DNA of 64,000 nucleotides, taken from assembly GCA_009692265.1 (NCBI GenBank), contig SHZM01000012.1:4273-68272 (forward strand), given 5' to 3'. This DNA comes from Gammaproteobacteria bacterium. Its GTDB lineage: Bacteria; Pseudomonadota; Gammaproteobacteria; Ga0077536. Positions 1-64,000 of the stretch are shown here, piece by piece. Numbering within the stretch: position 1 is the first letter of the stretch; every line of letters begins with the position of its first letter. The position numbers and the translations under genes are program-made. Under the pieces are notes generated by a model. The model was not told where the DNA came from. It saw only the letters and a program-made list of their open reading frames with translations, and made no database searches.

Positions 1-973
1 AGGTGAGTTCGGTGATGACACAGGCCTGATCGGCCTGCCGATAACGCGTCTTGGCGTAACACCGAAAAGGCGTTACGGGCGGTTCTCCTGCCACCCAACT
101 GAGTTGATCGGCGCACAGCTGTTGGCTTAGCAACGCGGGATGATCGTGACCCTGGGCCACAATAAGTTCATTCGCGCCAACCTCCTTGCGGACCACGTAC
201 CAGGCGCCTTCCGATGCACCTTTGACCCCACCGATCCGCAAGCCTTCGCGTTGTCCAAGAGTGTAATAGACGACCCCGGCGTGCTCGCCGATCGTCCGGC
301 CCGCAAGGGTTCTGATGTGCCCTGGTTGTGCGGGCAGGTAGCGGCTTAGAAATGTTCGAAATCGCTGCTCGCCAATAAAGCAGATTCCGGTGCTGTCCTT
401 TTTGTTGAAGGTGATGAGACTAGCGTGTTGGGCGTCTTGCCGGACTTGCGGTTTCTCCAGATCACCCACTGGGAATAACGTCTTTGTCAGTTGCGATTGT
501 CCCAGGGTGTAGAGGAAGTAGCTCTGATCTTTATTGTGGTCTTGGCCCTTCAACAATTGGAGTCTACCGTCGGAGCGACCAATGCGCGCGTAATGACCTG
601 TCGCGATGTAATCTCCACCAAGCGCATGAGCGTGCGCGAGAAACGCTTTGAACTTCACTTCTCGGTTACACAGGATATCGGGGTTTGGCGTGCGGCCGCG
701 CGCGTATTCGGCCAAGAAATCGGCGAACACACTGTCCCAGTAGGCTTGCGATAAATCGACCGTGTTCAACGGGATATCGAGGCGCTCGCAGACCTCAAGC
801 GCGTCGGCGACATCGTCTTCCCAGCGACAATGCCCGTCCTCGTTGGGATCGTTCCAATTTTTCATGAAGACCGCGGACACGCGATAACCGGCACGTTTTA
901 GGCGCAACGCGCTTACTGACGAATCCACCCCGCCGGATATCGCAACGACTAAGTGCGCGTCCGCGGCAGGCAC
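1..973 (-). CDS. mnmA: tRNA 2-thiouridine(34) synthase MnmA; the 3' end is cut by the window edge
   Basis: Not in the ORF track because it is open at the window edge. My reverse-strand translation reads [30 protein letters not shown]...[18 protein letters not shown]...KDQSYFLY, which contains the PP-loop SGGVDSS and MnmA signatures. The likely start is GTG at 973; an alternative GTG is at 1003. Confidence 0.85.
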
Positions 974-1007
974 TGGACCGCTTAAGAAAGATAAAGGAGG
1001 CACTGCT

Positions 1008-1466
1008 TTAGAAACGGAGATCGTTTATCAACGACAGTGGATGACGCTTGCCGGTGAGATAATCATCAACGCAGCGCAACACCAGCGGGCTTCGGTGCCT
1101 GGCGCTTTGCTCAGCGAGTTCGTCCCGAGTCATCCATAAAGCGCGCAGAATTTCAGTGTCTAGCGCACGGTCCGGGTAATGTTTGACGAGTGCGGCGTGA
1201 AAGCAATAACGCACGTACGTTGTCGTGCTCCCAGGTGGTTCCATTAGATAGATCCCAACGAGCCCCAATGGCGCGATCTCGCAGCCGGCTTCTTCAAGGG
1301 TTTCACGTTGTACCGCTTGAAGTAAGGTTTCGTCAGGATCGAGATGTCCGGCCGGCTGATTGAAGACCGCGCGGCCGTCGTTCAATTCTTCAACAAAGAG
1401 AAACCGGTGTTCAACCTCGACAATCGCCGCGACCACGGTGTTCGGCTTCCAAATATCGGTAGTCAT
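1008..1466 (-). CDS. NUDIX hydrolase
   Basis: 152 aa with a Nudix box, [22 protein letters not shown]. It lies immediately upstream of mnmA. Confidence 0.85.
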
Positions 1467-4400
1467 TAAAGTCGTTCCACTTTGGGTGAGTCCCAGGTGC
1501 CGGTGATGGAATAGCGCTTTTGCAGAAATTTATCCACCTGATCCGGGAGATCCTTAAAAACTTTTTGCCCCAGATAGATCGCAGCCCCGACGCCAATCCC
1601 GGCTGGCCCAAATAAGGCGCTCGCAAGCGGGATGCTTTTTGATAATGCCGGCGTCACGATTGCGCGTTGATCGTAGTCTTTCAGAGCGAGCCCGGTTCGC
1701 CCTGTAATTTCTACTTTCGCCGACGGACCTTCCATCAGCAGGCTATTGGTATAGGCATTTCCGGCTTCTAGTTCAAACCATCCTTCGATGCGATCGAAGA
1801 CGAATCCCTTTTTGAACAGATCGGCAAAATCCAACGACAAGCGACGGGGTAGAGTTTGGAGACTGAGTAATCCAAATAAACGACCACTGCCGGGTTCTAT
1901 ATCGAGGAATCGCCCTTTGCCCACCCGTAGATTGAGCTTGCCATCGAGTTGATCCAAGGTGAAATCCGCAGGAGTTCCTGGCCAGGTAGCTTCCAGATTG
2001 ATTTTGGTTTTGCCCTCGTTGATCGCTTTCGCGTTGTAGCCAAAACGCTGCAGCAAGGGGCCTAACTCGTCTCCTTGAAGTGCAATGCTAAATTGCGAGT
2101 GTTGGTCATTGTCGTTGCCAACCCATTCGCCGGTCGCTTGCAGCACGAACGCAGGATTTTGAAAACGTAAGGAGTCGATCCGCATTCCATTGGTGACGCG
2201 CGTGGTCGCCAAAGTTGCTTGACCGAGATCGATCTCGCCGTACTTGCAGGACGCGCACGTAACTTCAAGCGGCGGTAGGTCGCGAGGATTGAAGGTGGAC
2301 GGTTGATCTCTGCCACTCGGCGTCGCGCGTTTCAGCCATAGTCTTTCAAAATTCACGGTAACAGGGGCGCTGGTATTGCGTCGGGGTAGGGTGATTTCTC
2401 CTGCGACGTGATCGCTGTTTAATTTAACCTGCCACCTAAGATTGTCCTTAGCGCCCGCGAGTTGAACATCCTCAAGTACCTGCCCACGTGTTGTTAGCTT
2501 CGCCACTTCGAGATCGAAGCCAATGGCTAGTTCATTCGCGCTAGGTGCGTCGGTACGAAATAACGACGCCCATTCGTTAAGTACTAAGGTTTCAACCTTC
2601 CCGTGCAAGTAGATTCCCGGATGATCGAACACCGCGCCCGCCGAAGTACCGAAGGCCGCGTCCACTTGAGTCATCCGCGGGCCGCTCACCGCCGCCTCGT
2701 ATCGCAGTGCGAGTTGAACGTTGTCGCCGAAATCGATCTGCGCCGTTTGCTGGCCGTTATTGCCGAGCGGCATCTGAATTTTCAAAATCGAGTGTTCGGC
2801 CTCCGCTTTGCCAAACGGCCACGGTAGCGCGATGCCTAAGCCGGCGAGGCTCGATTCGAGTACGAGGTTGCTGGTGGGTGCGGTATCGTCGGCGCGCGGG
2901 AACGTCAGAACGGCCTTCCAGGGCGTACTCCCGGTGATCCCCGGCAGCTTACCGTGAGCCTCTAGCCACTGATGAACCGCGGGTACGAATCGCGCGATTA
3001 CTTTTTTAACTTCGTCGGCGCGCGTGGTGCCGGTTACACGGAATTCCGTGTCGTAATTCGGATCCCCGACGCCACCGGTGGCGACGATCCCGATGCGCTG
3101 TCCGGCCAGTGTGGCCGTCAGGTCCTCGCCGTACCAATCGTCGTGGGTAAAGCTCACGCGACCGCGCAGATCTTCCAACTCGACCTGGTAAGGTTTGGAT
3201 CGCACTCGATTACCATCAAAGGTGACGCTGCCGAGGGTTGTACGCGTGGCGTGGGGATATAGACCCAACCGAAGATCCAGTGCCAGATCGAATTGCCCGT
3301 CGACTTCGAGTGTTGCGAGTTGCGTCGCTGCGTTAGATTTGAGCGGACTTTCACGCAAGGTCGTTAGCGCGTCATCGAGTGACGCGCGCACTATGCCGGT
3401 GACCGCGAGCACCGGTTTTTTAGCAAACACCTCGGGGACTGAGAAGCTCGCACCTATAAGAGGTGAGGTGAGGAAACTTGCGGCCGTCAGGGTGCCATCG
3501 AGACGGCCGTTGGTAATCTCCGCGCTTCCGCTCAAGCCGGTAGCATCCGGCCAGCCTGCGGCATAGTGCAAATGAACGTTATCTACACTTAAGGTGACCC
3601 GGAGCGGTTGGTCCCCATCTTGCGCCATTTTGGAGTCCGGTGCTTCGTCGACGGTGAACGAGGCGCCTTCAAGGACACCATCACGAAACGCGGCACGCAA
3701 CCAGTGGTCGCCGCGCGGATGCATTAGCGTTGTCGGGACCAGTTGAGCGAACTTGGTGATATCGCCAGTGCCCACGAAAGCCGACAGACGCGCGATCGAT
3801 GAGTGGCCGTCGGTTAGCCGCGTGACCGCGTCGAGACTTACCGGCAGGTCATTCGCGAAACCACTGAGGGTAGTTTTCGCGATCACTTCTACTCCGGGGT
3901 TGGAGGTCCACTGCGCGACGCCGTTGAGTGCGCTGATCTTGAGCGGCGATACCAACGTTACCGGATCCTGAATCGTCGCGTTAGCGTTGTTTAGCGCCAG
4001 GGTGCCGCCCTGCCTATTGCCGGCAAAATGCGCCGCAAAATCCTTTAGTCGAAATCTTGAATTTGCAGGTCGCAGGTCAAAATTTCTGACTGAACCCGCC
4101 ACATAAGTCTGCTGCGCGGTGGACCCGAGTCGCAGATCCCGGATTTCGCCGACCGGCCGGTAGTTGGCCAAGGACTCGCTAAGCGTGGCGAACGTCGGAG
4201 GCAACCAAGCACTCGCCCACGACAGGGTTCCCAATGGCATTCGGTCGGCCGTGAGGCGCACGTTCAGCGACTCCTGGCGCTCGATCACGGCGCGCCAATC
4301 GACTGCGGAGCCTGGGTTCTCGTGGGTATCTATCCGCGTGATTGCCACCGACATCGCGGTCGGTTCAATCACAGCCTGTCCATGCAGACCAAGGGGTGCA

Positions 4401-5236
4401 AAGCGCGAGTGCTTGGCTTCCATATCGATATTGTCAAACCCGAACAGTAAGCGCGCGCGCCGTGGCGATGTCGCCAGATAACGCAACTCCGCGTCAGCGC
4501 GAAAACTCGCCACGTCCGGTCGCTTCAGTTGAAGACGCTCGGCAAGGGTGACGAGATCAAGCTGTTCCCCAACCAAGCGAACATCTAGTGCTCGCGACAT
4601 GTTGTGACGAGTCAATTGCATTTCGAAATCCACTCCAGCGGCGACGAGATCAACGTGAGTCGCGCGCCCGCGAATAGAAATGCGGTTGTCGCGCGCGTCG
4701 AAACGCAGCGAAACGGACACGGCACGAATGGGTGGAAGGGACAGAGTTTCGTCGACGAAAACGAGGTCTGCATCGGTAATCAGCAAATTCTGCTGTGTTA
4801 CCAGCCAGTCGAGAAATTTTGTATCGCTATTAGCGAAACCCTTTACCGCCCATTTTCCGGTTTGTTGGCGTACCACGGTCAGGGCCAGTCCGCTCAGCGT
4901 GATATCCCGTAACGCAGGTCGCCCCTCGCGCAGACTCGCCCACAGCCCAATATGCGCTTGCGCGTGTTCAAAGCGCAGCACTTCGGAGCGCATCGCATCG
5001 GAACTTAAGATCTGAATTGCGTGGGCTCTCACCGTTGGCATTCCGCGCTCCAACGAGGTTTCGAGAGCGCCTATTTCGAGCGACGCACCGACCAAATGAG
5101 AGACCCATTCGGCGACGAGCGCACGGTCGCGATCCAGCCGAGGCATGATCGCGCGCAACCCGGAGACGACGACGGCGGCGACGATGATCACGGCAGCGAC
5201 GATATTCCATGCCAGGCGAAAGTTCAGGCGCACCAC
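1466..5236 (-). CDS. yhdP: YhdP-family (AsmA-like) large envelope protein
   Basis: 1256 aa with an N-terminal TM helix. It lies directly downstream of rng, as in enterobacterial rng-yhdP synteny. The size and C-terminal region are typical of the YhdP family. Confidence 0.75.
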   Translation of the reverse strand: MVRLNFRLAWNIVAAVIIVAAVVVSGLRAIMPRLDRDRALVAEWVSHLVGASLEIGALETSLERGMPTVRAHAIQILSSDAMRSEVLRFEHAQAHIGLWASLREGRPALRDITLSGLALTVVRQQTGKWAVKGFANSDTKFLDWLVTQQNLLITDADLVFVDETLSLPPIRAVSVSLRFDARDNRISIRGRATHVDLVAAGVDFEMQLTRHNMSRALDVRLVGEQLDLVTLAERLQLKRPDVASFRADAELRYLATSPRRARLLFGFDNIDMEAKHSRFAPLGLHGQAVIEPTAMSVAITRIDTHENPGSAVDWRAVIERQESLNVRLTADRMPLGTLSWASAWLPPTFATLSESLANYRPVGEIRDLRLGSTAQQTYVAGSVRNFDLRPANSRFRLKDFAAHFAGNRQGGTLALNNANATIQDPVTLVSPLKISALNGVAQWTSNPGVEVIAKTTLSGFANDLPVSLDAVTRLTDGHSSIARLSAFVGTGDITKFAQLVPTTLMHPRGDHWLRAAFRDGVLEGASFTVDEAPDSKMAQDGDQPLRVTLSVDNVHLHYAAGWPDATGLSGSAEITNGRLDGTLTAASFLTSPLIGASFSVPEVFAKKPVLAVTGIVRASLDDALTTLRESPLKSNAATQLATLEVDGQFDLALDLRLGLYPHATRTTLGSVTFDGNRVRSKPYQVELEDLRGRVSFTHDDWYGEDLTATLAGQRIGIVATGGVGDPNYDTEFRVTGTTRADEVKKVIARFVPAVHQWLEAHGKLPGITGSTPWKAVLTFPRADDTAPTSNLVLESSLAGLGIALPWPFGKAEAEHSILKIQMPLGNNGQQTAQIDFGDNVQLALRYEAAVSGPRMTQVDAAFGTSAGAVFDHPGIYLHGKVETLVLNEWASLFRTDAPSANELAIGFDLEVAKLTTRGQVLEDVQLAGAKDNLRWQVKLNSDHVAGEITLPRRNTSAPVTVNFERLWLKRATPSGRDQPSTFNPRDLPPLEVTCASCKYGEIDLGQATLATTRVTNGMRIDSLRFQNPAFVLQATGEWVGNDNDQHSQFSIALQGDELGPLLQRFGYNAKAINEGKTKINLEATWPGTPADFTLDQLDGKLNLRVGKGRFLDIEPGSGRLFGLLSLQTLPRRLSLDFADLFKKGFVFDRIEGWFELEAGNAYTNSLLMEGPSAKVEITGRTGLALKDYDQRAIVTPALSKSIPLASALFGPAGIGVGAAIYLGQKVFKDLPDQVDKFLQKRYSITGTWDSPKVERL

Positions 5237-5245
5237 GATGGCTTG

Positions 5246-6769
5246 TTAGAGCAACACGACGTCGTATTGCTCTTGGGTGTACGTCGTCTCGACCTGGAAA
5301 CGGATTGGTATTCCGATGAATTCTTCGAGTTCGGCGATGCTGGTGGATTCTTCGTCGAGCAGTAGATCGACGACGTTCTGCCCGGCGACCACGAGCAGCT
5401 TTTGCGCATCGAATTGGCGCTGCTCACGCAGAATTTCGCGAAAAATCTCGTAGCAGACCGTTTCGGCGGATTTGATGGAGCCGCGCGCGCTACAGGTTGG
5501 GCACGGTTCGCATAAAACATGCTCTAAACTTTCACGGGTACGCTTACGAGTGATTTGAACCAACCCAAGTGATGTGACATCGCTAACGGTGATTTTCGAG
5601 TGATCGCGATCGAGGCTTTTCTCCAACGCGCGTAAAACCTGCCGGCGATGCTCGTCTTCGGTCATGTCAATGAAGTCGACGATGATAATACCGCCGAGAT
5701 TTCTTAACCTGAGTTGTCGCGCTATTGCTTGTGCCGCCTCAAGGTTGGTTTTGAAGGTTGTCTCTTCGAGGTTGCGGTGACCGACAAAGCCTCCGGTATT
5801 CACATCAATGGTCGTCATCGCTTCGGTCTGGTCTATGACTAGGTGGCCACCGGATTTCAGATCGACTTTGCGTTGCAGCGCGCGCTGAATTTCATCTTCG
5901 ATCGAATAAAGATCCAGGATTGGTCGTTCGCCAGGGTAATGTTCTATCCGCGCTACGAGATCAGGTGTGAACTCTTCAGCAAACGCGTGGGCTTTGACAA
6001 AAGTCTCACGCGAATCAATACGGATTTTCTCGGCGTGGGTAGCGGACAAATCGCGCAAGATCCGCAGCACCAGTGGTAGATCTTCGTAAACTACCGCGGT
6101 TGCTTGCAGGTGTTTAATTCGTTCTTCGATCGATCCCCACAGCCGGCGCAGGAATAACATGTCGGCGTGTAGATCGGCGGCATTAGCTCCTTCGGCCGCT
6201 GTTCGCACGATGAAGCCACCGTTGGTCGGATCGCCGACGGCGACGCTGGGAGTTTTTGCTTCGCTGAGGGGAACGCTCAGCGGATTCAAATTTGGTTGTA
6301 GCTCAAGAATGACATCACGCAGTCGGCGTCGTTCGTCTTCGTTTTCGATCCGCTGCGAGATTCCAAGCGAATTGGAATCCGGCATGAAGACCAGATAACG
6401 CGATGGAATGCTGAGGTAGGTTGTAAGGCGCGCGCCCTTCGTGCCGAGTGGTTCCTTCGCAACTTGCACGAGCACCTGTGTGCCTTCGTGCGCAACCTGC
6501 TCGATCGGGACATCGTGTCCGCATTGCAGTTTGCGTTGCTCGGCCGCGACGATGTCGGAGACGTGTAGAAACGCAGCACGTTCGAGGCCGATATCGACGA
6601 AAGCGGCCCCCATCCCTGGGAGCACCCGCTTGACGCGCCCGAGATACATATTGCCGACAAAGCCGCGCCGCCGACTACGTTCGATCGACACTTCCTGAAG
6701 GACGCCATTTTCGATAAAAGCGACTCGGGTCTCCTGCGGAGTGACGTTAACCAGTATTTCTTCAGACAT
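5246..6769 (-). CDS. rng: Ribonuclease G
   Basis: 507 aa. The N-terminal S1 domain reads ILVNVTPQETRVAFIENGVLQEV...GNMYLGRVKRVLPGMGAAFVDIG, and an RNase E/G catalytic core follows. Confidence 0.9.
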   Translation of the reverse strand: MSEEILVNVTPQETRVAFIENGVLQEVSIERSRRRGFVGNMYLGRVKRVLPGMGAAFVDIGLERAAFLHVSDIVAAEQRKLQCGHDVPIEQVAHEGTQVLVQVAKEPLGTKGARLTTYLSIPSRYLVFMPDSNSLGISQRIENEDERRRLRDVILELQPNLNPLSVPLSEAKTPSVAVGDPTNGGFIVRTAAEGANAADLHADMLFLRRLWGSIEERIKHLQATAVVYEDLPLVLRILRDLSATHAEKIRIDSRETFVKAHAFAEEFTPDLVARIEHYPGERPILDLYSIEDEIQRALQRKVDLKSGGHLVIDQTEAMTTIDVNTGGFVGHRNLEETTFKTNLEAAQAIARQLRLRNLGGIIIVDFIDMTEDEHRRQVLRALEKSLDRDHSKITVSDVTSLGLVQITRKRTRESLEHVLCEPCPTCSARGSIKSAETVCYEIFREILREQRQFDAQKLLVVAGQNVVDLLLDEESTSIAELEEFIGIPIRFQVETTYTQEQYDVVLL

Positions 6770-7113
6770 GCTATGGGGTGCTCAGAGTATTGCCGTGATG
6801 ACCCAACCGTGGGTGCTTATAGGGAAACGCGAATCTTGCTTTACTCCATAGTTTTCAATGAACTGAAAAGTAGCGGTGCATCCTGTGGCGGACACGGTTT
6901 ATTGGAGGCGCGTTTCGGTTGCCCGAGTTCACCCGGATGATCAGAACACTCACCTTGAAGCCAAGGTCAGCTAAAGATAACTAATTAATCTATAAGCGAC
7001 TATAGGGACTGCACCATGATTGAACTTGAGGTCGGCCGAGGCACCATCGTGGCTTCGCTAATCAGGCCACGGCGATCGACAATTTTTAGCTTTTACCCAG
7101 ACGCGTCCCGCGT

Positions 7114-7119
7114 ATAATC
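7114..7119 (+). promoter_or_regulatory. Possible -10 hexamer (TATAAT) upstream of the glgC-like gene
   Basis: A perfect TATAAT lies 16 nt before the ATG at 7136. There is no obvious Shine-Dalgarno sequence between them and the -35 element is weak. Confidence 0.25.
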
Positions 7120-7135
7120 CACGCCGCCCGACGCC

Positions 7136-8365
7136 ATGCACAATTCAAACACCCACGAAACACTGGTTCTCGTCCTCGCAATCGGGGATGGCAAACCCTT
7201 GCTGCCGCTAACCGCACGTCGCACTGCCGCGGCGCTGCCCTATGCCGGCAATTATCGGATCATCGATTTCGCGCTGACCAACTGCATGCATTCCGGTCTG
7301 CGTCGGATCAATGTCTTAACGCAATACAACGCGCTGTCGTTGCAAAATCACCTGCGGGCGGGTTGGTCGATTTTCAATACCGATCTTGGAGAATTCGTTA
7401 CCCCAGTCTCACCGCCGATCAATGAACATGTGTCGATCTATACCGGTCAGGCGAATGCCTTGTTTAATAACCTATACATACTCGCCAGTGCGCCCGAGGA
7501 CACTGTACTGCTGGTCTCGGGTGAGGAAATCTACCGCATGGATTATGCGGCGATGGTTGACTACCACCTTCAGCACAATGCCGACGTCACCATTGCCGCG
7601 ATCGATCGCGAGACCGCGCTCGGGGGCAGTTTTTCCGCGCACTTCGCCGCGGTCGACACCGAGCTAACCGAGATTGTCGGGTGCGCCCCCGCGACACCGT
7701 TGCCGCCGGAGAATGGGGCCTATGGCCCAATGGGTGTGTATGTCTTCAAGCGCCACGCACTGGTCGAGGCGTTGGTTCGCGTGGGTGCCGAGGGAACGAG
7801 TCAACTCGGTGTAATCGATTTAATTCGCCACGAATTTCTCGGCCGTGGGCGGATTTTTAGTTATCGTTTCGGCGGCGAGTACGGTCGAGTATCGCAGGAT
7901 CGGTATTGGCGAATGTTTGATAATCTCGATGATTATTACGATGCCAATATGGATCTTCTGAACCTCGATCCGCCGCTCGATATTTATCAAGCCGATTGGC
8001 CAATCCGCACCTACCAGCAGCAACGACCTCCGGCGCGTACCGTGCCTGGCCGCTCGTGCACAGAAGGGATTTGTGTCAATTCGATTGTCGCCGGCGGCAC
8101 GGTGATCGCTGGTGGAGGCGTAAGCCGAAGTGTGCTCGGCAATCGTGTGTATATCGATGATGGCGCGACTGTCGAAGATTCGATTCTATTCCTCGGTGTT
8201 ACCGTCGGCGAAGGCGCGCGAGTCCGTAACGCGATTTGCGATCGAAATGTACAGATCCCGCCCAACGAAAAGATCGGCCTGGACCGTGAACGTGATCAAG
8301 CGCGTTTTCTGGTTACACCGGGCGGCGTCGTGATAGTTCCGTCCAATTACCACTTCGACGTCTAA
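7136..8365 (+). CDS. glgC: Glucose-1-phosphate adenylyltransferase homologue (GlgC family) with degenerate catalytic motifs
   Basis: 409 aa with NTP-transferase and C-terminal left-handed beta-helix regions (YRIIDFALTNC, WPIRTY, hexapeptide repeats). The signature motifs are altered; see findings. Confidence 0.7.
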   Translation: MHNSNTHETLVLVLAIGDGKPLLPLTARRTAAALPYAGNYRIIDFALTNCMHSGLRRINVLTQYNALSLQNHLRAGWSIFNTDLGEFVTPVSPPINEHVSIYTGQANALFNNLYILASAPEDTVLLVSGEEIYRMDYAAMVDYHLQHNADVTIAAIDRETALGGSFSAHFAAVDTELTEIVGCAPATPLPPENGAYGPMGVYVFKRHALVEALVRVGAEGTSQLGVIDLIRHEFLGRGRIFSYRFGGEYGRVSQDRYWRMFDNLDDYYDANMDLLNLDPPLDIYQADWPIRTYQQQRPPARTVPGRSCTEGICVNSIVAGGTVIAGGGVSRSVLGNRVYIDDGATVEDSILFLGVTVGEGARVRNAICDRNVQIPPNEKIGLDRERDQARFLVTPGGVVIVPSNYHFDV

Positions 8366-8370
8366 CGCAC

Positions 8371-9816
8371 GTGGACTTCGAAGCCGTACTCGCCGCCATT
8401 CTGCCGCGCGGGGCGCTGCTGACCAGCGAAGAATCCAAGCGACCCTATGAGTGCGACGGTCTGTCGGCGTATCGCGCCCTGCCGCGCGCCGTGTGTCTAC
8501 CGCGTACGCGCGACGAGGTTCGACAGATCATCGCGGTGTGCGCTGAACACCGTGTTCCGCTGGTCCCGCGCGGCGCCGGGACGGGTCTATCAGGCGGCGC
8601 CTTGCCACTCACCGATGGGGTATTGCTGAGTCTAGCGCGGTTTAACCGAATTCTCGAGATCGATCCCGAGAATCGAATCGCAGTCGTTGAGCCAGGGGTG
8701 CGGAATCTTGCGATATCCGAAGCGGTGGCGGTGCACGGACTGTACTACGCGCCCGATCCCTCGTCCCAGATTGCTTGTTCGATCGGTGGCAATGTCGCGG
8801 AGAACTCTGGTGGCGTGCACTGTCTCAAGTACGGACTGACCGTCCACAATGTGCTCGGGGTAAAAATGTTCCTCAGCACGGGCGAGTGGATCGAACTTGG
8901 TGGTCGCACCGGTGATGCGCCCGGCCTTGACTTGTTAGCGGTGATAAACGGCTCCGAAGGGTTGCTCGGCGTGATTATGGAAATCACGGTCAAGTTATTG
9001 CCGCGACCACCAGTTGCCAAAGTATTGTTAGCGGCCTTCGACACTGTCGCGGCGGCAGGCGAGGCGGTCGCCGGCATTATTGAGGCTGGCGTTATTCCGG
9101 CGGGGCTGGAGATGATGGATCGCCTGGCGATTCAAGTCGCCGAAGAGTACTGCCACGCCGGCTACCCGCGTGACGCTGCGGCGATTCTATTGTGCGAACT
9201 TGATGGTCTGGAAGAAGAGGTTGCCGCGGAGATCGTGCGGGTTGAAGCTCTGCTGTGTCGCTTGGGGGCGATTGAGGTGCGCTGCTCGCGGGATGAAGCG
9301 GAACGGAGTCGCTTTTGGTTAGGTCGCAAATCGGCGTTCCCCGCGATCGGCCGGATCGCGCCGGACTATTACTGCATGGATGGCACCATCCCACGCCGTG
9401 AACTGTCACGTGTACTTACGCGGATCGCCGAACTGTCGCGAGAATCAGGTTTACTGATCGCGAACGTGTTTCACGCCGGCGACGGGAATCTTCACCCGTT
9501 GATTGCGTATGACGCGAACGACGACCAACAGTTGGCGATGGCGGAAGCGGTGGGTGGCAAAATTCTCGAAATCTGTATCGAAGTGGGCGGCACTGTCACC
9601 GGCGAGCATGGCGTTGGTGTCGAAAAACTCAACCAGATGTGCATTCAGTTTGGCACCCCGGAACTGGAATTATTTCATCGCCTGAAGGCGGCGTTCGATC
9701 CGCATACCCTATTGAATCCGGGTCGCGCGGTTCCGACTTTGCACCGCTGCGCGGAGTTTGGGGCGATGCATGTACACAGCGGCCAATTGCCGCATTCTGA
9801 TCTGCCGCGGTTTTGA
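8371..9816 (+). CDS. glcD: FAD-linked oxidase, GlcD / D-lactate dehydrogenase family
   Basis: 481 aa with a GTG start. It has the FAD-binding PCMH region (VPRGAGTGLSGGALP) and a C-terminal GEHGVG motif. No glcE or glcF is adjacent. Confidence 0.75.
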   Translation: MDFEAVLAAILPRGALLTSEESKRPYECDGLSAYRALPRAVCLPRTRDEVRQIIAVCAEHRVPLVPRGAGTGLSGGALPLTDGVLLSLARFNRILEIDPENRIAVVEPGVRNLAISEAVAVHGLYYAPDPSSQIACSIGGNVAENSGGVHCLKYGLTVHNVLGVKMFLSTGEWIELGGRTGDAPGLDLLAVINGSEGLLGVIMEITVKLLPRPPVAKVLLAAFDTVAAAGEAVAGIIEAGVIPAGLEMMDRLAIQVAEEYCHAGYPRDAAAILLCELDGLEEEVAAEIVRVEALLCRLGAIEVRCSRDEAERSRFWLGRKSAFPAIGRIAPDYYCMDGTIPRRELSRVLTRIAELSRESGLLIANVFHAGDGNLHPLIAYDANDDQQLAMAEAVGGKILEICIEVGGTVTGEHGVGVEKLNQMCIQFGTPELELFHRLKAAFDPHTLLNPGRAVPTLHRCAEFGAMHVHSGQLPHSDLPRF

Positions 9817-9999
9817 CGAACTGGGAAGAATTCGGCATTCGAGTTCTTATCAGATCAGCATTGCCTAACGGCTCATGCCACTCCCGTAGTGCGCAAGCGT
9901 CTCGCTTGGTTTGCACACTTGAACCACTTCGCGTTTCTGTCCTGTGAATGCAGCGTTGCGCATCGACATAACTCAGTTCGCGACCTCGCGCCTCGTCTG

Positions 10000-11571
10000 C
10001 TAGTAAGCGAATTGTAAACGCAGTTCAAATAGATTCGGGTTGTCGCCGTCGTGCGCGCCGCCTTGAACGCCGAGCACATTTACGTAGTTGGCCATCACGC
10101 GGACATACGTATTCGGATACCAATTAACACCGAGTGTCAGATTGTCGATTTCACCACCGCCAACAGTGCCATCGTTCAAATGCAAGGTGCTATAGCGGGC
10201 CGCCAATTCCCATGCTCCCCACCCGTTGTACTTTGGATTGAACAACTCGAGTGGTGTGATGCCCTCGAAGACGCCTTTGTCACCGCGATAGTTACGTGAT
10301 TCTCCGGTCAGAAACCAACTGCCATACAAATAGAATCCGTCGAATCGCAGATCGCCGAAGCGATCACGACTAATTTCGCTGCGCGTGTACTCACCTTGCA
10401 GCGACCAGGGGCCGTAGACCCCCGCCGCTTCGGCTGCGGCCAGCACGTAGCTGTTTACGTCACCTGGAATGGTGCCGGTATCGACCAAGCGACCGTTGCT
10501 CTGACCGAAAGTCCGCCCGGCTGAAGAAATGCTTGTTCCAGCGGTGAGGCTATCCGACAAAATATTGCTTTCAGGTTTGGCTCGAAACACGACTGTTTCC
10601 TCAAACCTCGAGGCAGTACCCGCCACGAGCGTAGTCTGTTGTGGCGCTACCCAGGCGGTTGACAAGCCGAGATGTAACGCCCGGTCCGCTTCAAACCACG
10701 GTGCCCACGTAAACCGACCTGCCGCTTGCTGACCTTCGTCATCGTTATTTTGGCTCGTGACCGAGTCGCCGAAGAGTCCGATCGAACCGGTCCAGTTGTC
10801 TCCGTTTGTCGCCACCATCCCGCCAAGACGCCGCAGATTCACAAATGCGAAGGGTAAGCCACGCTCCATGAAGGTCAGGTACTTGCCGCTACTGACTGCC
10901 TCCAGGCCAAACGGGACCTTGAAGCTACCGGCCGTTACTACGAATGGGCGCAGACCATTCCAGCGGACATACGCGTCGGTGACAGAGACGTTATTGCTGG
11001 TTCCGCCCTGAGTCGTCACCGCAAAGTCCGCTTCCAACCTGTAATCCCAATCCGTAAACACAGTCCCGCCGATCGACATGCGGCCACGTCGTAACTCAGT
11101 GCCGCTCGAAGTGTCGGTTTCATCATCGCCGTAGACCGCGCTGTCCAGCTGAAAGTAGGCACCAAGCTGCGCGGTGAATGTTTTATCCTGGGTCTGGACT
11201 TTAAACCCATCCTTAAGCGCCGGTCGCGCCTCGGGGTTGGTCATTTTCTCCTGACCAGACTTCACACGTAGTACAGCAAACTGTTCTCGAGTAATCAGTT
11301 CATTGGCAAGTAGCACGTCGAGTACATTTTGATCACTCTGCGGGGTAGCTCGAACTGGTGACTTCGTAGGTTCGACCGATGCCTTGCGTAAGGCGTCGTA
11401 TTGCGCCTCGGAAATCAGTTTGTTGTTGCGCAAAATTTCCAGCAGCGCTTCTTCGTTTGCGATCGATGTGGTGGGAATCACTGCTGTAAACGCAACGACG
11501 CAGCAGCAGGCTACCGCGCGTATGTCTAGAGTCCTTAAAACCCCTGCGCCATATCCTAATTTCTTATTCAT
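10000..11571 (-). CDS. Phosphate/anion-selective porin, OprO/OprP family
   Basis: 523 aa with a signal peptide, a duplicated N-terminal LI(S/T)xxQ(Y/F) motif and a beta-barrel ending NLFELRLQFAY, which is typical of Porin_O_P proteins. Confidence 0.7.
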   Translation of the reverse strand: MNKKLGYGAGVLRTLDIRAVACCCVVAFTAVIPTTSIANEEALLEILRNNKLISEAQYDALRKASVEPTKSPVRATPQSDQNVLDVLLANELITREQFAVLRVKSGQEKMTNPEARPALKDGFKVQTQDKTFTAQLGAYFQLDSAVYGDDETDTSSGTELRRGRMSIGGTVFTDWDYRLEADFAVTTQGGTSNNVSVTDAYVRWNGLRPFVVTAGSFKVPFGLEAVSSGKYLTFMERGLPFAFVNLRRLGGMVATNGDNWTGSIGLFGDSVTSQNNDDEGQQAAGRFTWAPWFEADRALHLGLSTAWVAPQQTTLVAGTASRFEETVVFRAKPESNILSDSLTAGTSISSAGRTFGQSNGRLVDTGTIPGDVNSYVLAAAEAAGVYGPWSLQGEYTRSEISRDRFGDLRFDGFYLYGSWFLTGESRNYRGDKGVFEGITPLELFNPKYNGWGAWELAARYSTLHLNDGTVGGGEIDNLTLGVNWYPNTYVRVMANYVNVLGVQGGAHDGDNPNLFELRLQFAY

Positions 11572-11687
11572 GTTTTAAATTACACATATTTAGTGTTTGC
11601 CTGGTGCATTCCTCGATCCTAGAATACGCGGAGAAATTTTAAAAATTATAAATTTATGTTTTAAAATGCCTATTTTAATTTTATTCG

Positions 11688-12392
11688 ATGAATGAATTCG
11701 CGGACGCGGCGGTACTAGCTTCGAAACTCGTCCTGCATGCCGACGCCACGCTTTTGGAGATCGTCCGGCGCTCACTGGAAGTGAGTCTTGCCGCCGTTGG
11801 ATGTGCCTCGGTGCTCGGTCTCTCCGCGGGCGCGTTACTTGCGGTAACACGCTTTCCCGGACGAAAACTGTGCATAATCCTGACTAATGCCTTGATGGGT
11901 TTACCACCCGTAGTCGTTGGGCTACTGGTTTATTTGTCGTTGTCGCGCACCGGACCCTTTGGTGGATGGGGCCTGCTGTTTACTCCCACAGCAATGGTCA
12001 TTGCCCAGATCGTGTTAATCACACCGATCATTTGCGCGTTGAGTAGACAAACCCTTGAAGATTTATGGCTGGAGTACGCGGAACAATTGCGCTCTCTGCG
12101 TGTTACTGCATTCGGGTCATTGCGGACTTTGCTGTGGGAAGCGCGCTACAGCCTGCTCACCGCAATTCTTGCCGGGTTCGGTCGTGCGATTGCCGAGGTG
12201 GGCGCGGTACTTATCGTGGGCGGCAACATTGCGCATGTCACGCGCGTAATGACGACGACAATAGCGCTAGAAACTTCGCGTGGCGACTTGGCGTTGGCGT
12301 TAGCCCTAGGGTTTATCTTGATTACAATCGCGATGTTGGTGAATGGCACCACGTTCGTATTACGTGAATTGGCGGACTGCGATGCTCGTTAG
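11688..12392 (+). CDS. tupB: ABC transporter permease, tungstate/molybdate-type (TupB-like)
   Basis: 234 aa, multi-TM, BPD-type permease. It is the first gene of a permease-ATPase-binding-protein operon. Confidence 0.6.
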   Translation: MNEFADAAVLASKLVLHADATLLEIVRRSLEVSLAAVGCASVLGLSAGALLAVTRFPGRKLCIILTNALMGLPPVVVGLLVYLSLSRTGPFGGWGLLFTPTAMVIAQIVLITPIICALSRQTLEDLWLEYAEQLRSLRVTAFGSLRTLLWEARYSLLTAILAGFGRAIAEVGAVLIVGGNIAHVTRVMTTTIALETSRGDLALALALGFILITIAMLVNGTTFVLRELADCDAR

Positions 12393-13131
12393 CGCGCTAC
12401 CGATTCCGTTCCGGAATTCCTGCCCGATATTGCCGCTGACTTGCGTCGAAGTCGACTATCAGATCGGCACGACAGTATTACTAGAGGCACTATCTTTCAC
12501 GCTAAGCGCCGGCGGCCCAACGGTCATACTAGGGCCGAACGGCGCGGGTAAAACGCTCGCCCTGAAGCTATGCCACGGTCTTATCAACCCGACTCGAGGC
12601 ACTCTGCGGTGGAGCGACGCAGCGCACGATATGCCGGGTAGGCAGGCAATGGTTTTTCAACGTCCTGTAATGCTGCGGCGAAGCGTTGCCGCAAACATCG
12701 AATACGGGTTGGCGGTGCACAAGGTTCCCGCGCCACAACGCGCCGAGCGTGTGAAAACCATGCTCGAGCTGACCGGATTAGTTGCGCTAGCGGGTCGTTC
12801 GGCGCGCGTCCTATCCAGCGGAGAGCAGCAGAGATTGGCACTCGCGCGGGCGTGGGCGATGCAACCGGAAGTATTGTTTCTCGATGAACCTACGGCAAAT
12901 CTTGATCCTGCGGCAACTAGCGCGGTCGAAGAACTAATTATCGCAATCGCGGCAACCGGCACGAAAGTAGTGTTATCCACCCACGATTTACAGCAGGCGC
13001 GGCGCTTCGCCGCGCAAATTCTATTTCTACACCGCGGGCGATTGTTAGAAAGTAGCGCCGCCGACGATTTCTTCAAGCAACCGCGGAGCGCTGCGGCAAC
13101 CGCCTTTCTACGTGGCGAGCTTTGGTGGTAA
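12382..13131 (+). CDS. tupC: ABC transporter ATP-binding protein (TupC-like)
   Basis: Walker A GPNGAGKT, signature LSSGEQQR and Walker B LFLDEP are present. I prefer the ATG at 12382, which overlaps the permease stop (ATGCTCGTTAG), over the track start at 12343. Confidence 0.7.
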   Translation: MLVSALPIPFRNSCPILPLTCVEVDYQIGTTVLLEALSFTLSAGGPTVILGPNGAGKTLALKLCHGLINPTRGTLRWSDAAHDMPGRQAMVFQRPVMLRRSVAANIEYGLAVHKVPAPQRAERVKTMLELTGLVALAGRSARVLSSGEQQRLALARAWAMQPEVLFLDEPTANLDPAATSAVEELIIAIAATGTKVVLSTHDLQQARRFAAQILFLHRGRLLESSAADDFFKQPRSAAATAFLRGELWW

Positions 13132-13176
13132 ACGATCATTTCAAAAAACTTACGTCTGTCCACGGAGTATCAATAA

Positions 13177-14001
13177 ATGCGTCGTTCGCCGCTCGTCTGG
13201 ACCTTTGGGGTCTCGGTATTTTTTTTCAGTTTTGCGTCTGCGGGTAACTCGTTCATTACATTATCTTCCACCACCTCGACTCAAGCGTCAGGATTCTTCG
13301 ATTATATTTTGCCGCTCTTCAAACAGAAAACCGGTATCGATGTTCATGTCATCGCTGCCGGCACCGGGCAGGCATTGAGACTCGCCGAGAAAGGAGATGC
13401 TGATGCGTTGTTGGTACACGACAAGGCCGGCGAGATGAAATTTGTGAACGCTGGGTTTGGGGTCGATCGCCGAGAAATGATGTACAACGATTTTGTGTTC
13501 GTCGGGCCGAGGGCTGATCCGGCCGGGATCCGCGGGACTACGGATGCGGTGGCAGTGTTGAAAGCAATCGGCGCGCAACGCGCGACCTTTGTGTCTCGTG
13601 CGGACGATAGCGGCACGCACCGTGCCGAGCTGCGTCTGTGGGAGGAAGCGGGAGTCGACGCCCGGGCGGCGTCAGGTACTTGGTACAAAGAATTGGGCGC
13701 GGGTATGGGCGCCACCTTAAATACGGCGGCGGCGCTCGATAGCTACACTCTAAGCGACCGTGCAACGTGGCTGACGTTTCGGAATCGAGGCGATCTTGAG
13801 TTATTGGCCGAAGGTGATCCGCGTTTGTTTAATCAATACAGCCTCATTTTGGTTAATCCGCGGCGACATCCACACGTCAAGTTTAACGCGGCGAGTAAGT
13901 TCGTTGAATTCTTAACTTCGACCGAGGGGCAAAATGCCATTGGTGAATATGTGGTCGAGGGAACAGTATTGTTCAGGCCGAACTATCAAAAAGCGGAATA
14001 G
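13177..14001 (+). CDS. tupA: Periplasmic tungstate-binding protein (TupA-like)
   Basis: 274 aa with a signal peptide. It carries the TupA-type motifs SSTTSTQASG and AAGTGQAL..GDADALLVHD. Confidence 0.6.
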   Translation: MRRSPLVWTFGVSVFFFSFASAGNSFITLSSTTSTQASGFFDYILPLFKQKTGIDVHVIAAGTGQALRLAEKGDADALLVHDKAGEMKFVNAGFGVDRREMMYNDFVFVGPRADPAGIRGTTDAVAVLKAIGAQRATFVSRADDSGTHRAELRLWEEAGVDARAASGTWYKELGAGMGATLNTAAALDSYTLSDRATWLTFRNRGDLELLAEGDPRLFNQYSLILVNPRRHPHVKFNAASKFVEFLTSTEGQNAIGEYVVEGTVLFRPNYQKAE

Positions 14002-14170
14002 GATTATCGCATCGCGTATGTCGAAAAACGGTGCGCGCAAGGGGGCGTGCTGCACACGTCGTAGCGCGACTCACCTAGCCGGTGAAGTTCATTTGAAGCA
14101 CGAGCTTTAACTTGAAAATGAGTTTCCTAACAATGTTCAGCGATCAACGGTCTTTTCTAGGTCTAAGATA

Positions 14171-15691
14171 GTGCCCCCTCACGGTACTGAGTTGACGACG
14201 TTAGCGTGGTTCTGCGGTTGGTTGATCGCAGTCGTCGGCTTATTCACGCTCAGCGTGATTTTACCGTTAGCCCAGCGCGCGAGGGGTTGGCGCCGCTGGT
14301 GGCGGCGAGTTTGCTTAGGCGGGGCGGCCGTTTCAATCGTCGTGTTGGCGAATATTGCGCTGTCTCTACACGACGCGCATTTTGACCTGACGCGCGAGCA
14401 CGTTTTCACACCTGATCCCGCGGCGCTTGAGGTCGTCGCTCGACTTGCGCGTCCGGTGAGCATCACTTATTTCTATCGTACGCAAGATCCAAATGGAAAA
14501 CGTGCGAGCGGCATTCTGAAAATGCTCGCGCGACGCAATCCAATGCTTTCCGTGCGGACCATTGATCCCGATCTTGATCCGCGCTTGGCGGCAAGCTACG
14601 GAGTCACGATCAACAATGCGGCGGTGATCGAAGCAGAGGGACGACAGATCCTCGTGCGCAGCACCGATGAAACCGAGTTTGCGATCGGGATCCAGCGGGT
14701 CTTGCGTGAACGCACGGTCGAAGTGTGCTTTATCGAAGGCCACGGCGAATACGCAAGCACGAACTATGAGTTTCATACGCATTTGGATTCAGACGCCGGG
14801 CACAATCACGACGATGCGAATAGCGCGGTGATCGACACCACCCAGCATGGCTACGGCCGTTTCCGACGCTCGCTGGAAAGTATTGGGTACGACGTAAGGT
14901 TGATAGCGCTCGCCGATCCTGCCGGAATCCCGTCCACCTGTGAGGCGGTGATCGAAGCCGGCCCGCGAACAACCTATACGCCAGTTGAAAGCGCCGCACT
15001 TGCTGCTCACCTCGGCGCTGGGGGAAACCTTCTCTTAATGCTCGACGTGGGTTACGTCCTTGAACCTAGTCTGGCTGAGTTCCTGGAGAAACTTGGAGTG
15101 CTGCTGCCGCAGATTCAGATTAGTGACCCGCAAAATCATCAGGGCAACGATAGTACGATGGTCAGCGTGACCGCGTATGAACCGCATCCGATTACGCACC
15201 AGGTGTCGTTCACGTTTTTTCCTGGCGTACGCGCGTTGATTCTTGGGGATCAACCCACCGTGGCCTCATTTCCATTGGTGCGCAGTAGCGCGGCGAGCGT
15301 GGCTCATCCGTTTCGATTCGATAGAAATCGAGCAATTGTGACAAGCGCCGAGCCGATGCCGACGAGCGCCCCGACGTCACATATTCTTGCGGCAGCGGTC
15401 GAGGGCGTATTGTCCGCGAACGGCGAAGAGTTTCGCGCTGTCGTCGTTGGCGACGCTGATTTTGCGAGCAATTCGTTTTATCCCTACGCGGCAAACAGCG
15501 ATCTCGCGCTTGCCATCATCCGCTGGCTGTTGCATGAAGAGTCGGCAGTTGCAGTGCAATCGCGGATTCCAGTGCCTCCGTTATTGGTCTTGACGAACTC
15601 CCAGATGCAGCGTGTGTTCGTCTTGGTGGAGATTGCCTTGCCGCTTTTAGTTGTGTTGGCCGGACTCGTAATTTGGTGGCGAAGGCGATGA
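14171..15691 (+). CDS. GldG-like ABC-transport auxiliary protein
   Basis: 506 aa with N- and C-terminal TM helices flanking a large exposed domain. It has the GldG-family pattern (FYxxxDP..., GDADFASN). Confidence 0.55.
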   Translation: MPPHGTELTTLAWFCGWLIAVVGLFTLSVILPLAQRARGWRRWWRRVCLGGAAVSIVVLANIALSLHDAHFDLTREHVFTPDPAALEVVARLARPVSITYFYRTQDPNGKRASGILKMLARRNPMLSVRTIDPDLDPRLAASYGVTINNAAVIEAEGRQILVRSTDETEFAIGIQRVLRERTVEVCFIEGHGEYASTNYEFHTHLDSDAGHNHDDANSAVIDTTQHGYGRFRRSLESIGYDVRLIALADPAGIPSTCEAVIEAGPRTTYTPVESAALAAHLGAGGNLLLMLDVGYVLEPSLAEFLEKLGVLLPQIQISDPQNHQGNDSTMVSVTAYEPHPITHQVSFTFFPGVRALILGDQPTVASFPLVRSSAASVAHPFRFDRNRAIVTSAEPMPTSAPTSHILAAAVEGVLSANGEEFRAVVVGDADFASNSFYPYAANSDLALAIIRWLLHEESAVAVQSRIPVPPLLVLTNSQMQRVFVLVEIALPLLVVLAGLVIWWRRR

Positions 15692-16242
15692 AACTGCTGA
15701 CTAGCCGTTGGCGTTGGTTTTTCGCTACCGTAGCGATCGGGTATCTGGCGCTGATGTTCAGTACTGGACGTTTAGGGTCGCACGGTCATTTCAATCAAGC
15801 GGATACCACCGGCATACTGCGCGAACCACCCGCCGCCGTGACATCGTTGGATCTGATCCGCGCAGCGCGGACCGTTCATCTCGTTAAACGCGCCGGGATT
15901 TGGCAGCGCGACGATGGTACTGAATACCACACTCATACGCTTGAACACGTGGCGAGCGCACTGGGCTTCATGCATACCGCGCGCCCGGTGCGCGAGCTGG
16001 AAGAATTAGACGCGAAAAGGACCATTGAATACGGTCTAGAGCCGCCCCGCCTGACGGTCCAGCTCGGCAACGAGGTTGGAGTACTTCTGCGCTTCGAGCT
16101 AGGCGGTGTGAATCCGGATGGAATCTTGCGTTATTTACGGGTACCGGGTGCGGGAGGTGTGTACTTGATGTCAGGCTTCGTCGGCGAGGCGTGGGAGCAT
16201 CTGGCGGACGATCTGTTTGCCGACGAAGAAGAGGCTTTATAG
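15688..16242 (+). CDS. DUF4340-like protein
   Basis: An ATGA overlap joins it to the stop of the GldG-like gene. It has an N-terminal TM helix, and a DUF4340 protein is the usual partner of GldG-like proteins. Confidence 0.45.
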   Translation: MKLLTSRWRWFFATVAIGYLALMFSTGRLGSHGHFNQADTTGILREPPAAVTSLDLIRAARTVHLVKRAGIWQRDDGTEYHTHTLEHVASALGFMHTARPVRELEELDAKRTIEYGLEPPRLTVQLGNEVGVLLRFELGGVNPDGILRYLRVPGAGGVYLMSGFVGEAWEHLADDLFADEEEAL

Positions 16243-16321
16243 GGAAGCCCAACGGTCATTTCCGCGTGGACAATTCCGTATACTGGGCCCGACAACTACA
16301 CCAACGAGGAGGAGGTTACCA

Positions 16322-17218
16322 ATGCGACGAGATATTGAATTCAATGCTGATGGGGTGAAGCTTCGCGGCTGGTTTTACAAGCCCAACAAGGCCAAGGGTC
16401 CGTTCCCGACGGTTATCCTGGCGCATGGCTTTTCGGCTGTTAAGGAGATGTCGCTCGATAAGTTCGCTGAAGTCTTTTGTGATGCTGGGATGGCGGCGTT
16501 GGTTTATGACAACCGCTGTCTTGGCGCGAGCGAAGGTAAGCCGCGGGGTGAAATCGATCCGTCCTGGCAGCGCCGCGACTACCGCTCGGCGATTACTTAC
16601 GCGCAAACCTTGCGCGACGTCGACAAAAACCGCATCGGGATCTGGGGGACCAGCTATACCGGTGGAACGGTGTGCGCGGTGGCGGCGATCGACCGGCGCG
16701 TAAAGGCCGTTGTGAGCCAGGTGCCGTTCATGGTCGGACATAAGAACCTTCAACAGTTCTTGCCCATCGATGGATGGGTACCATTGCAGCAGATGCTCGA
16801 TGAGGATCGATTACGGCGGGTTAATGGTGAAAAGTCCAAAGTCTTGAAAATATGCACCTTGGATCCGAGCGAGCCGCACGTTTTTCCTGGGGACAAAACC
16901 TACAATTTCCTTCACTACTATGTGAACAAAGACCCAAAATCCAGCTGGAAAAACCAGGTCACTCTGCGTTCCATTGAGTACATGATGGAATATGACGTGT
17001 CGAGCTTCATGGAGCGGATCAGCCCGACCCCGTTGCTGATGATTCTCTCTGAGTACGACACGACGACGCCGAGTGACATCGCGCTGGAGTGTTACGCCAA
17101 GGTCGCTGGACCGAAAAAGTTAGTGATTATTAAATCCGATCACTACGCCGCCTATATCGAGAAGTTCGATGAGACGAGCATCGCGGCGAGAGATTTCTTT
17201 TTGGAGACATTGGCGTAG
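16322..17218 (+). CDS. Alpha/beta hydrolase
   Basis: AGGAGG precedes the ATG at 16322. The nucleophile elbow reads GIWGTSYTGG, and an HGF oxyanion region is present. The track start at 16217 is probably an over-extension. Confidence 0.75.
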   Translation: MRRDIEFNADGVKLRGWFYKPNKAKGPFPTVILAHGFSAVKEMSLDKFAEVFCDAGMAALVYDNRCLGASEGKPRGEIDPSWQRRDYRSAITYAQTLRDVDKNRIGIWGTSYTGGTVCAVAAIDRRVKAVVSQVPFMVGHKNLQQFLPIDGWVPLQQMLDEDRLRRVNGEKSKVLKICTLDPSEPHVFPGDKTYNFLHYYVNKDPKSSWKNQVTLRSIEYMMEYDVSSFMERISPTPLLMILSEYDTTTPSDIALECYAKVAGPKKLVIIKSDHYAAYIEKFDETSIAARDFFLETLA

Positions 17219-17363
17219 TAGGTCATCGACGCAGGTGCAAGAAATAATAAATCCCCGTTCGTCCTGAGGCATCGAAGGACTGGCGAGAAATCCTCGCCAC
17301 GAACGAAGCGTGGCGAGGGTGCGACCGCTCATCGCGAAGGAGCGTAGCGCGAACGTATCCGCG

Positions 17364-17999
17364 TTACGCAGCCGCGCTAGGCCGCGCCGAGACGGCCTTG
17401 TACCAACGCTGCGTATGCGTGTTAGCCGCGGGAATCGAGATTTCGATCCACTTATGGAAATCCACCGCGCATTGCGCAGTAATATCCGCCATGGAATAAC
17501 TGTCACCCACCAGGTATTCGGTTTTGGCGAGGGTGTGTTCCAGCCACTCATGGAATCGCTCGATGGTCTGCCTACCGCGCGCAACTAGTCCGGGGATCGC
17601 GGGAATCTTATGTTTGGGTCCACCAGGAATACTGCGGTCGATGAACTTCTCGTGTTTATTTCGGAAGGCTTCGGAGCCCGCGATCATGCCTTCGAATTCT
17701 GCTTTGCGTTGATACGATTCCACCAGCGCGCGTTCGACCGGGGTGCGACCGAGTAAATTCGGGGTCGGATAGAGTTCTTCGAAGTAGCGGCAGATCGCCA
17801 TCACTTCGTCAAAGCGGGTCCCGTCGTCGAGTTCCAGTGTCGGCAACAGGCCGCGTGAGTTGATCGCTAAATACGGCTCACGCAGATTTTCACCGTCAAG
17901 AATATTCACATCGATCATCGGAATCTTGATCCCTTTCTCTGCCATCAAGATCCGTGCGCGTCGTGGGTTTGGCGCCATTTTGCAATCGTAGAATTTCAT
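17364..17999 (-). CDS. Glutathione S-transferase
   Basis: 211 aa with a thioredoxin-like N-terminal domain and a helical C-terminal domain. It is the last gene of the minus-strand operon. Confidence 0.7.
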   Translation of the reverse strand: MKFYDCKMAPNPRRARILMAEKGIKIPMIDVNILDGENLREPYLAINSRGLLPTLELDDGTRFDEVMAICRYFEELYPTPNLLGRTPVERALVESYQRKAEFEGMIAGSEAFRNKHEKFIDRSIPGGPKHKIPAIPGLVARGRQTIERFHEWLEHTLAKTEYLVGDSYSMADITAQCAVDFHKWIEISIPAANTHTQRWYKAVSARPSAAA

Positions 18000-18012
18000 C
18001 TGGGGACCTCCG

Positions 18013-19020
18013 TCATTTGAATTTCGGTATGACTTCTTCAGCGAAAAGTTGCAGGTACTCGTTCATATGGCCTGCCGGCATACCCGGTGGCACGGTCCAA
18101 GTGTAATAGCGCTCGATACCCGTTGCTTCGACGTAGGACGCGATCGCGTCCACCGCCTGCGCCGGAGGCATGATATTCAAAATCCCCAGTTCAACCAACT
18201 GACTTGGATCGGACACTACCGGAAATAGCGCCTGGCCCGCGTCTCCCAGCCATTTGTTATACATCTCGATTTGATAAAGCACATGCGGGCCAACCTGCGC
18301 CAAGGTCCGGGTGGGATTGTTCGAGACGATCATCCAGAAATGGCCACCCGCGACCCGGGCTAAGTGGGATCGTCCCAGGCCCGCGAGCTCCTCGCGATAG
18401 ATTTTGACCATCGGTGCGATATCGCCGGTACCGAGATAGCCGTCGCCGATCCGTGCGGCACGTTTGGCAGAGGCAGGCGCGAAGCCCCCAACCCACAACG
18501 GCATCGGATTTTGCACTGGTAGTGGCGAGAGCTTCGCGTGTTCGATTTGATAATGTTTGCCGCTGTATTTCACGGTCTCGCCGCGCCACAGCGCTCGCAC
18601 AATTTCCAACCCTTCGTCCATGAGACCCGCACGATGTTGGCTGCGAAGGCCTAACCCAGAGAATTCCTGAGGCCGATAGCCAACCCCCACGCCAAGATCA
18701 AAGCGGCCGTTTGAGAGAATATCGATCGTCGCCGCGTCCTCGGCGACACGCACGGCATGGTGCAAGGGTAATAATAAGACGCTCGTGCCGATTCTGATCC
18801 GATGTGTGCGAGCCGCGACCGCGGCGGCAATCGGCAAAATGGATGGCGCATGTCCGTCTTCGCAGAAATGATGCTCGGTTAACCACACATCGTCGTAACC
18901 GATCGCTTCCGCCCACGCTATCTGGGCGAGAGTTTCGGCATAGATCTCGGGGTATGGTTGCGACCACCGCACAGGATTACGTAGCGAATACCATAAACCA
19001 AACTTTAATCCGTTAGCCAT
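18013..19020 (-). CDS. Luciferase-like (LLM class) flavin-dependent monooxygenase
   Basis: 335 aa with a TIM-barrel LLM pattern (WLTEHHF, GRFDLGVGVGY). Confidence 0.75.
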   Translation of the reverse strand: MANGLKFGLWYSLRNPVRWSQPYPEIYAETLAQIAWAEAIGYDDVWLTEHHFCEDGHAPSILPIAAAVAARTHRIRIGTSVLLLPLHHAVRVAEDAATIDILSNGRFDLGVGVGYRPQEFSGLGLRSQHRAGLMDEGLEIVRALWRGETVKYSGKHYQIEHAKLSPLPVQNPMPLWVGGFAPASAKRAARIGDGYLGTGDIAPMVKIYREELAGLGRSHLARVAGGHFWMIVSNNPTRTLAQVGPHVLYQIEMYNKWLGDAGQALFPVVSDPSQLVELGILNIMPPAQAVDAIASYVEATGIERYYTWTVPPGMPAGHMNEYLQLFAEEVIPKFK

Positions 19021-19029
19021 GGAGGTTCC

Positions 19030-20448
19030 TTACTGCCGGGGTTCGATGAACACTTGCATGCCGAATCGCGGGCGATAAGTCACCGTCGCCATGGGTTTGA
19101 TGACATGGCCGGGGACTGGGCGTACCCAAAATCGAGGAAGCAATTGCGCTAACACCAATTGGATCTCCAGCATCGACATGCCCACACCGATGCAGGCTCG
19201 CGGCCCGGCGGCAAAGGGGATATAGCAATAGGAATGACGGCCAGCGCTGCGTTGAGGACTGAAGCGGTCCGGATCAAAACGCGCTGGTTCCGTCCAATGG
19301 TCGGGATGACGATGCAGCGAGTACGGCATGATCGAAAGATAGGCGCCAGCGGGGATGCGGTACCCGCCAAACTCCTGTTCATGCGTTGATGTTCGCGCAA
19401 TTCCCCACACGGGTGGGTAAATCCGCATCGATTCCTGAACAACCTGTTTTAGATAGGGCAGGCGTGACAGATCCCCTGAAGTAGCGGGATTGCCACTCAA
19501 CACCGCGAGTTCGCTCAGAAGCGCTGCTTCGACTTCCGGATGTTTCGACAGCAGGTAAAAAATCCACTGTAGGGCCGTGGCCGAGGTTTCATGGCCGGCG
19601 AGCATTAAAGTCACCACTTCATCGCGAACTTGCTTTTCTTCCATCCCAAGCCCGCTTTGTTCATCGCGCACTGACAGCAGGCGATCGAGTAAATCCTGGC
19701 TGCCGATCCCACTGGCGCGGCGACCGTTGATCAGGTTGTAGACGATGTTGTCGAGCCGCTGCATCACGCGTTTGAAGCGTCGGTTGTGTGGGCTCGGGAT
19801 CCACGGGTACAAGGTGAGGAACGCGGCAGCCGATTTAGTATTGACGTTGATCACGTCCAGGATGTCGACCATTTCGTGAGCGTGATCATTTATTTCGGAC
19901 CCGAATAAAGTTGCCGCGACGATCTGGAAAGTAATCCGACTCATTTCGCGTTCCAGCGCGACGGGCTGCCCTGCGGGTAGTTGCTGCCAGCGATCAACCA
20001 GGGTCGCCGTGAAGCCGTTGATCGCGGTATCGAAGGCATTCACGATTTTATGATGAAACATCGGTTGCATCAGCCGCCGTTGCCGGGTCCAGTCGGCACC
20101 GTCATTGGTCACGAGCCCGTTCCCGAGGGTCTGCTTGAGCACCCGGTAGTCGTATAGGTCTTTTGTGAACTCCGGATGGGCTTGCGTCAGCACCTGGCGC
20201 ACGTGATCCGGATTATTCAGCAGGTAGATCGTCATCGTGCCGCGCCAGCAGACGACTTCGCCGTAGTCGAGGAACAACTGATGCATATACATCGCCGGAT
20301 CGCGGCCGTAGGCCTTAAAGCCTTGCCAGAAGCTGGGGCCGGGCGGCCGCGGCAGGGGTAACTTTGATTCAACAGCGGTTGACACGATTCGGTAGTCCGG
20401 GGGTTTAGGGAGTATTGGTATAGTGCCGACGCGAACTGTCAGGAACAA
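19030..20448 (-). CDS. Cytochrome P450
   Basis: I-helix LMLAGHETSA, ExxR motif (ESMRIYPP) and heme-Cys loop FAAGPRACIGVGMS are all present. Confidence 0.9.
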   Translation of the reverse strand: MFLTVRVGTIPILPKPPDYRIVSTAVESKLPLPRPPGPSFWQGFKAYGRDPAMYMHQLFLDYGEVVCWRGTMTIYLLNNPDHVRQVLTQAHPEFTKDLYDYRVLKQTLGNGLVTNDGADWTRQRRLMQPMFHHKIVNAFDTAINGFTATLVDRWQQLPAGQPVALEREMSRITFQIVAATLFGSEINDHAHEMVDILDVINVNTKSAAAFLTLYPWIPSPHNRRFKRVMQRLDNIVYNLINGRRASGIGSQDLLDRLLSVRDEQSGLGMEEKQVRDEVVTLMLAGHETSATALQWIFYLLSKHPEVEAALLSELAVLSGNPATSGDLSRLPYLKQVVQESMRIYPPVWGIARTSTHEQEFGGYRIPAGAYLSIMPYSLHRHPDHWTEPARFDPDRFSPQRSAGRHSYCYIPFAAGPRACIGVGMSMLEIQLVLAQLLPRFWVRPVPGHVIKPMATVTYRPRFGMQVFIEPRQ

Positions 20449-20479
20449 GCGGGATCGTCGAATTTACCGTTGATTCGCG

Positions 20480-21286
20480 TTAATCGAACAAATAGCGGAA
20501 TCCAACTTCTAGATTCCACAGGTAGACCTGCGGGATGTCGTCGCCGTGGGTGCCAATTCCCGGTCGAAGCCACATTGCTAAGTGTTTCGAGACAAAACGC
20601 CCCGCTTCGATCTCAAGGGTCGCTCCGATCCCATGGTTACGTAGGTGATCGATATACATCACGGTTTGTGTACCGGTGTAAAAACTGGCCGGCCAGCGCG
20701 TGATTGTAAAAAGTTGCACCGCGGTGTAATTCACCTCCGCGCGACGGTCATCACCGGCGACCGAGCGAAAGTATTGCAAGGTTGGGAACAAGGTTGAATG
20801 TAGTTTCGGGGCGTCAAACGATAAGAATGCGATCGGTGCGATCACCGTTTTTCCGGCACCGAGCTGGGGTGTTGCCGCGGTATCAAACTGAAACTCGCTG
20901 CCCACGACTAACGCAAATTTTTCGTTCCGCAACGCGCGATAATTGAACCGAACTGATAGATCCCCAACGCCGGTCTCCGGCGGCACGCGTGGATTATTCA
21001 AATCGCCGTGGACATAGGGCATTTCGATCCGCATCGCGATGATCTTATTGAAGGCGTAATCCACACGGCTGGTAAGAAGATCACGATAGCCGCCGGCTTG
21101 CGGGGCGAGGTAGCGATTGCGGAAATCCACGCGGGTACGGAAGTCGGTGGGATCGAGACGGCTAGCAGCGTGGGTAGAAGTCGACGCTAGCGAGGCGGCA
21201 AACGCGGGCGTCATCGCACTTGTCCAGAGCAAGACAAAGGACACCAGCAAGGGTCGCCAGATATTCCGGCACATGAAGCTCGACAT
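20480..21286 (-). CDS. Putative outer-membrane beta-barrel transporter (MetA/phenol-degradation-like family)
   Basis: 268 aa with a signal peptide ending AFA-AS. The sequence alternates in beta-strand fashion and ends in an aromatic motif, EVGFRYLFD. Confidence 0.45.
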   Translation of the reverse strand: MSSFMCRNIWRPLLVSFVLLWTSAMTPAFAASLASTSTHAASRLDPTDFRTRVDFRNRYLAPQAGGYRDLLTSRVDYAFNKIIAMRIEMPYVHGDLNNPRVPPETGVGDLSVRFNYRALRNEKFALVVGSEFQFDTAATPQLGAGKTVIAPIAFLSFDAPKLHSTLFPTLQYFRSVAGDDRRAEVNYTAVQLFTITRWPASFYTGTQTVMYIDHLRNHGIGATLEIEAGRFVSKHLAMWLRPGIGTHGDDIPQVYLWNLEVGFRYLFD

Positions 21287-21306
21287 TGGTTAAAGTTAAT
21301 CGATGT

Positions 21307-22872
21307 CTAATTTACGTTGCGGGCGCGACCACCCCAATGGGGTTTACGCAGTTCTGTTTTCAGCACTTTCCCGGCACCGGAAAGTGGCAGCGGTTCGTCG
21401 CGAAATTCCACCGATCGCGGGCATTTGAAATCGGCGACAAGGCTACGGCAGAACGCCATGATCTCTTCGGCATCGCGCGGGCTGTTCGGCTTGGCGATGA
21501 CGATGGCGTGGACGCGCTCACCCCATTTCGGATCAGGCAGCCCAATGACCGCACACTGGGCGACACTGGGGTGTTGGTAGAGCGCATTTTCGACCTCGGT
21601 TGAATACACGTTTTCCCCACCGCTGATGATCATGTCCTTCAGACGATCGCTGATAAAAATAAATCCTTCGTCGTCCATGGTCGCGGCGTCACCAGTATGC
21701 AACCAGCCGCCGCGCAAGGTGGCCGCGGTCTGTTCTGGTAGGCCCCAGTATCCCTTCATGACATTCGGGCCGCGGGCCACGATTTCGCCTACTACTCCAC
21801 GTGGCACTTCGATATCGCGCTCGTCAACGATTTTCAATTCTATGCAGGCGATGGCGCGCCCTGCCGCGCGTAATCGTCCTGCGTTCGGACCCTCTTTGAC
21901 GTGATACTTGCTTTCTAGCACAGTCAGCATCGGGGCGGCCTCGGTTTGTCCGTAGAGCTGCGTTAGCGTGGTATGCGGCAGTGCGTCGAAGAGACGGAAT
22001 AACGTCGCTTCCGGGATCGGTGATGCGCCGTAGTAGAGGCGGGCTAAGCTCGTGAGCTTGCTTGGGTGCTGATCCAAATGGTCGAGCAGCATCTGGATCA
22101 TCGTCGGCACTAACAAAATATCTGTGATCCCGTGAGTCTCGATCGCGGTGACCACGGTTGTGGGCTCAAAGCGTGGCATGACCACATGGCGGCCGCCGAT
22201 CGCGGTCACCATATAGATGCACAGGGCGTCGGCGATATGGAACATTGGTGCCGCGTGTAAATAAGAAATTTCGGGTGGGAGCCGCATCATTGCCGCGAGC
22301 TGAAGGCTATTCGTGACGTGATTCGTATGCGTCAGCATCACGCCCTTGGATCGCCCAGTGGTCCCGCCGGTATAGAAAATGCCTGCGATGTCGTCGCCGT
22401 CGCGGACAATTTCCGGCGCTTCGGTATTGGCTGTGATAAGCGCTTGCGTAGTGACGAGCGAGCCAGCTTCGTGGTCCTCGGTCATCAGCAATGTGGTACC
22501 GTTAAACCCGCGACAGACTTCCGGCAGCAACGCCTGAAAGTGCTCGTCAACCGCGAGTATCACAACTCCGGCATCATCGAGCACATAGCGGACTTCGGGC
22601 ACTGCCCAGCGCGTGTTGATCGGTACGACAGTGCCCCCCGCCCACGCCACCGCGTACAGTAGCTCAAGGTAGTGGTCTGAATTCAGCGCCAGCAATGCGA
22701 CGCGATCCCCCGCCGTGAGCCCACGAAGTTGCAGACTACCCGCGAGGCGCGCTACGCGGCTAGCGAATTCACCCCAGGTTCGGCGGCGTTCTCCGCAGAC
22801 CGTCGCAATCGCATTGCTCTGTTGTTGGACATTGCGTAAAAGTGACTGGGTGACTCTCATGGCTCGGCTCAA
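21307..22872 (-). CDS. Acyl-CoA synthetase / AMP-dependent ligase (FadD-like)
   Basis: 521 aa. The AMP-binding motif reads FYTGGTTGRSKGVMLTH, and the C-terminal GWLHTGD...DRLKDMI pattern is present. Confidence 0.85.
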   Translation of the reverse strand: MSRAMRVTQSLLRNVQQQSNAIATVCGERRRTWGEFASRVARLAGSLQLRGLTAGDRVALLALNSDHYLELLYAVAWAGGTVVPINTRWAVPEVRYVLDDAGVVILAVDEHFQALLPEVCRGFNGTTLLMTEDHEAGSLVTTQALITANTEAPEIVRDGDDIAGIFYTGGTTGRSKGVMLTHTNHVTNSLQLAAMMRLPPEISYLHAAPMFHIADALCIYMVTAIGGRHVVMPRFEPTTVVTAIETHGITDILLVPTMIQMLLDHLDQHPSKLTSLARLYYGASPIPEATLFRLFDALPHTTLTQLYGQTEAAPMLTVLESKYHVKEGPNAGRLRAAGRAIACIELKIVDERDIEVPRGVVGEIVARGPNVMKGYWGLPEQTAATLRGGWLHTGDAATMDDEGFIFISDRLKDMIISGGENVYSTEVENALYQHPSVAQCAVIGLPDPKWGERVHAIVIAKPNSPRDAEEIMAFCRSLVADFKCPRSVEFRDEPLPLSGAGKVLKTELRKPHWGGRARNVN

Positions 22873-22970
22873 TCGGGAAGGTAAGTGAGTTTACAATCGG
22901 ATTGCTCGCTTCGGTACAATCAGTAAACAGTGGCGATACATATTGCGCAGGCGAGGGTAGTGATCGTTGT

Positions 22971-23780
22971 ATGTTGAAGTTTCCCGATATTGATCCGGTT
23001 GCCGTTCAGCTCGGGCCGCTTGCCATTCATTGGTATGGTATAGCGTACTTGGTAGGGATTGGTGCGGGCTGGATGCTGTTAAGCGCGCGCGCGGCGCGCC
23101 CCACCTCGGGTTGGAGTGGCGACGAAGTCGCGGATTTGATTTTTTACTCGGCGTTTGGCGCCGTTCTCGGCGGGCGGATTGGTTATGGTTTGTTCTACAA
23201 CTTCGGAGCATACCTTCAAGCGCCGTGGGAATTACTGGCTGTGTGGCGCGGAGGGATGTCTTTTCACGGCGGAATCGTCGGCGGGATGCTGGCCCTTTGG
23301 TTGTTCGCGCGCCGTCGCCAACGCGCGTTCCTTCAGGTTAGTGATTTCATGTTACCAGCCGTCCCAATTGGTTTGTGCCTGGGCCGGATCGCAAATTTCG
23401 TCAATCAGGAATTATGGGGTGCGCCAAGTACTCTGCCTTGGGCTGTCGTATTTACCCACCCCGCCGCAGGTGGAGTACCGCGCCACCCATCGCAACTTTA
23501 CGAAGCTGCCCTTGAAGGAATCCTATTATTCGTCGTGTTGAATTGTCTATGCCGTAAACCTAGACGGATCGGCAGCATCACCGCGACCTTTCTAATCGGG
23601 TACGCGATTATTCGACTGGGAATCGAATTTGTGCGCGAGCCCGATGCGCATATCGGTTACTTGGTTGGACACTGGTTAACGCTGGGACAGGTGCTGTCGA
23701 TGCCAATGCTTTTGGGAGGTCTGGCGATCCTGCTCTGGGTGCCGGCCCGCTCGATCTCAGCTTTAGAAAAGGCACCCTGA
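22971..23780 (+). CDS. lgt: Prolipoprotein diacylglyceryl transferase
   Basis: Starts [29 protein letters not shown]. The order lgt-thyA is conserved synteny. Confidence 0.9.
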
Positions 23781-24574
23781 TGGAGACATATCTTGAATTA
23801 CTACGGCATGTCCGCGCTCGCGGCGTAAGTAAAAATGATCGGACTGGAACCGGGACGTTGAGCGTTTTCGGCTATCAGATGCGCTTTGATCTGCGCCACT
23901 CGTTTCCGTTATTAACAACTAAAAAAGTCCACCTCAAATCGATCGTCCATGAGCTGCTGTGGTTTCTTCAAGGTGCTACAAACACGCGATATCTCAAAGC
24001 CAATGGAGTGTCGATTTGGGATGAATGGGCCGATGAGCAGGGCAATTTGGGACCGGTGTATGGAGCGCAATGGCGCGCCTGGCGCACTGTGGACGGTCGC
24101 GTGGTTGATCAAATCACCGAGCTTGTGACGCGCCTAAAGCAAGATCCGGATTCGCGTCGCCATGTAGTGAGCGCCTGGAATGTCGGCGAGATCCCACAGA
24201 TGGCGCTTGCGCCCTGTCACGTGATGTTCCAGTTCTATGTCGCCAATGGTGAACTCTCGTGCCAGCTGTATCAACGCAGCGCGGATATCTTTCTCGGGGT
24301 GCCGTTTAATATGGCGTCGTACGCGTTATTGACGCTGATGATCGCGCAAGTGTGCGGATACCGGCCTGGCGATTTTGTGCACACGCTTGGCGACGCCCAT
24401 CTTTATCTAAATCATGTGGAGCAGGCTGATTTGCAGCTCGCCCGCGCGCCGTACAGCGCACCGCAAATGCGCCTGAATCCGGCTGTTACCTCGATTCTTG
24501 ATTTCGCCTACGCGGACTTTGAGTTAACGAATTACCAGGCTCATCCGAGTATCGCGGCGCCGATCGCGGTCTGA
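23780..24574 (+). CDS. thyA: Thymidylate synthase
   Basis: 264 aa with DRTGTGT and LAPCH active-site motifs. Confidence 0.95.
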
Positions 24575-24575
24575 A

Positions 24576-25067
24576 ATGGCGATCAATATTATTGTCGCGA
24601 TGGCGGAGCACCGCGTCATAGGTCGCGGCGGAACACTGCCCTGGCATCTCCCGGCTGATCTAGGTCGGTTCAAGCAGATCACGATGGGCCACCGAATCGT
24701 AATGGGCAGGCTCACGTACGAATCGATTGGCCGTCCGCTGCCTGGGCGCACCAGCATTGTCGTCACCACCCGCGCTAACTACCAAGCCCCTGGCTGTGTG
24801 GTGAGCGATTCATTCGACGCCGCGCTCAATGCAGCTAGTGACAAGACCGAAATTATGGTGATCGGCGGGCACGCGTTGTATCAAGTGGCGCTGCCGGTGG
24901 CGCAGCGGATCTACTTGACGGAAATCGACGCCGAGATCGACGGCGATGTTTATTTTCCAGAGTTCGACCGCACAGTTTGGCGAGAGACCTCGCGTGAAGC
25001 GCATTCCTGCGATGCTGCGCATCTGTATTCGTATTCGTTTGTCGTGCTCGAGCGCGTGATGGCGTAG
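24576..25067 (+). CDS. folA: Dihydrofolate reductase
   Basis: 163 aa. It starts INIIVAMAEHRVIGRGGTLPWHLPADL and follows thyA. Confidence 0.9.
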   Translation: MAINIIVAMAEHRVIGRGGTLPWHLPADLGRFKQITMGHRIVMGRLTYESIGRPLPGRTSIVVTTRANYQAPGCVVSDSFDAALNAASDKTEIMVIGGHALYQVALPVAQRIYLTEIDAEIDGDVYFPEFDRTVWRETSREAHSCDAAHLYSYSFVVLERVMA

Positions 25068-25074
25068 AGACGGT

Positions 25075-25923
25075 TCATTCCTCTGCCAATGGATGTTCTC
25101 TGGTAGTCGCGGGCACGTAGAAGCGTATCCCATCGTCCAGTCGCAACGCCGTTAGCGAGTCACCCCAGACGGCACCAGTATCGAGCGGGAAGGCGTTGAA
25201 TGTTTCGCTCTGTGCGATCGTAAGGCGCAATGTCGACCAATGGCCAAAGAGGATACGCGTATCGAGGCTGCGGCGTAGTGGCTGCATGAACCACGGTAGC
25301 CCTGCAAAGCTCTGCGATCCGAGCGGCCCTTTGGCTTTCAGATCGAGTGTGCCGTCCGCACTGCAGTACCGCATGCGAGTGAAACAGTTGGTAAAAAAGC
25401 GCAGACGATCTATACCCTGCAATGTGGGATCCCAGCGCGCGGGGAGGCTGCCGTACATTGCGACTAAGAAGGTGCGAAATTCCGTGCTGCGTAACGCTGT
25501 TTCCAATTCGTTCGCGTATCCGCGGGCTTCCTCGAAGGTCCATTGCGGCGCGAGGCCCGCATGGACCATGCCATAGCCCAGGTAGCCGTCGTAATGCAGT
25601 ACTGGACGCCGACGCAGCCACGTAAGTAACTCATCGCAGTCCGGTGCGGCTAGAATTGCCTCGAGGGTATCGCCCGATTTGGGTCGGCGGTCGGCCACAA
25701 ATCGGCGCGCAAGTAGATGCAGATCATGATTACCGAGAACGGTGATCGCGCGCTCGCCAAGCGAGTGCACGAAGCGCAAGACGGCAAGACTCGAGGGACC
25801 GCGATTGACTAGATCCCCCGTAAACCACAAGGTGTCATAGCTCGGCCGGAACCTCATTTTTTCGAGCAATGCCTGCAACTCAAGGTTGCAGCCCTGGATG
25901 TCGCCTATTGCGTAGGTGGCCGT
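25075..25923 (-). CDS. apaH: Bis(5'-nucleosyl)-tetraphosphatase, symmetrical (ApaH), with ACG at the expected initiation codon
   Basis: Metallophosphatase motifs GDIQGC, GDLVNRGP and GNHD are present. The conserved N-terminus (T)ATYAIGDIQGC lies upstream of the first ATG/GTG/TTG, which is the TTG at 25878. Confidence 0.8.
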   Translation of the reverse strand, partial: TATYAIGDIQGCNLELQALLEKMRFRPSYDTLWFTGDLVNRGPSSLAVLRFVHSLGERAITVLGNHDLHLLARRFVADRRPKSGDTLEAILAAPDCDELLTWLRRRPVLHYDGYLGYGMVHAGLAPQWTFEEARGYANELETALRSTEFRTFLVAMYGSLPARWDPTLQGIDRLRFFTNCFTRMRYCSADGTLDLKAKGPLGSQSFAGLPWFMQPLRRSLDTRILFGHWSTLRLTIAQSETFNAFPLDTGAVWGDSLTALRLDDGIRFYVPATTREHPLAEE

Positions 25924-25938
25924 CGTACGCTCCCGACG

Positions 25939-26319
25939 CTAGTGCAATACGTTCGGGACCGACAAGCGGAACACCGCGATAGGTGCTTCAAACTGTACCC
26001 CATCGTCCGCGAGCATATGATAGGTGCCTTGCATCGTCCCGACTGGCGTTTCGATCACCGCACCGCTGGTATACCGAAAGGAGTCGCCGGGCTCCAGATG
26101 CGGTTGTACGCCGACGACGCCGTCACCCTTAACTTCCTGCACATGGCCGGAGGCGTCCGTGATGATCCAGTGTCTGGTCAATAATTGCGCGGCGACTTCC
26201 CCGACATTTTCGATTGTAATAGTGTAGGCGAACACGTACCGGTTTCGCGCAGGATCGGATTGTTCGGCGACAAAGGTAGTCGCGACGTTTACGCGAATAT
26301 CGTGAGAAGCAGTAGGCAC
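25939..26319 (-). CDS. apaG: ApaG (DUF525) protein
   Basis: 126 aa of the ApaG family (FAYTITIEN...WIITD...GVVG..P.L.PG). It lies directly upstream of apaH. Confidence 0.9.
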   Translation of the reverse strand: MPTASHDIRVNVATTFVAEQSDPARNRYVFAYTITIENVGEVAAQLLTRHWIITDASGHVQEVKGDGVVGVQPHLEPGDSFRYTSGAVIETPVGTMQGTYHMLADDGVQFEAPIAVFRLSVPNVLH

Positions 26320-26354
26320 AGGTGCGAATGAACCGGAATTTGCAAGTGCTCAAT

Positions 26355-27910
26355 CTAATGAACAGGTCTCCTAGGGTAAAGCCCTGAGGCATCAGACCGC
26401 TGATTCGCGCGAATATCGAGCTTGCGTAACGCCAAGGCTTCGGCCAGATCGGCTTGTGATATCGCCTCGCGGCCATCGACATCGGCAATCGAACGCCCGA
26501 GCTTCAGGATCCGATGATAAGACCGCGCGGACAAGTTGTAGTGCGCGAAGGCTTTATGTAGGAAGCGGGTGGTCGGTGGATCAAGAAGGCACAGGCGCTC
26601 CAGCTCGGGCGCGCTAAGGTGAGCGTTAAGTTTACCTTGTCGCGTGAATTGCAGCTGACGGGCTCGAAGTACCCGTGTGGCGATCTCCGCGCTGGATCCC
26701 GTGGTTGTTCGCGGCCTTGGTGCCAACCAATCCGCTTCGCGTTGGACTTCGATTTGAATATCGATTCGATCGAGTATCGGACCCGAAATTCGAGCACGAT
26801 AACGCGCGACTCGTTCAGGCGAACATAGGCATTCCCGAGTCGGGTCTCCAAAGTATCCGCACTGACAAGGATTCATCGCGCCAATCAGCAAAATCGAAGC
26901 TGGGAACTCCGCTTGGCTCGCGGCGCGCGCGATCCGCACGACACCACTTTCGAGCGGTTGCCGCAGGGCTTCGAGTACGCGGCGATCGAATTCTGGAAGC
27001 TCATCGAGAAATAAAATTCCGTGATGTGCAAGCGAGATTTCCCCGGGCTTTGGAATTGATCCGCCGCCCACGATGGCAACCGTCGACGCCGTGTGGTGAG
27101 GTGCGCGAAAAGGTCGCTCTCGCCAGGCTGAGGGTGACCATAAAATATTTGCAGCCGAGCGAATCACCGCGACATCGAGTGCTTCGTTTTCGGATAGCGC
27201 AGGTAGCAAGGAGGGCAGGCGCATCGCGAGCATCGTTTTGCCAGTGCCAGGTGGCCACTCATGAGAAGGTTATGGCCACCGACTGCTGCGATCTCCAGGC
27301 CTCGTTTAGCATGTGTCTGACCGCGCACGTCGGCGAGGTCGAGTGCGGCGGGGCAAGCCTGTAGGTTCGCACGTGTCGTTTCTTGCGGTGCCATTACCAC
27401 GGAGCCGTCCAAATGCGCGCAGACCTCGCGCAACCCACGCGGGGCGAAGACGGTTATTCCCTCACACAGGGTGGCCTCTTCGCTATCGTCGAGCGCACAG
27501 TAGAAATCGCGTTTAAGATCCCGGGCGGCTAGCGCGGCGGCCAGCACCGCACGTACAGATCGTAGTTCGCCGGTTAGTGCAAGTTCTGCCACGAATTCAG
27601 CACGCGACAGCGAGCTAGCTTTAATCTGGCTAGACGCCGCGAGGATGCTGAGCGCTATCGCGAGGTCGAACCGGGTCCCTCCTTTGGGGATATCGGCTGG
27701 TGCCAGATTAATAGTGATCCGATGTTGCGGAAATTCGAACCCAGCGTTGAGGATCGCCGAACGAACCCGTTCGCGACTTTCGCGCACGGCAGTTTCCGGC
27801 AACCCAACCATGCCAAATGCCGGCAAACCGGGGGTCAGATGGGTTTCGATAATAACGAGCGGTGCCCGAAGGCCAAGTTGTGCGCGGGCGTAGGCAACGG
27901 CGAGTGACAT
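26355..27910 (-). pseudogene. comM: ComM/YifB Mg-chelatase-like AAA+ protein, interrupted by a single-base frameshift in Walker A
   Basis: The track ORFs 27164..28063 (N-terminal part, real ATG at 27910) and 26355..27233 (C-terminal part) are the two halves of one gene. They join at ...GGHNLLMSG|(PPGTGKT)MLAMRLP. Confidence 0.85.
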
Positions 27911-27965
27911 AGCGTGCTCCCTGCAGGCGTAACGATCCGGTATCCATACCGGGCTGCGGCACAGT

Positions 27966-28205
27966 TTAGCCGCGTTTTTCGAGTTCGGCGATAATCGCCT
28001 CCAGTTGATCGAGCTTTTCGCGGGTGCGTGTGAGCATCGCAGCTTGCGCGTCGAATTCCTCACGCGTGACGAGATTCAAGCGCGCCAACATCGATTCGAC
28101 GAGCGCACGAAGATTCGAGCGCAATTCGTCAGCTGTTTGGGTTGCGAGGCCAGGAAGGACTCGACGTAGCTGCTCGGCAGCAGCATTAAGGTCTGTAAGG
28201 CTCAT
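27966..28205 (-). CDS. ubiK: UbiK/YqiC family accessory protein
   Basis: An internal ATG at 28205 gives MSLTDLNAAAEQL...NLVTREEFDAQAAMLTRTREKLDQLEAIIAELE, a typical UbiK coiled-coil protein. Confidence 0.7.
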   Translation of the reverse strand: MSLTDLNAAAEQLRRVLPGLATQTADELRSNLRALVESMLARLNLVTREEFDAQAAMLTRTREKLDQLEAIIAELEKRG

Positions 28206-28259
28206 ACCGACATTAGACGGTCTGGACTCACACGTGTCTACTTCGAATCCCCTGTCGAG

Positions 28260-28276
28260 TGCACGAAATACGTGCC
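28260..28276 (+). promoter_or_regulatory. Candidate NtrC enhancer site
   Basis: TGCACGAAATACGTGCC matches the consensus TGCACC-N5-GGTGCA at 9 of 12 positions, and the GCAC/GTGC dyad is perfect. It sits about 100 bp upstream of the sigma54 promoter match. Confidence 0.4.
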
Positions 28277-28371
28277 GCGCGAGCATGGTGTGCGTCGAGT
28301 TGGGGCACGTCCGCGCAAGAAGGCATGGTTTTCATCCTGGTCGCGGCCAAATTTCGCGGAATCCAAAAGGG

Positions 28372-28387
28372 TGGCACGCATGCTGCA
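28372..28387 (+). promoter_or_regulatory. Sigma54 (-24/-12) promoter upstream of glnK
   Basis: TGGCACGCATGCTGCA against the consensus TGGCACG-N4-TTGCA. The GG-N10-GC spacing is correct. Confidence 0.6.
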
Positions 28388-28598
28388 AGTAAGTTAGCGC
28401 CGGAAAGCGGGATGCCAGCGCAGGATTGGTCTTCTATTAGTCGTGCAAGCTCGTACTGCTATCGATGCACACGAGGGTCGGGGATAATGCGCTGGTCGTT
28501 GCTGCCGTCGGTACGGTTGGCTTTACTGTTCTATCCGAACCTTCATCAGGTTGGAGCCATTGAATAATCCGAGCAAAACATATTCGGTTGATAACTGA

Positions 28599-28952
<354 letters not shown>

Positions 28953-29018
28953 AGGCGCACTTCCGAGGACGCTTAAAACACGGCTGTAGTACCCCGCCCC
29001 GGCACGAATCTCGACTCC

Positions 29019-29053
29019 GCCGCCTCGCGGTTTTTGAACCATCGTGAGGCGGC
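29019..29053 (+). other. Stable hairpin in the glnK-amtB spacer
   Basis: GCCGCCTCGCG, a 13-nt loop, then CGTGAGGCGGC. That makes an 11-bp stem including one G.U pair, with no U-tract after it. Confidence 0.4.
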
Positions 29054-29138
29054 TGGCCTCTTGTCGGCACTAAATCGGGGCAAGTCTCGCATTTCTCGCC
29101 GGCCGCTATTCTCCACACCTTTCTGCGAATTTTTCGCG

Positions 29139-29154
29139 TGGCATAGTTCGTGCA
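29139..29154 (+). promoter_or_regulatory. Second sigma54 (-24/-12) promoter, immediately upstream of amtB
   Basis: TGGCATAGTTCGTGCA with correct GG-N10-GC spacing. It lies about 100 nt before the amtB ATG. Confidence 0.55.
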
Positions 29155-29252
29155 GCCTCAATTTGGGGCGCTCGCAACGCAATCTGTAATATCCGCGCGT
29201 TCAGGGTGCATCCCGCGTACTACCCATTTCCTAAGAAGCAGGGAGAATTATT

Positions 29253-30545
29253 ATGCCGCGGTTAAATCTGGCCGTATTCGGCGCTTTTATCTTCTATTGT
29301 TCGGGTGCAAGCGCGACCGAAGCCGTACTGGATACCGGCAACACTGCGTGGCTGATCACTGCGACAGTATTGGTGCTCTTCATGACCTTACCGGGTCTCG
29401 CCTTCTTCTATGGCGGTCTCGTCCGCACCAAAAACGCGCTTTCGATCTTAATGCAATGTTTCGCGATCACTTGCTTAGTCTCAATAGCGTGGTTTGTGGG
29501 TGGCTATGGGCTTGCGTTCGGCAATGGCGGCGACTGGCAAGCCTGGATCGGTGGCGGTAACTGGTTCCTGGCGAATGTCACACGCGACAGTCTTTCGGGT
29601 TCGATTCCTGAATCAGTATTTCTGATGTTCCAAATGACCTTTGCGATTATCACCCCTGCTCTCGTGATCGGCAGGTTCGCAGAGCGGATGAAATTTTCCG
29701 CAGTTTTGGGCTTTAGTCTGTTGTGGTTGTTTTTGGTGTACGCGCCCGTTTGCCATTGGGTGTGGGGTGGCGGCTGGTTAGCGACTCGTGGATTGCTTGA
29801 TTTCGCTGGCGGCACCGTGGTTCATTTGAACGCCGGGGTCGCGGCGATGGTTGCCGCGCTGATGTTGGGTCGCCGTCGGGACTTTCCTGAGGCCGGTATG
29901 TCGCCGCACAACATGACGATGGCAGTGGCTGGGGCGTCCATGTTGTGGGTGGGGTGGTTTGGGTTTAACGCGGGCAGCGCGTTGGCCGCAAATGGCAGCG
30001 CTGGCATGACGATGCTAGTTACCCATATCTCGGCTGCCGCTGGCTCTCTCGCGTGGATGACGATGGAGTGGATCAAATACGGGAAGCCCAGCGTCCTGGG
30101 TATCATCACGGGGATGGTCGCCGGGCTCGGCACGATCACGCCTGCTTCTGGCTACGTGAGCCCGGCGAGCGCACTTTTGATCGGGCTCGTCGCCGGAGTG
30201 GTGTGCTATTACGCCACGCAGTTCGTGAAGCGAAAACTTAAAATCGACGACTCGCTTGATGTGTTCCCGGTCCACGGTATAGGCGGAATTCTAGGCACGT
30301 TATCCGCCGGAATTTTTGCGTCCGGCGAGCTCGGCGGTGCCGGTTATGCCGAGGGTGTGACGATGTTGGATCAGCTCGGCGTTCAAGCGCTCGGTATCGC
30401 AGCCACATTGATTTGGTGTGCAGTCGGTACGTTTGGGATTTTTAAGCTTTTAGATCTGACAGTGGGCCTCCGGGTGGGTGCCGACCATGAAACTGAAGGC
30501 TTGGATGTACGCGATCACGGCGAAAGGGCATACATGATTTCGTAG
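29253..30545 (+). CDS. amtB: Ammonium transporter
   Basis: 430 aa with a signal peptide and 11 TM helices. Amt signature regions are present (DFAGGTVVH, VHGIGGILG). Confidence 0.95.
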   Translation: MPRLNLAVFGAFIFYCSGASATEAVLDTGNTAWLITATVLVLFMTLPGLAFFYGGLVRTKNALSILMQCFAITCLVSIAWFVGGYGLAFGNGGDWQAWIGGGNWFLANVTRDSLSGSIPESVFLMFQMTFAIITPALVIGRFAERMKFSAVLGFSLLWLFLVYAPVCHWVWGGGWLATRGLLDFAGGTVVHLNAGVAAMVAALMLGRRRDFPEAGMSPHNMTMAVAGASMLWVGWFGFNAGSALAANGSAGMTMLVTHISAAAGSLAWMTMEWIKYGKPSVLGIITGMVAGLGTITPASGYVSPASALLIGLVAGVVCYYATQFVKRKLKIDDSLDVFPVHGIGGILGTLSAGIFASGELGGAGYAEGVTMLDQLGVQALGIAATLIWCAVGTFGIFKLLDLTVGLRVGADHETEGLDVRDHGERAYMIS

Positions 30546-30808
30546 TCCCCGATCTTGTTGCATCTGCGACACTAGCATTCGAATGGGGAGCCTAAATCGC
30601 TTCATTGCAGTGCACAACAGTTACTAGAAAGCCCTTAAGTGGTACGGACTTAGCCCTAATTTCTAGACGGACAGAAAAAGTTGGATTTGTGCCTTGCAAG
30701 CACCCGAAACAACCACTATAAAGGAGACATGCGTCGGGGCCCGCGCCCGCATCCACCAACCGGATGCGCAACGATTGGGACACCGAATTCACGAGGAGCA
30801 AAGTAAAG

Positions 30809-31630
30809 ATGATTAGGACATTACTCAGAGGCGCGGCAGTTTGCACTCTTGCAGCCTTCACTGCGATCGGGTATTGCGAAGAGGCGGCACCAGAAGAGAC
30901 GGGCCCTTTCGCGACGGGGAACTTCAGCAGCACGGTCTGGCTGACTAACCAATACATGTTCCGCGGAATTTCTAATTCGGATGGTCCAGCGGTCCAAGGC
31001 AGCTTGGATTGGACTTACAACGGCTTCTTTGCCGGTGCATGGGGTTCGAATACTGAGTTCTCCGACTCAAATTTTGAAATCGATTATTACGGTGGTTACC
31101 GTTGGTCGTGGAGCGGAGTCGATTTAGCCCTTCAAGGCATCTACTACGCCTACCCAGGCGAGGATGAGAACGATTTTGAAGGGCTGGATCCCTTCGGCGG
31201 CATCGAAGCCGATTACGGTGAGGTAAATATTGGCGCATCCCATACGTTTGAGAGCCAGCTCTCACCGACGATTGGGGTCAACTACTATTACTCCCCGGAT
31301 ACCTTCGGCGAGGACGGAGATTCCCATACCCTGCAGGGGAGTTTTGGCCTAACCCTTCCCGCTGAAATCGGTTTCTACACAAATGTTGGCTGGAATGACA
31401 CCGAAGGCGATAAGTCGTCCGGCTTTCTCGGTGGGTACGAATATGTGTATTTCAGTGTCGGGATAAACAAAGTACTTAAGGGATTCAAGCTTGACATCGG
31501 TTACCACGGTACCGACGAGAGCGATTCGCTTGAGGCTTTCTATGCTCCTGCCGCACCACCGGCATTCCCGGATAGTTTCCGCGAGCTGATTGAAGGAGAG
31601 TTTGTCTTTACGGTGTCGCGAAGTTTTTGA
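30809..31630 (+). CDS. TorF-family putative outer-membrane porin (Gcw_chp / TIGR02001-like)
   Basis: AGGAG precedes the ATG at 30809. It has a signal peptide and the motif VWLTNQYMFRGISNSDGPAVQGSLDW, and it ends in an aromatic residue, SRSF. Confidence 0.6.
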   Translation: MIRTLLRGAAVCTLAAFTAIGYCEEAAPEETGPFATGNFSSTVWLTNQYMFRGISNSDGPAVQGSLDWTYNGFFAGAWGSNTEFSDSNFEIDYYGGYRWSWSGVDLALQGIYYAYPGEDENDFEGLDPFGGIEADYGEVNIGASHTFESQLSPTIGVNYYYSPDTFGEDGDSHTLQGSFGLTLPAEIGFYTNVGWNDTEGDKSSGFLGGYEYVYFSVGINKVLKGFKLDIGYHGTDESDSLEAFYAPAAPPAFPDSFRELIEGEFVFTVSRSF

Positions 31631-31657
31631 CGACTCCGCCTACCGATCAACTGACCG

Positions 31658-31686
31658 CAACGGCCCTTCGGGGCCGTTGTTTTTTT
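31658..31686 (+). terminator. Rho-independent terminator after the TorF-family gene
   Basis: CAACGGCCC-ttcg-GGGCCGTTG forms a 9-bp stem with a tetraloop. It is followed by T7. Confidence 0.85.
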
Positions 31687-31699
31687 GGCCTGGTAGTCA

Positions 31700-31939
31700 C
31701 TAAGTCAGCGACTTATGCGTCCCATCGCAGGCAGGGGCATTCTTAGTCCGCTTGCAGGCGCAAAGCCACAGCGTTTTCTTCTCATCCAGTTTAATCGCCT
31801 GGGGCGAAAACTCCGAGCCTTTATGCGACCCATCGCAGAACGGCTGCTTCTGTGATTTTCCGCAAGAACACCACCAGTACTGACCCGGCTCAAGATCAAC
31901 CTTAATCGGGAATTTCTGTGCGCAAACGGGTTCGCTCAT
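31700..31939 (-). CDS. CDGSH iron-sulfur domain protein (two CDGSH motifs)
   Basis: An internal ATG at 31939 gives a 79-aa protein with CSCGKSQKQPFCDGSHKG and CACKRTKNAPACDGTHK. The longer track ORF is probably an over-extension. Confidence 0.75.
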   Translation of the reverse strand: MSEPVCAQKFPIKVDLEPGQYWWCSCGKSQKQPFCDGSHKGSEFSPQAIKLDEKKTLWLCACKRTKNAPACDGTHKSLT

Positions 31940-32150
31940 GACGACCTCACTGTTGTTTAGATGAAATATAAGCACCGGCTTCGGAGCCGCTCGCCGGCTT
32001 TTAATAGCGCCGACCTGCTCATACAATACGGCACGACGATCACCGCTGACAACGGCATCCGTCGCTTGGCTCGACATGGTACAAGCACGACAGCCTGACG
32101 CGTGCGGGGCGCGAGCATCGATTAACGAGTAAGAGAGCACCTGTAATCCC

Positions 32151-33191
32151 ATGGCTGATGGAAAACTCGTAGATAAACTGGTCTTGAAGTCGTTGGTGCC
32201 CGCGAACGCGCTGAATGCCGAAAACTTTCAGGAACTAGCGAGTAAGGCCTTCGCCGAAGAGGCGGCGGCGGGAAAAACGATCTTCAAAGCCGGCGATTTG
32301 GATCGTAAATCAACCTATCTTTTGGAAGGACAAGTTGTCCTCACCGATGCGACAGGTAAAGCAGTAACGGTGACCGGCGGTACTGATGTTGCGAAACACC
32401 CGCTCGCGAATCAGCAGCCGCGTCAGCAAACGGCGAAGGCGAAGACCGACTGCAAACTCACGCGCTTCGACACAGATCTGCTGGATATTCTGCTGAGCTG
32501 GGATCAACTTTCAGGAATCGAAGTCAACGAAATTCGAGGTGGCGGCGACGATTCTGAGGACGTCGACTGGATGACGCGTATTCTTCAGTCTCAGGCGTTT
32601 TTGCAGATCCCTGCGGCCAATATCCAGGCAATGTTCATGCGCATGCATGAAGTGCCGATGCGCGCCGGCGAGACCGTGATTCGTCAGGGCGAAGAGGGTG
32701 ACTATTACTACATCATCAAGTCGGGGAAAGCCAAAGTCTTCCGCACCTCGAAGACCGGTGCGGAACTCACGCTGGCGACATTGAAAGACGGCGATGCGTT
32801 CGGCGAGGAAGCACTTCTCTCGGAGGCGAAAAGAAACGCAACCATCACGATGGATTCAGATGGCACGTTAATGCGTCTCTCCAAGGACGATTTTAACGCC
32901 CTCCTGAAGGAGCCTATGCTCAATTGGGTAACCAAAGAAAAGGCCCTCGACCGAGTGCAGGCCGGCGCCAAATGGTTGGATGTACGCCTGGAAAGTGAAC
33001 ATGCGAATGATGGGATAAAAGGGAGCCTCAATATCCCGCTATTCATGCTTCGCCTGAAGATCGACTCTCTCGACATCAAAACGCCCTATATCCTCTACTG
33101 TGACACAGGGCGACGAAGTTCTGCGGCTGCTTTCCTGTTAAGTGAGCGTGGGTTTCAAGCCTATGTTCTAAAGGGTGGCGTCGCCGGGTAG
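32151..33191 (+). CDS. Tandem cyclic-nucleotide-binding domain protein with a C-terminal rhodanese domain
   Basis: The second cNMP domain has the phosphate-binding cassette FGEEALLSEAKRNATI. The first domain is degenerate. The rhodanese domain has the active-site loop YCDTGRRS. Confidence 0.75.
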   Translation: MADGKLVDKLVLKSLVPANALNAENFQELASKAFAEEAAAGKTIFKAGDLDRKSTYLLEGQVVLTDATGKAVTVTGGTDVAKHPLANQQPRQQTAKAKTDCKLTRFDTDLLDILLSWDQLSGIEVNEIRGGGDDSEDVDWMTRILQSQAFLQIPAANIQAMFMRMHEVPMRAGETVIRQGEEGDYYYIIKSGKAKVFRTSKTGAELTLATLKDGDAFGEEALLSEAKRNATITMDSDGTLMRLSKDDFNALLKEPMLNWVTKEKALDRVQAGAKWLDVRLESEHANDGIKGSLNIPLFMLRLKIDSLDIKTPYILYCDTGRRSSAAAFLLSERGFQAYVLKGGVAG

Positions 33192-33193
33192 AA

Positions 33194-34090
33194 ATGCTGC
33201 GGGATACGCTTCGCTTGATGGCTCTCGCTACCGTACCGGCGCTCGCATCCTTCAAACCACTTTCAGGAGCGACATTCTGCTGCGTGCTCGGTAGCCCGAT
33301 TGCGCATAGCAAATCGCCACTCATCCACCGCCTATTCGCTGAGCAATCTGGGCTACGCCTTCAGTACGAGCGATTCGAAGTAAAGCCTGCAGAGCTCGGC
33401 CAAGCGTTGGCAGTCCTCCACGCGCTTGGGTGCCTCGGCGTGAACGTTACTATCCCGCTCAAAGAAGAAGCGCGCCGCCTTGCCACCCACGCCACGCCCC
33501 AAGCCGAGCTCGCGGGTGCCGCAAATACCTTGTGGTGGGCGCGCGCTCGTCTGCAGTGCGGCAACACCGATGGACTGGGGCTGGTTAATGACTTGCTTAT
33601 CTCTCGTTTCGCGGCGCTTGAGGGTAGCCGCATCCTGCTGCTGGGCGCGGGGGGGGCTGCCGCAGGTGTCATTCCAGCGCTGCTTGAGACGCACCCACAG
33701 GAACTCGTGGTACTAAACCGCACGCCCGCCCGTGCACAGATCCTCGTTGCGCGCCACCCCACCAAGCGCTGCCTCAAGGTTGCGGTGCCGGAAACAACGT
33801 TTGTGCGACCGTTTGATCTGGTAATCAATGCAACGTCGTCAAGCCTCAACGCGACGGTGCCGGTCGTAGATCCGAGTGCGATAGGTTCACAGACAGCCTG
33901 CTACGACATGTTTTACGGAGTCGGCGAGACGACGTTTTTACGCTGGGGGCGCGCGCTCGGCGCGACACGTTGCCGCGATGGCTTAGGTATGTTGATCGAA
34001 CAAGCGGCGGTCGCTTTTTATCAGTGGCATAAACGAAAGCCCGAGACTCCGCCAGTATTTTTAGCACTTGGGAGGTCGTTGATTGGATAG
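33194..34090 (+). CDS. aroE: Shikimate dehydrogenase
   Basis: GSPIAHSKSPLIH, the NVTIPLKE motif and the Rossmann motif LLLGAGGAA are present. The N-terminus is uncertain; the track start gives a roughly 25-aa extension relative to E. coli AroE. Confidence 0.85.
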   Translation: MLRDTLRLMALATVPALASFKPLSGATFCCVLGSPIAHSKSPLIHRLFAEQSGLRLQYERFEVKPAELGQALAVLHALGCLGVNVTIPLKEEARRLATHATPQAELAGAANTLWWARARLQCGNTDGLGLVNDLLISRFAALEGSRILLLGAGGAAAGVIPALLETHPQELVVLNRTPARAQILVARHPTKRCLKVAVPETTFVRPFDLVINATSSSLNATVPVVDPSAIGSQTACYDMFYGVGETTFLRWGRALGATRCRDGLGMLIEQAAVAFYQWHKRKPETPPVFLALGRSLIG

Positions 34091-34125
34091 GTCTGGAAAA
34101 AGGTGCGCTGTAGAAACATTGCGCC

Positions 34126-34134
34126 TTATACACA
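34126..34134 (+). promoter_or_regulatory. DnaA-box consensus match (TTATACACA)
   Basis: It fits TTATNCACA exactly and lies on the left flank of the AT-rich spacer. Confidence 0.35.
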
Positions 34135-34297
34135 GTGAAGCGCCCGCAGTAACAAAAGTTACCAATTAGCGTAATCGATAGATGTTAGATCTCAATTAAT
34201 TTCTATAACTGTATGAAAATTATTAATAAAATCATTATTGATTAAAGAGTAATCATTTTAACAATGACCTAGCGGGTGGGCGGGCCTTGGGGGAATA

Positions 34298-34310
34298 AAC
34301 CCATCTCGTG
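34298..34310 (+). repeat. 13-nt exact direct repeat AACCCATCTCGTG, copy 1 (downstream of rsmA)
   Basis: It is identical to 37533..37545 on the same strand. Confidence 0.9.
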
Positions 34311-34317
34311 CACAGAG

Positions 34318-34326
34318 TTATCCACA
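34318..34326 (+). promoter_or_regulatory. Perfect DnaA box (TTATCCACA)
   Basis: It matches the strict E. coli R-box consensus exactly. It is followed by gaattTGTGCACAA, which makes an imperfect inverted repeat. Confidence 0.4.
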
Positions 34327-34377
34327 GAATTTGTGCACAACTAAGGGGCCCAATCGGAGCCCGAGTGAGAGTAAAAA

Positions 34378-35220
34378 CTACGGGGAGGCCGGCGTAGAGG
34401 GTGAGCGGGCCAATTCGTGCGCAAGGGCCAAGTATTGCTCGACGCTTATTTCTTCGGGGCGCTGGGACAGCTTGATCTGATGCTTTTCCAGCGTATCTTC
34501 GCTCACCAGCTTACCCAACGTGTGGCGTAACATTTTGCGGCGGTGCGCAAAGGCCGCAGCGACCAAGTTGCTGAGTGCGCTTAAGCCGACTTCAGCGTTC
34601 AGCGTCGTCACCCGCGGACGCAGTGAAACAACGCAGGAATCGACTTTTGGTGGTGGCGAGAATGCCGCTGGCTCCACATCGAGTATCTGGTCGACATGCA
34701 TATAGGCCTGCACCATCACTGATAACCTGCCGTAATCCGGGGTACTAGGTTGTCCGGTGAGTCGCTCTGCGACTTCCTTTTGCACCATCAGGCACATATC
34801 GGCGACACATTCTCTTATTTGCAAAAACCGGAATAACAATGGGGTGGCAATGTTGTACGGCAGGTTGCCAATTATCCGAAGTTTTCCGACTTGAGCCGCC
34901 AAGTTGGCAAAATCAAATGTCAACGCGTCCGCTTCATGGATCGTCACGCGCTCCGCTCCAGTGAAAATCGCGCGCAATCCCGAAATCAGGTCGCGATCGA
35001 TTTCGACCGCCTCAACACGCGTACCGGTGGCAACTAAGTGCTTGGTTAACGCACCGCGGCCCGGTCCAATTTCGACTGCAACGTCGGTGGGGCTCAGCGC
35101 CAAATAACGCACAATATCGGTGATGGCTTGCTCGTCTGTTAGAAAATGCTGGCCAAACCGCTTACGCGCGTGAGACGGAAACCCTGACTCGCGCGGATCA
35201 GTGCCGCGCGGCATGTTCAT
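34378..35220 (-). CDS. rsmA: 16S rRNA (adenine1518/1519-N6)-dimethyltransferase
   Basis: KRFGQHFL, the SAM motif VEIGPGRGALT and GNLPYNI are present. It lies downstream of pdxA. Confidence 0.9.
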   Translation of the reverse strand: MNMPRGTDPRESGFPSHARKRFGQHFLTDEQAITDIVRYLALSPTDVAVEIGPGRGALTKHLVATGTRVEAVEIDRDLISGLRAIFTGAERVTIHEADALTFDFANLAAQVGKLRIIGNLPYNIATPLLFRFLQIRECVADMCLMVQKEVAERLTGQPSTPDYGRLSVMVQAYMHVDQILDVEPAAFSPPPKVDSCVVSLRPRVTTLNAEVGLSALSNLVAAAFAHRRKMLRHTLGKLVSEDTLEKHQIKLSQRPEEISVEQYLALAHELARSPSTPASP

Positions 35221-36181
35221 GCAAAGAAATCGCTAATTCAATTGCAGAGTGCAGGCTGCTGGAGATTGCGCGGCCAGTGCCAGCGAGGTCCAATGCGGTG
35301 CCGTGATCTACGGAAGTACGAATAAACGGTAGACCGAGCGTTACATTAACCGCATTTCCAAACCCCAATGCTTTAAGGACCGGCAACCCCTGGTCATGGT
35401 ACATGCAGACAAAGGCGTCGAACTGTTCGCGAGCAAGCGGCGCAAAGACTGTATCGGCTGAAGCGGGGCCCGTGACATTCAGTCCCTCGCGTCGTGCTGC
35501 TTCGATCGCTGGTGCGATGATTTCAATATCCTCTCGTCCAAGATGCCCGTGTTCGCCGGCATGGGGGTTGAGGCCACACACCACGAGTCTTGGGCGCGGT
35601 ACTCCGAAGCGGGTCGCGAGTGCCTGTCCGACACTGCGAATAACATAGCCAACACTTTCCACGGTAAGTGCGTCCGGTACTTCGCGCAATGGAAGATGCG
35701 TGGTGGCGAGCGCGACACGGAGTTTGTCAGCGACTAGCATCATCACGGGCTTGCAGCCGACTCGATTCGCAAGGTATTCGGTGTGTCCACTAAACGCATA
35801 ACCGGCATCGTTGATGACGCTTTTCTGCACCGGCCCAGTAACTACTGCGTCAAATTCACGGGAGAGGCAACCGTCGATCGCGCGATCGAGTGTTTCTAAG
35901 ACATAGGCTGCGTTGCATATATCTAATACACCTACGGTGACGGGAGTTCGTAGTCGGATCGGCTCGATCGAGAGCGACTCTGCATTCAAGGTTGAATATA
36001 GCGGTATCTCAAAGTCGCATCCCAACAACCTGCTGCGCGCTCGAAGTAGATCGGGATCCCCGATGACGACTAGCTGGGCAGGAAATCGTGACGCAACAAC
36101 GGACAGGGTAATGTCAGGTCCTATCCCTGCCGGTTCGCCCGGTGTTATCGCGATACGTGGCCCGAGTCGAGTGTCGTTCAC
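35198..36181 (-). CDS. pdxA: 4-hydroxythreonine-4-phosphate dehydrogenase
   Basis: 327 aa with ITPGEPAGIGPD, GLNPHAGE and RTSVDHGTA. It overlaps the surA stop by 4 nt. Confidence 0.9.
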   Translation of the reverse strand: MNDTRLGPRIAITPGEPAGIGPDITLSVVASRFPAQLVVIGDPDLLRARSRLLGCDFEIPLYSTLNAESLSIEPIRLRTPVTVGVLDICNAAYVLETLDRAIDGCLSREFDAVVTGPVQKSVINDAGYAFSGHTEYLANRVGCKPVMMLVADKLRVALATTHLPLREVPDALTVESVGYVIRSVGQALATRFGVPRPRLVVCGLNPHAGEHGHLGREDIEIIAPAIEAARREGLNVTGPASADTVFAPLAREQFDAFVCMYHDQGLPVLKALGFGNAVNVTLGLPFIRTSVDHGTALDLAGTGRAISSSLHSAIELAISLHEHAARH

Positions 36182-37458
36182 TCTTGTGTTCGCAACTCGA
36201 CGTAAGCTTCATCACGCAGCCGGCGTTGCCACTCTTGGTAAGCTTCTTCGCGCTTGCGCGCCAGGATTGCCTCTCTCGCGCGCGCGCGCCGCACTTCGTC
36301 GGTTCCATCGTAAGTCCGGCGCTCGAGAACTTCCATCACGTGCCAACCGAACTCGCTGCGAAAGGGTGCACTGAGTTCCTTTGGCTGCATCGCCAACATG
36401 ACTTCTTCGAATTCTGGAACCATTTGCCCCTTGCTCACCCACCCCAAATCGCCGCCTTGCAACGCTGAGCCACGATCATCGGAATGCGTGCGAGCTACCG
36501 AGGCGAAATCATCCCCACTATCCAGGCGCAGTCGCAGCTGGCGAAGTCGTTCTAACGCCTCGTCCTCGGTAACGAGTTCGCTTGGCGTAATCAGAATATG
36601 CCGGACGTGGGTTTGCTCAAGCATGATCTTTTCACCGCTGCGTCGTTCATTCAGTTTGACAATGTGCAAACCATTCGGACTTGTAATAACGCCACTGTAC
36701 GTCCCAATTTCTAACGACTGTACCGCGTCGGCAAGCAAGCTCGGGATTTCTTCAATTTTGCGCCAACCGAGTTCACCTTTATCAAGGGCATCTTGGGCAT
36801 CCGAGGTCGCTATCGCGAGATCGCCAAATTCCGACCCTTCGGCCAGTCTTTTTAGAACTAACTCCGCTCTTTCGCGGGCTTCCGCTCGTTCATCATCGGT
36901 GGAATTCGACGGTACCGAAATAAGAATATGGGAGACATCGTATTCAACATCACTATCCGTGTCCCCTTGCTCGCTGCTTAACTCATTCGCGATCTCTCGC
37001 TCACTGACTTGAATTTTGCGCTCGACCTCCTCTCGACGAAGCTTCGCCAGGATAATTTCTTGACGAATGTCTTGTCTAAAACGAACGAAGTCATAGCCGT
37101 CCGAGCGCAAGATTTCTTTGAATTCGGGAAGCGACAGATTGTTTTTCTTTGCAATATCGCTGATGGCCTGATCCAGATTGTCTTCCGTAACCGAAACCTG
37201 TGCTTGTTCTGCTAGTTGGAGTTGAATTTTCTCCAGGATTAGGCGTTCCATCACCTGTCTTTCGAGTATCTCAGTCGGCGGCAATTCCGAGCCGTTCTGG
37301 CGCAATTCACCGCGCACACGATTGAGTTGTTGGTCTAACTCACTCCGCATGACCACGTCGTCATCGACAATCGCGACAATGCGATCGAGCTCGATTGCGG
37401 ACACGCTGATCGAGAAACAGAGAACTGAGAGAACTCGGAAAATAATTCTATCCACCAT
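36178..37458 (-). CDS. surA: Periplasmic chaperone / peptidyl-prolyl isomerase SurA
   Basis: 426 aa with a signal peptide, the SurA N-domain (DRIVAIVDDDVVMRSELD) and two parvulin domains. Confidence 0.9.
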   Translation of the reverse strand: MVDRIIFRVLSVLCFSISVSAIELDRIVAIVDDDVVMRSELDQQLNRVRGELRQNGSELPPTEILERQVMERLILEKIQLQLAEQAQVSVTEDNLDQAISDIAKKNNLSLPEFKEILRSDGYDFVRFRQDIRQEIILAKLRREEVERKIQVSEREIANELSSEQGDTDSDVEYDVSHILISVPSNSTDDERAEARERAELVLKRLAEGSEFGDLAIATSDAQDALDKGELGWRKIEEIPSLLADAVQSLEIGTYSGVITSPNGLHIVKLNERRSGEKIMLEQTHVRHILITPSELVTEDEALERLRQLRLRLDSGDDFASVARTHSDDRGSALQGGDLGWVSKGQMVPEFEEVMLAMQPKELSAPFRSEFGWHVMEVLERRTYDGTDEVRRARAREAILARKREEAYQEWQRRLRDEAYVELRTQE

Positions 37459-37532
37459 AGATTTTGCGGGTTCTGGTAAATCAAGTTAGTGTCGGTGTTG
37501 CAAATAGACTAGACACTTGCGGCGCGGATTCT

Positions 37533-37545
37533 AACCCATCTCGTG
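37533..37545 (+). repeat. 13-nt exact direct repeat AACCCATCTCGTG, copy 2 (upstream of surA)
   Basis: It is identical to 34298..34310 on the same strand. Confidence 0.9.
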
Positions 37546-37653
37546 GGGACACCCGAAAATTCTTTCCGCCTCTGCTGGTCGCCGTTGCTCGATTTCTGCG
37601 AATTTAATGTGCCATATCCAGAATCCGAGCCACAAAATATCCCCGGGTTTGCG

Positions 37654-38244
37654 TTACTTCGCCGAGTGCATTAAGCGGTGAATTTCCTCTTCGATGAGTG
37701 CTATTCGTGCAAGATCGTCTTCCAAACCGAGGAGCTCGTATCGCTGTGAGAGCGATAAAGGTAGTAATTCGGCAATGCGGTACGCTACTTCCGTGCTTGG
37801 TGAGTCGGGTCGGATACGGTCGCGTACAGGGTTCTGCTCCGACAAAGTCTTTAGCAGTAGCTGCAGCAGCTCGCTTTTTTCAGGATTGGTGCTGGTGCTC
37901 GGTTCCGTGACCCACTCGACGTCGGCGACAGTAAGCTGATTAGGCATTACCGACAATGAACCGATCCGGAATCGTTTTGAACCTTTAATTTCGATATGGA
38001 GGAATCCGTCAGAGCCCTGCGACCAATCGATGATTTCGGCGTAAGTACCGATCGGATAAGGGATTGCAGCAGGTCCTGCTTCGCGACCGTCTTTAATTGC
38101 GACGACACCAAAACCGGTGCCCTGTCGAAGACAATCGCGTACCAAATCAAGGTACCGTGGCTCGAAAATTCGTAACGCGAGCTGTCCGCCCGGAAACAAC
38201 ACCGTTTGGAGCGGAAACAATGCCAGACGTTCAGGGGTTTTCAT
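37654..38244 (-). CDS. LON substrate-binding (Lon N-terminal) domain protein
   Basis: 196 aa. It starts LALFPLQTVLFPGGQLALRIFEPRYLDLV, which is typical of stand-alone Lon N-domain proteins. Confidence 0.7.
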   Translation of the reverse strand: MKTPERLALFPLQTVLFPGGQLALRIFEPRYLDLVRDCLRQGTGFGVVAIKDGREAGPAAIPYPIGTYAEIIDWSQGSDGFLHIEIKGSKRFRIGSLSVMPNQLTVADVEWVTEPSTSTNPEKSELLQLLLKTLSEQNPVRDRIRPDSPSTEVAYRIAELLPLSLSQRYELLGLEDDLARIALIEEEIHRLMHSAK

Positions 38245-39599
38245 CCGGCGAGTCTTTTCAGTATTTGTTGGTGAAATCCGCCGAAACTACCATTGCTCAT
38301 TATCAACAAATGGGACTTCGGGACCGCGACAGCATCTGCGGCGTCCAAGAGCGAATCTAGGTCAGTATGTACTGAGCAACGCGGTCCTAGGTCGTTGGCA
38401 ACCACGCCTAGATCCCAACCGAGCATGGGCGGCGCATAAAGCAGTACATGATTGGCTACGACAAGCGATGGTGCGAGTGTTGCTCGGTGTACGCCCATTC
38501 GCATGGTATTTGAGCGAGGCTCCAGAATGGCCACGATAGGTTCATCCCCGACTTTGTCTCGTAATCCTTCCAAAGTTGTCGCAATAGCAGTCGGGTGATG
38601 CGCAAAATCATCATAGACCGAAACTTCCCGCGCGACCCCAAGCAATTCAAGACGGCGCTTTACATTTTTGAAACCACGTACGAAGGGAAGTGCTCGCTCG
38701 GGGCTCATCCCCACCGCATTCGCCGCCGCGACCGCTGCCGCGAGGTTTAGCGCATTATGCTGTCCGACCAAGGGTGAATCGAAGCTGTAGCATTTATTAT
38801 CGAACTGGAGTTCGTAACGTCGGTGTCCGCGCTTGTGCCGCGATACAACTCGCCATGCAGCGGTGTCTGCCGTGCCGAATTCCTCGGTCGAACTCCAGCA
38901 GCCTCGCGCCAACGTCGTCGCCAGTTCGTGGTCATCTGCATTCCAGACAATGATCCCATTACTCGGCACGATGCGAACCAGATGATGAAACTGTGTTTGA
39001 ATCGCGGCCAAATCAGGGAAGATGTCCGCGTGATCGAATTCAAGATTATTCAGTACTAGTGTTCGAGGGCGGTAGTGGATGAATTTTGAACGTTTGTCGA
39101 AAAACGCCGTGTCGTATTCATCCGCTTCAATAACAAAATACTCGCTATTACCCAAGCGAGCCGGGACTTGAAAATTCTCCGGAATTCCGCCAATCAAAAA
39201 TCCAGGAGAGTAACCTCCTTGGTCCAGGATCCACGCGAGGAGACTGGCGGTAGTTGTTTTGCCATGAGTGCCGGCGACTGCGAGTACGTGTTTCCCTGGC
39301 AGAACGTGCTCGGCGAGCCACTGGGGGCCCGAGGAATATGCGATACCGTGGTCCAGCACGAATTCGACCAGCGGGTTCCCGCGACTTAACGCGTTTCCAA
39401 TGATCACGCAGTCAGGACGAGGATTTAAACTGCGAGCGTCCCATCCGCTATTGATGTCGATGCCGACCGAGGCGAGGAAATCGCTCATCGGCGGATACAC
39501 GTTAAGGTCGGAACCCGTGACCTTGTGGCCTAGCGACTTTGCGAGTTGCCCAAGACCCGCCATGAAGGTGCCGCAGATCCCTAGTAGATGAAGATGCAC
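38241..39599 (-). CDS. mpl: UDP-N-acetylmuramate:L-alanyl-gamma-D-glutamyl-meso-DAP ligase
   Basis: 452 aa. It starts MHLHLLGICGTFMAGLGQLAK and carries the Mur ligase P-loop AVAGTHGKTTT. Confidence 0.85.
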   Translation of the reverse strand: MHLHLLGICGTFMAGLGQLAKSLGHKVTGSDLNVYPPMSDFLASVGIDINSGWDARSLNPRPDCVIIGNALSRGNPLVEFVLDHGIAYSSGPQWLAEHVLPGKHVLAVAGTHGKTTTASLLAWILDQGGYSPGFLIGGIPENFQVPARLGNSEYFVIEADEYDTAFFDKRSKFIHYRPRTLVLNNLEFDHADIFPDLAAIQTQFHHLVRIVPSNGIIVWNADDHELATTLARGCWSSTEEFGTADTAAWRVVSRHKRGHRRYELQFDNKCYSFDSPLVGQHNALNLAAAVAAANAVGMSPERALPFVRGFKNVKRRLELLGVAREVSVYDDFAHHPTAIATTLEGLRDKVGDEPIVAILEPRSNTMRMGVHRATLAPSLVVANHVLLYAPPMLGWDLGVVANDLGPRCSVHTDLDSLLDAADAVAVPKSHLLIMSNGSFGGFHQQILKRLAG

Positions 39600-39646
39600 C
39601 TTAGTCCTTTACCTAGCGAGCGGGCGGAACAATTTAAGCGGCGAGC

Positions 39647-40909
39647 TTACCTTCCCGCATGCGCGGTCAGCAGCGCTGGCGGACCATCGCCATATCGTGT
39701 GTCGACGTAGGTTTTGAGAATCGCCTTGAAGTCTTCGCCAATTTGGTCGCCGCGTAACGTCGTGAATTTTTCACCATCGATAAAGACCGGGGCCGAAGGC
39801 GCTTCGCCGGTACCTGGCAAGCTAATTCCGATATTTGCGTGCTTGCTTTCGCCGGGTCCGTTAACTACACAGCCCATGACCGCGAGAGTCATCGCCTCGA
39901 CGCCAGGATACTGATCTCGCCAGAGGGGCATCTGCGTGCGGACGTAGGCTTGAATGTCCTCCGCAAGTTCCTGGAACACCGTGCTGGTCGTGCGCCCACA
40001 GCCCGGACACGCCGTCACCAATGGGGTAAATGAGCGAAGCCCAATGGTTTGGAGGATTTCCTGCGCAACGATTACCTCTTTGGTGCGATCGCCACCCGGT
40101 TCGGGAGTGAGCGACACCCGGATCGTATCGCCGACCCCTTGGTGCAGTAGTACCCCCATTCCGGCAGTTGATGCCACAATCCCCTTGGAGCCCATGCCCG
40201 CTTCGGTAAGGCCTAAGTGCAGCGCATAGTCACAGCGCGCAGCGAGTTCCGCGTAGACCGCAATCAAGTCCTGGACACCACTAACCTTACAGCTCAACAC
40301 GATTTGGTTCCGTGCCAAGCCGATTTCTTCAGCCTTGGCAGCGCTTAATAGCGCCGATTCGATCAATGCAGCGCGGGTCACTTCGGTCGCGCTTTTAGGA
40401 CTTGCTGCACGCGCATTCTCGTCCATCATCCTGGTCACTAAACTCGGATCGAGGCTGCCCCAGTTCACCCCGATACGGATCGGCTTTTTGCGCGCAATCG
40501 CGACTTCAATCATGGTCGCGAACTGGCCGTCGCGCTTCCGGCCAAAGCCGACATTGCCTGGATTGATTCGATACTTAGCCAACGCATCGGCGCACGAGGG
40601 GTATTTCGTCAGCAGCAGATGGCCGTTGTAGTGGAAGTCGCCAATTAACGGGACACGGCATCCGACCGCATCCAAGCGGTCGCGAATTCTCCCGACTTGT
40701 TCTGCAGCTTCTTCGGTATTAACCGTGATTCGCACCAATTCTGAGCCCGCCGCGGCTAATTGCTGGACCTGTTTTGCTGTTCCAGCCGCATCGGCTGTGT
40801 CGGTATTGGTCATTGATTGCACGACAATCGGATGATCCCCACCGATCGTGATGGGCCCAACTTTTACCGGGACACTGGTCCGCCGAAGATAGTGAAGATT
40901 GCCGTTCAT
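39647..40909 (-). CDS. ispG: 4-hydroxy-3-methylbut-2-enyl diphosphate synthase
   Basis: An internal ATG at 40909 gives about 420 aa. VQSMTNT, the TIM-barrel region and the C-terminal Fe-S motif ACPGCGRT...GCVVNGPGE are present. Confidence 0.9.
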
Positions 40910-41033
40910 GGAGCCGTTCCTGAGGTGAGGGTGCGATGCAGCATTGTATCCGCCGATTCTAGCCCAGCGCTTGCAGCACAGCCACCGCAACGCTACGGCG
41001 CGGGGCGTTGCGGACGACCTCTGATCAGTGAGG

Positions 41034-41727
41034 TCAGTTCGAGCTGAGGCGCTCGAGGCGATACCCGTGCTGATAAATCGATGACAACTTCCAGCCCATT
41101 TCCGGGGCGAGAGCTAATTTAGTACGGATCCGGCTTACATGGGTATCAACCGTGCGTGTGTTGATATCTGGGTTGCGACCCCACATGCTTTCAAGGATAT
41201 GAGCCCGCGAAAGGACACGTCCAATATTCCGAAACAAAAAGACTACGAGTTCATACTCTTTTTGTGTGACTTCAACACGCTCGCCGCCTTTTTTTATCTC
41301 GTGGTTAGCCAGATCGATATGAAAAGGCTCGAAATCGATGACGGTTTGCGCCTCGTCGATGGTTGAGACACGCCGTACAACGGCGGTAATTCGGGCGAGC
41401 AGTTCGCGTTGCTTCGCGGGTTTAACGATGTAGTCGTCCGCGCCTTGTTCCAGCGCCCGTACGATGTCGTCTTCCTTGTCTTTGGCGGTCACAAAGACCA
41501 CCGGGATCGGCCATTCAAAGTTCTGTCGCACCCACCCGAGAACTTCATAGCCATCCATGTCCGGGATCCATCCAGTCGAGGATCATCGCGTCGTAGCTAT
41601 CGTGTTTGACCGTGCGCACGAATTGTTTTCCAGACTTAAAGTGCTCGCAGGTATGGCCGGCGCTTTTCAGCCATTCTAGGAATAGATTTGCTTGGTCCGG
41701 ATCGTCTTCGAGCAGTGCTGTTCTCAA
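41034..41727 (-). pseudogene. OmpR/PhoB-family response regulator, interrupted by a single-base frameshift just after the phospho-acceptor Asp
   Basis: ORF 41545..41727 (MRTALLEDDPDQ...AMILDWMDPG) plus ORF 41034..41558 (MDGYEVL...winged-helix) reconstitute one REC + Trans_reg_C protein if one base near 41559 is removed. Confidence 0.8.
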
Positions 41728-41941
41728 GGCTGGTCTCCTTAAATTTGGTTCCGCGGCTAGCCCCGCGAACGCGTGATTGTTACGCTTGCGATGGTCAAAC
41801 CCCGGCGACTGCCTATGATAACGCCGGGCTTGCCAGCCGCAAGCATTTCAACAAGATAGATATCTACCTTGATACAAGGTGGAAAGTTGGGATACACAAA
41901 TTATTAGAGCAAACTCCGCTCTGCCAGACTCGAGGTGAGGA

Positions 41942-42340
41942 ATGAGCAAGGTAATAAAGACCGAAGATCAATGGCGGGCCGAACTGAGCACCGCCGAGTA
42001 TGCCGTATGCCGTGAACATGGGACCGAACGCGCCTTCACTGGCGAGTACAACGCTTCCAAACAAGACGGTGAGTATCAATGCCGCTGTTGTGGCGCGCGA
42101 CTCTTCGATTCGGCGCAGAAATTCGATTCCGGTAGCGGCTGGCCGAGTTTCTGGGCACCGGCCGCGGAAGACAATGTCGCGACCTTGACCGATCAAAGCT
42201 ATGGCATGACTCGAACTGAAGTGCTCTGTGCGCACTGTGACGCGCATTTGGGACATGTTTTCCCGGATGGCCCGCAGCCAACGGGATTACGCTACTGCAT
42301 AAATTCGGTCTCTCTGAAACTTGAAGCGCGCGAACGTTAA
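41942..42340 (+). CDS. msrB: Peptide-methionine (R)-S-oxide reductase
   Basis: 132 aa with two CxxC pairs, GWPSF and the catalytic RYCINS. Confidence 0.95.
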
Positions 42341-42588
42341 TGGAGCAGAGGGAGTACTGCGGCGCTTTCGTCGAAAGTATCGATGCGCGAGGATTGAACT
42401 GCCCGCTGCCGCTGTTAAAAATGAAAAGGGCCTTGGCGCATGCGCAGCGTGGTGAGCGAGTCTATTTACAGGCGACGGATCCGAATACGCTGCGCGATAT
42501 CACGGCCTACGCGTATCAAGCTAATCACGCGCTCGTTCACGCCAGCACCCTCGGCACCGTGTTCCACTTGGTAGTCGAGAAAGTCTAG
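42340..42588 (+). CDS. TusA/SirA-family sulfurtransferase-like protein
   Basis: 82 aa with the CPxP motif (GLNCPLPLLK). Its start overlaps the msrB stop (TAATG). Confidence 0.75.
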   Translation: MEQREYCGAFVESIDARGLNCPLPLLKMKRALAHAQRGERVYLQATDPNTLRDITAYAYQANHALVHASTLGTVFHLVVEKV

Positions 42589-42618
42589 CCGCGAGGTTAG
42601 CATCTTCGTGCAGAGGTA

Positions 42619-43185
42619 CTAGGCTTTCGGGAGAGTTACTCCGGTCTGCGCCTGATACTTCCCGCCGCGATCTCGATAAGAAATGTCGCACGCGCAATCC
42701 GATTCGAGAAAAATCACCTGTGCGACACCTTCGTTAGCATAAATTTTGGCGGGCAAGGTAGTCGTATTTGAAAACTCCAAGGTCACATGGCCTTCCCACT
42801 CCGGTTCGAGCGGCGTCACGTTGACGATAATTCCGCAACGCGCATAGGTCGATTTACCTAAACAAATTGTGAGTACATTGCGCGGGATCCGGAAGTACTC
42901 AACGGTACGCGCTAACGCGAACGAGTTCGGTGGGATTATGCAAACGTCGGCATTTACGTCCACGAAGCTGGCGGGATCAAAATTTTTTGGATCCACGATT
43001 GCTGAGTTGATGTTCGTGAACACCTTGAATTCCGGCGCGCAGCGAATGTCATAGCCGTAGCTTGAGGTACCATAGGAAATAACACGACGGCCCTCAAGTT
43101 CACGCACTTGTTGCGGCTCGAAGGGCTCGATCATGCGAGCCTCGCGTGCCATTCGATTTATCCACGAGTCTGCTTTGACCGGCAT
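42619..43185 (-). CDS. dcd: dCTP deaminase
   Basis: 188 aa with the motifs IEPFEP...SSYGYD...EFSN. Confidence 0.9.
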
Positions 43186-43211
43186 ATTCGGAAGATCCGA
43201 GCTGGGAAGCC

Positions 43212-44303
43212 TTAAGTGCTTTTCTGAATCACGATGTTGGGGAAGCGGCCGCTGTAATCACGGGCGCGCAGGGCAAGCTTGGTCGTAACCCTGCGCGCGA
43301 TCTCGCGGTAGACCTGAGTCGCTACGGAATCTGGGTCTGTCTCGACCGTGGGTCTACCATTATCTACGCCTTCGCGGATGCGTATATCGAGCGGCAGCGA
43401 ACCCAGAAGATCCACATTATGCTGCGCAGCCATTGTGGCACCGCCACCGGCGCCGAAGATGTGCTCGGCGTGTCCGCAGTTGGTGCACACGTGTACACTC
43501 ATATTTTCCACCACACCAAGCACCGGTACGTCGACTTTCTCGAACATCTTAAGCCCCTTGCGTGCATCCATTAACGCGATGTCTTGTGGGGTCGTGACGA
43601 TGATCGCGCCACTTAAGGGAACTTTTTGACACAATGTAAGCTGGATATCGCCAGTGCCAGGTGGGAGATCGATGACTAAATAATCCAAATCACGCCAATT
43701 CGTCTCACGCAGGAGCTGTTCTAGCGCACTCGTGGCCATCGGGCCGCGCCAGATCATTGGCGTATCTTCTTCAATGAGGTGTCCGATCGAAATACACTGG
43801 ATACCGAAGCTCACCTTCGGTTCCATCGACTTTCCATCGCGTGAGTCCGGGCGTCCAGGACAGCCGAGCATGCGTGGCTGACTGGGGCCATAGATGTCGG
43901 CATCTAGGAGGCCGACCGTAGCCCCTTCATCGCGTAACGCTAAGGCCAGATTTACTGCCGTGGTCGACTTTCCAACACCACCTTTGCCCGAGGCAACAGC
44001 GATGGTGTTTTTGACCCCGGGCAACGTTTTGACCCCTTTCTGCACCGAATGCGCGACGATTTTCGTCTCCCATCGGAACGTTAGCGCGGTGCCCGGCGCG
44101 AGCGGTGACAACGCCTTCGCGAGTTCGGCTTCCAACGTCGCGCGATGGCGCGCGAGCGGGAAACCTGCCTCGAGTTCAATGGCGATTTTCTGCTCGTCGG
44201 TAATGATGTTCTTCAGCATACCTGCGCTAACTACGTCGACGCCTAAATAGGGATCACGATAGCTGCGCAGGGATGATTCGATCTGTTCTTTGGTCGCGGT
44301 CAT
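43212..44303 (-). CDS. apbC: Fe-S cluster carrier ATPase ApbC/Mrp
   Basis: 363 aa with the deviant Walker [11 protein letters not shown] and CxxC (CTNCGH). It is divergent from metG, as in E. coli. Confidence 0.9.
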
Positions 44304-44480
44304 GGTGTTGCTCTTAGAAGGGCCTCGGTATTGTACACAATGGGCTCAGCCGCCGAGGATCTCGGCTGAATTGACGGCGGGCATGCGGCGGTGATCCATG
44401 ACACTGGTGCAGGCTGGATGCTAATTTAGCGCGTCGACGGTAACCCGTTGCTGAAATAGCCTTATTAATTCCGAGACCCG

Positions 44481-46511
44481 ATGAACACACTTGCACGCCG
44501 CATGCTCGTTACCAGCGCATTGCCCTACGCGAATGGCCCGATTCATATCGGGCATCTTGTTGAATACATCCAAACCGATATTTGGGTGCGTTTCCAGAAA
44601 ATGCGCGGGCACCAGTGTTACTACGTGTGTGCGGATGATGCGCATGGAACACCGATCATGCTGCGCGCGGAGCAGGAAGGGGTGACCGCCGAACAGCTGA
44701 TCGCACGAATCGGCGCTGAACATCGCGCGGACTTTGCCGGCTTCAGTGTGGGTTTCGATCATTATCATTCGACGCATTCACCGGAAAACCGTGAAATCGC
44801 GACGCTTATCTATGAGCGCTTACGAGACGCCGGACATATCGTGCGCCGGACCATCCGACAAGCCTACGATCCGCTCAAGGCGATGTTTCTCCCGGATCGC
44901 TTTATCCGCGGCACCTGCCCGCGCTGTGGCGCGACCGATCAGTATGGCGATAGCTGTGAAGTGTGCGGTGCGACTTATGCGCCGACCGATCTAATCGATC
45001 CCCGTTCCGCCCTCTCGGGGGTGACTCCAGAACAGCGGGAATCCGAGCACCTGTTTTTTCAGCTCGGGCATTTTGAAGGGATGTTACGAGACTGGATTGT
45101 AACGAGCGAGCTGCAAGCGGGCGCTGTGAACAAACTGAAAGAGTGGTTCGATGCCGGCTTGCAGGATTGGGATATATCGCGCGACGCGCCGTATTTCGGC
45201 TTCGAAATTCCGGACGCACCTGGCAAGTATTTTTATGTCTGGTTGGATGCGCCAATCGGTTATTTCGCGAGCTTTAAGGCCCTTTGCGCACAGCGTGGCC
45301 TGGAATTCGACGCGTTTTGCGGAGTTGAGAGTAGTACCGAGCTCTACCATTTCATCGGTAAAGACATTATGTATTTTCACACGCTGTTTTGGCCGGCCAT
45401 GCTGCACGGTGCCGGGTTTCGTGTGCCAACGAATGTCTTTGTGCATGGCTTTCTTACCGTCGACGGCCAGAAAATGTCGAAATCGCGTGGGACATTTATT
45501 ACCGCTCGAACCTATCTGACCCATCTTGATCCGGAGTATTTACGGTACTACTTCGCCGCCAAATTAGGTCCGGCGATCGACGACATCGATTTAAACCTCG
45601 CCGACTTCCAGGCCAGGGTCAATTCCGATTTGGTCGGAAAGGTCGTGAATATCGCGAGCCGTTGTGCAGGATTCATCACCAAGCACTTTGATGGAAACTT
45701 GAGCGCGCAAAGTGATGAGCCTGAATTGTTGCGACGGTTTCAAAGCGCCGGAGAATCGATTGCGCAAGCCTACGAGGCGCGCGATTACTCGCGTGCGATG
45801 CGTGAAATCATGCAGCTGGCGGATTTGGCGAATCAATACATCGATCTCCGCAAGCCGTGGCTACTTGCGAAGGCGCAGGAGCAAATCACGGTGCTCCATG
45901 CGGTGTGCTCGACCGGCATTGAACTATTTCGTCTGTTGACCATTTATTTGAAACCGGTGCTGCCTGGAATGGCGATAGCGGTGGAAGAATTTCTAGGTTG
46001 TGCTGAATTCACCTGGAGTGCTGCGGCCGAGACCTTGGGTGCGCACCGAATCAAACCTTTTAAACCGCTGAAAACGCGGATAGATCCGGAGAAAGTTGCT
46101 GCGATGATTGAGGATTCCAAAGCGAGCAAAGCGCCAGCAAACCCGCTGCCGCAAGTTCAAGCGAAGGCGAGCGAGCCCGCGATTCCAGAAATATCGATTG
46201 AGGATTTTGCGAAGGTCGATCTTCGTGTGGCGTTGGTAGTCGATGCGCAGCACGTCCCAGGCGCCGAAAAGTTAATCCAACTCAAGCTGGATATCGGCAC
46301 CGAAACACGCACGGTGTTCGCTGGGATCAAATCGACTTATCGTCCGGAAGAGTTGATCGGCAGCCAAGTTGTTCTGGTGGCAAATCTCGCGCCACGAAAA
46401 ATGCGCTTCGGTACTTCCGAGGGCATGATTTTAGTCGCGGGCTCGGGCAACGGTGAACTATTCGTGATTAGTCCACAATCAGGTGCGGCGCCTGGCATGC
46501 GGGTCAAATAG
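44481..46511 (+). CDS. metG: Methionine--tRNA ligase
   Basis: 676 aa with the HIGH variant (PIHIGH), KMSKS, a Zn knuckle (CPRCG...CEVCG) and a C-terminal tRNA-binding domain. Confidence 0.95.
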
Positions 46512-46527
46512 ACAACCAGTGCCTGCG

Positions 46528-47415
46528 ATGCCCAGTGTTTCTGACAGGGAACTCGCGGACAGAATCGGTACCGTGCTGCCACAGACACAGTGTGGACACT
46601 GTGGTTTTGACAGTTGTGCTCCCTTCGCTGAGGCCGTAGCGAAGCGAACGGCACACCCCGAACAGTGTACGCCAGGCGGTGCTCTGGTGGCGCGCCGACT
46701 GCGAGAGATACTTGGCGATACTCTGCAGATTCCCGCTCAAGCTGAACTTATGGCTCCGATCCCGCACCCCGCGATCGCGCGAATATCCGAAGCGGCATGC
46801 ATCGGGTGCACGAAGTGCCTGGAAGTATGCCCGGTCGATGCAATAGTCGGCGCGGCACACCAAATGCACACGGTGCTCGAGCAACATTGCACCGGATGCG
46901 GCCTCTGCCTACCGCCCTGTCCAGTGGACTGCATCGAATTGAGCCCACGGACTGAACTCGCGGGATCTTGGCCGGCCCGGAACTCTGCTGTAGCGCAGGT
47001 GATCACCGCAACTCCCGCACAGCCGTGTACTCGGTGTGAGGCTTGCGTTCCGGTGTGCCCCGAAAGCTTACGTCCTGATCGGCTCTTGCATGCCGCGCTT
47101 GCGCTTGAGGTAGACACGGTCGCCGAGCTCCGGCTTGAAGCGTGTACTGAATGCAACGCCTGCCAGGAAGTATGTCCGAGCCACATACCGCTGACGGCTT
47201 ACTTCATTCATACCAAGCAGATCGTGGCGGCCGCCGAGTCTGTCACTCGCACAGCGAGTGCAGCGGCGCGGCGCTATACGAGCCATCGCGAACGGCAGCA
47301 CCGCGGCACCGAAGATCGGCAGCACGCGAACCTGTTGATGTCGCTTGAATCGTTGAGTAGCGTCGCGGCAAAAGCAGAAATCGCGGCAGCCTTGGCACGT
47401 GCGCGGGAGCGCTAA
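46528..47415 (+). CDS. RnfB/RsxB-like polyferredoxin (soluble, no membrane anchor)
   Basis: It has the RnfB-type N-terminal cluster motif QCGHCGFDSC...CTPGG, two 4Fe-4S motifs (CIGCTKCLEVCP, CTGCGLCLPPCP) and two further CxxCxxCxxxCP motifs. It lies upstream of nth. Confidence 0.7.
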   Translation: MPSVSDRELADRIGTVLPQTQCGHCGFDSCAPFAEAVAKRTAHPEQCTPGGALVARRLREILGDTLQIPAQAELMAPIPHPAIARISEAACIGCTKCLEVCPVDAIVGAAHQMHTVLEQHCTGCGLCLPPCPVDCIELSPRTELAGSWPARNSAVAQVITATPAQPCTRCEACVPVCPESLRPDRLLHAALALEVDTVAELRLEACTECNACQEVCPSHIPLTAYFIHTKQIVAAAESVTRTASAAARRYTSHRERQHRGTEDRQHANLLMSLESLSSVAAKAEIAAALARARER

Positions 47416-47423
47416 CTGATGCC

Positions 47424-48062
47424 ATGAACAAACGCCAGGCAGGTGCTATCTTCAAGCTTCTCGCGGCCTCGGATCCCGCACCCACTACCGAATTGGCATA
47501 TTCCAGTACCTTCGAACTTCTCGTTTCCGTAATCCTCTCCGCGCAAGCGACTGATGTGAGTGTGAACAAAGCCACGCGCGGGCTTTTTTTGATTGCTAAT
47601 ACCCCCGCGAAGATGCTCGACCTGGGGGAACGTGGCCTTAAGCGCCATATCAAAACCATTGGTCTATTCAATGCCAAGGCAAGGCATATTATCGCGACCT
47701 CGCAGCGGCTTTTGGAACACCACGACGGTGAGGTGCCGAACTCCCGAGAGGGGTTGGAGGCACTTCCTGGGGTTGGTCGCAAAACCGCGAACGTCGTGTT
47801 GAATACAGCCTTTGGGGAACCGACTGTCGCCGTCGATACCCACATTTTCCGCGTCGCGAATCGAACCGGTCTCGCACCTGGGAAGACACCGCTGCAAGTC
47901 GAACAAGGTTTATTGGAGATTGTGCCGAGACGGTATTTGCAGCATGCGCACCATTGGTTGATATTGTACGGCAGATACGTGTGCGTCGCGCGGCAGCCGA
48001 AGTGCGGGATCTGTAAGCTTCGAAATCACTGCGAATGGCCGGCTAAGACGCCCGATAACTAA
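47424..48062 (+). CDS. nth: Endonuclease III
   Basis: 212 aa with HhH-GPD (LPGVGRKTANVVL) and the C-terminal Fe-S motif CxxxxxxCxxCxxxxxC. Confidence 0.95.
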   Translation: MNKRQAGAIFKLLAASDPAPTTELAYSSTFELLVSVILSAQATDVSVNKATRGLFLIANTPAKMLDLGERGLKRHIKTIGLFNAKARHIIATSQRLLEHHDGEVPNSREGLEALPGVGRKTANVVLNTAFGEPTVAVDTHIFRVANRTGLAPGKTPLQVEQGLLEIVPRRYLQHAHHWLILYGRYVCVARQPKCGICKLRNHCEWPAKTPDN

Positions 48063-48077
48063 GCTAGCGAGAACACG

Positions 48078-48506
48078 ATGTTTGTAGGTGAACCAGCCGA
48101 ATCGCGACGATATTTCTGGCAAGCCTGGCGCAAACACCAGGCGGGGGCTCGGTTGGAGCCGTTAGAAGTAATCGTGGTTAACGTCATCAGTCAGCATCCG
48201 GAATATCACAGCTTGTTTGCCGGGGATGAGCGTAGCGTGTGCGAGTATGGGGTGGGACTCGTAGCGCAAAATAACCCGTTTTTTCATCTTGGGCTGCATA
48301 TCGCGTTGCATGAGCAGCTGCAGAGCGATCGACCTGCCGGCATCCGCGCGCATTATCAGCGACAAATGATTACCTTGGGCGACAACGTGCATGCGGCTGA
48401 ACATCGCATTATGAAAATCCTGACGGAAGTACTGTTAAGTGCGCAGTCGAAAGGTGAGATGCCCGACGAAGGGGTGTATCTGGCTGAGTTAGCGAGTTTG
48501 GTATAA
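48078..48506 (+). CDS. Conserved hypothetical protein, likely DUF1841 family
   Basis: 142 aa. The family call rests on my memory of the motif pattern (FWQAW...HPEYH...NPFFHLGLH) and its position after nth. It has not been checked by search. Confidence 0.4.
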   Translation: MFVGEPAESRRYFWQAWRKHQAGARLEPLEVIVVNVISQHPEYHSLFAGDERSVCEYGVGLVAQNNPFFHLGLHIALHEQLQSDRPAGIRAHYQRQMITLGDNVHAAEHRIMKILTEVLLSAQSKGEMPDEGVYLAELASLV

Positions 48507-48514
48507 CCGCAGTC

Positions 48515-49780
48515 ATGGACGCGGAATTAACAACCTTGGAGCCCGAACCGCCGATCGACGGCGCGATAGCGAGCTTTCTCGCAACCATCACCTTGGATTT
48601 CGCGAGTTCGCTCGATATAGAAGAAGCCTTGCAGCATGCGATTGACCGGACCATCGGCTATCTTCGCGCTGAAGCCGCGTCCATTTTCCTGCTTGACGAT
48701 GCAAGTCGTACGTTAATTTGTCGCAAATGCGCCGGCCCCGTCGATATTACCGGCTTGCGTTTATCGCCGGACCAGGGAATCGTCGGCATGGCGGTGCAAA
48801 CCAATACGATACAGCTCGTGCGCGATGTACAGGAGAACACTAAATTTGCCGCCACCGTTGACGCTGGTACTGGCTTCGTAACCCGCTCGATTCTCTGTGT
48901 CCCGTTGGCGGTACGGGGGCGTTGCATTGGGGCGCTCGAAGTGATCAACAAGCGCAGCGGTGACGGTCTATTCGCGACCGCGGATATGCATCTTGCTACT
49001 ACGGTAGCCGCCGCCGCCGCGTTGGCTATCCACAATGCGCGTATGGCGCAGGTGATGGTAGAACAGGAGCGCTTACGTAAAGAGCTTGAATTGGCGCGCG
49101 CTATTCAAATGAGTCTGCTGCCCTCGGAAACCAATCTTCCGATCTTTGGCTTGAATCTTCCGGCGCATCAGGTGTCTGGCGATTTCTACGACTATTTCGA
49201 ACTTCCCGACGGTCGCATTTATTTCAGCATCGCCGACGTCGCCGGCAAAGGCATGAATGCGGCATTGTTGATGGCGAAAACCACCAGCTTGTTACGCTGC
49301 CTGGCCAAGGAAATCGCGGATCCCGCCATCCTACTCGCCAAGGTCAATCGGGAAGTCTACGAGACGGCGTCACTGGGGCTGTTCGTGACCATAGTTGCCG
49401 GGTTTTTTGATCCGCTGACTTCCCAGGTACGCTACGCGAACGCCGGGCATCAGCCTCCTGTGCTGTGGCAACCGACCGGGATCCTGGAGAGCCCGAGCGC
49501 GAGCGCACCACCGCTAGGCGTCATGGCAAGTTTGGAGGCGACTACCGAGACCGTGCTGCTCGCCGGCGGTAGTTTTTATTTATTCACCGACGGGGTCACC
49601 GAAGCGTGCAACGCAGCCGACGAAGCATTGGGTCTGGAGGGATTAAGCAGTATCCTAGATCGTGTGAGCAGTATTCCCCGTACGGCGCGCTTACACGCGA
49701 TCGTGGCGGCGCTGGAACACCAACAGCGCGTGTTGCACGATGACCTTACCTTATTGCTGATTGAAACCGATGGCACCTAA
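48515..49780 (+). CDS. GAF domain + PP2C/SpoIIE-type phosphatase (RsbU-like)
   Basis: 421 aa. The GAF region reads SIFLLDD...GIVG...CVPL. The SpoIIE region reads GDFYDYF...IADVAGKGMNAALLM...ANAGH...FTDGVTE. Confidence 0.8.
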   Translation: MDAELTTLEPEPPIDGAIASFLATITLDFASSLDIEEALQHAIDRTIGYLRAEAASIFLLDDASRTLICRKCAGPVDITGLRLSPDQGIVGMAVQTNTIQLVRDVQENTKFAATVDAGTGFVTRSILCVPLAVRGRCIGALEVINKRSGDGLFATADMHLATTVAAAAALAIHNARMAQVMVEQERLRKELELARAIQMSLLPSETNLPIFGLNLPAHQVSGDFYDYFELPDGRIYFSIADVAGKGMNAALLMAKTTSLLRCLAKEIADPAILLAKVNREVYETASLGLFVTIVAGFFDPLTSQVRYANAGHQPPVLWQPTGILESPSASAPPLGVMASLEATTETVLLAGGSFYLFTDGVTEACNAADEALGLEGLSSILDRVSSIPRTARLHAIVAALEHQQRVLHDDLTLLLIETDGT

Positions 49781-50189
49781 GAAGGCCCTGCTAGCACTGC
49801 GCTTTCCGGCCGACCCGCGACGTTTACGGAACGTCCGTGAACGGGTACAAGTGGTAGCCGAACATCTCGGCTGCAGCAAAAAACACGTGACCGATCTGGT
49901 ACTAGCGGTAAACGAAGCTTGTATGAATATTATTCAACACGCGTATAAGGGCGACAAATCCGGGCAGATAGAGCTTGAGGTGCGCCGGGATGGGGGGCAA
50001 ATTCACGTGGTTTTAACGGACTTCGCGGCGCCGGTGGAATTCCGCAAAATCCGACCGCGCGCGCTGCACGAATTGCGGCCTGGGGGGTTGGGTACTTATT
50101 TCATGCAGGCAAGCGTTGACGAATGCAGCTACGGTCACTTGGACGGTAAATCCGGGAATTTCGTGCGTATGATTAAGAACATTAACTAG
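49761..50189 (+). CDS. RsbW/SpoIIAB-like anti-sigma-type Ser kinase (HATPase_c_2)
   Basis: N-box NEACMNIIQHAY and G-box GGLGTYFM are present. The start is TTG at 49761 or ATG at 49770, and either overlaps the end of the phosphatase gene. Confidence 0.7.
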   Translation: MKPMAPKKALLALRFPADPRRLRNVRERVQVVAEHLGCSKKHVTDLVLAVNEACMNIIQHAYKGDKSGQIELEVRRDGGQIHVVLTDFAAPVEFRKIRPRALHELRPGGLGTYFMQASVDECSYGHLDGKSGNFVRMIKNIN

Positions 50190-50197
50190 GCAGCACC

Positions 50198-50530
50198 ATG
50201 GCGTATCAAGTTAAAAAAGACAGCGGTTTTTCGGTTGTCCATCTCACTGGCGATATCGATTTATCGTGCTCGCCGGAGGCACGCAAATCCATCCTCGATA
50301 GTTTGGCAGCGGCTCAGCCCACGTTGGTGGATCTCTCCGCTGTTACCTATATCGACAGCTCTGGCGTCGCAAGTCTTGTCGAAGGCTATCAAACCGCAAA
50401 GAAAAAGAACCTTGAGTTCGGTCTCCTCGGCGTCAGTGAAGCGGCCCTGAGTGTGCTTGAACTCGCCCGCCTTGATCGGGTTTTCCCGATTTATGCCTCG
50501 CTTAAGGACCGTCTAGCCAAGAATGGCTGA
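50198..50530 (+). CDS. STAS-domain protein (anti-sigma-factor-antagonist / MlaB-like)
   Basis: 110 aa. The motif YIDSSGVASLVE includes the DSSG phospho-Ser position of the SpoIIAA/RsbV family. Confidence 0.8.
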   Translation: MAYQVKKDSGFSVVHLTGDIDLSCSPEARKSILDSLAAAQPTLVDLSAVTYIDSSGVASLVEGYQTAKKKNLEFGLLGVSEAALSVLELARLDRVFPIYASLKDRLAKNG

Positions 50531-51335
50531 AACCAGTTTCGGCTCTGTGCGAGGACGACTGGTACAGCTCGGACGCGCTGCAACAGCGGTAATTGAAGAA
50601 TACGGCTATTGGGTTACGCTCCTCGGAGAAAGTCTCTATTGGATCGTCGTTGGGCCGTTCAAGCGGCGACCAGTGCGCTTGTCGGCAACCGTCGCGCAGA
50701 TGGTCAGCATTGGAATCGCCGCGGTGCCTATTGTTTTTATGTTGTCTTTTGCCATCGGCGTGATGTTGGCGATCCAGGGAATCTATACGTTGCGGCAGTT
50801 TGGCGCCGAAACCCAAGTGGTTTTGGGCATTGCACTGTCCGTGGTACGCGAGTTCGGCCCGCTAATAACCGGAATCCTCGTGGCGGGCCGAACAGGCTCA
50901 GCGCTGGCCGCGCGGATTGGAACGATGCAGGCGAACCAGGAGATTGACGCGTTGCGGGTGATGGGGATCGACCCGGTACGTTTTCTGGCCGCGCCAGTAT
51001 TCATTGCGACGTTGGTTATGGTGCCAGCTCTCACCTTATTCTCGGATCTCGCCGCGATGTTTGGTGGGGCAGTGTACTGTCAACTCGAACTCGGCTTAAA
51101 TCATGTGGCTTATTGGGATCAGGCGACTTCTTTTATTGTGATCAACGATGTTACGCAGGGCTTGATTAAGAGTCTGGTGTTCGCGGTGATTGTGGCGTTG
51201 GTCGGAATCAGTAATGGTTTCGCCGTGACGGGCGGAGCCGAGGGTGTCGGTCGGGCCACCACGCGCGCCGTGGTGGCGTCGATCTCCTATATCGTATTGG
51301 CCGATATGCTCTTTACGTATTTTCTGAATCGATGA
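50523..51335 (+). CDS. mlaE: MlaE-family ABC transporter permease
   Basis: 270 aa with GPLITGILVAGRTGSALAARIGTMQANQEIDAL. Its start overlaps the STAS stop (ATGGCTGA). Confidence 0.85.
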   Translation: MAETSFGSVRGRLVQLGRAATAVIEEYGYWVTLLGESLYWIVVGPFKRRPVRLSATVAQMVSIGIAAVPIVFMLSFAIGVMLAIQGIYTLRQFGAETQVVLGIALSVVREFGPLITGILVAGRTGSALAARIGTMQANQEIDALRVMGIDPVRFLAAPVFIATLVMVPALTLFSDLAAMFGGAVYCQLELGLNHVAYWDQATSFIVINDVTQGLIKSLVFAVIVALVGISNGFAVTGGAEGVGRATTRAVVASISYIVLADMLFTYFLNR

Positions 51336-52126
51336 GCGCTAACCATTATGCGATCGAGGTCGAAGATCTGGTTGCCTACTATGGCTCGCGCCGGATCCTG
51401 GACGGGGTCTCGCTCCAAGTTGGCTACGGCGAAATCATGGTCATCATGGGCGGTAGTGGATCAGGCAAGAGTACGTTATTGCGGCATTTATTAGCGCTGC
51501 AAACCCCGCGCAGCGGCAGTATTCGAATCCTAGGACGTGATATCACCACGGCTAGCGCGGATATGCTGCACGAGCTACGCCAGAGTATTGGGGTCTCATT
51601 CCAGGGCGGCGCGCTACTGAGCTCGCTGACCATCGGCGAAAACGTCGCACTCCCGTTACGCGAGCACACCCGCCTGGATGACAGCATCATTGAGATCACG
51701 GCGCGATTAAAACTCGAAATCGTCAGCCTCGGCGGCTTCGAGCACCTGTACCCCGCGCAGTTGTCGGGCGGAATGATCAAACGTGCGGCTCTGGCACGCG
51801 CCATGGCGATGGATCCCAAGATGCTTTTTTTTGATGAGCCGTCGGCCGGACTGGATCCCGTGGTGTCGTCCGAACTCGATGACCTGATCATAAAGCTTCG
51901 CGATACCTTGGGTGTGACGATCGTCGTGGTCACCCATGAACTTGAGAGCGCGTTTAAAATTGCAGATCACATCACTGTATTAGATCATGGGCGAATCCTG
52001 ATCTCGGGGACTGCAGACATCGTGCGCAATTCATCCATAGAGCGGGTACAAGATCTGCTCCACCGTCGGTCGCGCCCGATCGAGATCTCGGCCGACGATT
52101 ACCTTCACCGACTCACCGGCGGATAA
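51332..52126 (+). CDS. mlaF: MlaF-family ABC transporter ATP-binding protein
   Basis: Walker A GGSGSGKST, signature LSGGMIKR and Walker B LFFDEP are present. It overlaps mlaE by 4 nt. Confidence 0.85.
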   Translation: MSANHYAIEVEDLVAYYGSRRILDGVSLQVGYGEIMVIMGGSGSGKSTLLRHLLALQTPRSGSIRILGRDITTASADMLHELRQSIGVSFQGGALLSSLTIGENVALPLREHTRLDDSIIEITARLKLEIVSLGGFEHLYPAQLSGGMIKRAALARAMAMDPKMLFFDEPSAGLDPVVSSELDDLIIKLRDTLGVTIVVVTHELESAFKIADHITVLDHGRILISGTADIVRNSSIERVQDLLHRRSRPIEISADDYLHRLTGG

Positions 52127-52139
52127 TCGAGACCTCAGA

Positions 52140-53150
52140 GTGAAGCGCGATACCGTTAATTACCTCGTCGTTGGTTTGTTCGTCACCGCCATTCTGGCGG
52201 CTTTTTTTATCATGATGGTCTTCATCACAGGCCGCGCGGGACCGAGTGACCATTATTTCGCCCGCTACGAAAACGTCACTGGGATCAAATTCGGGACGGG
52301 AGTGTTTTACGAAGGCTATCGTGTGGGGCAGGTTGAATCGGTAGAACCGGTTCCAGCGCCCAACGGTATGCGTTATAAGGTCTCGATGACGGTCGCAAAG
52401 GATTGGCGAATCCCGGCGGATAGTCACGCCGAAGTCATTACGGCCGGCCTTATTTCGCAGGTACAGATAGAAATCCGCGAAGGTATCAGCACCGAACTGC
52501 TAATACCGGGTTCCGAAATTACCGGTGTCCAACAAGTCGATTTATTCTCGGCCTTGAGCGAAGCCGCGTCCGGTTTTAACGATCTCTCGGCAACCGGCGT
52601 GACGCCGGTGTTACGGAATCTGAATAAGCGCATTTCGCAAGTTGCCGACCAAATTATGGAATTTCGGCGCGACGAGTTATCCCCGCTAATCGCGACCTTA
52701 AATCATCGGATCGACGACGAATTAGCGCCGCAAGCCTTGACGGTATTGCGGCGATTGGACGCTAGCAGTGCGCGCTTAGACCAGTTTCTGGGTCCAGACA
52801 ACGAAGCAAAAGTAGGACAATTTCTCGATAACATTAACAGCGTCGCTGTAAACCTAAATGAATTAGTCGAACGACTGGAGACTACCCGTGCGCGCATGGA
52901 TGGGGTTCTAGTGCATCTGGATGGGGTGATATTGAACAATGAAGGCGATATTACCGACACGGTTAAAGGTGCGCGCCGGTCGTTAGCACAGATGGAAACA
53001 GCATTAACCACCGTGAATGAACGCATTGAATCGGTGATGTACAACCTCGATGGCAGCGCGCGCCAAATGCATGAACTGACGCGCGCTCTACGTGAGAATC
53101 CCACCCGTATCTTGCGAACACCCGCAACCTCGTCGGACAACACGCCATGA
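52140..53150 (+). CDS. mlaD: MCE-domain (MlaD-like) protein with a long helical C-terminal extension
   Basis: 336 aa with a GTG start. It has an N-terminal TM helix, one MCE domain and about 200 aa of predicted coiled-coil. Confidence 0.75.
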   Translation: MKRDTVNYLVVGLFVTAILAAFFIMMVFITGRAGPSDHYFARYENVTGIKFGTGVFYEGYRVGQVESVEPVPAPNGMRYKVSMTVAKDWRIPADSHAEVITAGLISQVQIEIREGISTELLIPGSEITGVQQVDLFSALSEAASGFNDLSATGVTPVLRNLNKRISQVADQIMEFRRDELSPLIATLNHRIDDELAPQALTVLRRLDASSARLDQFLGPDNEAKVGQFLDNINSVAVNLNELVERLETTRARMDGVLVHLDGVILNNEGDITDTVKGARRSLAQMETALTTVNERIESVMYNLDGSARQMHELTRALRENPTRILRTPATSSDNTP

Positions 53151-53758
53151 AGGCGGCGCTTGGGCTTGTGCTACTCAGTACGCTCGCTGGATGTGGCTCG
53201 GTTGAGCCGCTGCCGGAAGAAGTTTTTCTTCGCCTCAACCTGCCCACGTCCAACGGCGCGTCCGCGGCACCGCGATGGACGAGCGGCGAATTGCGGGTCG
53301 CGCCGGTCAAAGCCAGTGGACTTTATCGTGAACGAGCGCTGGCCTTTTCTAAAGACGGCGGCACGTCGCTGCAGCTTCATCGGTACCTGTTGTGGCTCGA
53401 TACGCCCTCAGAAATGGTGCAACAAACGTTAGTGGAGTTCTTGCAGGCGCGCGGGGTGGCCCCGCAGGTGGTTACCACGCAGTCTCCGGCGACTGCGCTT
53501 GAGTTGGCCGCTACAGTGACTAAATATGAACAGCTGATCGCGGGCCAGGCGAGCGTAATGCAAGCCGAAATTGCGTTCCAGCTTCGCGAGCCGGGGGGCG
53601 AAAGTTTATTTGTAAAAGCCTATCGCGCCGAAGAGGTCAGCCCCGACGACTCTCCGGCAACGTTGGCAACGGTGATGGCCCGAGTGATTGCAAACGTTTA
53701 TTCGCAGTTTGCTAATGATGCGACTGTCGTTCTTCAACCGGCCGTGGCGAGAGAGTAA
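53147..53758 (+). CDS. ABC-type transport auxiliary lipoprotein (DUF330 / PqiC-YmbA-like)
   Basis: 203 aa with the lipobox LSTLAGC. It overlaps the MCE gene by 4 nt. Confidence 0.65.
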   Translation: MKAALGLVLLSTLAGCGSVEPLPEEVFLRLNLPTSNGASAAPRWTSGELRVAPVKASGLYRERALAFSKDGGTSLQLHRYLLWLDTPSEMVQQTLVEFLQARGVAPQVVTTQSPATALELAATVTKYEQLIAGQASVMQAEIAFQLREPGGESLFVKAYRAEEVSPDDSPATLATVMARVIANVYSQFANDATVVLQPAVARE

Positions 53759-53764
53759 ACCTTG

Positions 53765-56017
53765 ATGGCTGAGTTAATCGTTCGGATAAAAGAACAAGGT
53801 ATCCGCATCGCGCTGTGCCTTGCCGTGCTGGCGCTATTCGTTTTCCACGCGACAAATTGGCTGCGATTGGCACTCGTCGACCAATTAGAGTTTATTGCCT
53901 ATGACAATCGCTTAACGTTGACGATGCCGAAGACGATCGAGCCCAGAATCGTTATCGTCGATATCGATGAAAAAAGCCTGACGGCTGAGGGACGCTGGCC
54001 CTGGGGACGTGACAAGCTAGCAGTGCTGATTGAGCGCATGTTCAACGATTACAAGGTGGGGCTGGTTGGTTTTGACATCGTCTTCGCGGAGCCCGATACA
54101 AGCTCTGGTCTGAACGTACTCGAGGGGTTGGCGCAGTCCGAGTTCAAAGACAATCAGATCTTTCACAACCGGTTAGCTGTGATGCGTCCGCGCCTGGACT
54201 ATGACCAGGTGTTTGCGGATACGATAAAAAAATTCCCTGTAGTGTTGGGGTACTACTTCAATTTTGCGACCACTGCGGACGATGCGGAGATCGCGAAGAT
54301 TGGCGCACTTCCCGCGCCGACCTTTGTGAAAGGAACTTTCACCGGAAAACATATCGCGTTTCGACCGGCGCAGGGCTACGGCGCGAACCTTGAAAAACTC
54401 CAGCAGGCAGCAGTCTTAGGCGGGCATTTTAATCCGACTCCGGATGCCGACGGGGTGATTCGGCGGGTACCAATGCTCATAGAGCATGAGGGCGCGTACT
54501 ACGCCTCGCTTGCGTTAGAAATGGCGCGTCTTGCGTTGGCAGCTGAAGCGATACTGCCCCGGTATGAACCTCCTCTGTTCGGCGGGAGTGGCTATCCCGG
54601 GCTCGAATGGCTACAGGTCGGGCCGAGCGCCGTTCCGGTCGATCGGCATGTGCAGACCCTGATCCCTTATCGTGGACGGTGTGGCAGTTTTCCCTATGTC
54701 TCGGCGACCGATGTCTTGAACGGTACCGTCGATAAACAAGTCATGGACGGCGCGATCGTCCTGGTTGGTACTACCGCGCCCGGGTTGCTAGATCTGCGTT
54801 CGACCCCGGTTGATGAGGTATATCCAGGAGTCGAGGTACACGCCAACTTGGTAGCCGGAATATTGAGCGGCGAGCTCAAGCAGTTACCGGAATACACCTT
54901 AGGTGCCGAGGTGCTGCTGCTGCTCCTGTTCGGATTAGTGATGGCCATAGTTGCGCCGATTTTGAGCCCCCTGTTTGCGACTCTGCTCGCGGGCGGGCTG
55001 ATCCTCGCTTACATTGGTTTAAATCTTATAGTGTGGACCTTGGCGGATTTTGTTTTGCCCGTCGCTTCCGGAGTTCTCATGCTCGTCGCGATGTTCGTTC
55101 TGAACATGTCCTATGGCTATTTCATCGAGACCCGAGGCAAGCAAAAAATCACAGGCTTATTTGGCCACTACGTACCGCCGTCGCTGGTCGACGAAATGGC
55201 TAAACGTCCAGAAGCCTATTCGCTGGAAGCCGAAAGCCGTGAGATGAGTGTGCTGTTTTCGGATATTCGCGATTTCACGAGCATTTCCGAAAAGCTGAAA
55301 CCGAAAGAATTATCGGCTTTGATGAACCAGTTCCTCACACCCATGACCCAGGCGATCCACAACCACCGGGGCACCATCGATAAATACATGGGCGATGCGA
55401 TCATGGCGTTTTGGGGAGCGCCACTCGACGATGACGCGCATACCTTGCACGCGGTTCAAGCGGGGCTTGAGATGCTGGCTCGGGTGAAGGAGCTCAATAA
55501 GGTCTTCGTCGCGAAGGGTTGGCCCGAAATCCGCATCGGAATTGGGGTGAATAGTGGCTCGATGAGCGTCGGCAATATGGGCTCCGAGTTCAGGGTTGCC
55601 TATACCGCGCTGGGTGACGCGGTAAACTTGGGTTCTCGCATTGAGAGCTTGACCAAGGGCTATGGGGTGGCAATGCTGGTCAGCGAGTCGACGAAGGAAG
55701 CGGTCCCGGAATATGCCTATCGCGAAATCGACCGCGTTCGCGTGAAGGGCAAGGAGCAGCCTATTTCGATCTATGAGCCGCTATTTCTAAAATCCGAATT
55801 GGACGAGAAATGGCGTAGCGAATTGAAGTTGCATCGGGAAGCGGTGCGCCTGTATCGCGCCCAGGACTGGGATGCGGCGGAAATGAATTTTTTAAGCCTG
55901 CAACGCAGTTCGCGCGCGCCAGGCTTGTATAAGATTTACGTGGATCGCGTCGCCCAGTTTCGACGCTCGCCCCCGCCCAGGAATTGGGACGGCGTTTACA
56001 CGCATTCGATCAAGTAG
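53765..56017 (+). CDS. CHASE2 sensor domain + class III adenylate/guanylate cyclase
   Basis: About 750 aa. The N-terminal CHASE2 region reads IVIVDIDEKSL..GRWPWGRD. TM helices follow, then a cyclase domain reading VLFSDIRDFTS...GDAIMAFWGAP...GxNxG. It starts 4-7 nt after the lipoprotein stop. Confidence 0.85.
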   Translation: MAELIVRIKEQGIRIALCLAVLALFVFHATNWLRLALVDQLEFIAYDNRLTLTMPKTIEPRIVIVDIDEKSLTAEGRWPWGRDKLAVLIERMFNDYKVGLVGFDIVFAEPDTSSGLNVLEGLAQSEFKDNQIFHNRLAVMRPRLDYDQVFADTIKKFPVVLGYYFNFATTADDAEIAKIGALPAPTFVKGTFTGKHIAFRPAQGYGANLEKLQQAAVLGGHFNPTPDADGVIRRVPMLIEHEGAYYASLALEMARLALAAEAILPRYEPPLFGGSGYPGLEWLQVGPSAVPVDRHVQTLIPYRGRCGSFPYVSATDVLNGTVDKQVMDGAIVLVGTTAPGLLDLRSTPVDEVYPGVEVHANLVAGILSGELKQLPEYTLGAEVLLLLLFGLVMAIVAPILSPLFATLLAGGLILAYIGLNLIVWTLADFVLPVASGVLMLVAMFVLNMSYGYFIETRGKQKITGLFGHYVPPSLVDEMAKRPEAYSLEAESREMSVLFSDIRDFTSISEKLKPKELSALMNQFLTPMTQAIHNHRGTIDKYMGDAIMAFWGAPLDDDAHTLHAVQAGLEMLARVKELNKVFVAKGWPEIRIGIGVNSGSMSVGNMGSEFRVAYTALGDAVNLGSRIESLTKGYGVAMLVSESTKEAVPEYAYREIDRVRVKGKEQPISIYEPLFLKSELDEKWRSELKLHREAVRLYRAQDWDAAEMNFLSLQRSSRAPGLYKIYVDRVAQFRRSPPPRNWDGVYTHSIK

Positions 56018-56083
56018 GCTGAGTTTGGGCCGCTTCGGAATTCACCTGACGAGCAGCACTCTGCGAGAGAGGCAGCCCTAGGC

Positions 56084-56830
56084 CTAACGCGTTAAAGTGA
56101 ATGACATCTTGATGCCAGCTAACTCGATTACATCGCCACTTTTCATCGCGTAAGCCTGTCCGCCAATCGTGGTACCGTTAACGACGGGATAATTATTGTT
56201 CTTCCCGTCCCCTTCGATATGCGTTAGGAAATACCCTTTGGGTCGACGCGAAATTACCGCGACTTGGACGCCGGGTTTTCCTAGCGTGATCAGCGCTTTG
56301 CCGAGTTCGAGTTCTTTGCCCGCAATCGGACCATTCAACACCTGCAGTTTCCCTAGCGGCATCCCGCCAGGAACTGCCGCGGGTGACGGGGCAGATACCG
56401 CCGCTGCTGGACGCGGCGCGGCGGCCTGGGCAGCTGCCGCGGCACCAGCTTCTTCGGCGGCCTTTGCCGCAGCCACTGCGGCACTCGCGGAGCCGGGTCG
56501 AATAATCATCGTCTTTTCGAATTCTTCGTCGTCGGCAGTCGCATGCTCGTTGACGTATTTGAGTTCGTGCTTGCCGATACCGACTACGTCGCCATCCCGT
56601 AAAGCGTGCTTTTTAATGAGTTTGCCGTTGACGTAGGTACCGTTGGTGCTGCCCAGGTCTTCTAGAAAGGAGTCGTCCAGGATCGTGATGACCAGCGCGT
56701 GCTTGCCGCTAACTGCAAGGTTGTCGACCTGAACGTCGTTATCGGGTTTGCGCCCAATCGTCATACGTTCCTTGTTCAGTTGGAATTCCCCCTGAACTGC
56801 ACCATTCAAGCTGAGTACGAGTTTGCCCAT
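56084..56830 (-). CDS. Dual FHA-domain protein with an Ala/Pro-rich linker
   Basis: The ATG is at 56830. The N-terminal FHA domain is canonical (TIGR...SGKHA...DLGSTNGTYVNG). The C-terminal FHA-like domain is divergent. Confidence 0.8.
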   Translation of the reverse strand: MGKLVLSLNGAVQGEFQLNKERMTIGRKPDNDVQVDNLAVSGKHALVITILDDSFLEDLGSTNGTYVNGKLIKKHALRDGDVVGIGKHELKYVNEHATADDEEFEKTMIIRPGSASAAVAAAKAAEEAGAAAAAQAAAPRPAAAVSAPSPAAVPGGMPLGKLQVLNGPIAGKELELGKALITLGKPGVQVAVISRRPKGYFLTHIEGDGKNNNYPVVNGTTIGGQAYAMKSGDVIELAGIKMSFTLTR

Positions 56831-56844
56831 CTTCTTGCGTCCTA

Positions 56845-57678
56845 TCAGCTGTCTCGCGACCAAAGACCTTGTAGTTTCTCGAGAATTCCCGCGCTTGACG
56901 CGGTTACCGCATGCGGTCGGGCAAGCACCACTGAGATGTTGTCCCTACCCCCACTCGCGTTGGCTTGCTGCACCAATTCATGAGCGGCCTGTACAAGATT
57001 ACCACCGTATTTACTTAGGGTTAAGCGAATTTCCTCATCATCTACCATATCATTGAGGCCGTCCGAGCAGAGCAGATAGATATCCCCGGGCCGGGTCGCC
57101 ATTTCGGTCATTTCGACCTCAACGTGCTCGTCAATGCCGAGGGCGCGAGTCACAAGATTTTTTGGCGTATTCGCTTGTGCCTCTTCAGGGGTAAAAAAGC
57201 CTCGATCGATCAATTCCTGTACTAGAGAGTGGTCATTGGTGACCTGCTTCAAGGCATTGTCGCGAAATAAGTAAATACGGGAATCGCCGACGTGAGCCAG
57301 GGTCACCCGGCCTTCAGAAAACAGGGTGGCGACGATCGTTGTTCCCATGCCCTGGCATTGTGGGATGTTATGCGCGGTGCGATAGATGTACTTGTTCGCG
57401 TCTTCGATGCTGCGCCGAATGAGGTCCCTTTCGCGGGTCGCCTCGTTCGGCTTATTTTGCTGTTGGAAAAAATGTTTGTTTTGTCCCGCGCGGACCGCGT
57501 CTAAGACAACTTTCGCCGCGATCGCACTGGCGACCTCTCCCGCTTTATAACCGCCCATGCCATCGGCAACCAACGCCAGCCCCAATTCACGATCAGTGAC
57601 CGCGCTGTCTTCATTGTGCGGTCGTTTTCTACCCGGATCCGAGACATTGACGAGTTCGACATCCGGGACCGCAATCAT
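56845..57678 (-). CDS. PP2C-family Ser/Thr protein phosphatase
   Basis: RPHNEDS, ADGMGG, CSDGL and DNISV motifs are present. The ATG at 57678 shares one base with the kinase stop (TGATG). Confidence 0.85.
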   Translation of the reverse strand: MIAVPDVELVNVSDPGRKRPHNEDSAVTDRELGLALVADGMGGYKAGEVASAIAAKVVLDAVRAGQNKHFFQQQNKPNEATRERDLIRRSIEDANKYIYRTAHNIPQCQGMGTTIVATLFSEGRVTLAHVGDSRIYLFRDNALKQVTNDHSLVQELIDRGFFTPEEAQANTPKNLVTRALGIDEHVEVEMTEMATRPGDIYLLCSDGLNDMVDDEEIRLTLSKYGGNLVQAAHELVQQANASGGRDNISVVLARPHAVTASSAGILEKLQGLWSRDS

Positions 57679-60233
57679 CAGCCCTTGTCCCCAACTTGTT
57701 TGGCACAAGCCTGGATGTCGCGGGCCATATCTGCTCCCGTTTGGTAGCGCTTATCCGCGTCTTTCTGTAGCGCCTTATCGATGATCTCTGGGATACAGGG
57801 TCGCTGCCGCGCCAAATCGGGTTTAAACGTGGCGATATCTTGATGCGGTTCGTTAGCGATCTTGTACATCAAGGTTGCCATCGACTCGCCCATGAACGGT
57901 AGCTTGCCGGTTACCATTTGGTAGAGCATGACACCCAGTGAAAACAGGTCGGAGCGTCCGTCCACTTTTTTACCTGACAATTGCTCGGGCGACATGTATG
58001 ACGGCGTACCGAGCACCATTCCCGTTTTGGTTTTGCTGGAATCGGTGATCCGGGCAATCCCGAAGTCCGTCAACTTGACCGTCTTTTTATTCGGCTCGTA
58101 CATGATATTTGCCGGCTTAATATCGCGATGGACGACATTTTGTTTGTGCGCAAAGTCAAGCGCTAGCGCAGCTTTGAAGATCACGCCCATAGTGATCGGA
58201 AGCGGCAGCAGGGAATCCGGCTTGGTGTAGCGCGCAAGGTCGTGGCCTTCGAGGAACTCCATCGCGATATACGCCAAATCGTGTTCTTCGCCAGCGTCAT
58301 AAATCGTTACGATATTGGGATGCTGAAGGCGACCGGCTGTTTCCGCCTCGCGGAAAAAACGGCTTTTCACTTCATCGAGTTCGTCGGCTTCGAATTCCTG
58401 CGACAACGCCATCGTTTTTATGGCCACGACCCGGTTAATCTTCGGATCCTTGCCGAGATACACCACCCCCATGGCACCTTTGCCGAGCTCCCTCTCAACT
58501 TCATAGCGCCCGAGCATAGTCTTGGTGCCACCTGCTCCGGTCTGGAGGATAGTCGTGCGCGCCGCGCCGCCAGGCGGCGAGCCGCTGGGGTACAGCATCA
58601 AGGTGTCCATGGCTTGTTTGGCCTGGGTGATCTTGTTTTGAATATCCCTGAACTTCGGGTTTTTGTCGTAAATGTACTCGTAAACGAGCATCGCTTTTTC
58701 GGGTTTGCGTTTAACCTGGAAGTCGGTGGCCAGGGAATACATTGACTCCAGTAAGTTGTCGTCGGCCGGGCACTTTCGGAAGTACTCGAATGCGTTATCC
58801 AATTCGCCCTTCTGTTGAAATTGCAGCGCGAGTTGTTTGTTACTGGCGGCTGAATCGACGTCCAGGCGCAATTTGCTCGCTTCCGTGACAAGGAAACGTT
58901 TAGTCGTCAGAAGTACGTGTCCGATCGCGAGCAGACTTACCGCCGTCATTAATTTCAGCCACGTGGCCTGTGACTTCATCAAGCCCAGTTCAATGACGAT
59001 TAAAGCCACGAAAATAGCGCCGCTGATCAAAAAGGCCCGACCCGCTTTCAAGCGTGGCAGGAGAAATATCAGATAGGCTCCCACCAGCAACAGCACCAGG
59101 AATTCGGCGATTCCCGCCCAGCCCGGCTGCACGAAAAAGTTCTGATTCAGAATACTCGCGACGGTATGCGCGAGGACTAAGGCCGGCCCGCCTACGTCAC
59201 CCGTTGGCGTGTGCAAGGTTGAGCCAACGCCGTAGGCCGTGGCCCCGAGCAGCACAATTTTGTCCTTGAAACTTTCCGCCGGGACTTTGTCTTGAATAAC
59301 ATCTATAAACGAGAACACGTCGAACGGTTCGCGATCACCTTCGCGCTTACCGTAATAGAACGTGTTCATGAACAGTTCCGGATTAGTCTTGATATTGAGA
59401 TTTTTGAGTTGAACGCTATCTCCCAAATTGATTTTGATCTCGTCCACGCCAACGTTGAGACTCTTGGCGGCGATCATGAGTGATAACGACGGGAAGTAAT
59501 CATCGTAATAGCGCACGATGAGGGGCTCGAATCGAATATCGCCGTCCACGTCAGGCCACACGATGAGATGCCCAATGGCCGCGGCATTTTCACCAAAGGC
59601 CGGGATCGGTGGCGCTATATTGACCGTCGAGCGCGGGATGAGGTCTTGATTCTGACCGCTTGGGTCAAGAATATTCTGTTTGGGAATCGCGAAGCGCTTG
59701 ATGTAATCGGGGAGCGGCGCGTCCGGATTGCCTATTGGTTCGCCGTCTTCAAGGTGCATCGGCAGGACCACATTACCGCCGTCCTTGATGGTCGTGCCCA
59801 GGATGCCGTCGGTATCCAGCGCCTGCTCGGCAGCTTTTAAAGTTGCGGCAATCTCTTCGCCACCCGGGCTTGAAGCTACCGTCGTCAGTTGGGATTTAAG
59901 ACGCTGAATCCAGGTCAAGCCAGGGTCAACCTGCACTTCCGCATAGAAAATGGTCGACCCGATAACTTTAGCGCCTGCTGCTTTAAGTTTATCGAGCATT
60001 TGCGCGTGGATTTCGCGCGACCATGGCCAGCGCCCGATGCTTTTAATACTGCTGTCATCGATCGCAATCACAGCGATTTGATTACCTGGGTCGCGTGACG
60101 AAAGTCGCACGCCTAAGTCATACGCATCACGTTCAAGTCCTTCGAGAAATTGAAGGCGTCCCCAGATGACTAGAAAGATCAGGGTTAGGGCGATACCTAG
60201 GAAGCGGTCAGATTTCCAGAAGGCCTCTTTCAT
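57678..60233 (-). CDS. CHASE2 sensor domain + TM region + C-terminal Hanks-type Ser/Thr protein kinase
   Basis: 851 aa. The CHASE2 region reads IAVIAIDDSSIKSIGRWPWSRE. The kinase motifs are GKGAMGVVY, AIK, HRDIKPANI, DFGIAR and GTPSYMSPE. Confidence 0.85.
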   Translation of the reverse strand: MKEAFWKSDRFLGIALTLIFLVIWGRLQFLEGLERDAYDLGVRLSSRDPGNQIAVIAIDDSSIKSIGRWPWSREIHAQMLDKLKAAGAKVIGSTIFYAEVQVDPGLTWIQRLKSQLTTVASSPGGEEIAATLKAAEQALDTDGILGTTIKDGGNVVLPMHLEDGEPIGNPDAPLPDYIKRFAIPKQNILDPSGQNQDLIPRSTVNIAPPIPAFGENAAAIGHLIVWPDVDGDIRFEPLIVRYYDDYFPSLSLMIAAKSLNVGVDEIKINLGDSVQLKNLNIKTNPELFMNTFYYGKREGDREPFDVFSFIDVIQDKVPAESFKDKIVLLGATAYGVGSTLHTPTGDVGGPALVLAHTVASILNQNFFVQPGWAGIAEFLVLLLVGAYLIFLLPRLKAGRAFLISGAIFVALIVIELGLMKSQATWLKLMTAVSLLAIGHVLLTTKRFLVTEASKLRLDVDSAASNKQLALQFQQKGELDNAFEYFRKCPADDNLLESMYSLATDFQVKRKPEKAMLVYEYIYDKNPKFRDIQNKITQAKQAMDTLMLYPSGSPPGGAARTTILQTGAGGTKTMLGRYEVERELGKGAMGVVYLGKDPKINRVVAIKTMALSQEFEADELDEVKSRFFREAETAGRLQHPNIVTIYDAGEEHDLAYIAMEFLEGHDLARYTKPDSLLPLPITMGVIFKAALALDFAHKQNVVHRDIKPANIMYEPNKKTVKLTDFGIARITDSSKTKTGMVLGTPSYMSPEQLSGKKVDGRSDLFSLGVMLYQMVTGKLPFMGESMATLMYKIANEPHQDIATFKPDLARQRPCIPEIIDKALQKDADKRYQTGADMARDIQACAKQVGDKG

Positions 60234-60330
60234 CCAGATGTACTCGCGGTTTCTTTAGAATAAACTCAAGGTGTTATCTATAGTAACTGGGAAAATTCTG
60301 AGCGAGTAGCTGCGTTACCTGGGGTCGTTT

Positions 60331-60837
60331 CTAGGGAACGTCTGCGCAGTGCCGCTTAACCTCGGATCTAGCGCGTTCGCGTTCCTTGCGTAACTCGACT
60401 TCTGGCAATATCTGTTTGTTTCCGCGTGTATCGCGGGTGTATAGGCGACTCGCGCTCTCAAGCTCCAGGACCTGGTCGCGAGCCTCGGCGCGAACGCGCC
60501 GGTGTTCGACGAGTCTGGCGTGTTCTTTTGCTTTTTCGGCCTTGCGTTCACTGCGTTCGGTTGCGTATTCATCGAGTAGTCGCTGTGTGCGTAATTGACG
60601 CTCTTCAACGGATTCGGGCGGGAGTGTTGGTCCCGGCACCTGCTTTAAAGGCACTGGTGTGGCCCCCGGCGTAGGAGGCTTATCGGAGAATTGAAGACGG
60701 CCGGCGACGTCGCGGGATTGATAAACATCGGTCGCAACTGCCGCGCAGGACACCCAGAGCAAGCCGACGATAGTGCCGCGTACTAGCGCAGTAACCGTGT
60801 TGGCTGGGCGAATCAAGTGACGCGTATTTAGTGGCAT
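60331..60837 (-). CDS. DUF4124-like secreted/coiled-coil protein
   Basis: 168 aa with a signal-like N-terminus, the DUF4124 pattern VYQSRDVAGRLQFSDKPP and a charged helical C-terminus. Confidence 0.5.
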   Translation of the reverse strand: MPLNTRHLIRPANTVTALVRGTIVGLLWVSCAAVATDVYQSRDVAGRLQFSDKPPTPGATPVPLKQVPGPTLPPESVEERQLRTQRLLDEYATERSERKAEKAKEHARLVEHRRVRAEARDQVLELESASRLYTRDTRGNKQILPEVELRKERERARSEVKRHCADVP

Positions 60838-61124
60838 AGAGATAGCGTCTCCCCGCGCAAATTAAATGAAGAGCATCTCTAAGTAATTGTCTTTTTGTCC
60901 GGTGGCGACGTTGCGGCACTTCCTGCAATGCTCATTAACTTACTGCGTTAACTGTGCTTGTCGGAAGTACCGCGCCTTGTACTCGAACAAAAATCCTATT
61001 TTTTAGAGGTACCCTGAAGTCTCGGTCGCGAAACAGTATAGAAGCCGGATCGTGTGCTCGCCAACTCGCGCGCGGCCCGCGAGCAAGGTCGCGAGATCAG
61101 AGAACCCTCACGCCGCAAGTCACC

Positions 61125-61455
61125 GGACCACCTCAGTGGATTACCCAGAGGAGTTTAGGATTTTCGCATTGTTGATATTCGCGGAACGCGGAAACTCTTG
61201 GCTAGATACCCGCACATCACGCTGCAAGCGCTTCACTGAATTGACGATTTTCAGTAAGTCGCCTCTTCGATCGGAAATTCGCGCAGAGAAGGGTGATCGG
61301 CTAGTTTTGAGTCGTGCCGAGAGGGAAGTTGGCCACCAGACTCGCCAGCAAGGAACGCAGGCGGGTTAGGTGTAGTGGCCATTGTTGCAGAAGGTCCAGG
61401 GACGGATCTAATGGCCCGGCCGGTGGTCGGTAGGCCGACCACCGGATTTTAATTT
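61125..61455 (+). ncRNA. Candidate GGA-rich Csr/Rsm-type regulatory sRNA (5' end undefined)
   Basis: My manual count over about 320 nt on the + strand gives 12 GGA against 1 TCC. Several are in A(N)GGA context. The region ends at a canonical intrinsic terminator, has no credible ORF, and is convergent with fdxA. Confidence 0.3.
61420..61455 (+). terminator. Rho-independent terminator (+ strand)
   Basis: CCGGTGGTCGG-tagg-CCGACCACCGG forms a perfect 11-bp stem followed by ATTTTAATTT. On the minus strand there is no U-tract after the hairpin. Confidence 0.8.
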
Positions 61456-61514
61456 CGGCGCTAGGTTATCCAGTTGGATGCCGTGGCATCCGTTAAACCT
61501 GAACCGGCAGGTGT

Positions 61515-61838
61515 TCAGCGCTCTAAATGTTCAAGCTTCTCGGCGACGCCTTTCCACTCATCCGCATCAGCCGGCGGGTCTTTCATTTCGTTGATAACTG
61601 GCCACCCTTTAGCTAATTCAGCGTTCAACGATAGAAATTGCTGTTCGTAATCGGTCAAATCGTCTTCCGATTTGATCGCCTCCGCTGGGCATTCTGGTTC
61701 GCACAAGGTGCAATCGATACACTCGTCGGGATCGATTACCAACATGTTTGGCCCCTCGTGAAAGCAATCGACTGGGCAGACCTCGACGCAGTCGGTGTAT
61801 TTGCACTTGATACAGTTGTCGGTTACTACAAAAGTCAT
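61515..61838 (-). CDS. fdxA: 7Fe ferredoxin (Azotobacter FdxA type)
   Basis: 107 aa starting [26 protein letters not shown], with the second motif [12 protein letters not shown]. Confidence 0.95.
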
Positions 61839-61967
61839 ATCAGGTAATCGCAGTTGGTAAAAACGGCAGTATTATAACGACAGGTGGCGTCCGACCCAAC
61901 CCACGCTTGCGCAGGGTGGTGCGGTCCTATATTGAAGTCGGTAATGCGAGCCGATGGCGGTGGGGAC

Positions 61968-64000
61968 TCAGGTTTTTTGCAGTATTTCTTTTAACATGTA
62001 TAGCGCGCTCAATGCGTCTTTTGGACTCAAGCGATCAGGGTCTAATGAGTCGAGTGCGGCGAGCACCGGGTGCGGCGGCGCGTTTAGCGGGAGCTGGGGT
62101 GCGATGCGCGCGAGCTCACCGAGGTACCCGGAGTTTAATTCTTCGAGTCGCGTGCGTGCGCGAGCAATAACCTCCCGCGGAACCCCTGCGAGTAGTGCGA
62201 CCGCGAGTCCATAACTCTGATTCGCGGGGCCTTCCTTGACCGCATGGGTGAAAGTTACTTGTTCGCCGTATTCGAGCGCATCCATGCGGACGTTGCCGAC
62301 TCCAGCCAGGGTCTTGGCAATCGTCGTCAGTTCAAAAAAATGTGTCGCAAACAACGTGAACGCTCGATTGCGCAGCGCCAAATGCTCGGCGGTAGCCCAC
62401 GCCAATGACATGCCATCAAAGGTGCTCGTGCCGCGACCGATTTCGTCGATCAAAACCAAGCTGTTAGCGGTGGCCTGGTGTAGGATGTGGGCTGCTTCGG
62501 TCATCTCGACCATAAAAGTGCTTTGTCCGCGCGAGAGATGATCGGCGGCCCCAATCCGCGAAAAAATCATGTCAATTGGCCCAAATAGGGCGGTCGCTGC
62601 CGGGACGAAGCTCCCGCAATGCGCAAGAATCGCGATCAGCGCGGTTTGTCGCATATAAGTCGATTTCCCGCCCATATTGGGGCCAGTCACGATCAGCATC
62701 CGTCGTTCGTCATCGAGGAGTAGGTCATTCGGGACGAAGGGCGCGCTACTGAATTGTTCGACAACGAGGTGCCGTCCCTGTTCTATCTTGATTGCCGGCT
62801 CGTCGCAGAAACTTGGCGCCACAAGATCTAGGCGTTCCGCCCGCTCGGCAAAGCAGGCCAGTACGTCAAGTTCGGCGAGAGCGTCCGCGGTGCGTTGGAG
62901 TGCCGCAACATACGAGGCTGCGGTATTCAGTAATTCTCCGTAAAGCTCGCGCTCACGCGCCAAGGCGCGGTCATGCGCGCTGAGGATCTTTGACTCGAAA
63001 GCCTTGAGTTCCGGTGTGATGTAGCGCTCGACCCCTTTTAACGTCTGCCGCCGGTGATAGTTGGCGGGGATCTCACTGGTGCGGGTGCGACTCAGTTCAA
63101 TGTAATAACCATGTACGCGATTGAACCCAACTTTTAAATTTGTTATCCCGGTTCGTTCACGTTCACGGCGTTCCAGTGTGAGCAGATAATCGTCAGCGTC
63201 AACCGCGAGACCCCGTAATTCATCGAGGAGGGTATCGTATCCGCGTGCAATCACGCCGCCGTCGCGCACCAGTATAGCTGGCGTTTCCATCAACGCGCGT
63301 GCGAGCAAGGCCTGCAATTCCGGGTAACTGCCAATCGCTACGTTAAGCGCCGCGAGTCGGGGATTATCGAGAGGATGAAGGTCAGCAGTTAGGGCGGGCA
63401 ACATCGCGAGCGATTGCCGAAGTTGCGCGAGATCGCGCGGCCGTGCTGAGTTCAGGGCCACCCGTGAGGAGATACGCTCGATATCGCCGATTTGTCTCAA
63501 CTGAGTTCGCGCATTAAGGCCCTGTGGTGTCCGGCGCAACGCGTCTACCGCGAGCAGGCGATGCCGAATTTCGTCGTGATCGCGCAGAGGGGCGAGCAAC
63601 CAGCGCTTGAGTAATCGACCACCCATCGCGGTAGCGGTGGTGTCCAGAACGGCCGCGAGGGTATTGCTCGGGTTACCGTCCGCGCTTTCGACGAGCTCCA
63701 GGTGTCGCCGGGTTGAGGGATCCATCACGATACTGGCGTCTCGTCGACATAGTTGCGGCGGCTGTAAGTGAGGAAGTCGCCCGCAATGCGTCTCCTCGCA
63801 ATAATTCACTAGGCAGGCCGCCGCACCAGCCGCGAGGGGCGCGGCGCCGAGACCTAGACTGGCGAGGGTTGGGACCGAGAAATATCTACATAAGACAGTG
63901 GCACCAGCACGTGGTTCGAATTTCCATTCCGGTCGCCGACGTTGTACCGGCGCAAGCAGTGCCGAAAGCACGAATTGGGGTGGGTCGGGAAGTAATACCT
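61968..64000 (-). CDS. mutS: DNA mismatch repair protein MutS; the 5' end lies beyond the window edge
   Basis: Walker A reads GPNMGGKSTYMRQ. The motifs STFMVEM and DEIGRGTSTFDG are present. The reading frame stays open to position 64000. Confidence 0.95.
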   Translation of the reverse strand, partial: VLLPDPPQFVLSALLAPVQRRRPEWKFEPRAGATVLCRYFSVPTLASLGLGAAPLAAGAAACLVNYCEETHCGRLPHLQPPQLCRRDASIVMDPSTRRHLELVESADGNPSNTLAAVLDTTATAMGGRLLKRWLLAPLRDHDEIRHRLLAVDALRRTPQGLNARTQLRQIGDIERISSRVALNSARPRDLAQLRQSLAMLPALTADLHPLDNPRLAALNVAIGSYPELQALLARALMETPAILVRDGGVIARGYDTLLDELRGLAVDADDYLLTLERRERERTGITNLKVGFNRVHGYYIELSRTRTSEIPANYHRRQTLKGVERYITPELKAFESKILSAHDRALARERELYGELLNTAASYVAALQRTADALAELDVLACFAERAERLDLVAPSFCDEPAIKIEQGRHLVVEQFSSAPFVPNDLLLDDERRMLIVTGPNMGGKSTYMRQTALIAILAHCGSFVPAATALFGPIDMIFSRIGAADHLSRGQSTFMVEMTEAAHILHQATANSLVLIDEIGRGTSTFDGMSLAWATAEHLALRNRAFTLFATHFFELTTIAKTLAGVGNVRMDALEYGEQVTFTHAVKEGPANQSYGLAVALLAGVPREVIARARTRLEELNSGYLGELARIAPQLPLNAPPHPVLAALDSLDPDRLSPKDALSALYMLKEILQKT

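Follow-up and report, generated by a model that had tools for sequence, protein, structure and literature searches.

A partner-switching module encoded with a Mla–Pqi chimeric-type lipid transporter in a gammaproteobacterium

What does a partner switch control when its genes run directly into those of a lipid transporter and no sigma factor gene lies nearby? The question is raised by positions 48515–53758 of the window, the 64,000-nucleotide stretch of gammaproteobacterial DNA analysed here, where seven + strand open reading frames encode, in order, a GAF–PP2C phosphatase, an RsbW-like kinase, an RsbV-like STAS protein, MlaE, MlaF, an MCE protein and a PqiC-like lipoprotein. The original prediction had described seven same-strand genes joined by overlaps or gaps of at most 13 nt; all seven reading frames are present, the junctions in the sequence are as described and the domain calls all hold in Pfam and NCBIfam profile searches. 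The features are as follows.

48515–49780, + strand: sensor phosphatase, with GAF (E = 1e-13) and SpoIIE/PP2C (E = 2e-41) domains in Pfam
49770–50189 (ATG), or from 49761 (TTG, as called by the ORF tool), + strand: RsbW-like GHKL serine kinase, HATPase_c_2 in Pfam (E = 2.5e-30)
50198–50530, + strand: single-domain STAS protein, 110 aa, Pfam STAS (E = 1e-18)
50523–50530, + strand: 8-nt overlap of the STAS stop and mlaE start in the sequence, ATGGCTGA
50523–51335, + strand: MlaE-family ABC permease, 270 aa, Pfam MlaE (E = 2e-71)
51332–52126, + strand: MlaF-like ABC ATPase, 264 aa, Pfam ABC_tran
52140–53150, + strand: MCE protein, 336 aa, with one MlaD/MCE domain (Pfam MlaD, residues 37–115) and a long helical tail
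53147–53758, + strand: PqiC-like outer-membrane lipoprotein, 203 aa, ABC_trans_aux in Pfam (E = 5.6e-10), lipobox L-A-G-C16
53765–56017 (start 53762 or 53765), + strand: CHASE2 protein with a class III nucleotide cyclase domain, Pfam CHASE2 and Guanylate_cyc

The phosphatase and kinase genes overlap by 11 nt with the ATG at 49770 and by 20 nt with the TTG at 49761, gaps of 8 nt and 13 nt separate kinase from STAS and MlaF from MCE, and an ATGA is common to both genes at the MlaE/MlaF and MCE/lipoprotein junctions. The module had been called translationally coupled to the transporter on this basis; the overlaps are there, but close packing is not peculiar to the seven-gene block, as the same run of genes extends from 44481 to 56017, with metG, an rnfB-like gene, nth and DUF1841 upstream and the CHASE2 cyclase downstream, and tight spacing links its housekeeping genes too. 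The cyclase may be an eighth member of the transcription unit; its presence varies in relatives. A promoter and terminator scan gave no signal above chance, and the operon boundaries are therefore undefined.

Sequence and modelled fold both place the STAS protein with the anti-sigma-factor antagonists of the RsbV/SpoIIAA type. It scores 73 bits against TIGR00377 (anti-sigma-factor antagonist; cut-off 53), its sequence matches in the PDB are anti-sigma antagonists without exception, and the top fold matches of its AF2 model (pLDDT 86) are RsbV, SpoIIAA and TM1442 (TM 0.80–0.85), with E. coli MlaB at rank 44 (TM 0.64). Orthology to MlaB is contradicted by 28 bits against the MlaB NCBIfam profile (cut-off 90) and by that fold rank; none of the locus proteins reached the NCBIfam equivalog cut-offs of MlaB, MlaD, MlaE or MlaF. 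The DSSG motif with a phosphorylatable serine, as originally predicted, is found at D53-S54-S55-G56 (50354–50365) and is invariant in 81/81 STAS family members, with Ser54 (codon 50357–50359) as the putative phospho-site; in alignment S54 corresponds to T52 of E. coli MlaB. BLASTP and hhalign found no similarity to the STAS domains fused to MlaE in Azospirillum and Methylocella, and near relatives (47–53% identity) exist as C-terminal STAS domains fused to MFS/TLC-like membrane transporters.

The catalytic motifs of kinase and phosphatase are intact across the family. The kinase, for which B. subtilis RsbW (6m36, E = 4e-14) is the best match among solved structures, carries N-box residues E52, N56 and H60, the G1 aspartate D87 and the G2 motif P-G-G-L-G (107–111), which are conserved in 78–79 of 79 members. 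In the phosphatase an N-terminal GAF domain (about 33–173) precedes the PP2C/SpoIIE domain (231–418; Pfam), whose metal-binding positions D223, D226, D241, G244, D359, G360, D409 and D410 are kept in 76–77 of 77 members; the GAF motif N145-K146-x6-F153-x3-D157 is invariant in the 56/56 GAF-type members, and GAF is swapped for HDOD in the phosphatases of another clade. The module resembles the RsbU–RsbV–RsbW–sigmaB and SpoIIE–SpoIIAA–SpoIIAB–sigmaF switches of B. subtilis, its best PDB matches by sequence and fold, in having a PP2C phosphatase, a GHKL serine kinase and a STAS protein with a DSSG phospho-serine, but differs in that no sigma factor gene is found in the operon, the window or related loci and the operon runs on into a membrane transporter.

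That transporter is of the Mla–Pqi chimeric (Mpc) kind, like MpcEFDA of Brucella abortus as described in the literature (PMC12436622). The permease passes TIGR00056 (236 bits, cut-off 212), has no fused STAS domain and is 37–39% identical to alphaproteobacterial STAS–MlaE fusion permeases. The best PDB relatives of the ATPase are MlaF of P. aeruginosa, A. baumannii and E. coli; its signature motif, LSGGM, is shared with Mla/TGD ATPases, and 58 members share without variation its C-terminal tail, D-Y257-L-x-R260-L261-T262, in which a Y-x3-L has Tyr and Leu spaced as in the E. coli MlaF handshake helix, which docks at the MlaF–MlaB groove. A C-terminal MlaF extension also occurs in a system without MlaB. 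In the MCE protein a transmembrane helix at the N terminus is followed by a single MCE domain and then by a helical tail some 185 residues long; TIGR00996 (Mce family) covers residues 10–289, and helices at 135–319 in a low-confidence single-sequence AF2 model (pLDDT 51) agree with the long helical protein foreseen from the DNA. Also confirmed were the lack of MlaC in the operon and the PqiC-like nature of the lipoprotein, whose family profile aligns with E. coli PqiC in hhalign (92.8%, E = 4e-7, 135 columns). The bridge or tunnel architecture that had been proposed fits these parts but is not new, as it matches Brucella Mpc.

Like E. coli MlaFEDB, the locus encodes an MlaE permease, an MlaF ATPase with LSGGM and a C-terminal Tyr/Leu tail, an MCE subunit and a small cytoplasmic STAS protein with Ser/Thr at the equivalent position (S54 versus T52). 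E. coli, however, has no dedicated kinase or phosphatase, its MlaB is a minimal 97-aa STAS protein encoded at the operon end whereas a full 110-aa RsbV-type STAS directly precedes mlaE here, and it uses the MlaC shuttle and MlaA in place of the long MCE needle and PqiC-like lipoprotein. Further counterparts are Brucella Mpc and similar operons of Azospirillum and Methylocella, which share the gene order of permease, ATPase, elongated MCE protein (336 aa here, 331 aa in Brucella MpcD; PMC12436622) and, in last place, PqiC-like lipoprotein. They also lack MlaC, and a STAS module directly precedes MlaE, either as its N-terminal part or upstream of it; there, STAS is fused to MlaE with no kinase or phosphatase nearby, whereas here a separate antagonist-type STAS gene is preceded by both.

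Related loci were drawn from about 80 species genomes (GTDB) and 80 metagenome contigs, the latter seeded from a STAS protein only 45% identical to that of the window, and 79 genome loci and 61 triad-bearing metagenome loci were informative. Looking for the triad 5' of mlaE in relatives, a check proposed with the original prediction, gave a positive result: the triad is followed by the transporter in 120/140 loci, with the order PP2C–kinase–STAS–MlaE–MlaF–MCE–lipoprotein in 62/79 genome and 58/61 metagenome loci, a recurrence that exceeds chance. The flanks vary by subclade (AsmA upstream, RelA/SpoT downstream, or nth/DUF1841) and the sensor swaps between GAF and HDOD, so that triad and transporter move as a unit. 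An overlap of the STAS stop with the mlaE start is predicted in 48/62 loci, at exactly −8 nt in 32/62, and this junction is tighter than that of kinase and STAS (median gap +22 nt). In the remaining 20/140 loci the triad is intact but the transporter is not next to it; those in the genome set represent eight or more separate lineages, and no remnants of transporter genes were found at them. Their STAS, kinase and phosphatase keep all catalytic and phospho-site residues, which implies that the triad has, or can have, another partner, and no STAS position was found to be conserved solely in transporter-bearing loci.

One such partner would be a sigma factor or other regulator encoded elsewhere and sequestered by the kinase, with the transporter a regulon member or downstream cargo and no direct partner of STAS. 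The canonical RsbV/RsbW/RsbU character of the three proteins by sequence and fold, the survival of the triad where the transporter is missing, and unlinked targets in other Gram-negative switches (reportedly HsbR–HsbA and RpoS-linked systems) all speak for this, but we consider it rather unlikely. No sigma factor was detected among the 40 other open reading frames of the window by Pfam scan, phmmer queries with RpoS, FliA and RpoE of E. coli matched nothing there, and no sigma-70-family gene lies within 10 kb of any of 80 genome loci (1.29 Mb), in line with the absence originally noted. Moreover, in most loci it is mlaE that the STAS gene overlaps, rather than the kinase gene, the block stays together across several changes of context and sensor, and STAS subunits are established parts of Mla-type transporters.

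A switch with dual outputs, in which STAS would regulate the transporter where present and a second, unlinked partner as well, would account for the triad outliving the transporter and fits both the strong linkage and the unchanged conservation of the transporter-less triads. Branched partner switches are reported in Pseudomonas (PMC6482189); the second partner is hypothetical, however, and the transporter may sit elsewhere in the transporter-less genomes, and we regard this version as improbable. Least probable of all is a reading that makes the transporter a bystander and sends the output to other nearby signalling, either the downstream CHASE2 cyclase or the FHA/PP2C/CHASE2 Ser-Thr kinase set, which is convergent. 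In its favour, other bacteria have STAS proteins acting as regulators of nucleotide cyclases (HsbA–HsbD), the cyclase starts 3–6 nt past the lipoprotein stop, and it directly follows STAS in 10 transporter-less loci. Yet it lies 3' of the block in only 32/79 genome loci (those 10 included), all of one clade, whereas the HDOD clade and nearly all metagenome loci keep triad and transporter with no cyclase, and several loci lack both cyclase and transporter.

With roughly even confidence, we propose instead that the seven genes belong together as one conserved functional unit, in which a partner-switch module is coupled to an Mpc-type envelope-spanning lipid transporter. This is argued by the conserved gene order, the movement of the block as a unit, the STAS/mlaE overlap, the missing sigma factor, the intact enzymes, the position of STAS in the slot of known transporter STAS subunits (MlaE fusions, MlaB), the S54/T52 alignment, the Y-x3-L of the MlaF tail and the STAS fusions to membrane transporters. 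Doubt comes from the antagonist-type STAS and its dissimilarity to the STAS domains of the Azospirillum and Methylocella MlaE fusions, the 20 transporter-less triads, the tight spacing of housekeeping genes and the presence of an MlaF C-terminal extension in a system without MlaB.

Under the functional-unit proposal, unphosphorylated STAS would dock on the MlaF-like ATPase and permit assembly or ATPase activity, as E. coli MlaB does and as the fused N-terminal STAS of MpcE is thought to do. In E. coli, complex assembly and ATPase activity depend on MlaB, which binds MlaF (Thong 2016, PMC5016091; Kolich 2020, PMC7367683), and the phosphomimetic T52E weakens that binding (Kolich 2020, PMC7367683). 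The RsbW-like kinase would phosphorylate Ser54, at the centre of the proposed STAS–ATPase interface, and STAS would detach; the ligand-bound GAF (in other clades HDOD) PP2C phosphatase would then remove the phosphate and turn transport back on. We infer the direct STAS–MlaF link, which way phosphorylation acts, what signal is sensed and which substrate is carried.

SypE–SypA of V. fischeri, HsbR–HsbA of P. aeruginosa, BtrU/W/V of Bordetella and HenR–All4160 of Anabaena (10.64898/2026.04.08.717354) are alike in that the output probably lies with STAS and not with the kinase, that STAS is inactivated by phosphorylation and that something other than a sigma factor is targeted; they differ in their targets (polysaccharide enzymes, a diguanylate cyclase, FlgM or type III secretion), and no ABC or MCE transporter is reported as a target of these switches in the searchable literature. 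In SLC26/SulP anion transporters a cytoplasmic STAS domain likewise regulates a membrane transporter, but one of another family; there it is fused, not free, and has no cognate kinase or phosphatase. Our literature search found no paper describing the linkage of the triad to an MCE transporter. The gene context suggests, short of proof, that STAS phosphorylation turns this transporter on and off, and phosphoregulation of the corresponding MlaB residue has already been raised as an open hypothesis (PMC5016091, PMC7367683).

The seven plus-strand ORFs at 48515-53758 were present exactly as the original prediction had claimed, and the domains assigned to them were borne out by Pfam and NCBIfam. 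A phosphatase, a kinase and a STAS protein (together, the triad) are followed by four transporter genes, and this block is in turn followed by a nucleotide cyclase gene and a convergent gene set:

48515-49780, plus strand: phosphatase, 421 aa; GAF and SpoIIE/PP2C domains (Pfam/NCBIfam)
49761 or 49770-50189, plus strand: kinase, 139-142 aa; HATPase_c_2 domain; best solved relative B. subtilis RsbW (E = 4e-14)
50198-50530, plus strand: STAS protein, 110 aa; anti-sigma-antagonist model TIGR00377 at 73 bits, above the cut-off
50523-51335, plus strand: permease, 270 aa; MlaE family
51332-52126, plus strand: ATPase, 264 aa; MlaF-like, closest solved relatives MlaF of P. aeruginosa, A. baumannii and E. 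coli
52140-53150, plus strand: MCE protein, 336 aa; one MCE domain
53147-53758, plus strand: lipoprotein, 203 aa; ABC_trans_aux domain and LAGC lipobox
53762-56017, plus strand: CHASE2 and class III nucleotide cyclase, starting 3-6 nt past the lipoprotein stop
56084-60233, minus strand: convergent FHA protein, PP2C phosphatase and CHASE2-Ser/Thr kinase

The predicted junctions were likewise recovered: the kinase gene begins within the last 11 or 20 nt of the phosphatase gene, according to the start codon, the STAS stop codon shares ATGGCTGA (50523-50530) with the mlaE start, and 4-nt overlaps, ATGA in both cases, join MlaE to MlaF and the MCE protein to the lipoprotein. The tight packing of the seven genes stood as to its spacings but turned out to extend beyond them on both sides, in a single same-strand run (44481-56017, gaps of 15 nt or less) that comprises metG, an rnfB-like gene, nth and a DUF1841 gene upstream, the seven genes, and the CHASE2 nucleotide cyclase downstream. 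A promoter and terminator scan of 43000-57500 returned nothing beyond shuffled expectation. Because the run is longer than the block and the scan is at chance level, spacing alone is weak evidence for a dedicated seven-gene unit.

Conservation of the linkage was followed in two sets of loci. In a first scan, which took a single genome for each GTDB species, relatives of the STAS protein turned up in at least 585 species; the best 80 loci (59-86% identity) were taken, nearly all from metagenome-assembled genomes and mostly labelled Gammaproteobacteria, including Thiohalobacter, Thiogranum, Candidatus Thiodiazotropha, Candidatus Endoriftia and Acidiferrobacteraceae as well as the betaproteobacterial Propionivibrio, and their gene content was read from six-frame ORFs searched with the window proteins. 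Among these best 80 genome loci, the kinase was found in 74/74 and the phosphatase in 73/74 of those with at least 2 kb upstream, MlaE followed STAS in 62 of the 79 informative loci, and all four transporter genes were present in 52 of the 53 that reach far enough. A second scan, of metagenome contigs and seeded with STAS proteins about 45% identical to that of the window, found MlaE or MlaF directly after STAS in 58 of 61 triad-bearing, downstream-informative loci. The check proposed with the original prediction, whether the triad sits immediately 5' of mlaE across genomes, was thus positive in both sets, and overall a transporter follows the triad in 120/140 loci. Orphan STAS genes beside ispDF and EamA, also met in the metagenome scan, form a different group with neither kinase nor transporter and were set aside. 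In six loci (L105, L108, L116, L121, L125 and L137) the triad is succeeded by a more divergent MlaE and by weak similarity to MCE; three of them (L108, L125 and L137) have a strongly matching MlaF gene about 2 kb beyond this, on the other strand.

The internal gene order of the block is kept while the flanking genes change between clades: one clade has nth-DUF1841 upstream and the cyclase downstream, and others have an AsmA-family gene upstream (directly so in the related loci L058, at 5775-8000, and L073) or relA/spoT downstream. The STAS/mlaE overlap recurs in 48 of 62 loci and is exactly 8 nt in 32, across the family the kinase and STAS genes are separated by a median of +22 nt, and the DSSG motif and the catalytic residues of kinase and phosphatase are conserved throughout. 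Linkage in 120/140 loci, an order kept in changing contexts and intact motifs together make a strong argument for a functional unit. We hold with high confidence that the seven genes are a conserved unit. The window also holds, at 1466-5236 on the minus strand, a gene for full-length YhdP, an AsmA-like lipid bridge.

The triad is predicted to be of the RsbV/RsbW/RsbU type in its components, namely an antagonist with a phosphorylatable serine, a GHKL serine kinase and a PP2C phosphatase with an input domain. The STAS protein scores 73 bits against a TIGR00377 cut-off of 53, and the DSSG motif attributed to it is there (D53-S54-S55-G56) and invariant in 81 family members. The kinase matches HATPase_c_2 (E = 2.5e-30) and RsbW 6m36 (E = 4e-14), with E52, N56, H60, D87 and PGGLG conserved in the family and a G1 box that reads D-F-A-x-P, not DxGxG. 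In the phosphatase, the SpoIIE domain (E = 2e-41) is accompanied by a GAF input domain, and the metal-binding aspartates are kept in 76-77 of 77 family members.

Input domains vary across the family. In a large clade the phosphatase carries HDOD rather than GAF, the other block genes being unchanged (loci L031, L037 and L053), and in L067 (2181-4307) and its sister L071 the HDOD, PP2C and kinase domains lie in a single polypeptide of 709-713 aa. In GAF-type members, the motif N145-K146-x6-F153-x3-D157 (phosphatase residues 145-157, window 48947-48985) is invariant (56/56), and it presents four of the five positions that make up NKFDE, the signature of GAF domains that bind cyclic nucleotides. 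Of 79 related genome loci, 32 have the cyclase after the block, and in 10 loci without the transporter it comes directly after STAS. Because a nucleotide cyclase adjoins the block, a cyclic nucleotide is a candidate signal for the GAF domain; for the window's clade, one possibility is that the adjacent CHASE2 cyclase makes the cyclic nucleotide and that the NK-F-D GAF domain reads it.

Several observations concern other genes of the window. The CHASE2 cyclase faces the convergent CHASE2-Ser/Thr kinase set, which places two CHASE2 sensors back to back, and a plus-strand gene at 32151-33191 combines two cyclic-nucleotide-binding domains with a rhodanese domain and is another possible cNMP reader. 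A ComM/YifB-like gene of the Mg-chelatase family (26355-28063, minus strand) is present as two overlapping ORFs, 27164-28063 and 26355-27233, which suggests a frameshift or sequencing error. The OmpR-type response regulator ORF at 41034-41558 (minus strand) matches the receiver-domain profile in its C-terminal half only (its residues 1-57 cover profile positions 55-110), reflecting either an N-terminal truncation or a start upstream of a stop or frameshift.

Judged from sequence, the transporter part of the block is no canonical Mla system (MlaFEDCB plus MlaA). Against the E. coli-type NCBIfam equivalogs, the permease scored 180 bits versus a cut-off of 315 (MlaE), the ATPase 203 versus 441 (MlaF), the MCE protein 65 versus 135 (MlaD) and the STAS protein 28 versus 90 (MlaB); among the Mla models scored, only the broader MlaE-family model TIGR00056 was passed. 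The predicted lack of an MlaC-type shuttle held for the operon and its neighbours, where neither Pfam nor NCBIfam gave a match to the MlaC family. The last transporter gene encodes a PqiC-like lipoprotein, as predicted (PF03886, E = 5.6e-10, with the LAGC lipobox); a PDB sequence search with it gave no match, and its family profile was therefore compared with E. coli PqiC, which it matches (hhalign 92.8%, E = 4e-7).

These features resemble the Mla-Pqi chimeric system of Brucella abortus (Mpc, MpcEFDA), in which an MlaE-like permease, an MlaF-like ATPase and an MCE protein of 331 aa, predicted to have a needle, are followed by a PqiC-like lipoprotein as the last gene, without MlaC (PMC12436622). 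The window has the same order, permease-ATPase-MCE-lipoprotein, as does the look-alike operon of Azospirillum (L081). The window's MCE protein, of 336 aa with its MCE domain at 37-115, gave a single-sequence model of low confidence (pLDDT 51), which was therefore used for secondary structure only: a transmembrane helix, a beta-rich domain and helices at 135-319. The bridge architecture suggested by the original prediction is plausible and has already been described for Mpc. In Mpc the permease MpcE carries the STAS domain as an N-terminal fusion, with kinase and phosphatase absent nearby (PMC12436622), and the look-alike operons of Azospirillum and Methylocella (L081 and L082) share both traits, whereas the window MlaE (270 aa) has no STAS domain and is preceded by a separate, overlapping STAS gene of another subtype. 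This free gene occupies the slot of the fused domain. No BLASTP or hhalign similarity was found between the window STAS and the fused STAS of the Azospirillum and Methylocella MlaE proteins, so the argument for a split fusion rests on gene position only.

Control of the transporter by STAS is plausible in the window operon by analogy with E. coli, where MlaF needs MlaB, bound to its helical subdomain, in order to join the complex, and where MlaB T52A abolishes ATPase activity (PMC5016091; PMC7367683). The phosphomimetic T52E weakens MlaF binding (Kolich 2020, PMC7367683), and phosphorylation of T52 was left as an open hypothesis with no known kinase (Thong 2016, PMC5016091; Kolich 2020, PMC7367683). 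An alignment of the window STAS family with MlaB spans columns 40-86 and places the predicted phospho-site S54 opposite T52. The MlaF tail A-D-x-Y-L-x-R-L-T (residues 254-262), with D or E before Y257, with Y257, R260 and L261 invariant and T262 in 57 of 58 related MlaF proteins, reproduces the Tyr/Leu spacing of the 'handshake' helix of E. coli MlaF (Y261, L265, L266), which docks in the MlaF-MlaB groove; it is a weak point, because a C-terminal MlaF extension is also present in a system without MlaB. Relatives of the window STAS (47-53% identical, LDKVFPIYAS tail included) also form the C-terminus of P0139, P0208 and P0237, membrane proteins some 840 aa long that match MFS/TLC transporters weakly. 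An apparent STAS-MlaE fusion, P0169 (58% identical to the window STAS), was rejected, since frameshifted stretches on both sides mark it as an assembly artefact.

The main rival explanations are that the triad acts on an unlinked sigma factor or other regulator, or that it has a dual output. Its STAS protein is, by homology and predicted fold, an RsbV/SpoIIAA-type antagonist: its PDB sequence matches are anti-sigma antagonists only, and its AF2 model (pLDDT 86) has a fold TM of 0.80-0.85 to RsbV, SpoIIAA and TM1442, with E. coli MlaB at rank 44 (TM 0.64). Full triads also occur without an adjacent transporter, in 17 of 79 genome loci and 3 of 61 metagenome loci; OZ244981.1, CBDEUC010000003.1 and the L043 and L078 assemblies are among the genomes concerned. 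The 17 genome loci fall in at least eight separate lineages on the tree of triad proteins; their spacers hold no mla gene remnants, so the direction, loss rather than gain, comes from the tree only. In transporter-less loci, the immediate downstream neighbour of STAS is the CHASE2 cyclase or the convergent FHA/PP2C/Ser-Thr-kinase set, the motifs of STAS, kinase and phosphatase are unchanged, and no STAS position is conserved solely in transporter-bearing loci. Such triads therefore imply either a transporter elsewhere in those genomes or a further triad partner. A sigma factor encoded with the module, as in RsbV/RsbW/RsbU-type switches, is absent from the window, in keeping with the original prediction, and from 80 related loci: no sigma Pfam family was found among 40 further window ORFs that were scanned, E. 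coli RpoS, FliA and RpoE as phmmer queries had no match in the window, and a phmmer search for the sigma-70 family in 1.29 Mb of the related loci gave one chance-level match only, to a DUF4124-like ORF (E = 0.0018). Outputs other than sigma factors are well documented for partner switches, the latest example being in Anabaena (10.64898/2026.04.08.717354).

In the mechanism that we propose, to which we give about an even chance, unphosphorylated STAS would enable the MlaF-like ATPase, the kinase would switch the ATPase off via STAS, and the ligand-sensing phosphatase would switch it back on. That the operon family encodes an ABC/MCE lipid transporter gated by reversible STAS serine phosphorylation, with a dedicated kinase and ligand-sensing phosphatase, we hold tentatively, at slightly short of an even chance. 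The searchable literature, whose coverage is incomplete and does not prove absence, yielded no account of an Mla/MCE STAS protein with a linked kinase or phosphatase; we rate as new the joining of a partner switch to an Mpc-type MCE transporter, both parts being of kinds already known.

In well over a hundred genomes and contigs, a triad with a phosphorylatable STAS protein stands directly before a permease gene, and the operon family makes the published question of MlaB phosphoregulation directly testable. If the proposed control is true, that hypothesis would gain the kinase and phosphatase it lacks, a membrane transporter would join the few non-sigma outputs listed for partner switches, and small-molecule sensing by GAF or HDOD domains would be linked to envelope lipid homeostasis; if it is refuted, a widespread orphan partner switch would be left in sulfur-oxidising and other Gamma- and Betaproteobacteria. 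Partner switching would, if the proposal holds, extend from gene expression to the direct control of envelope lipid trafficking.
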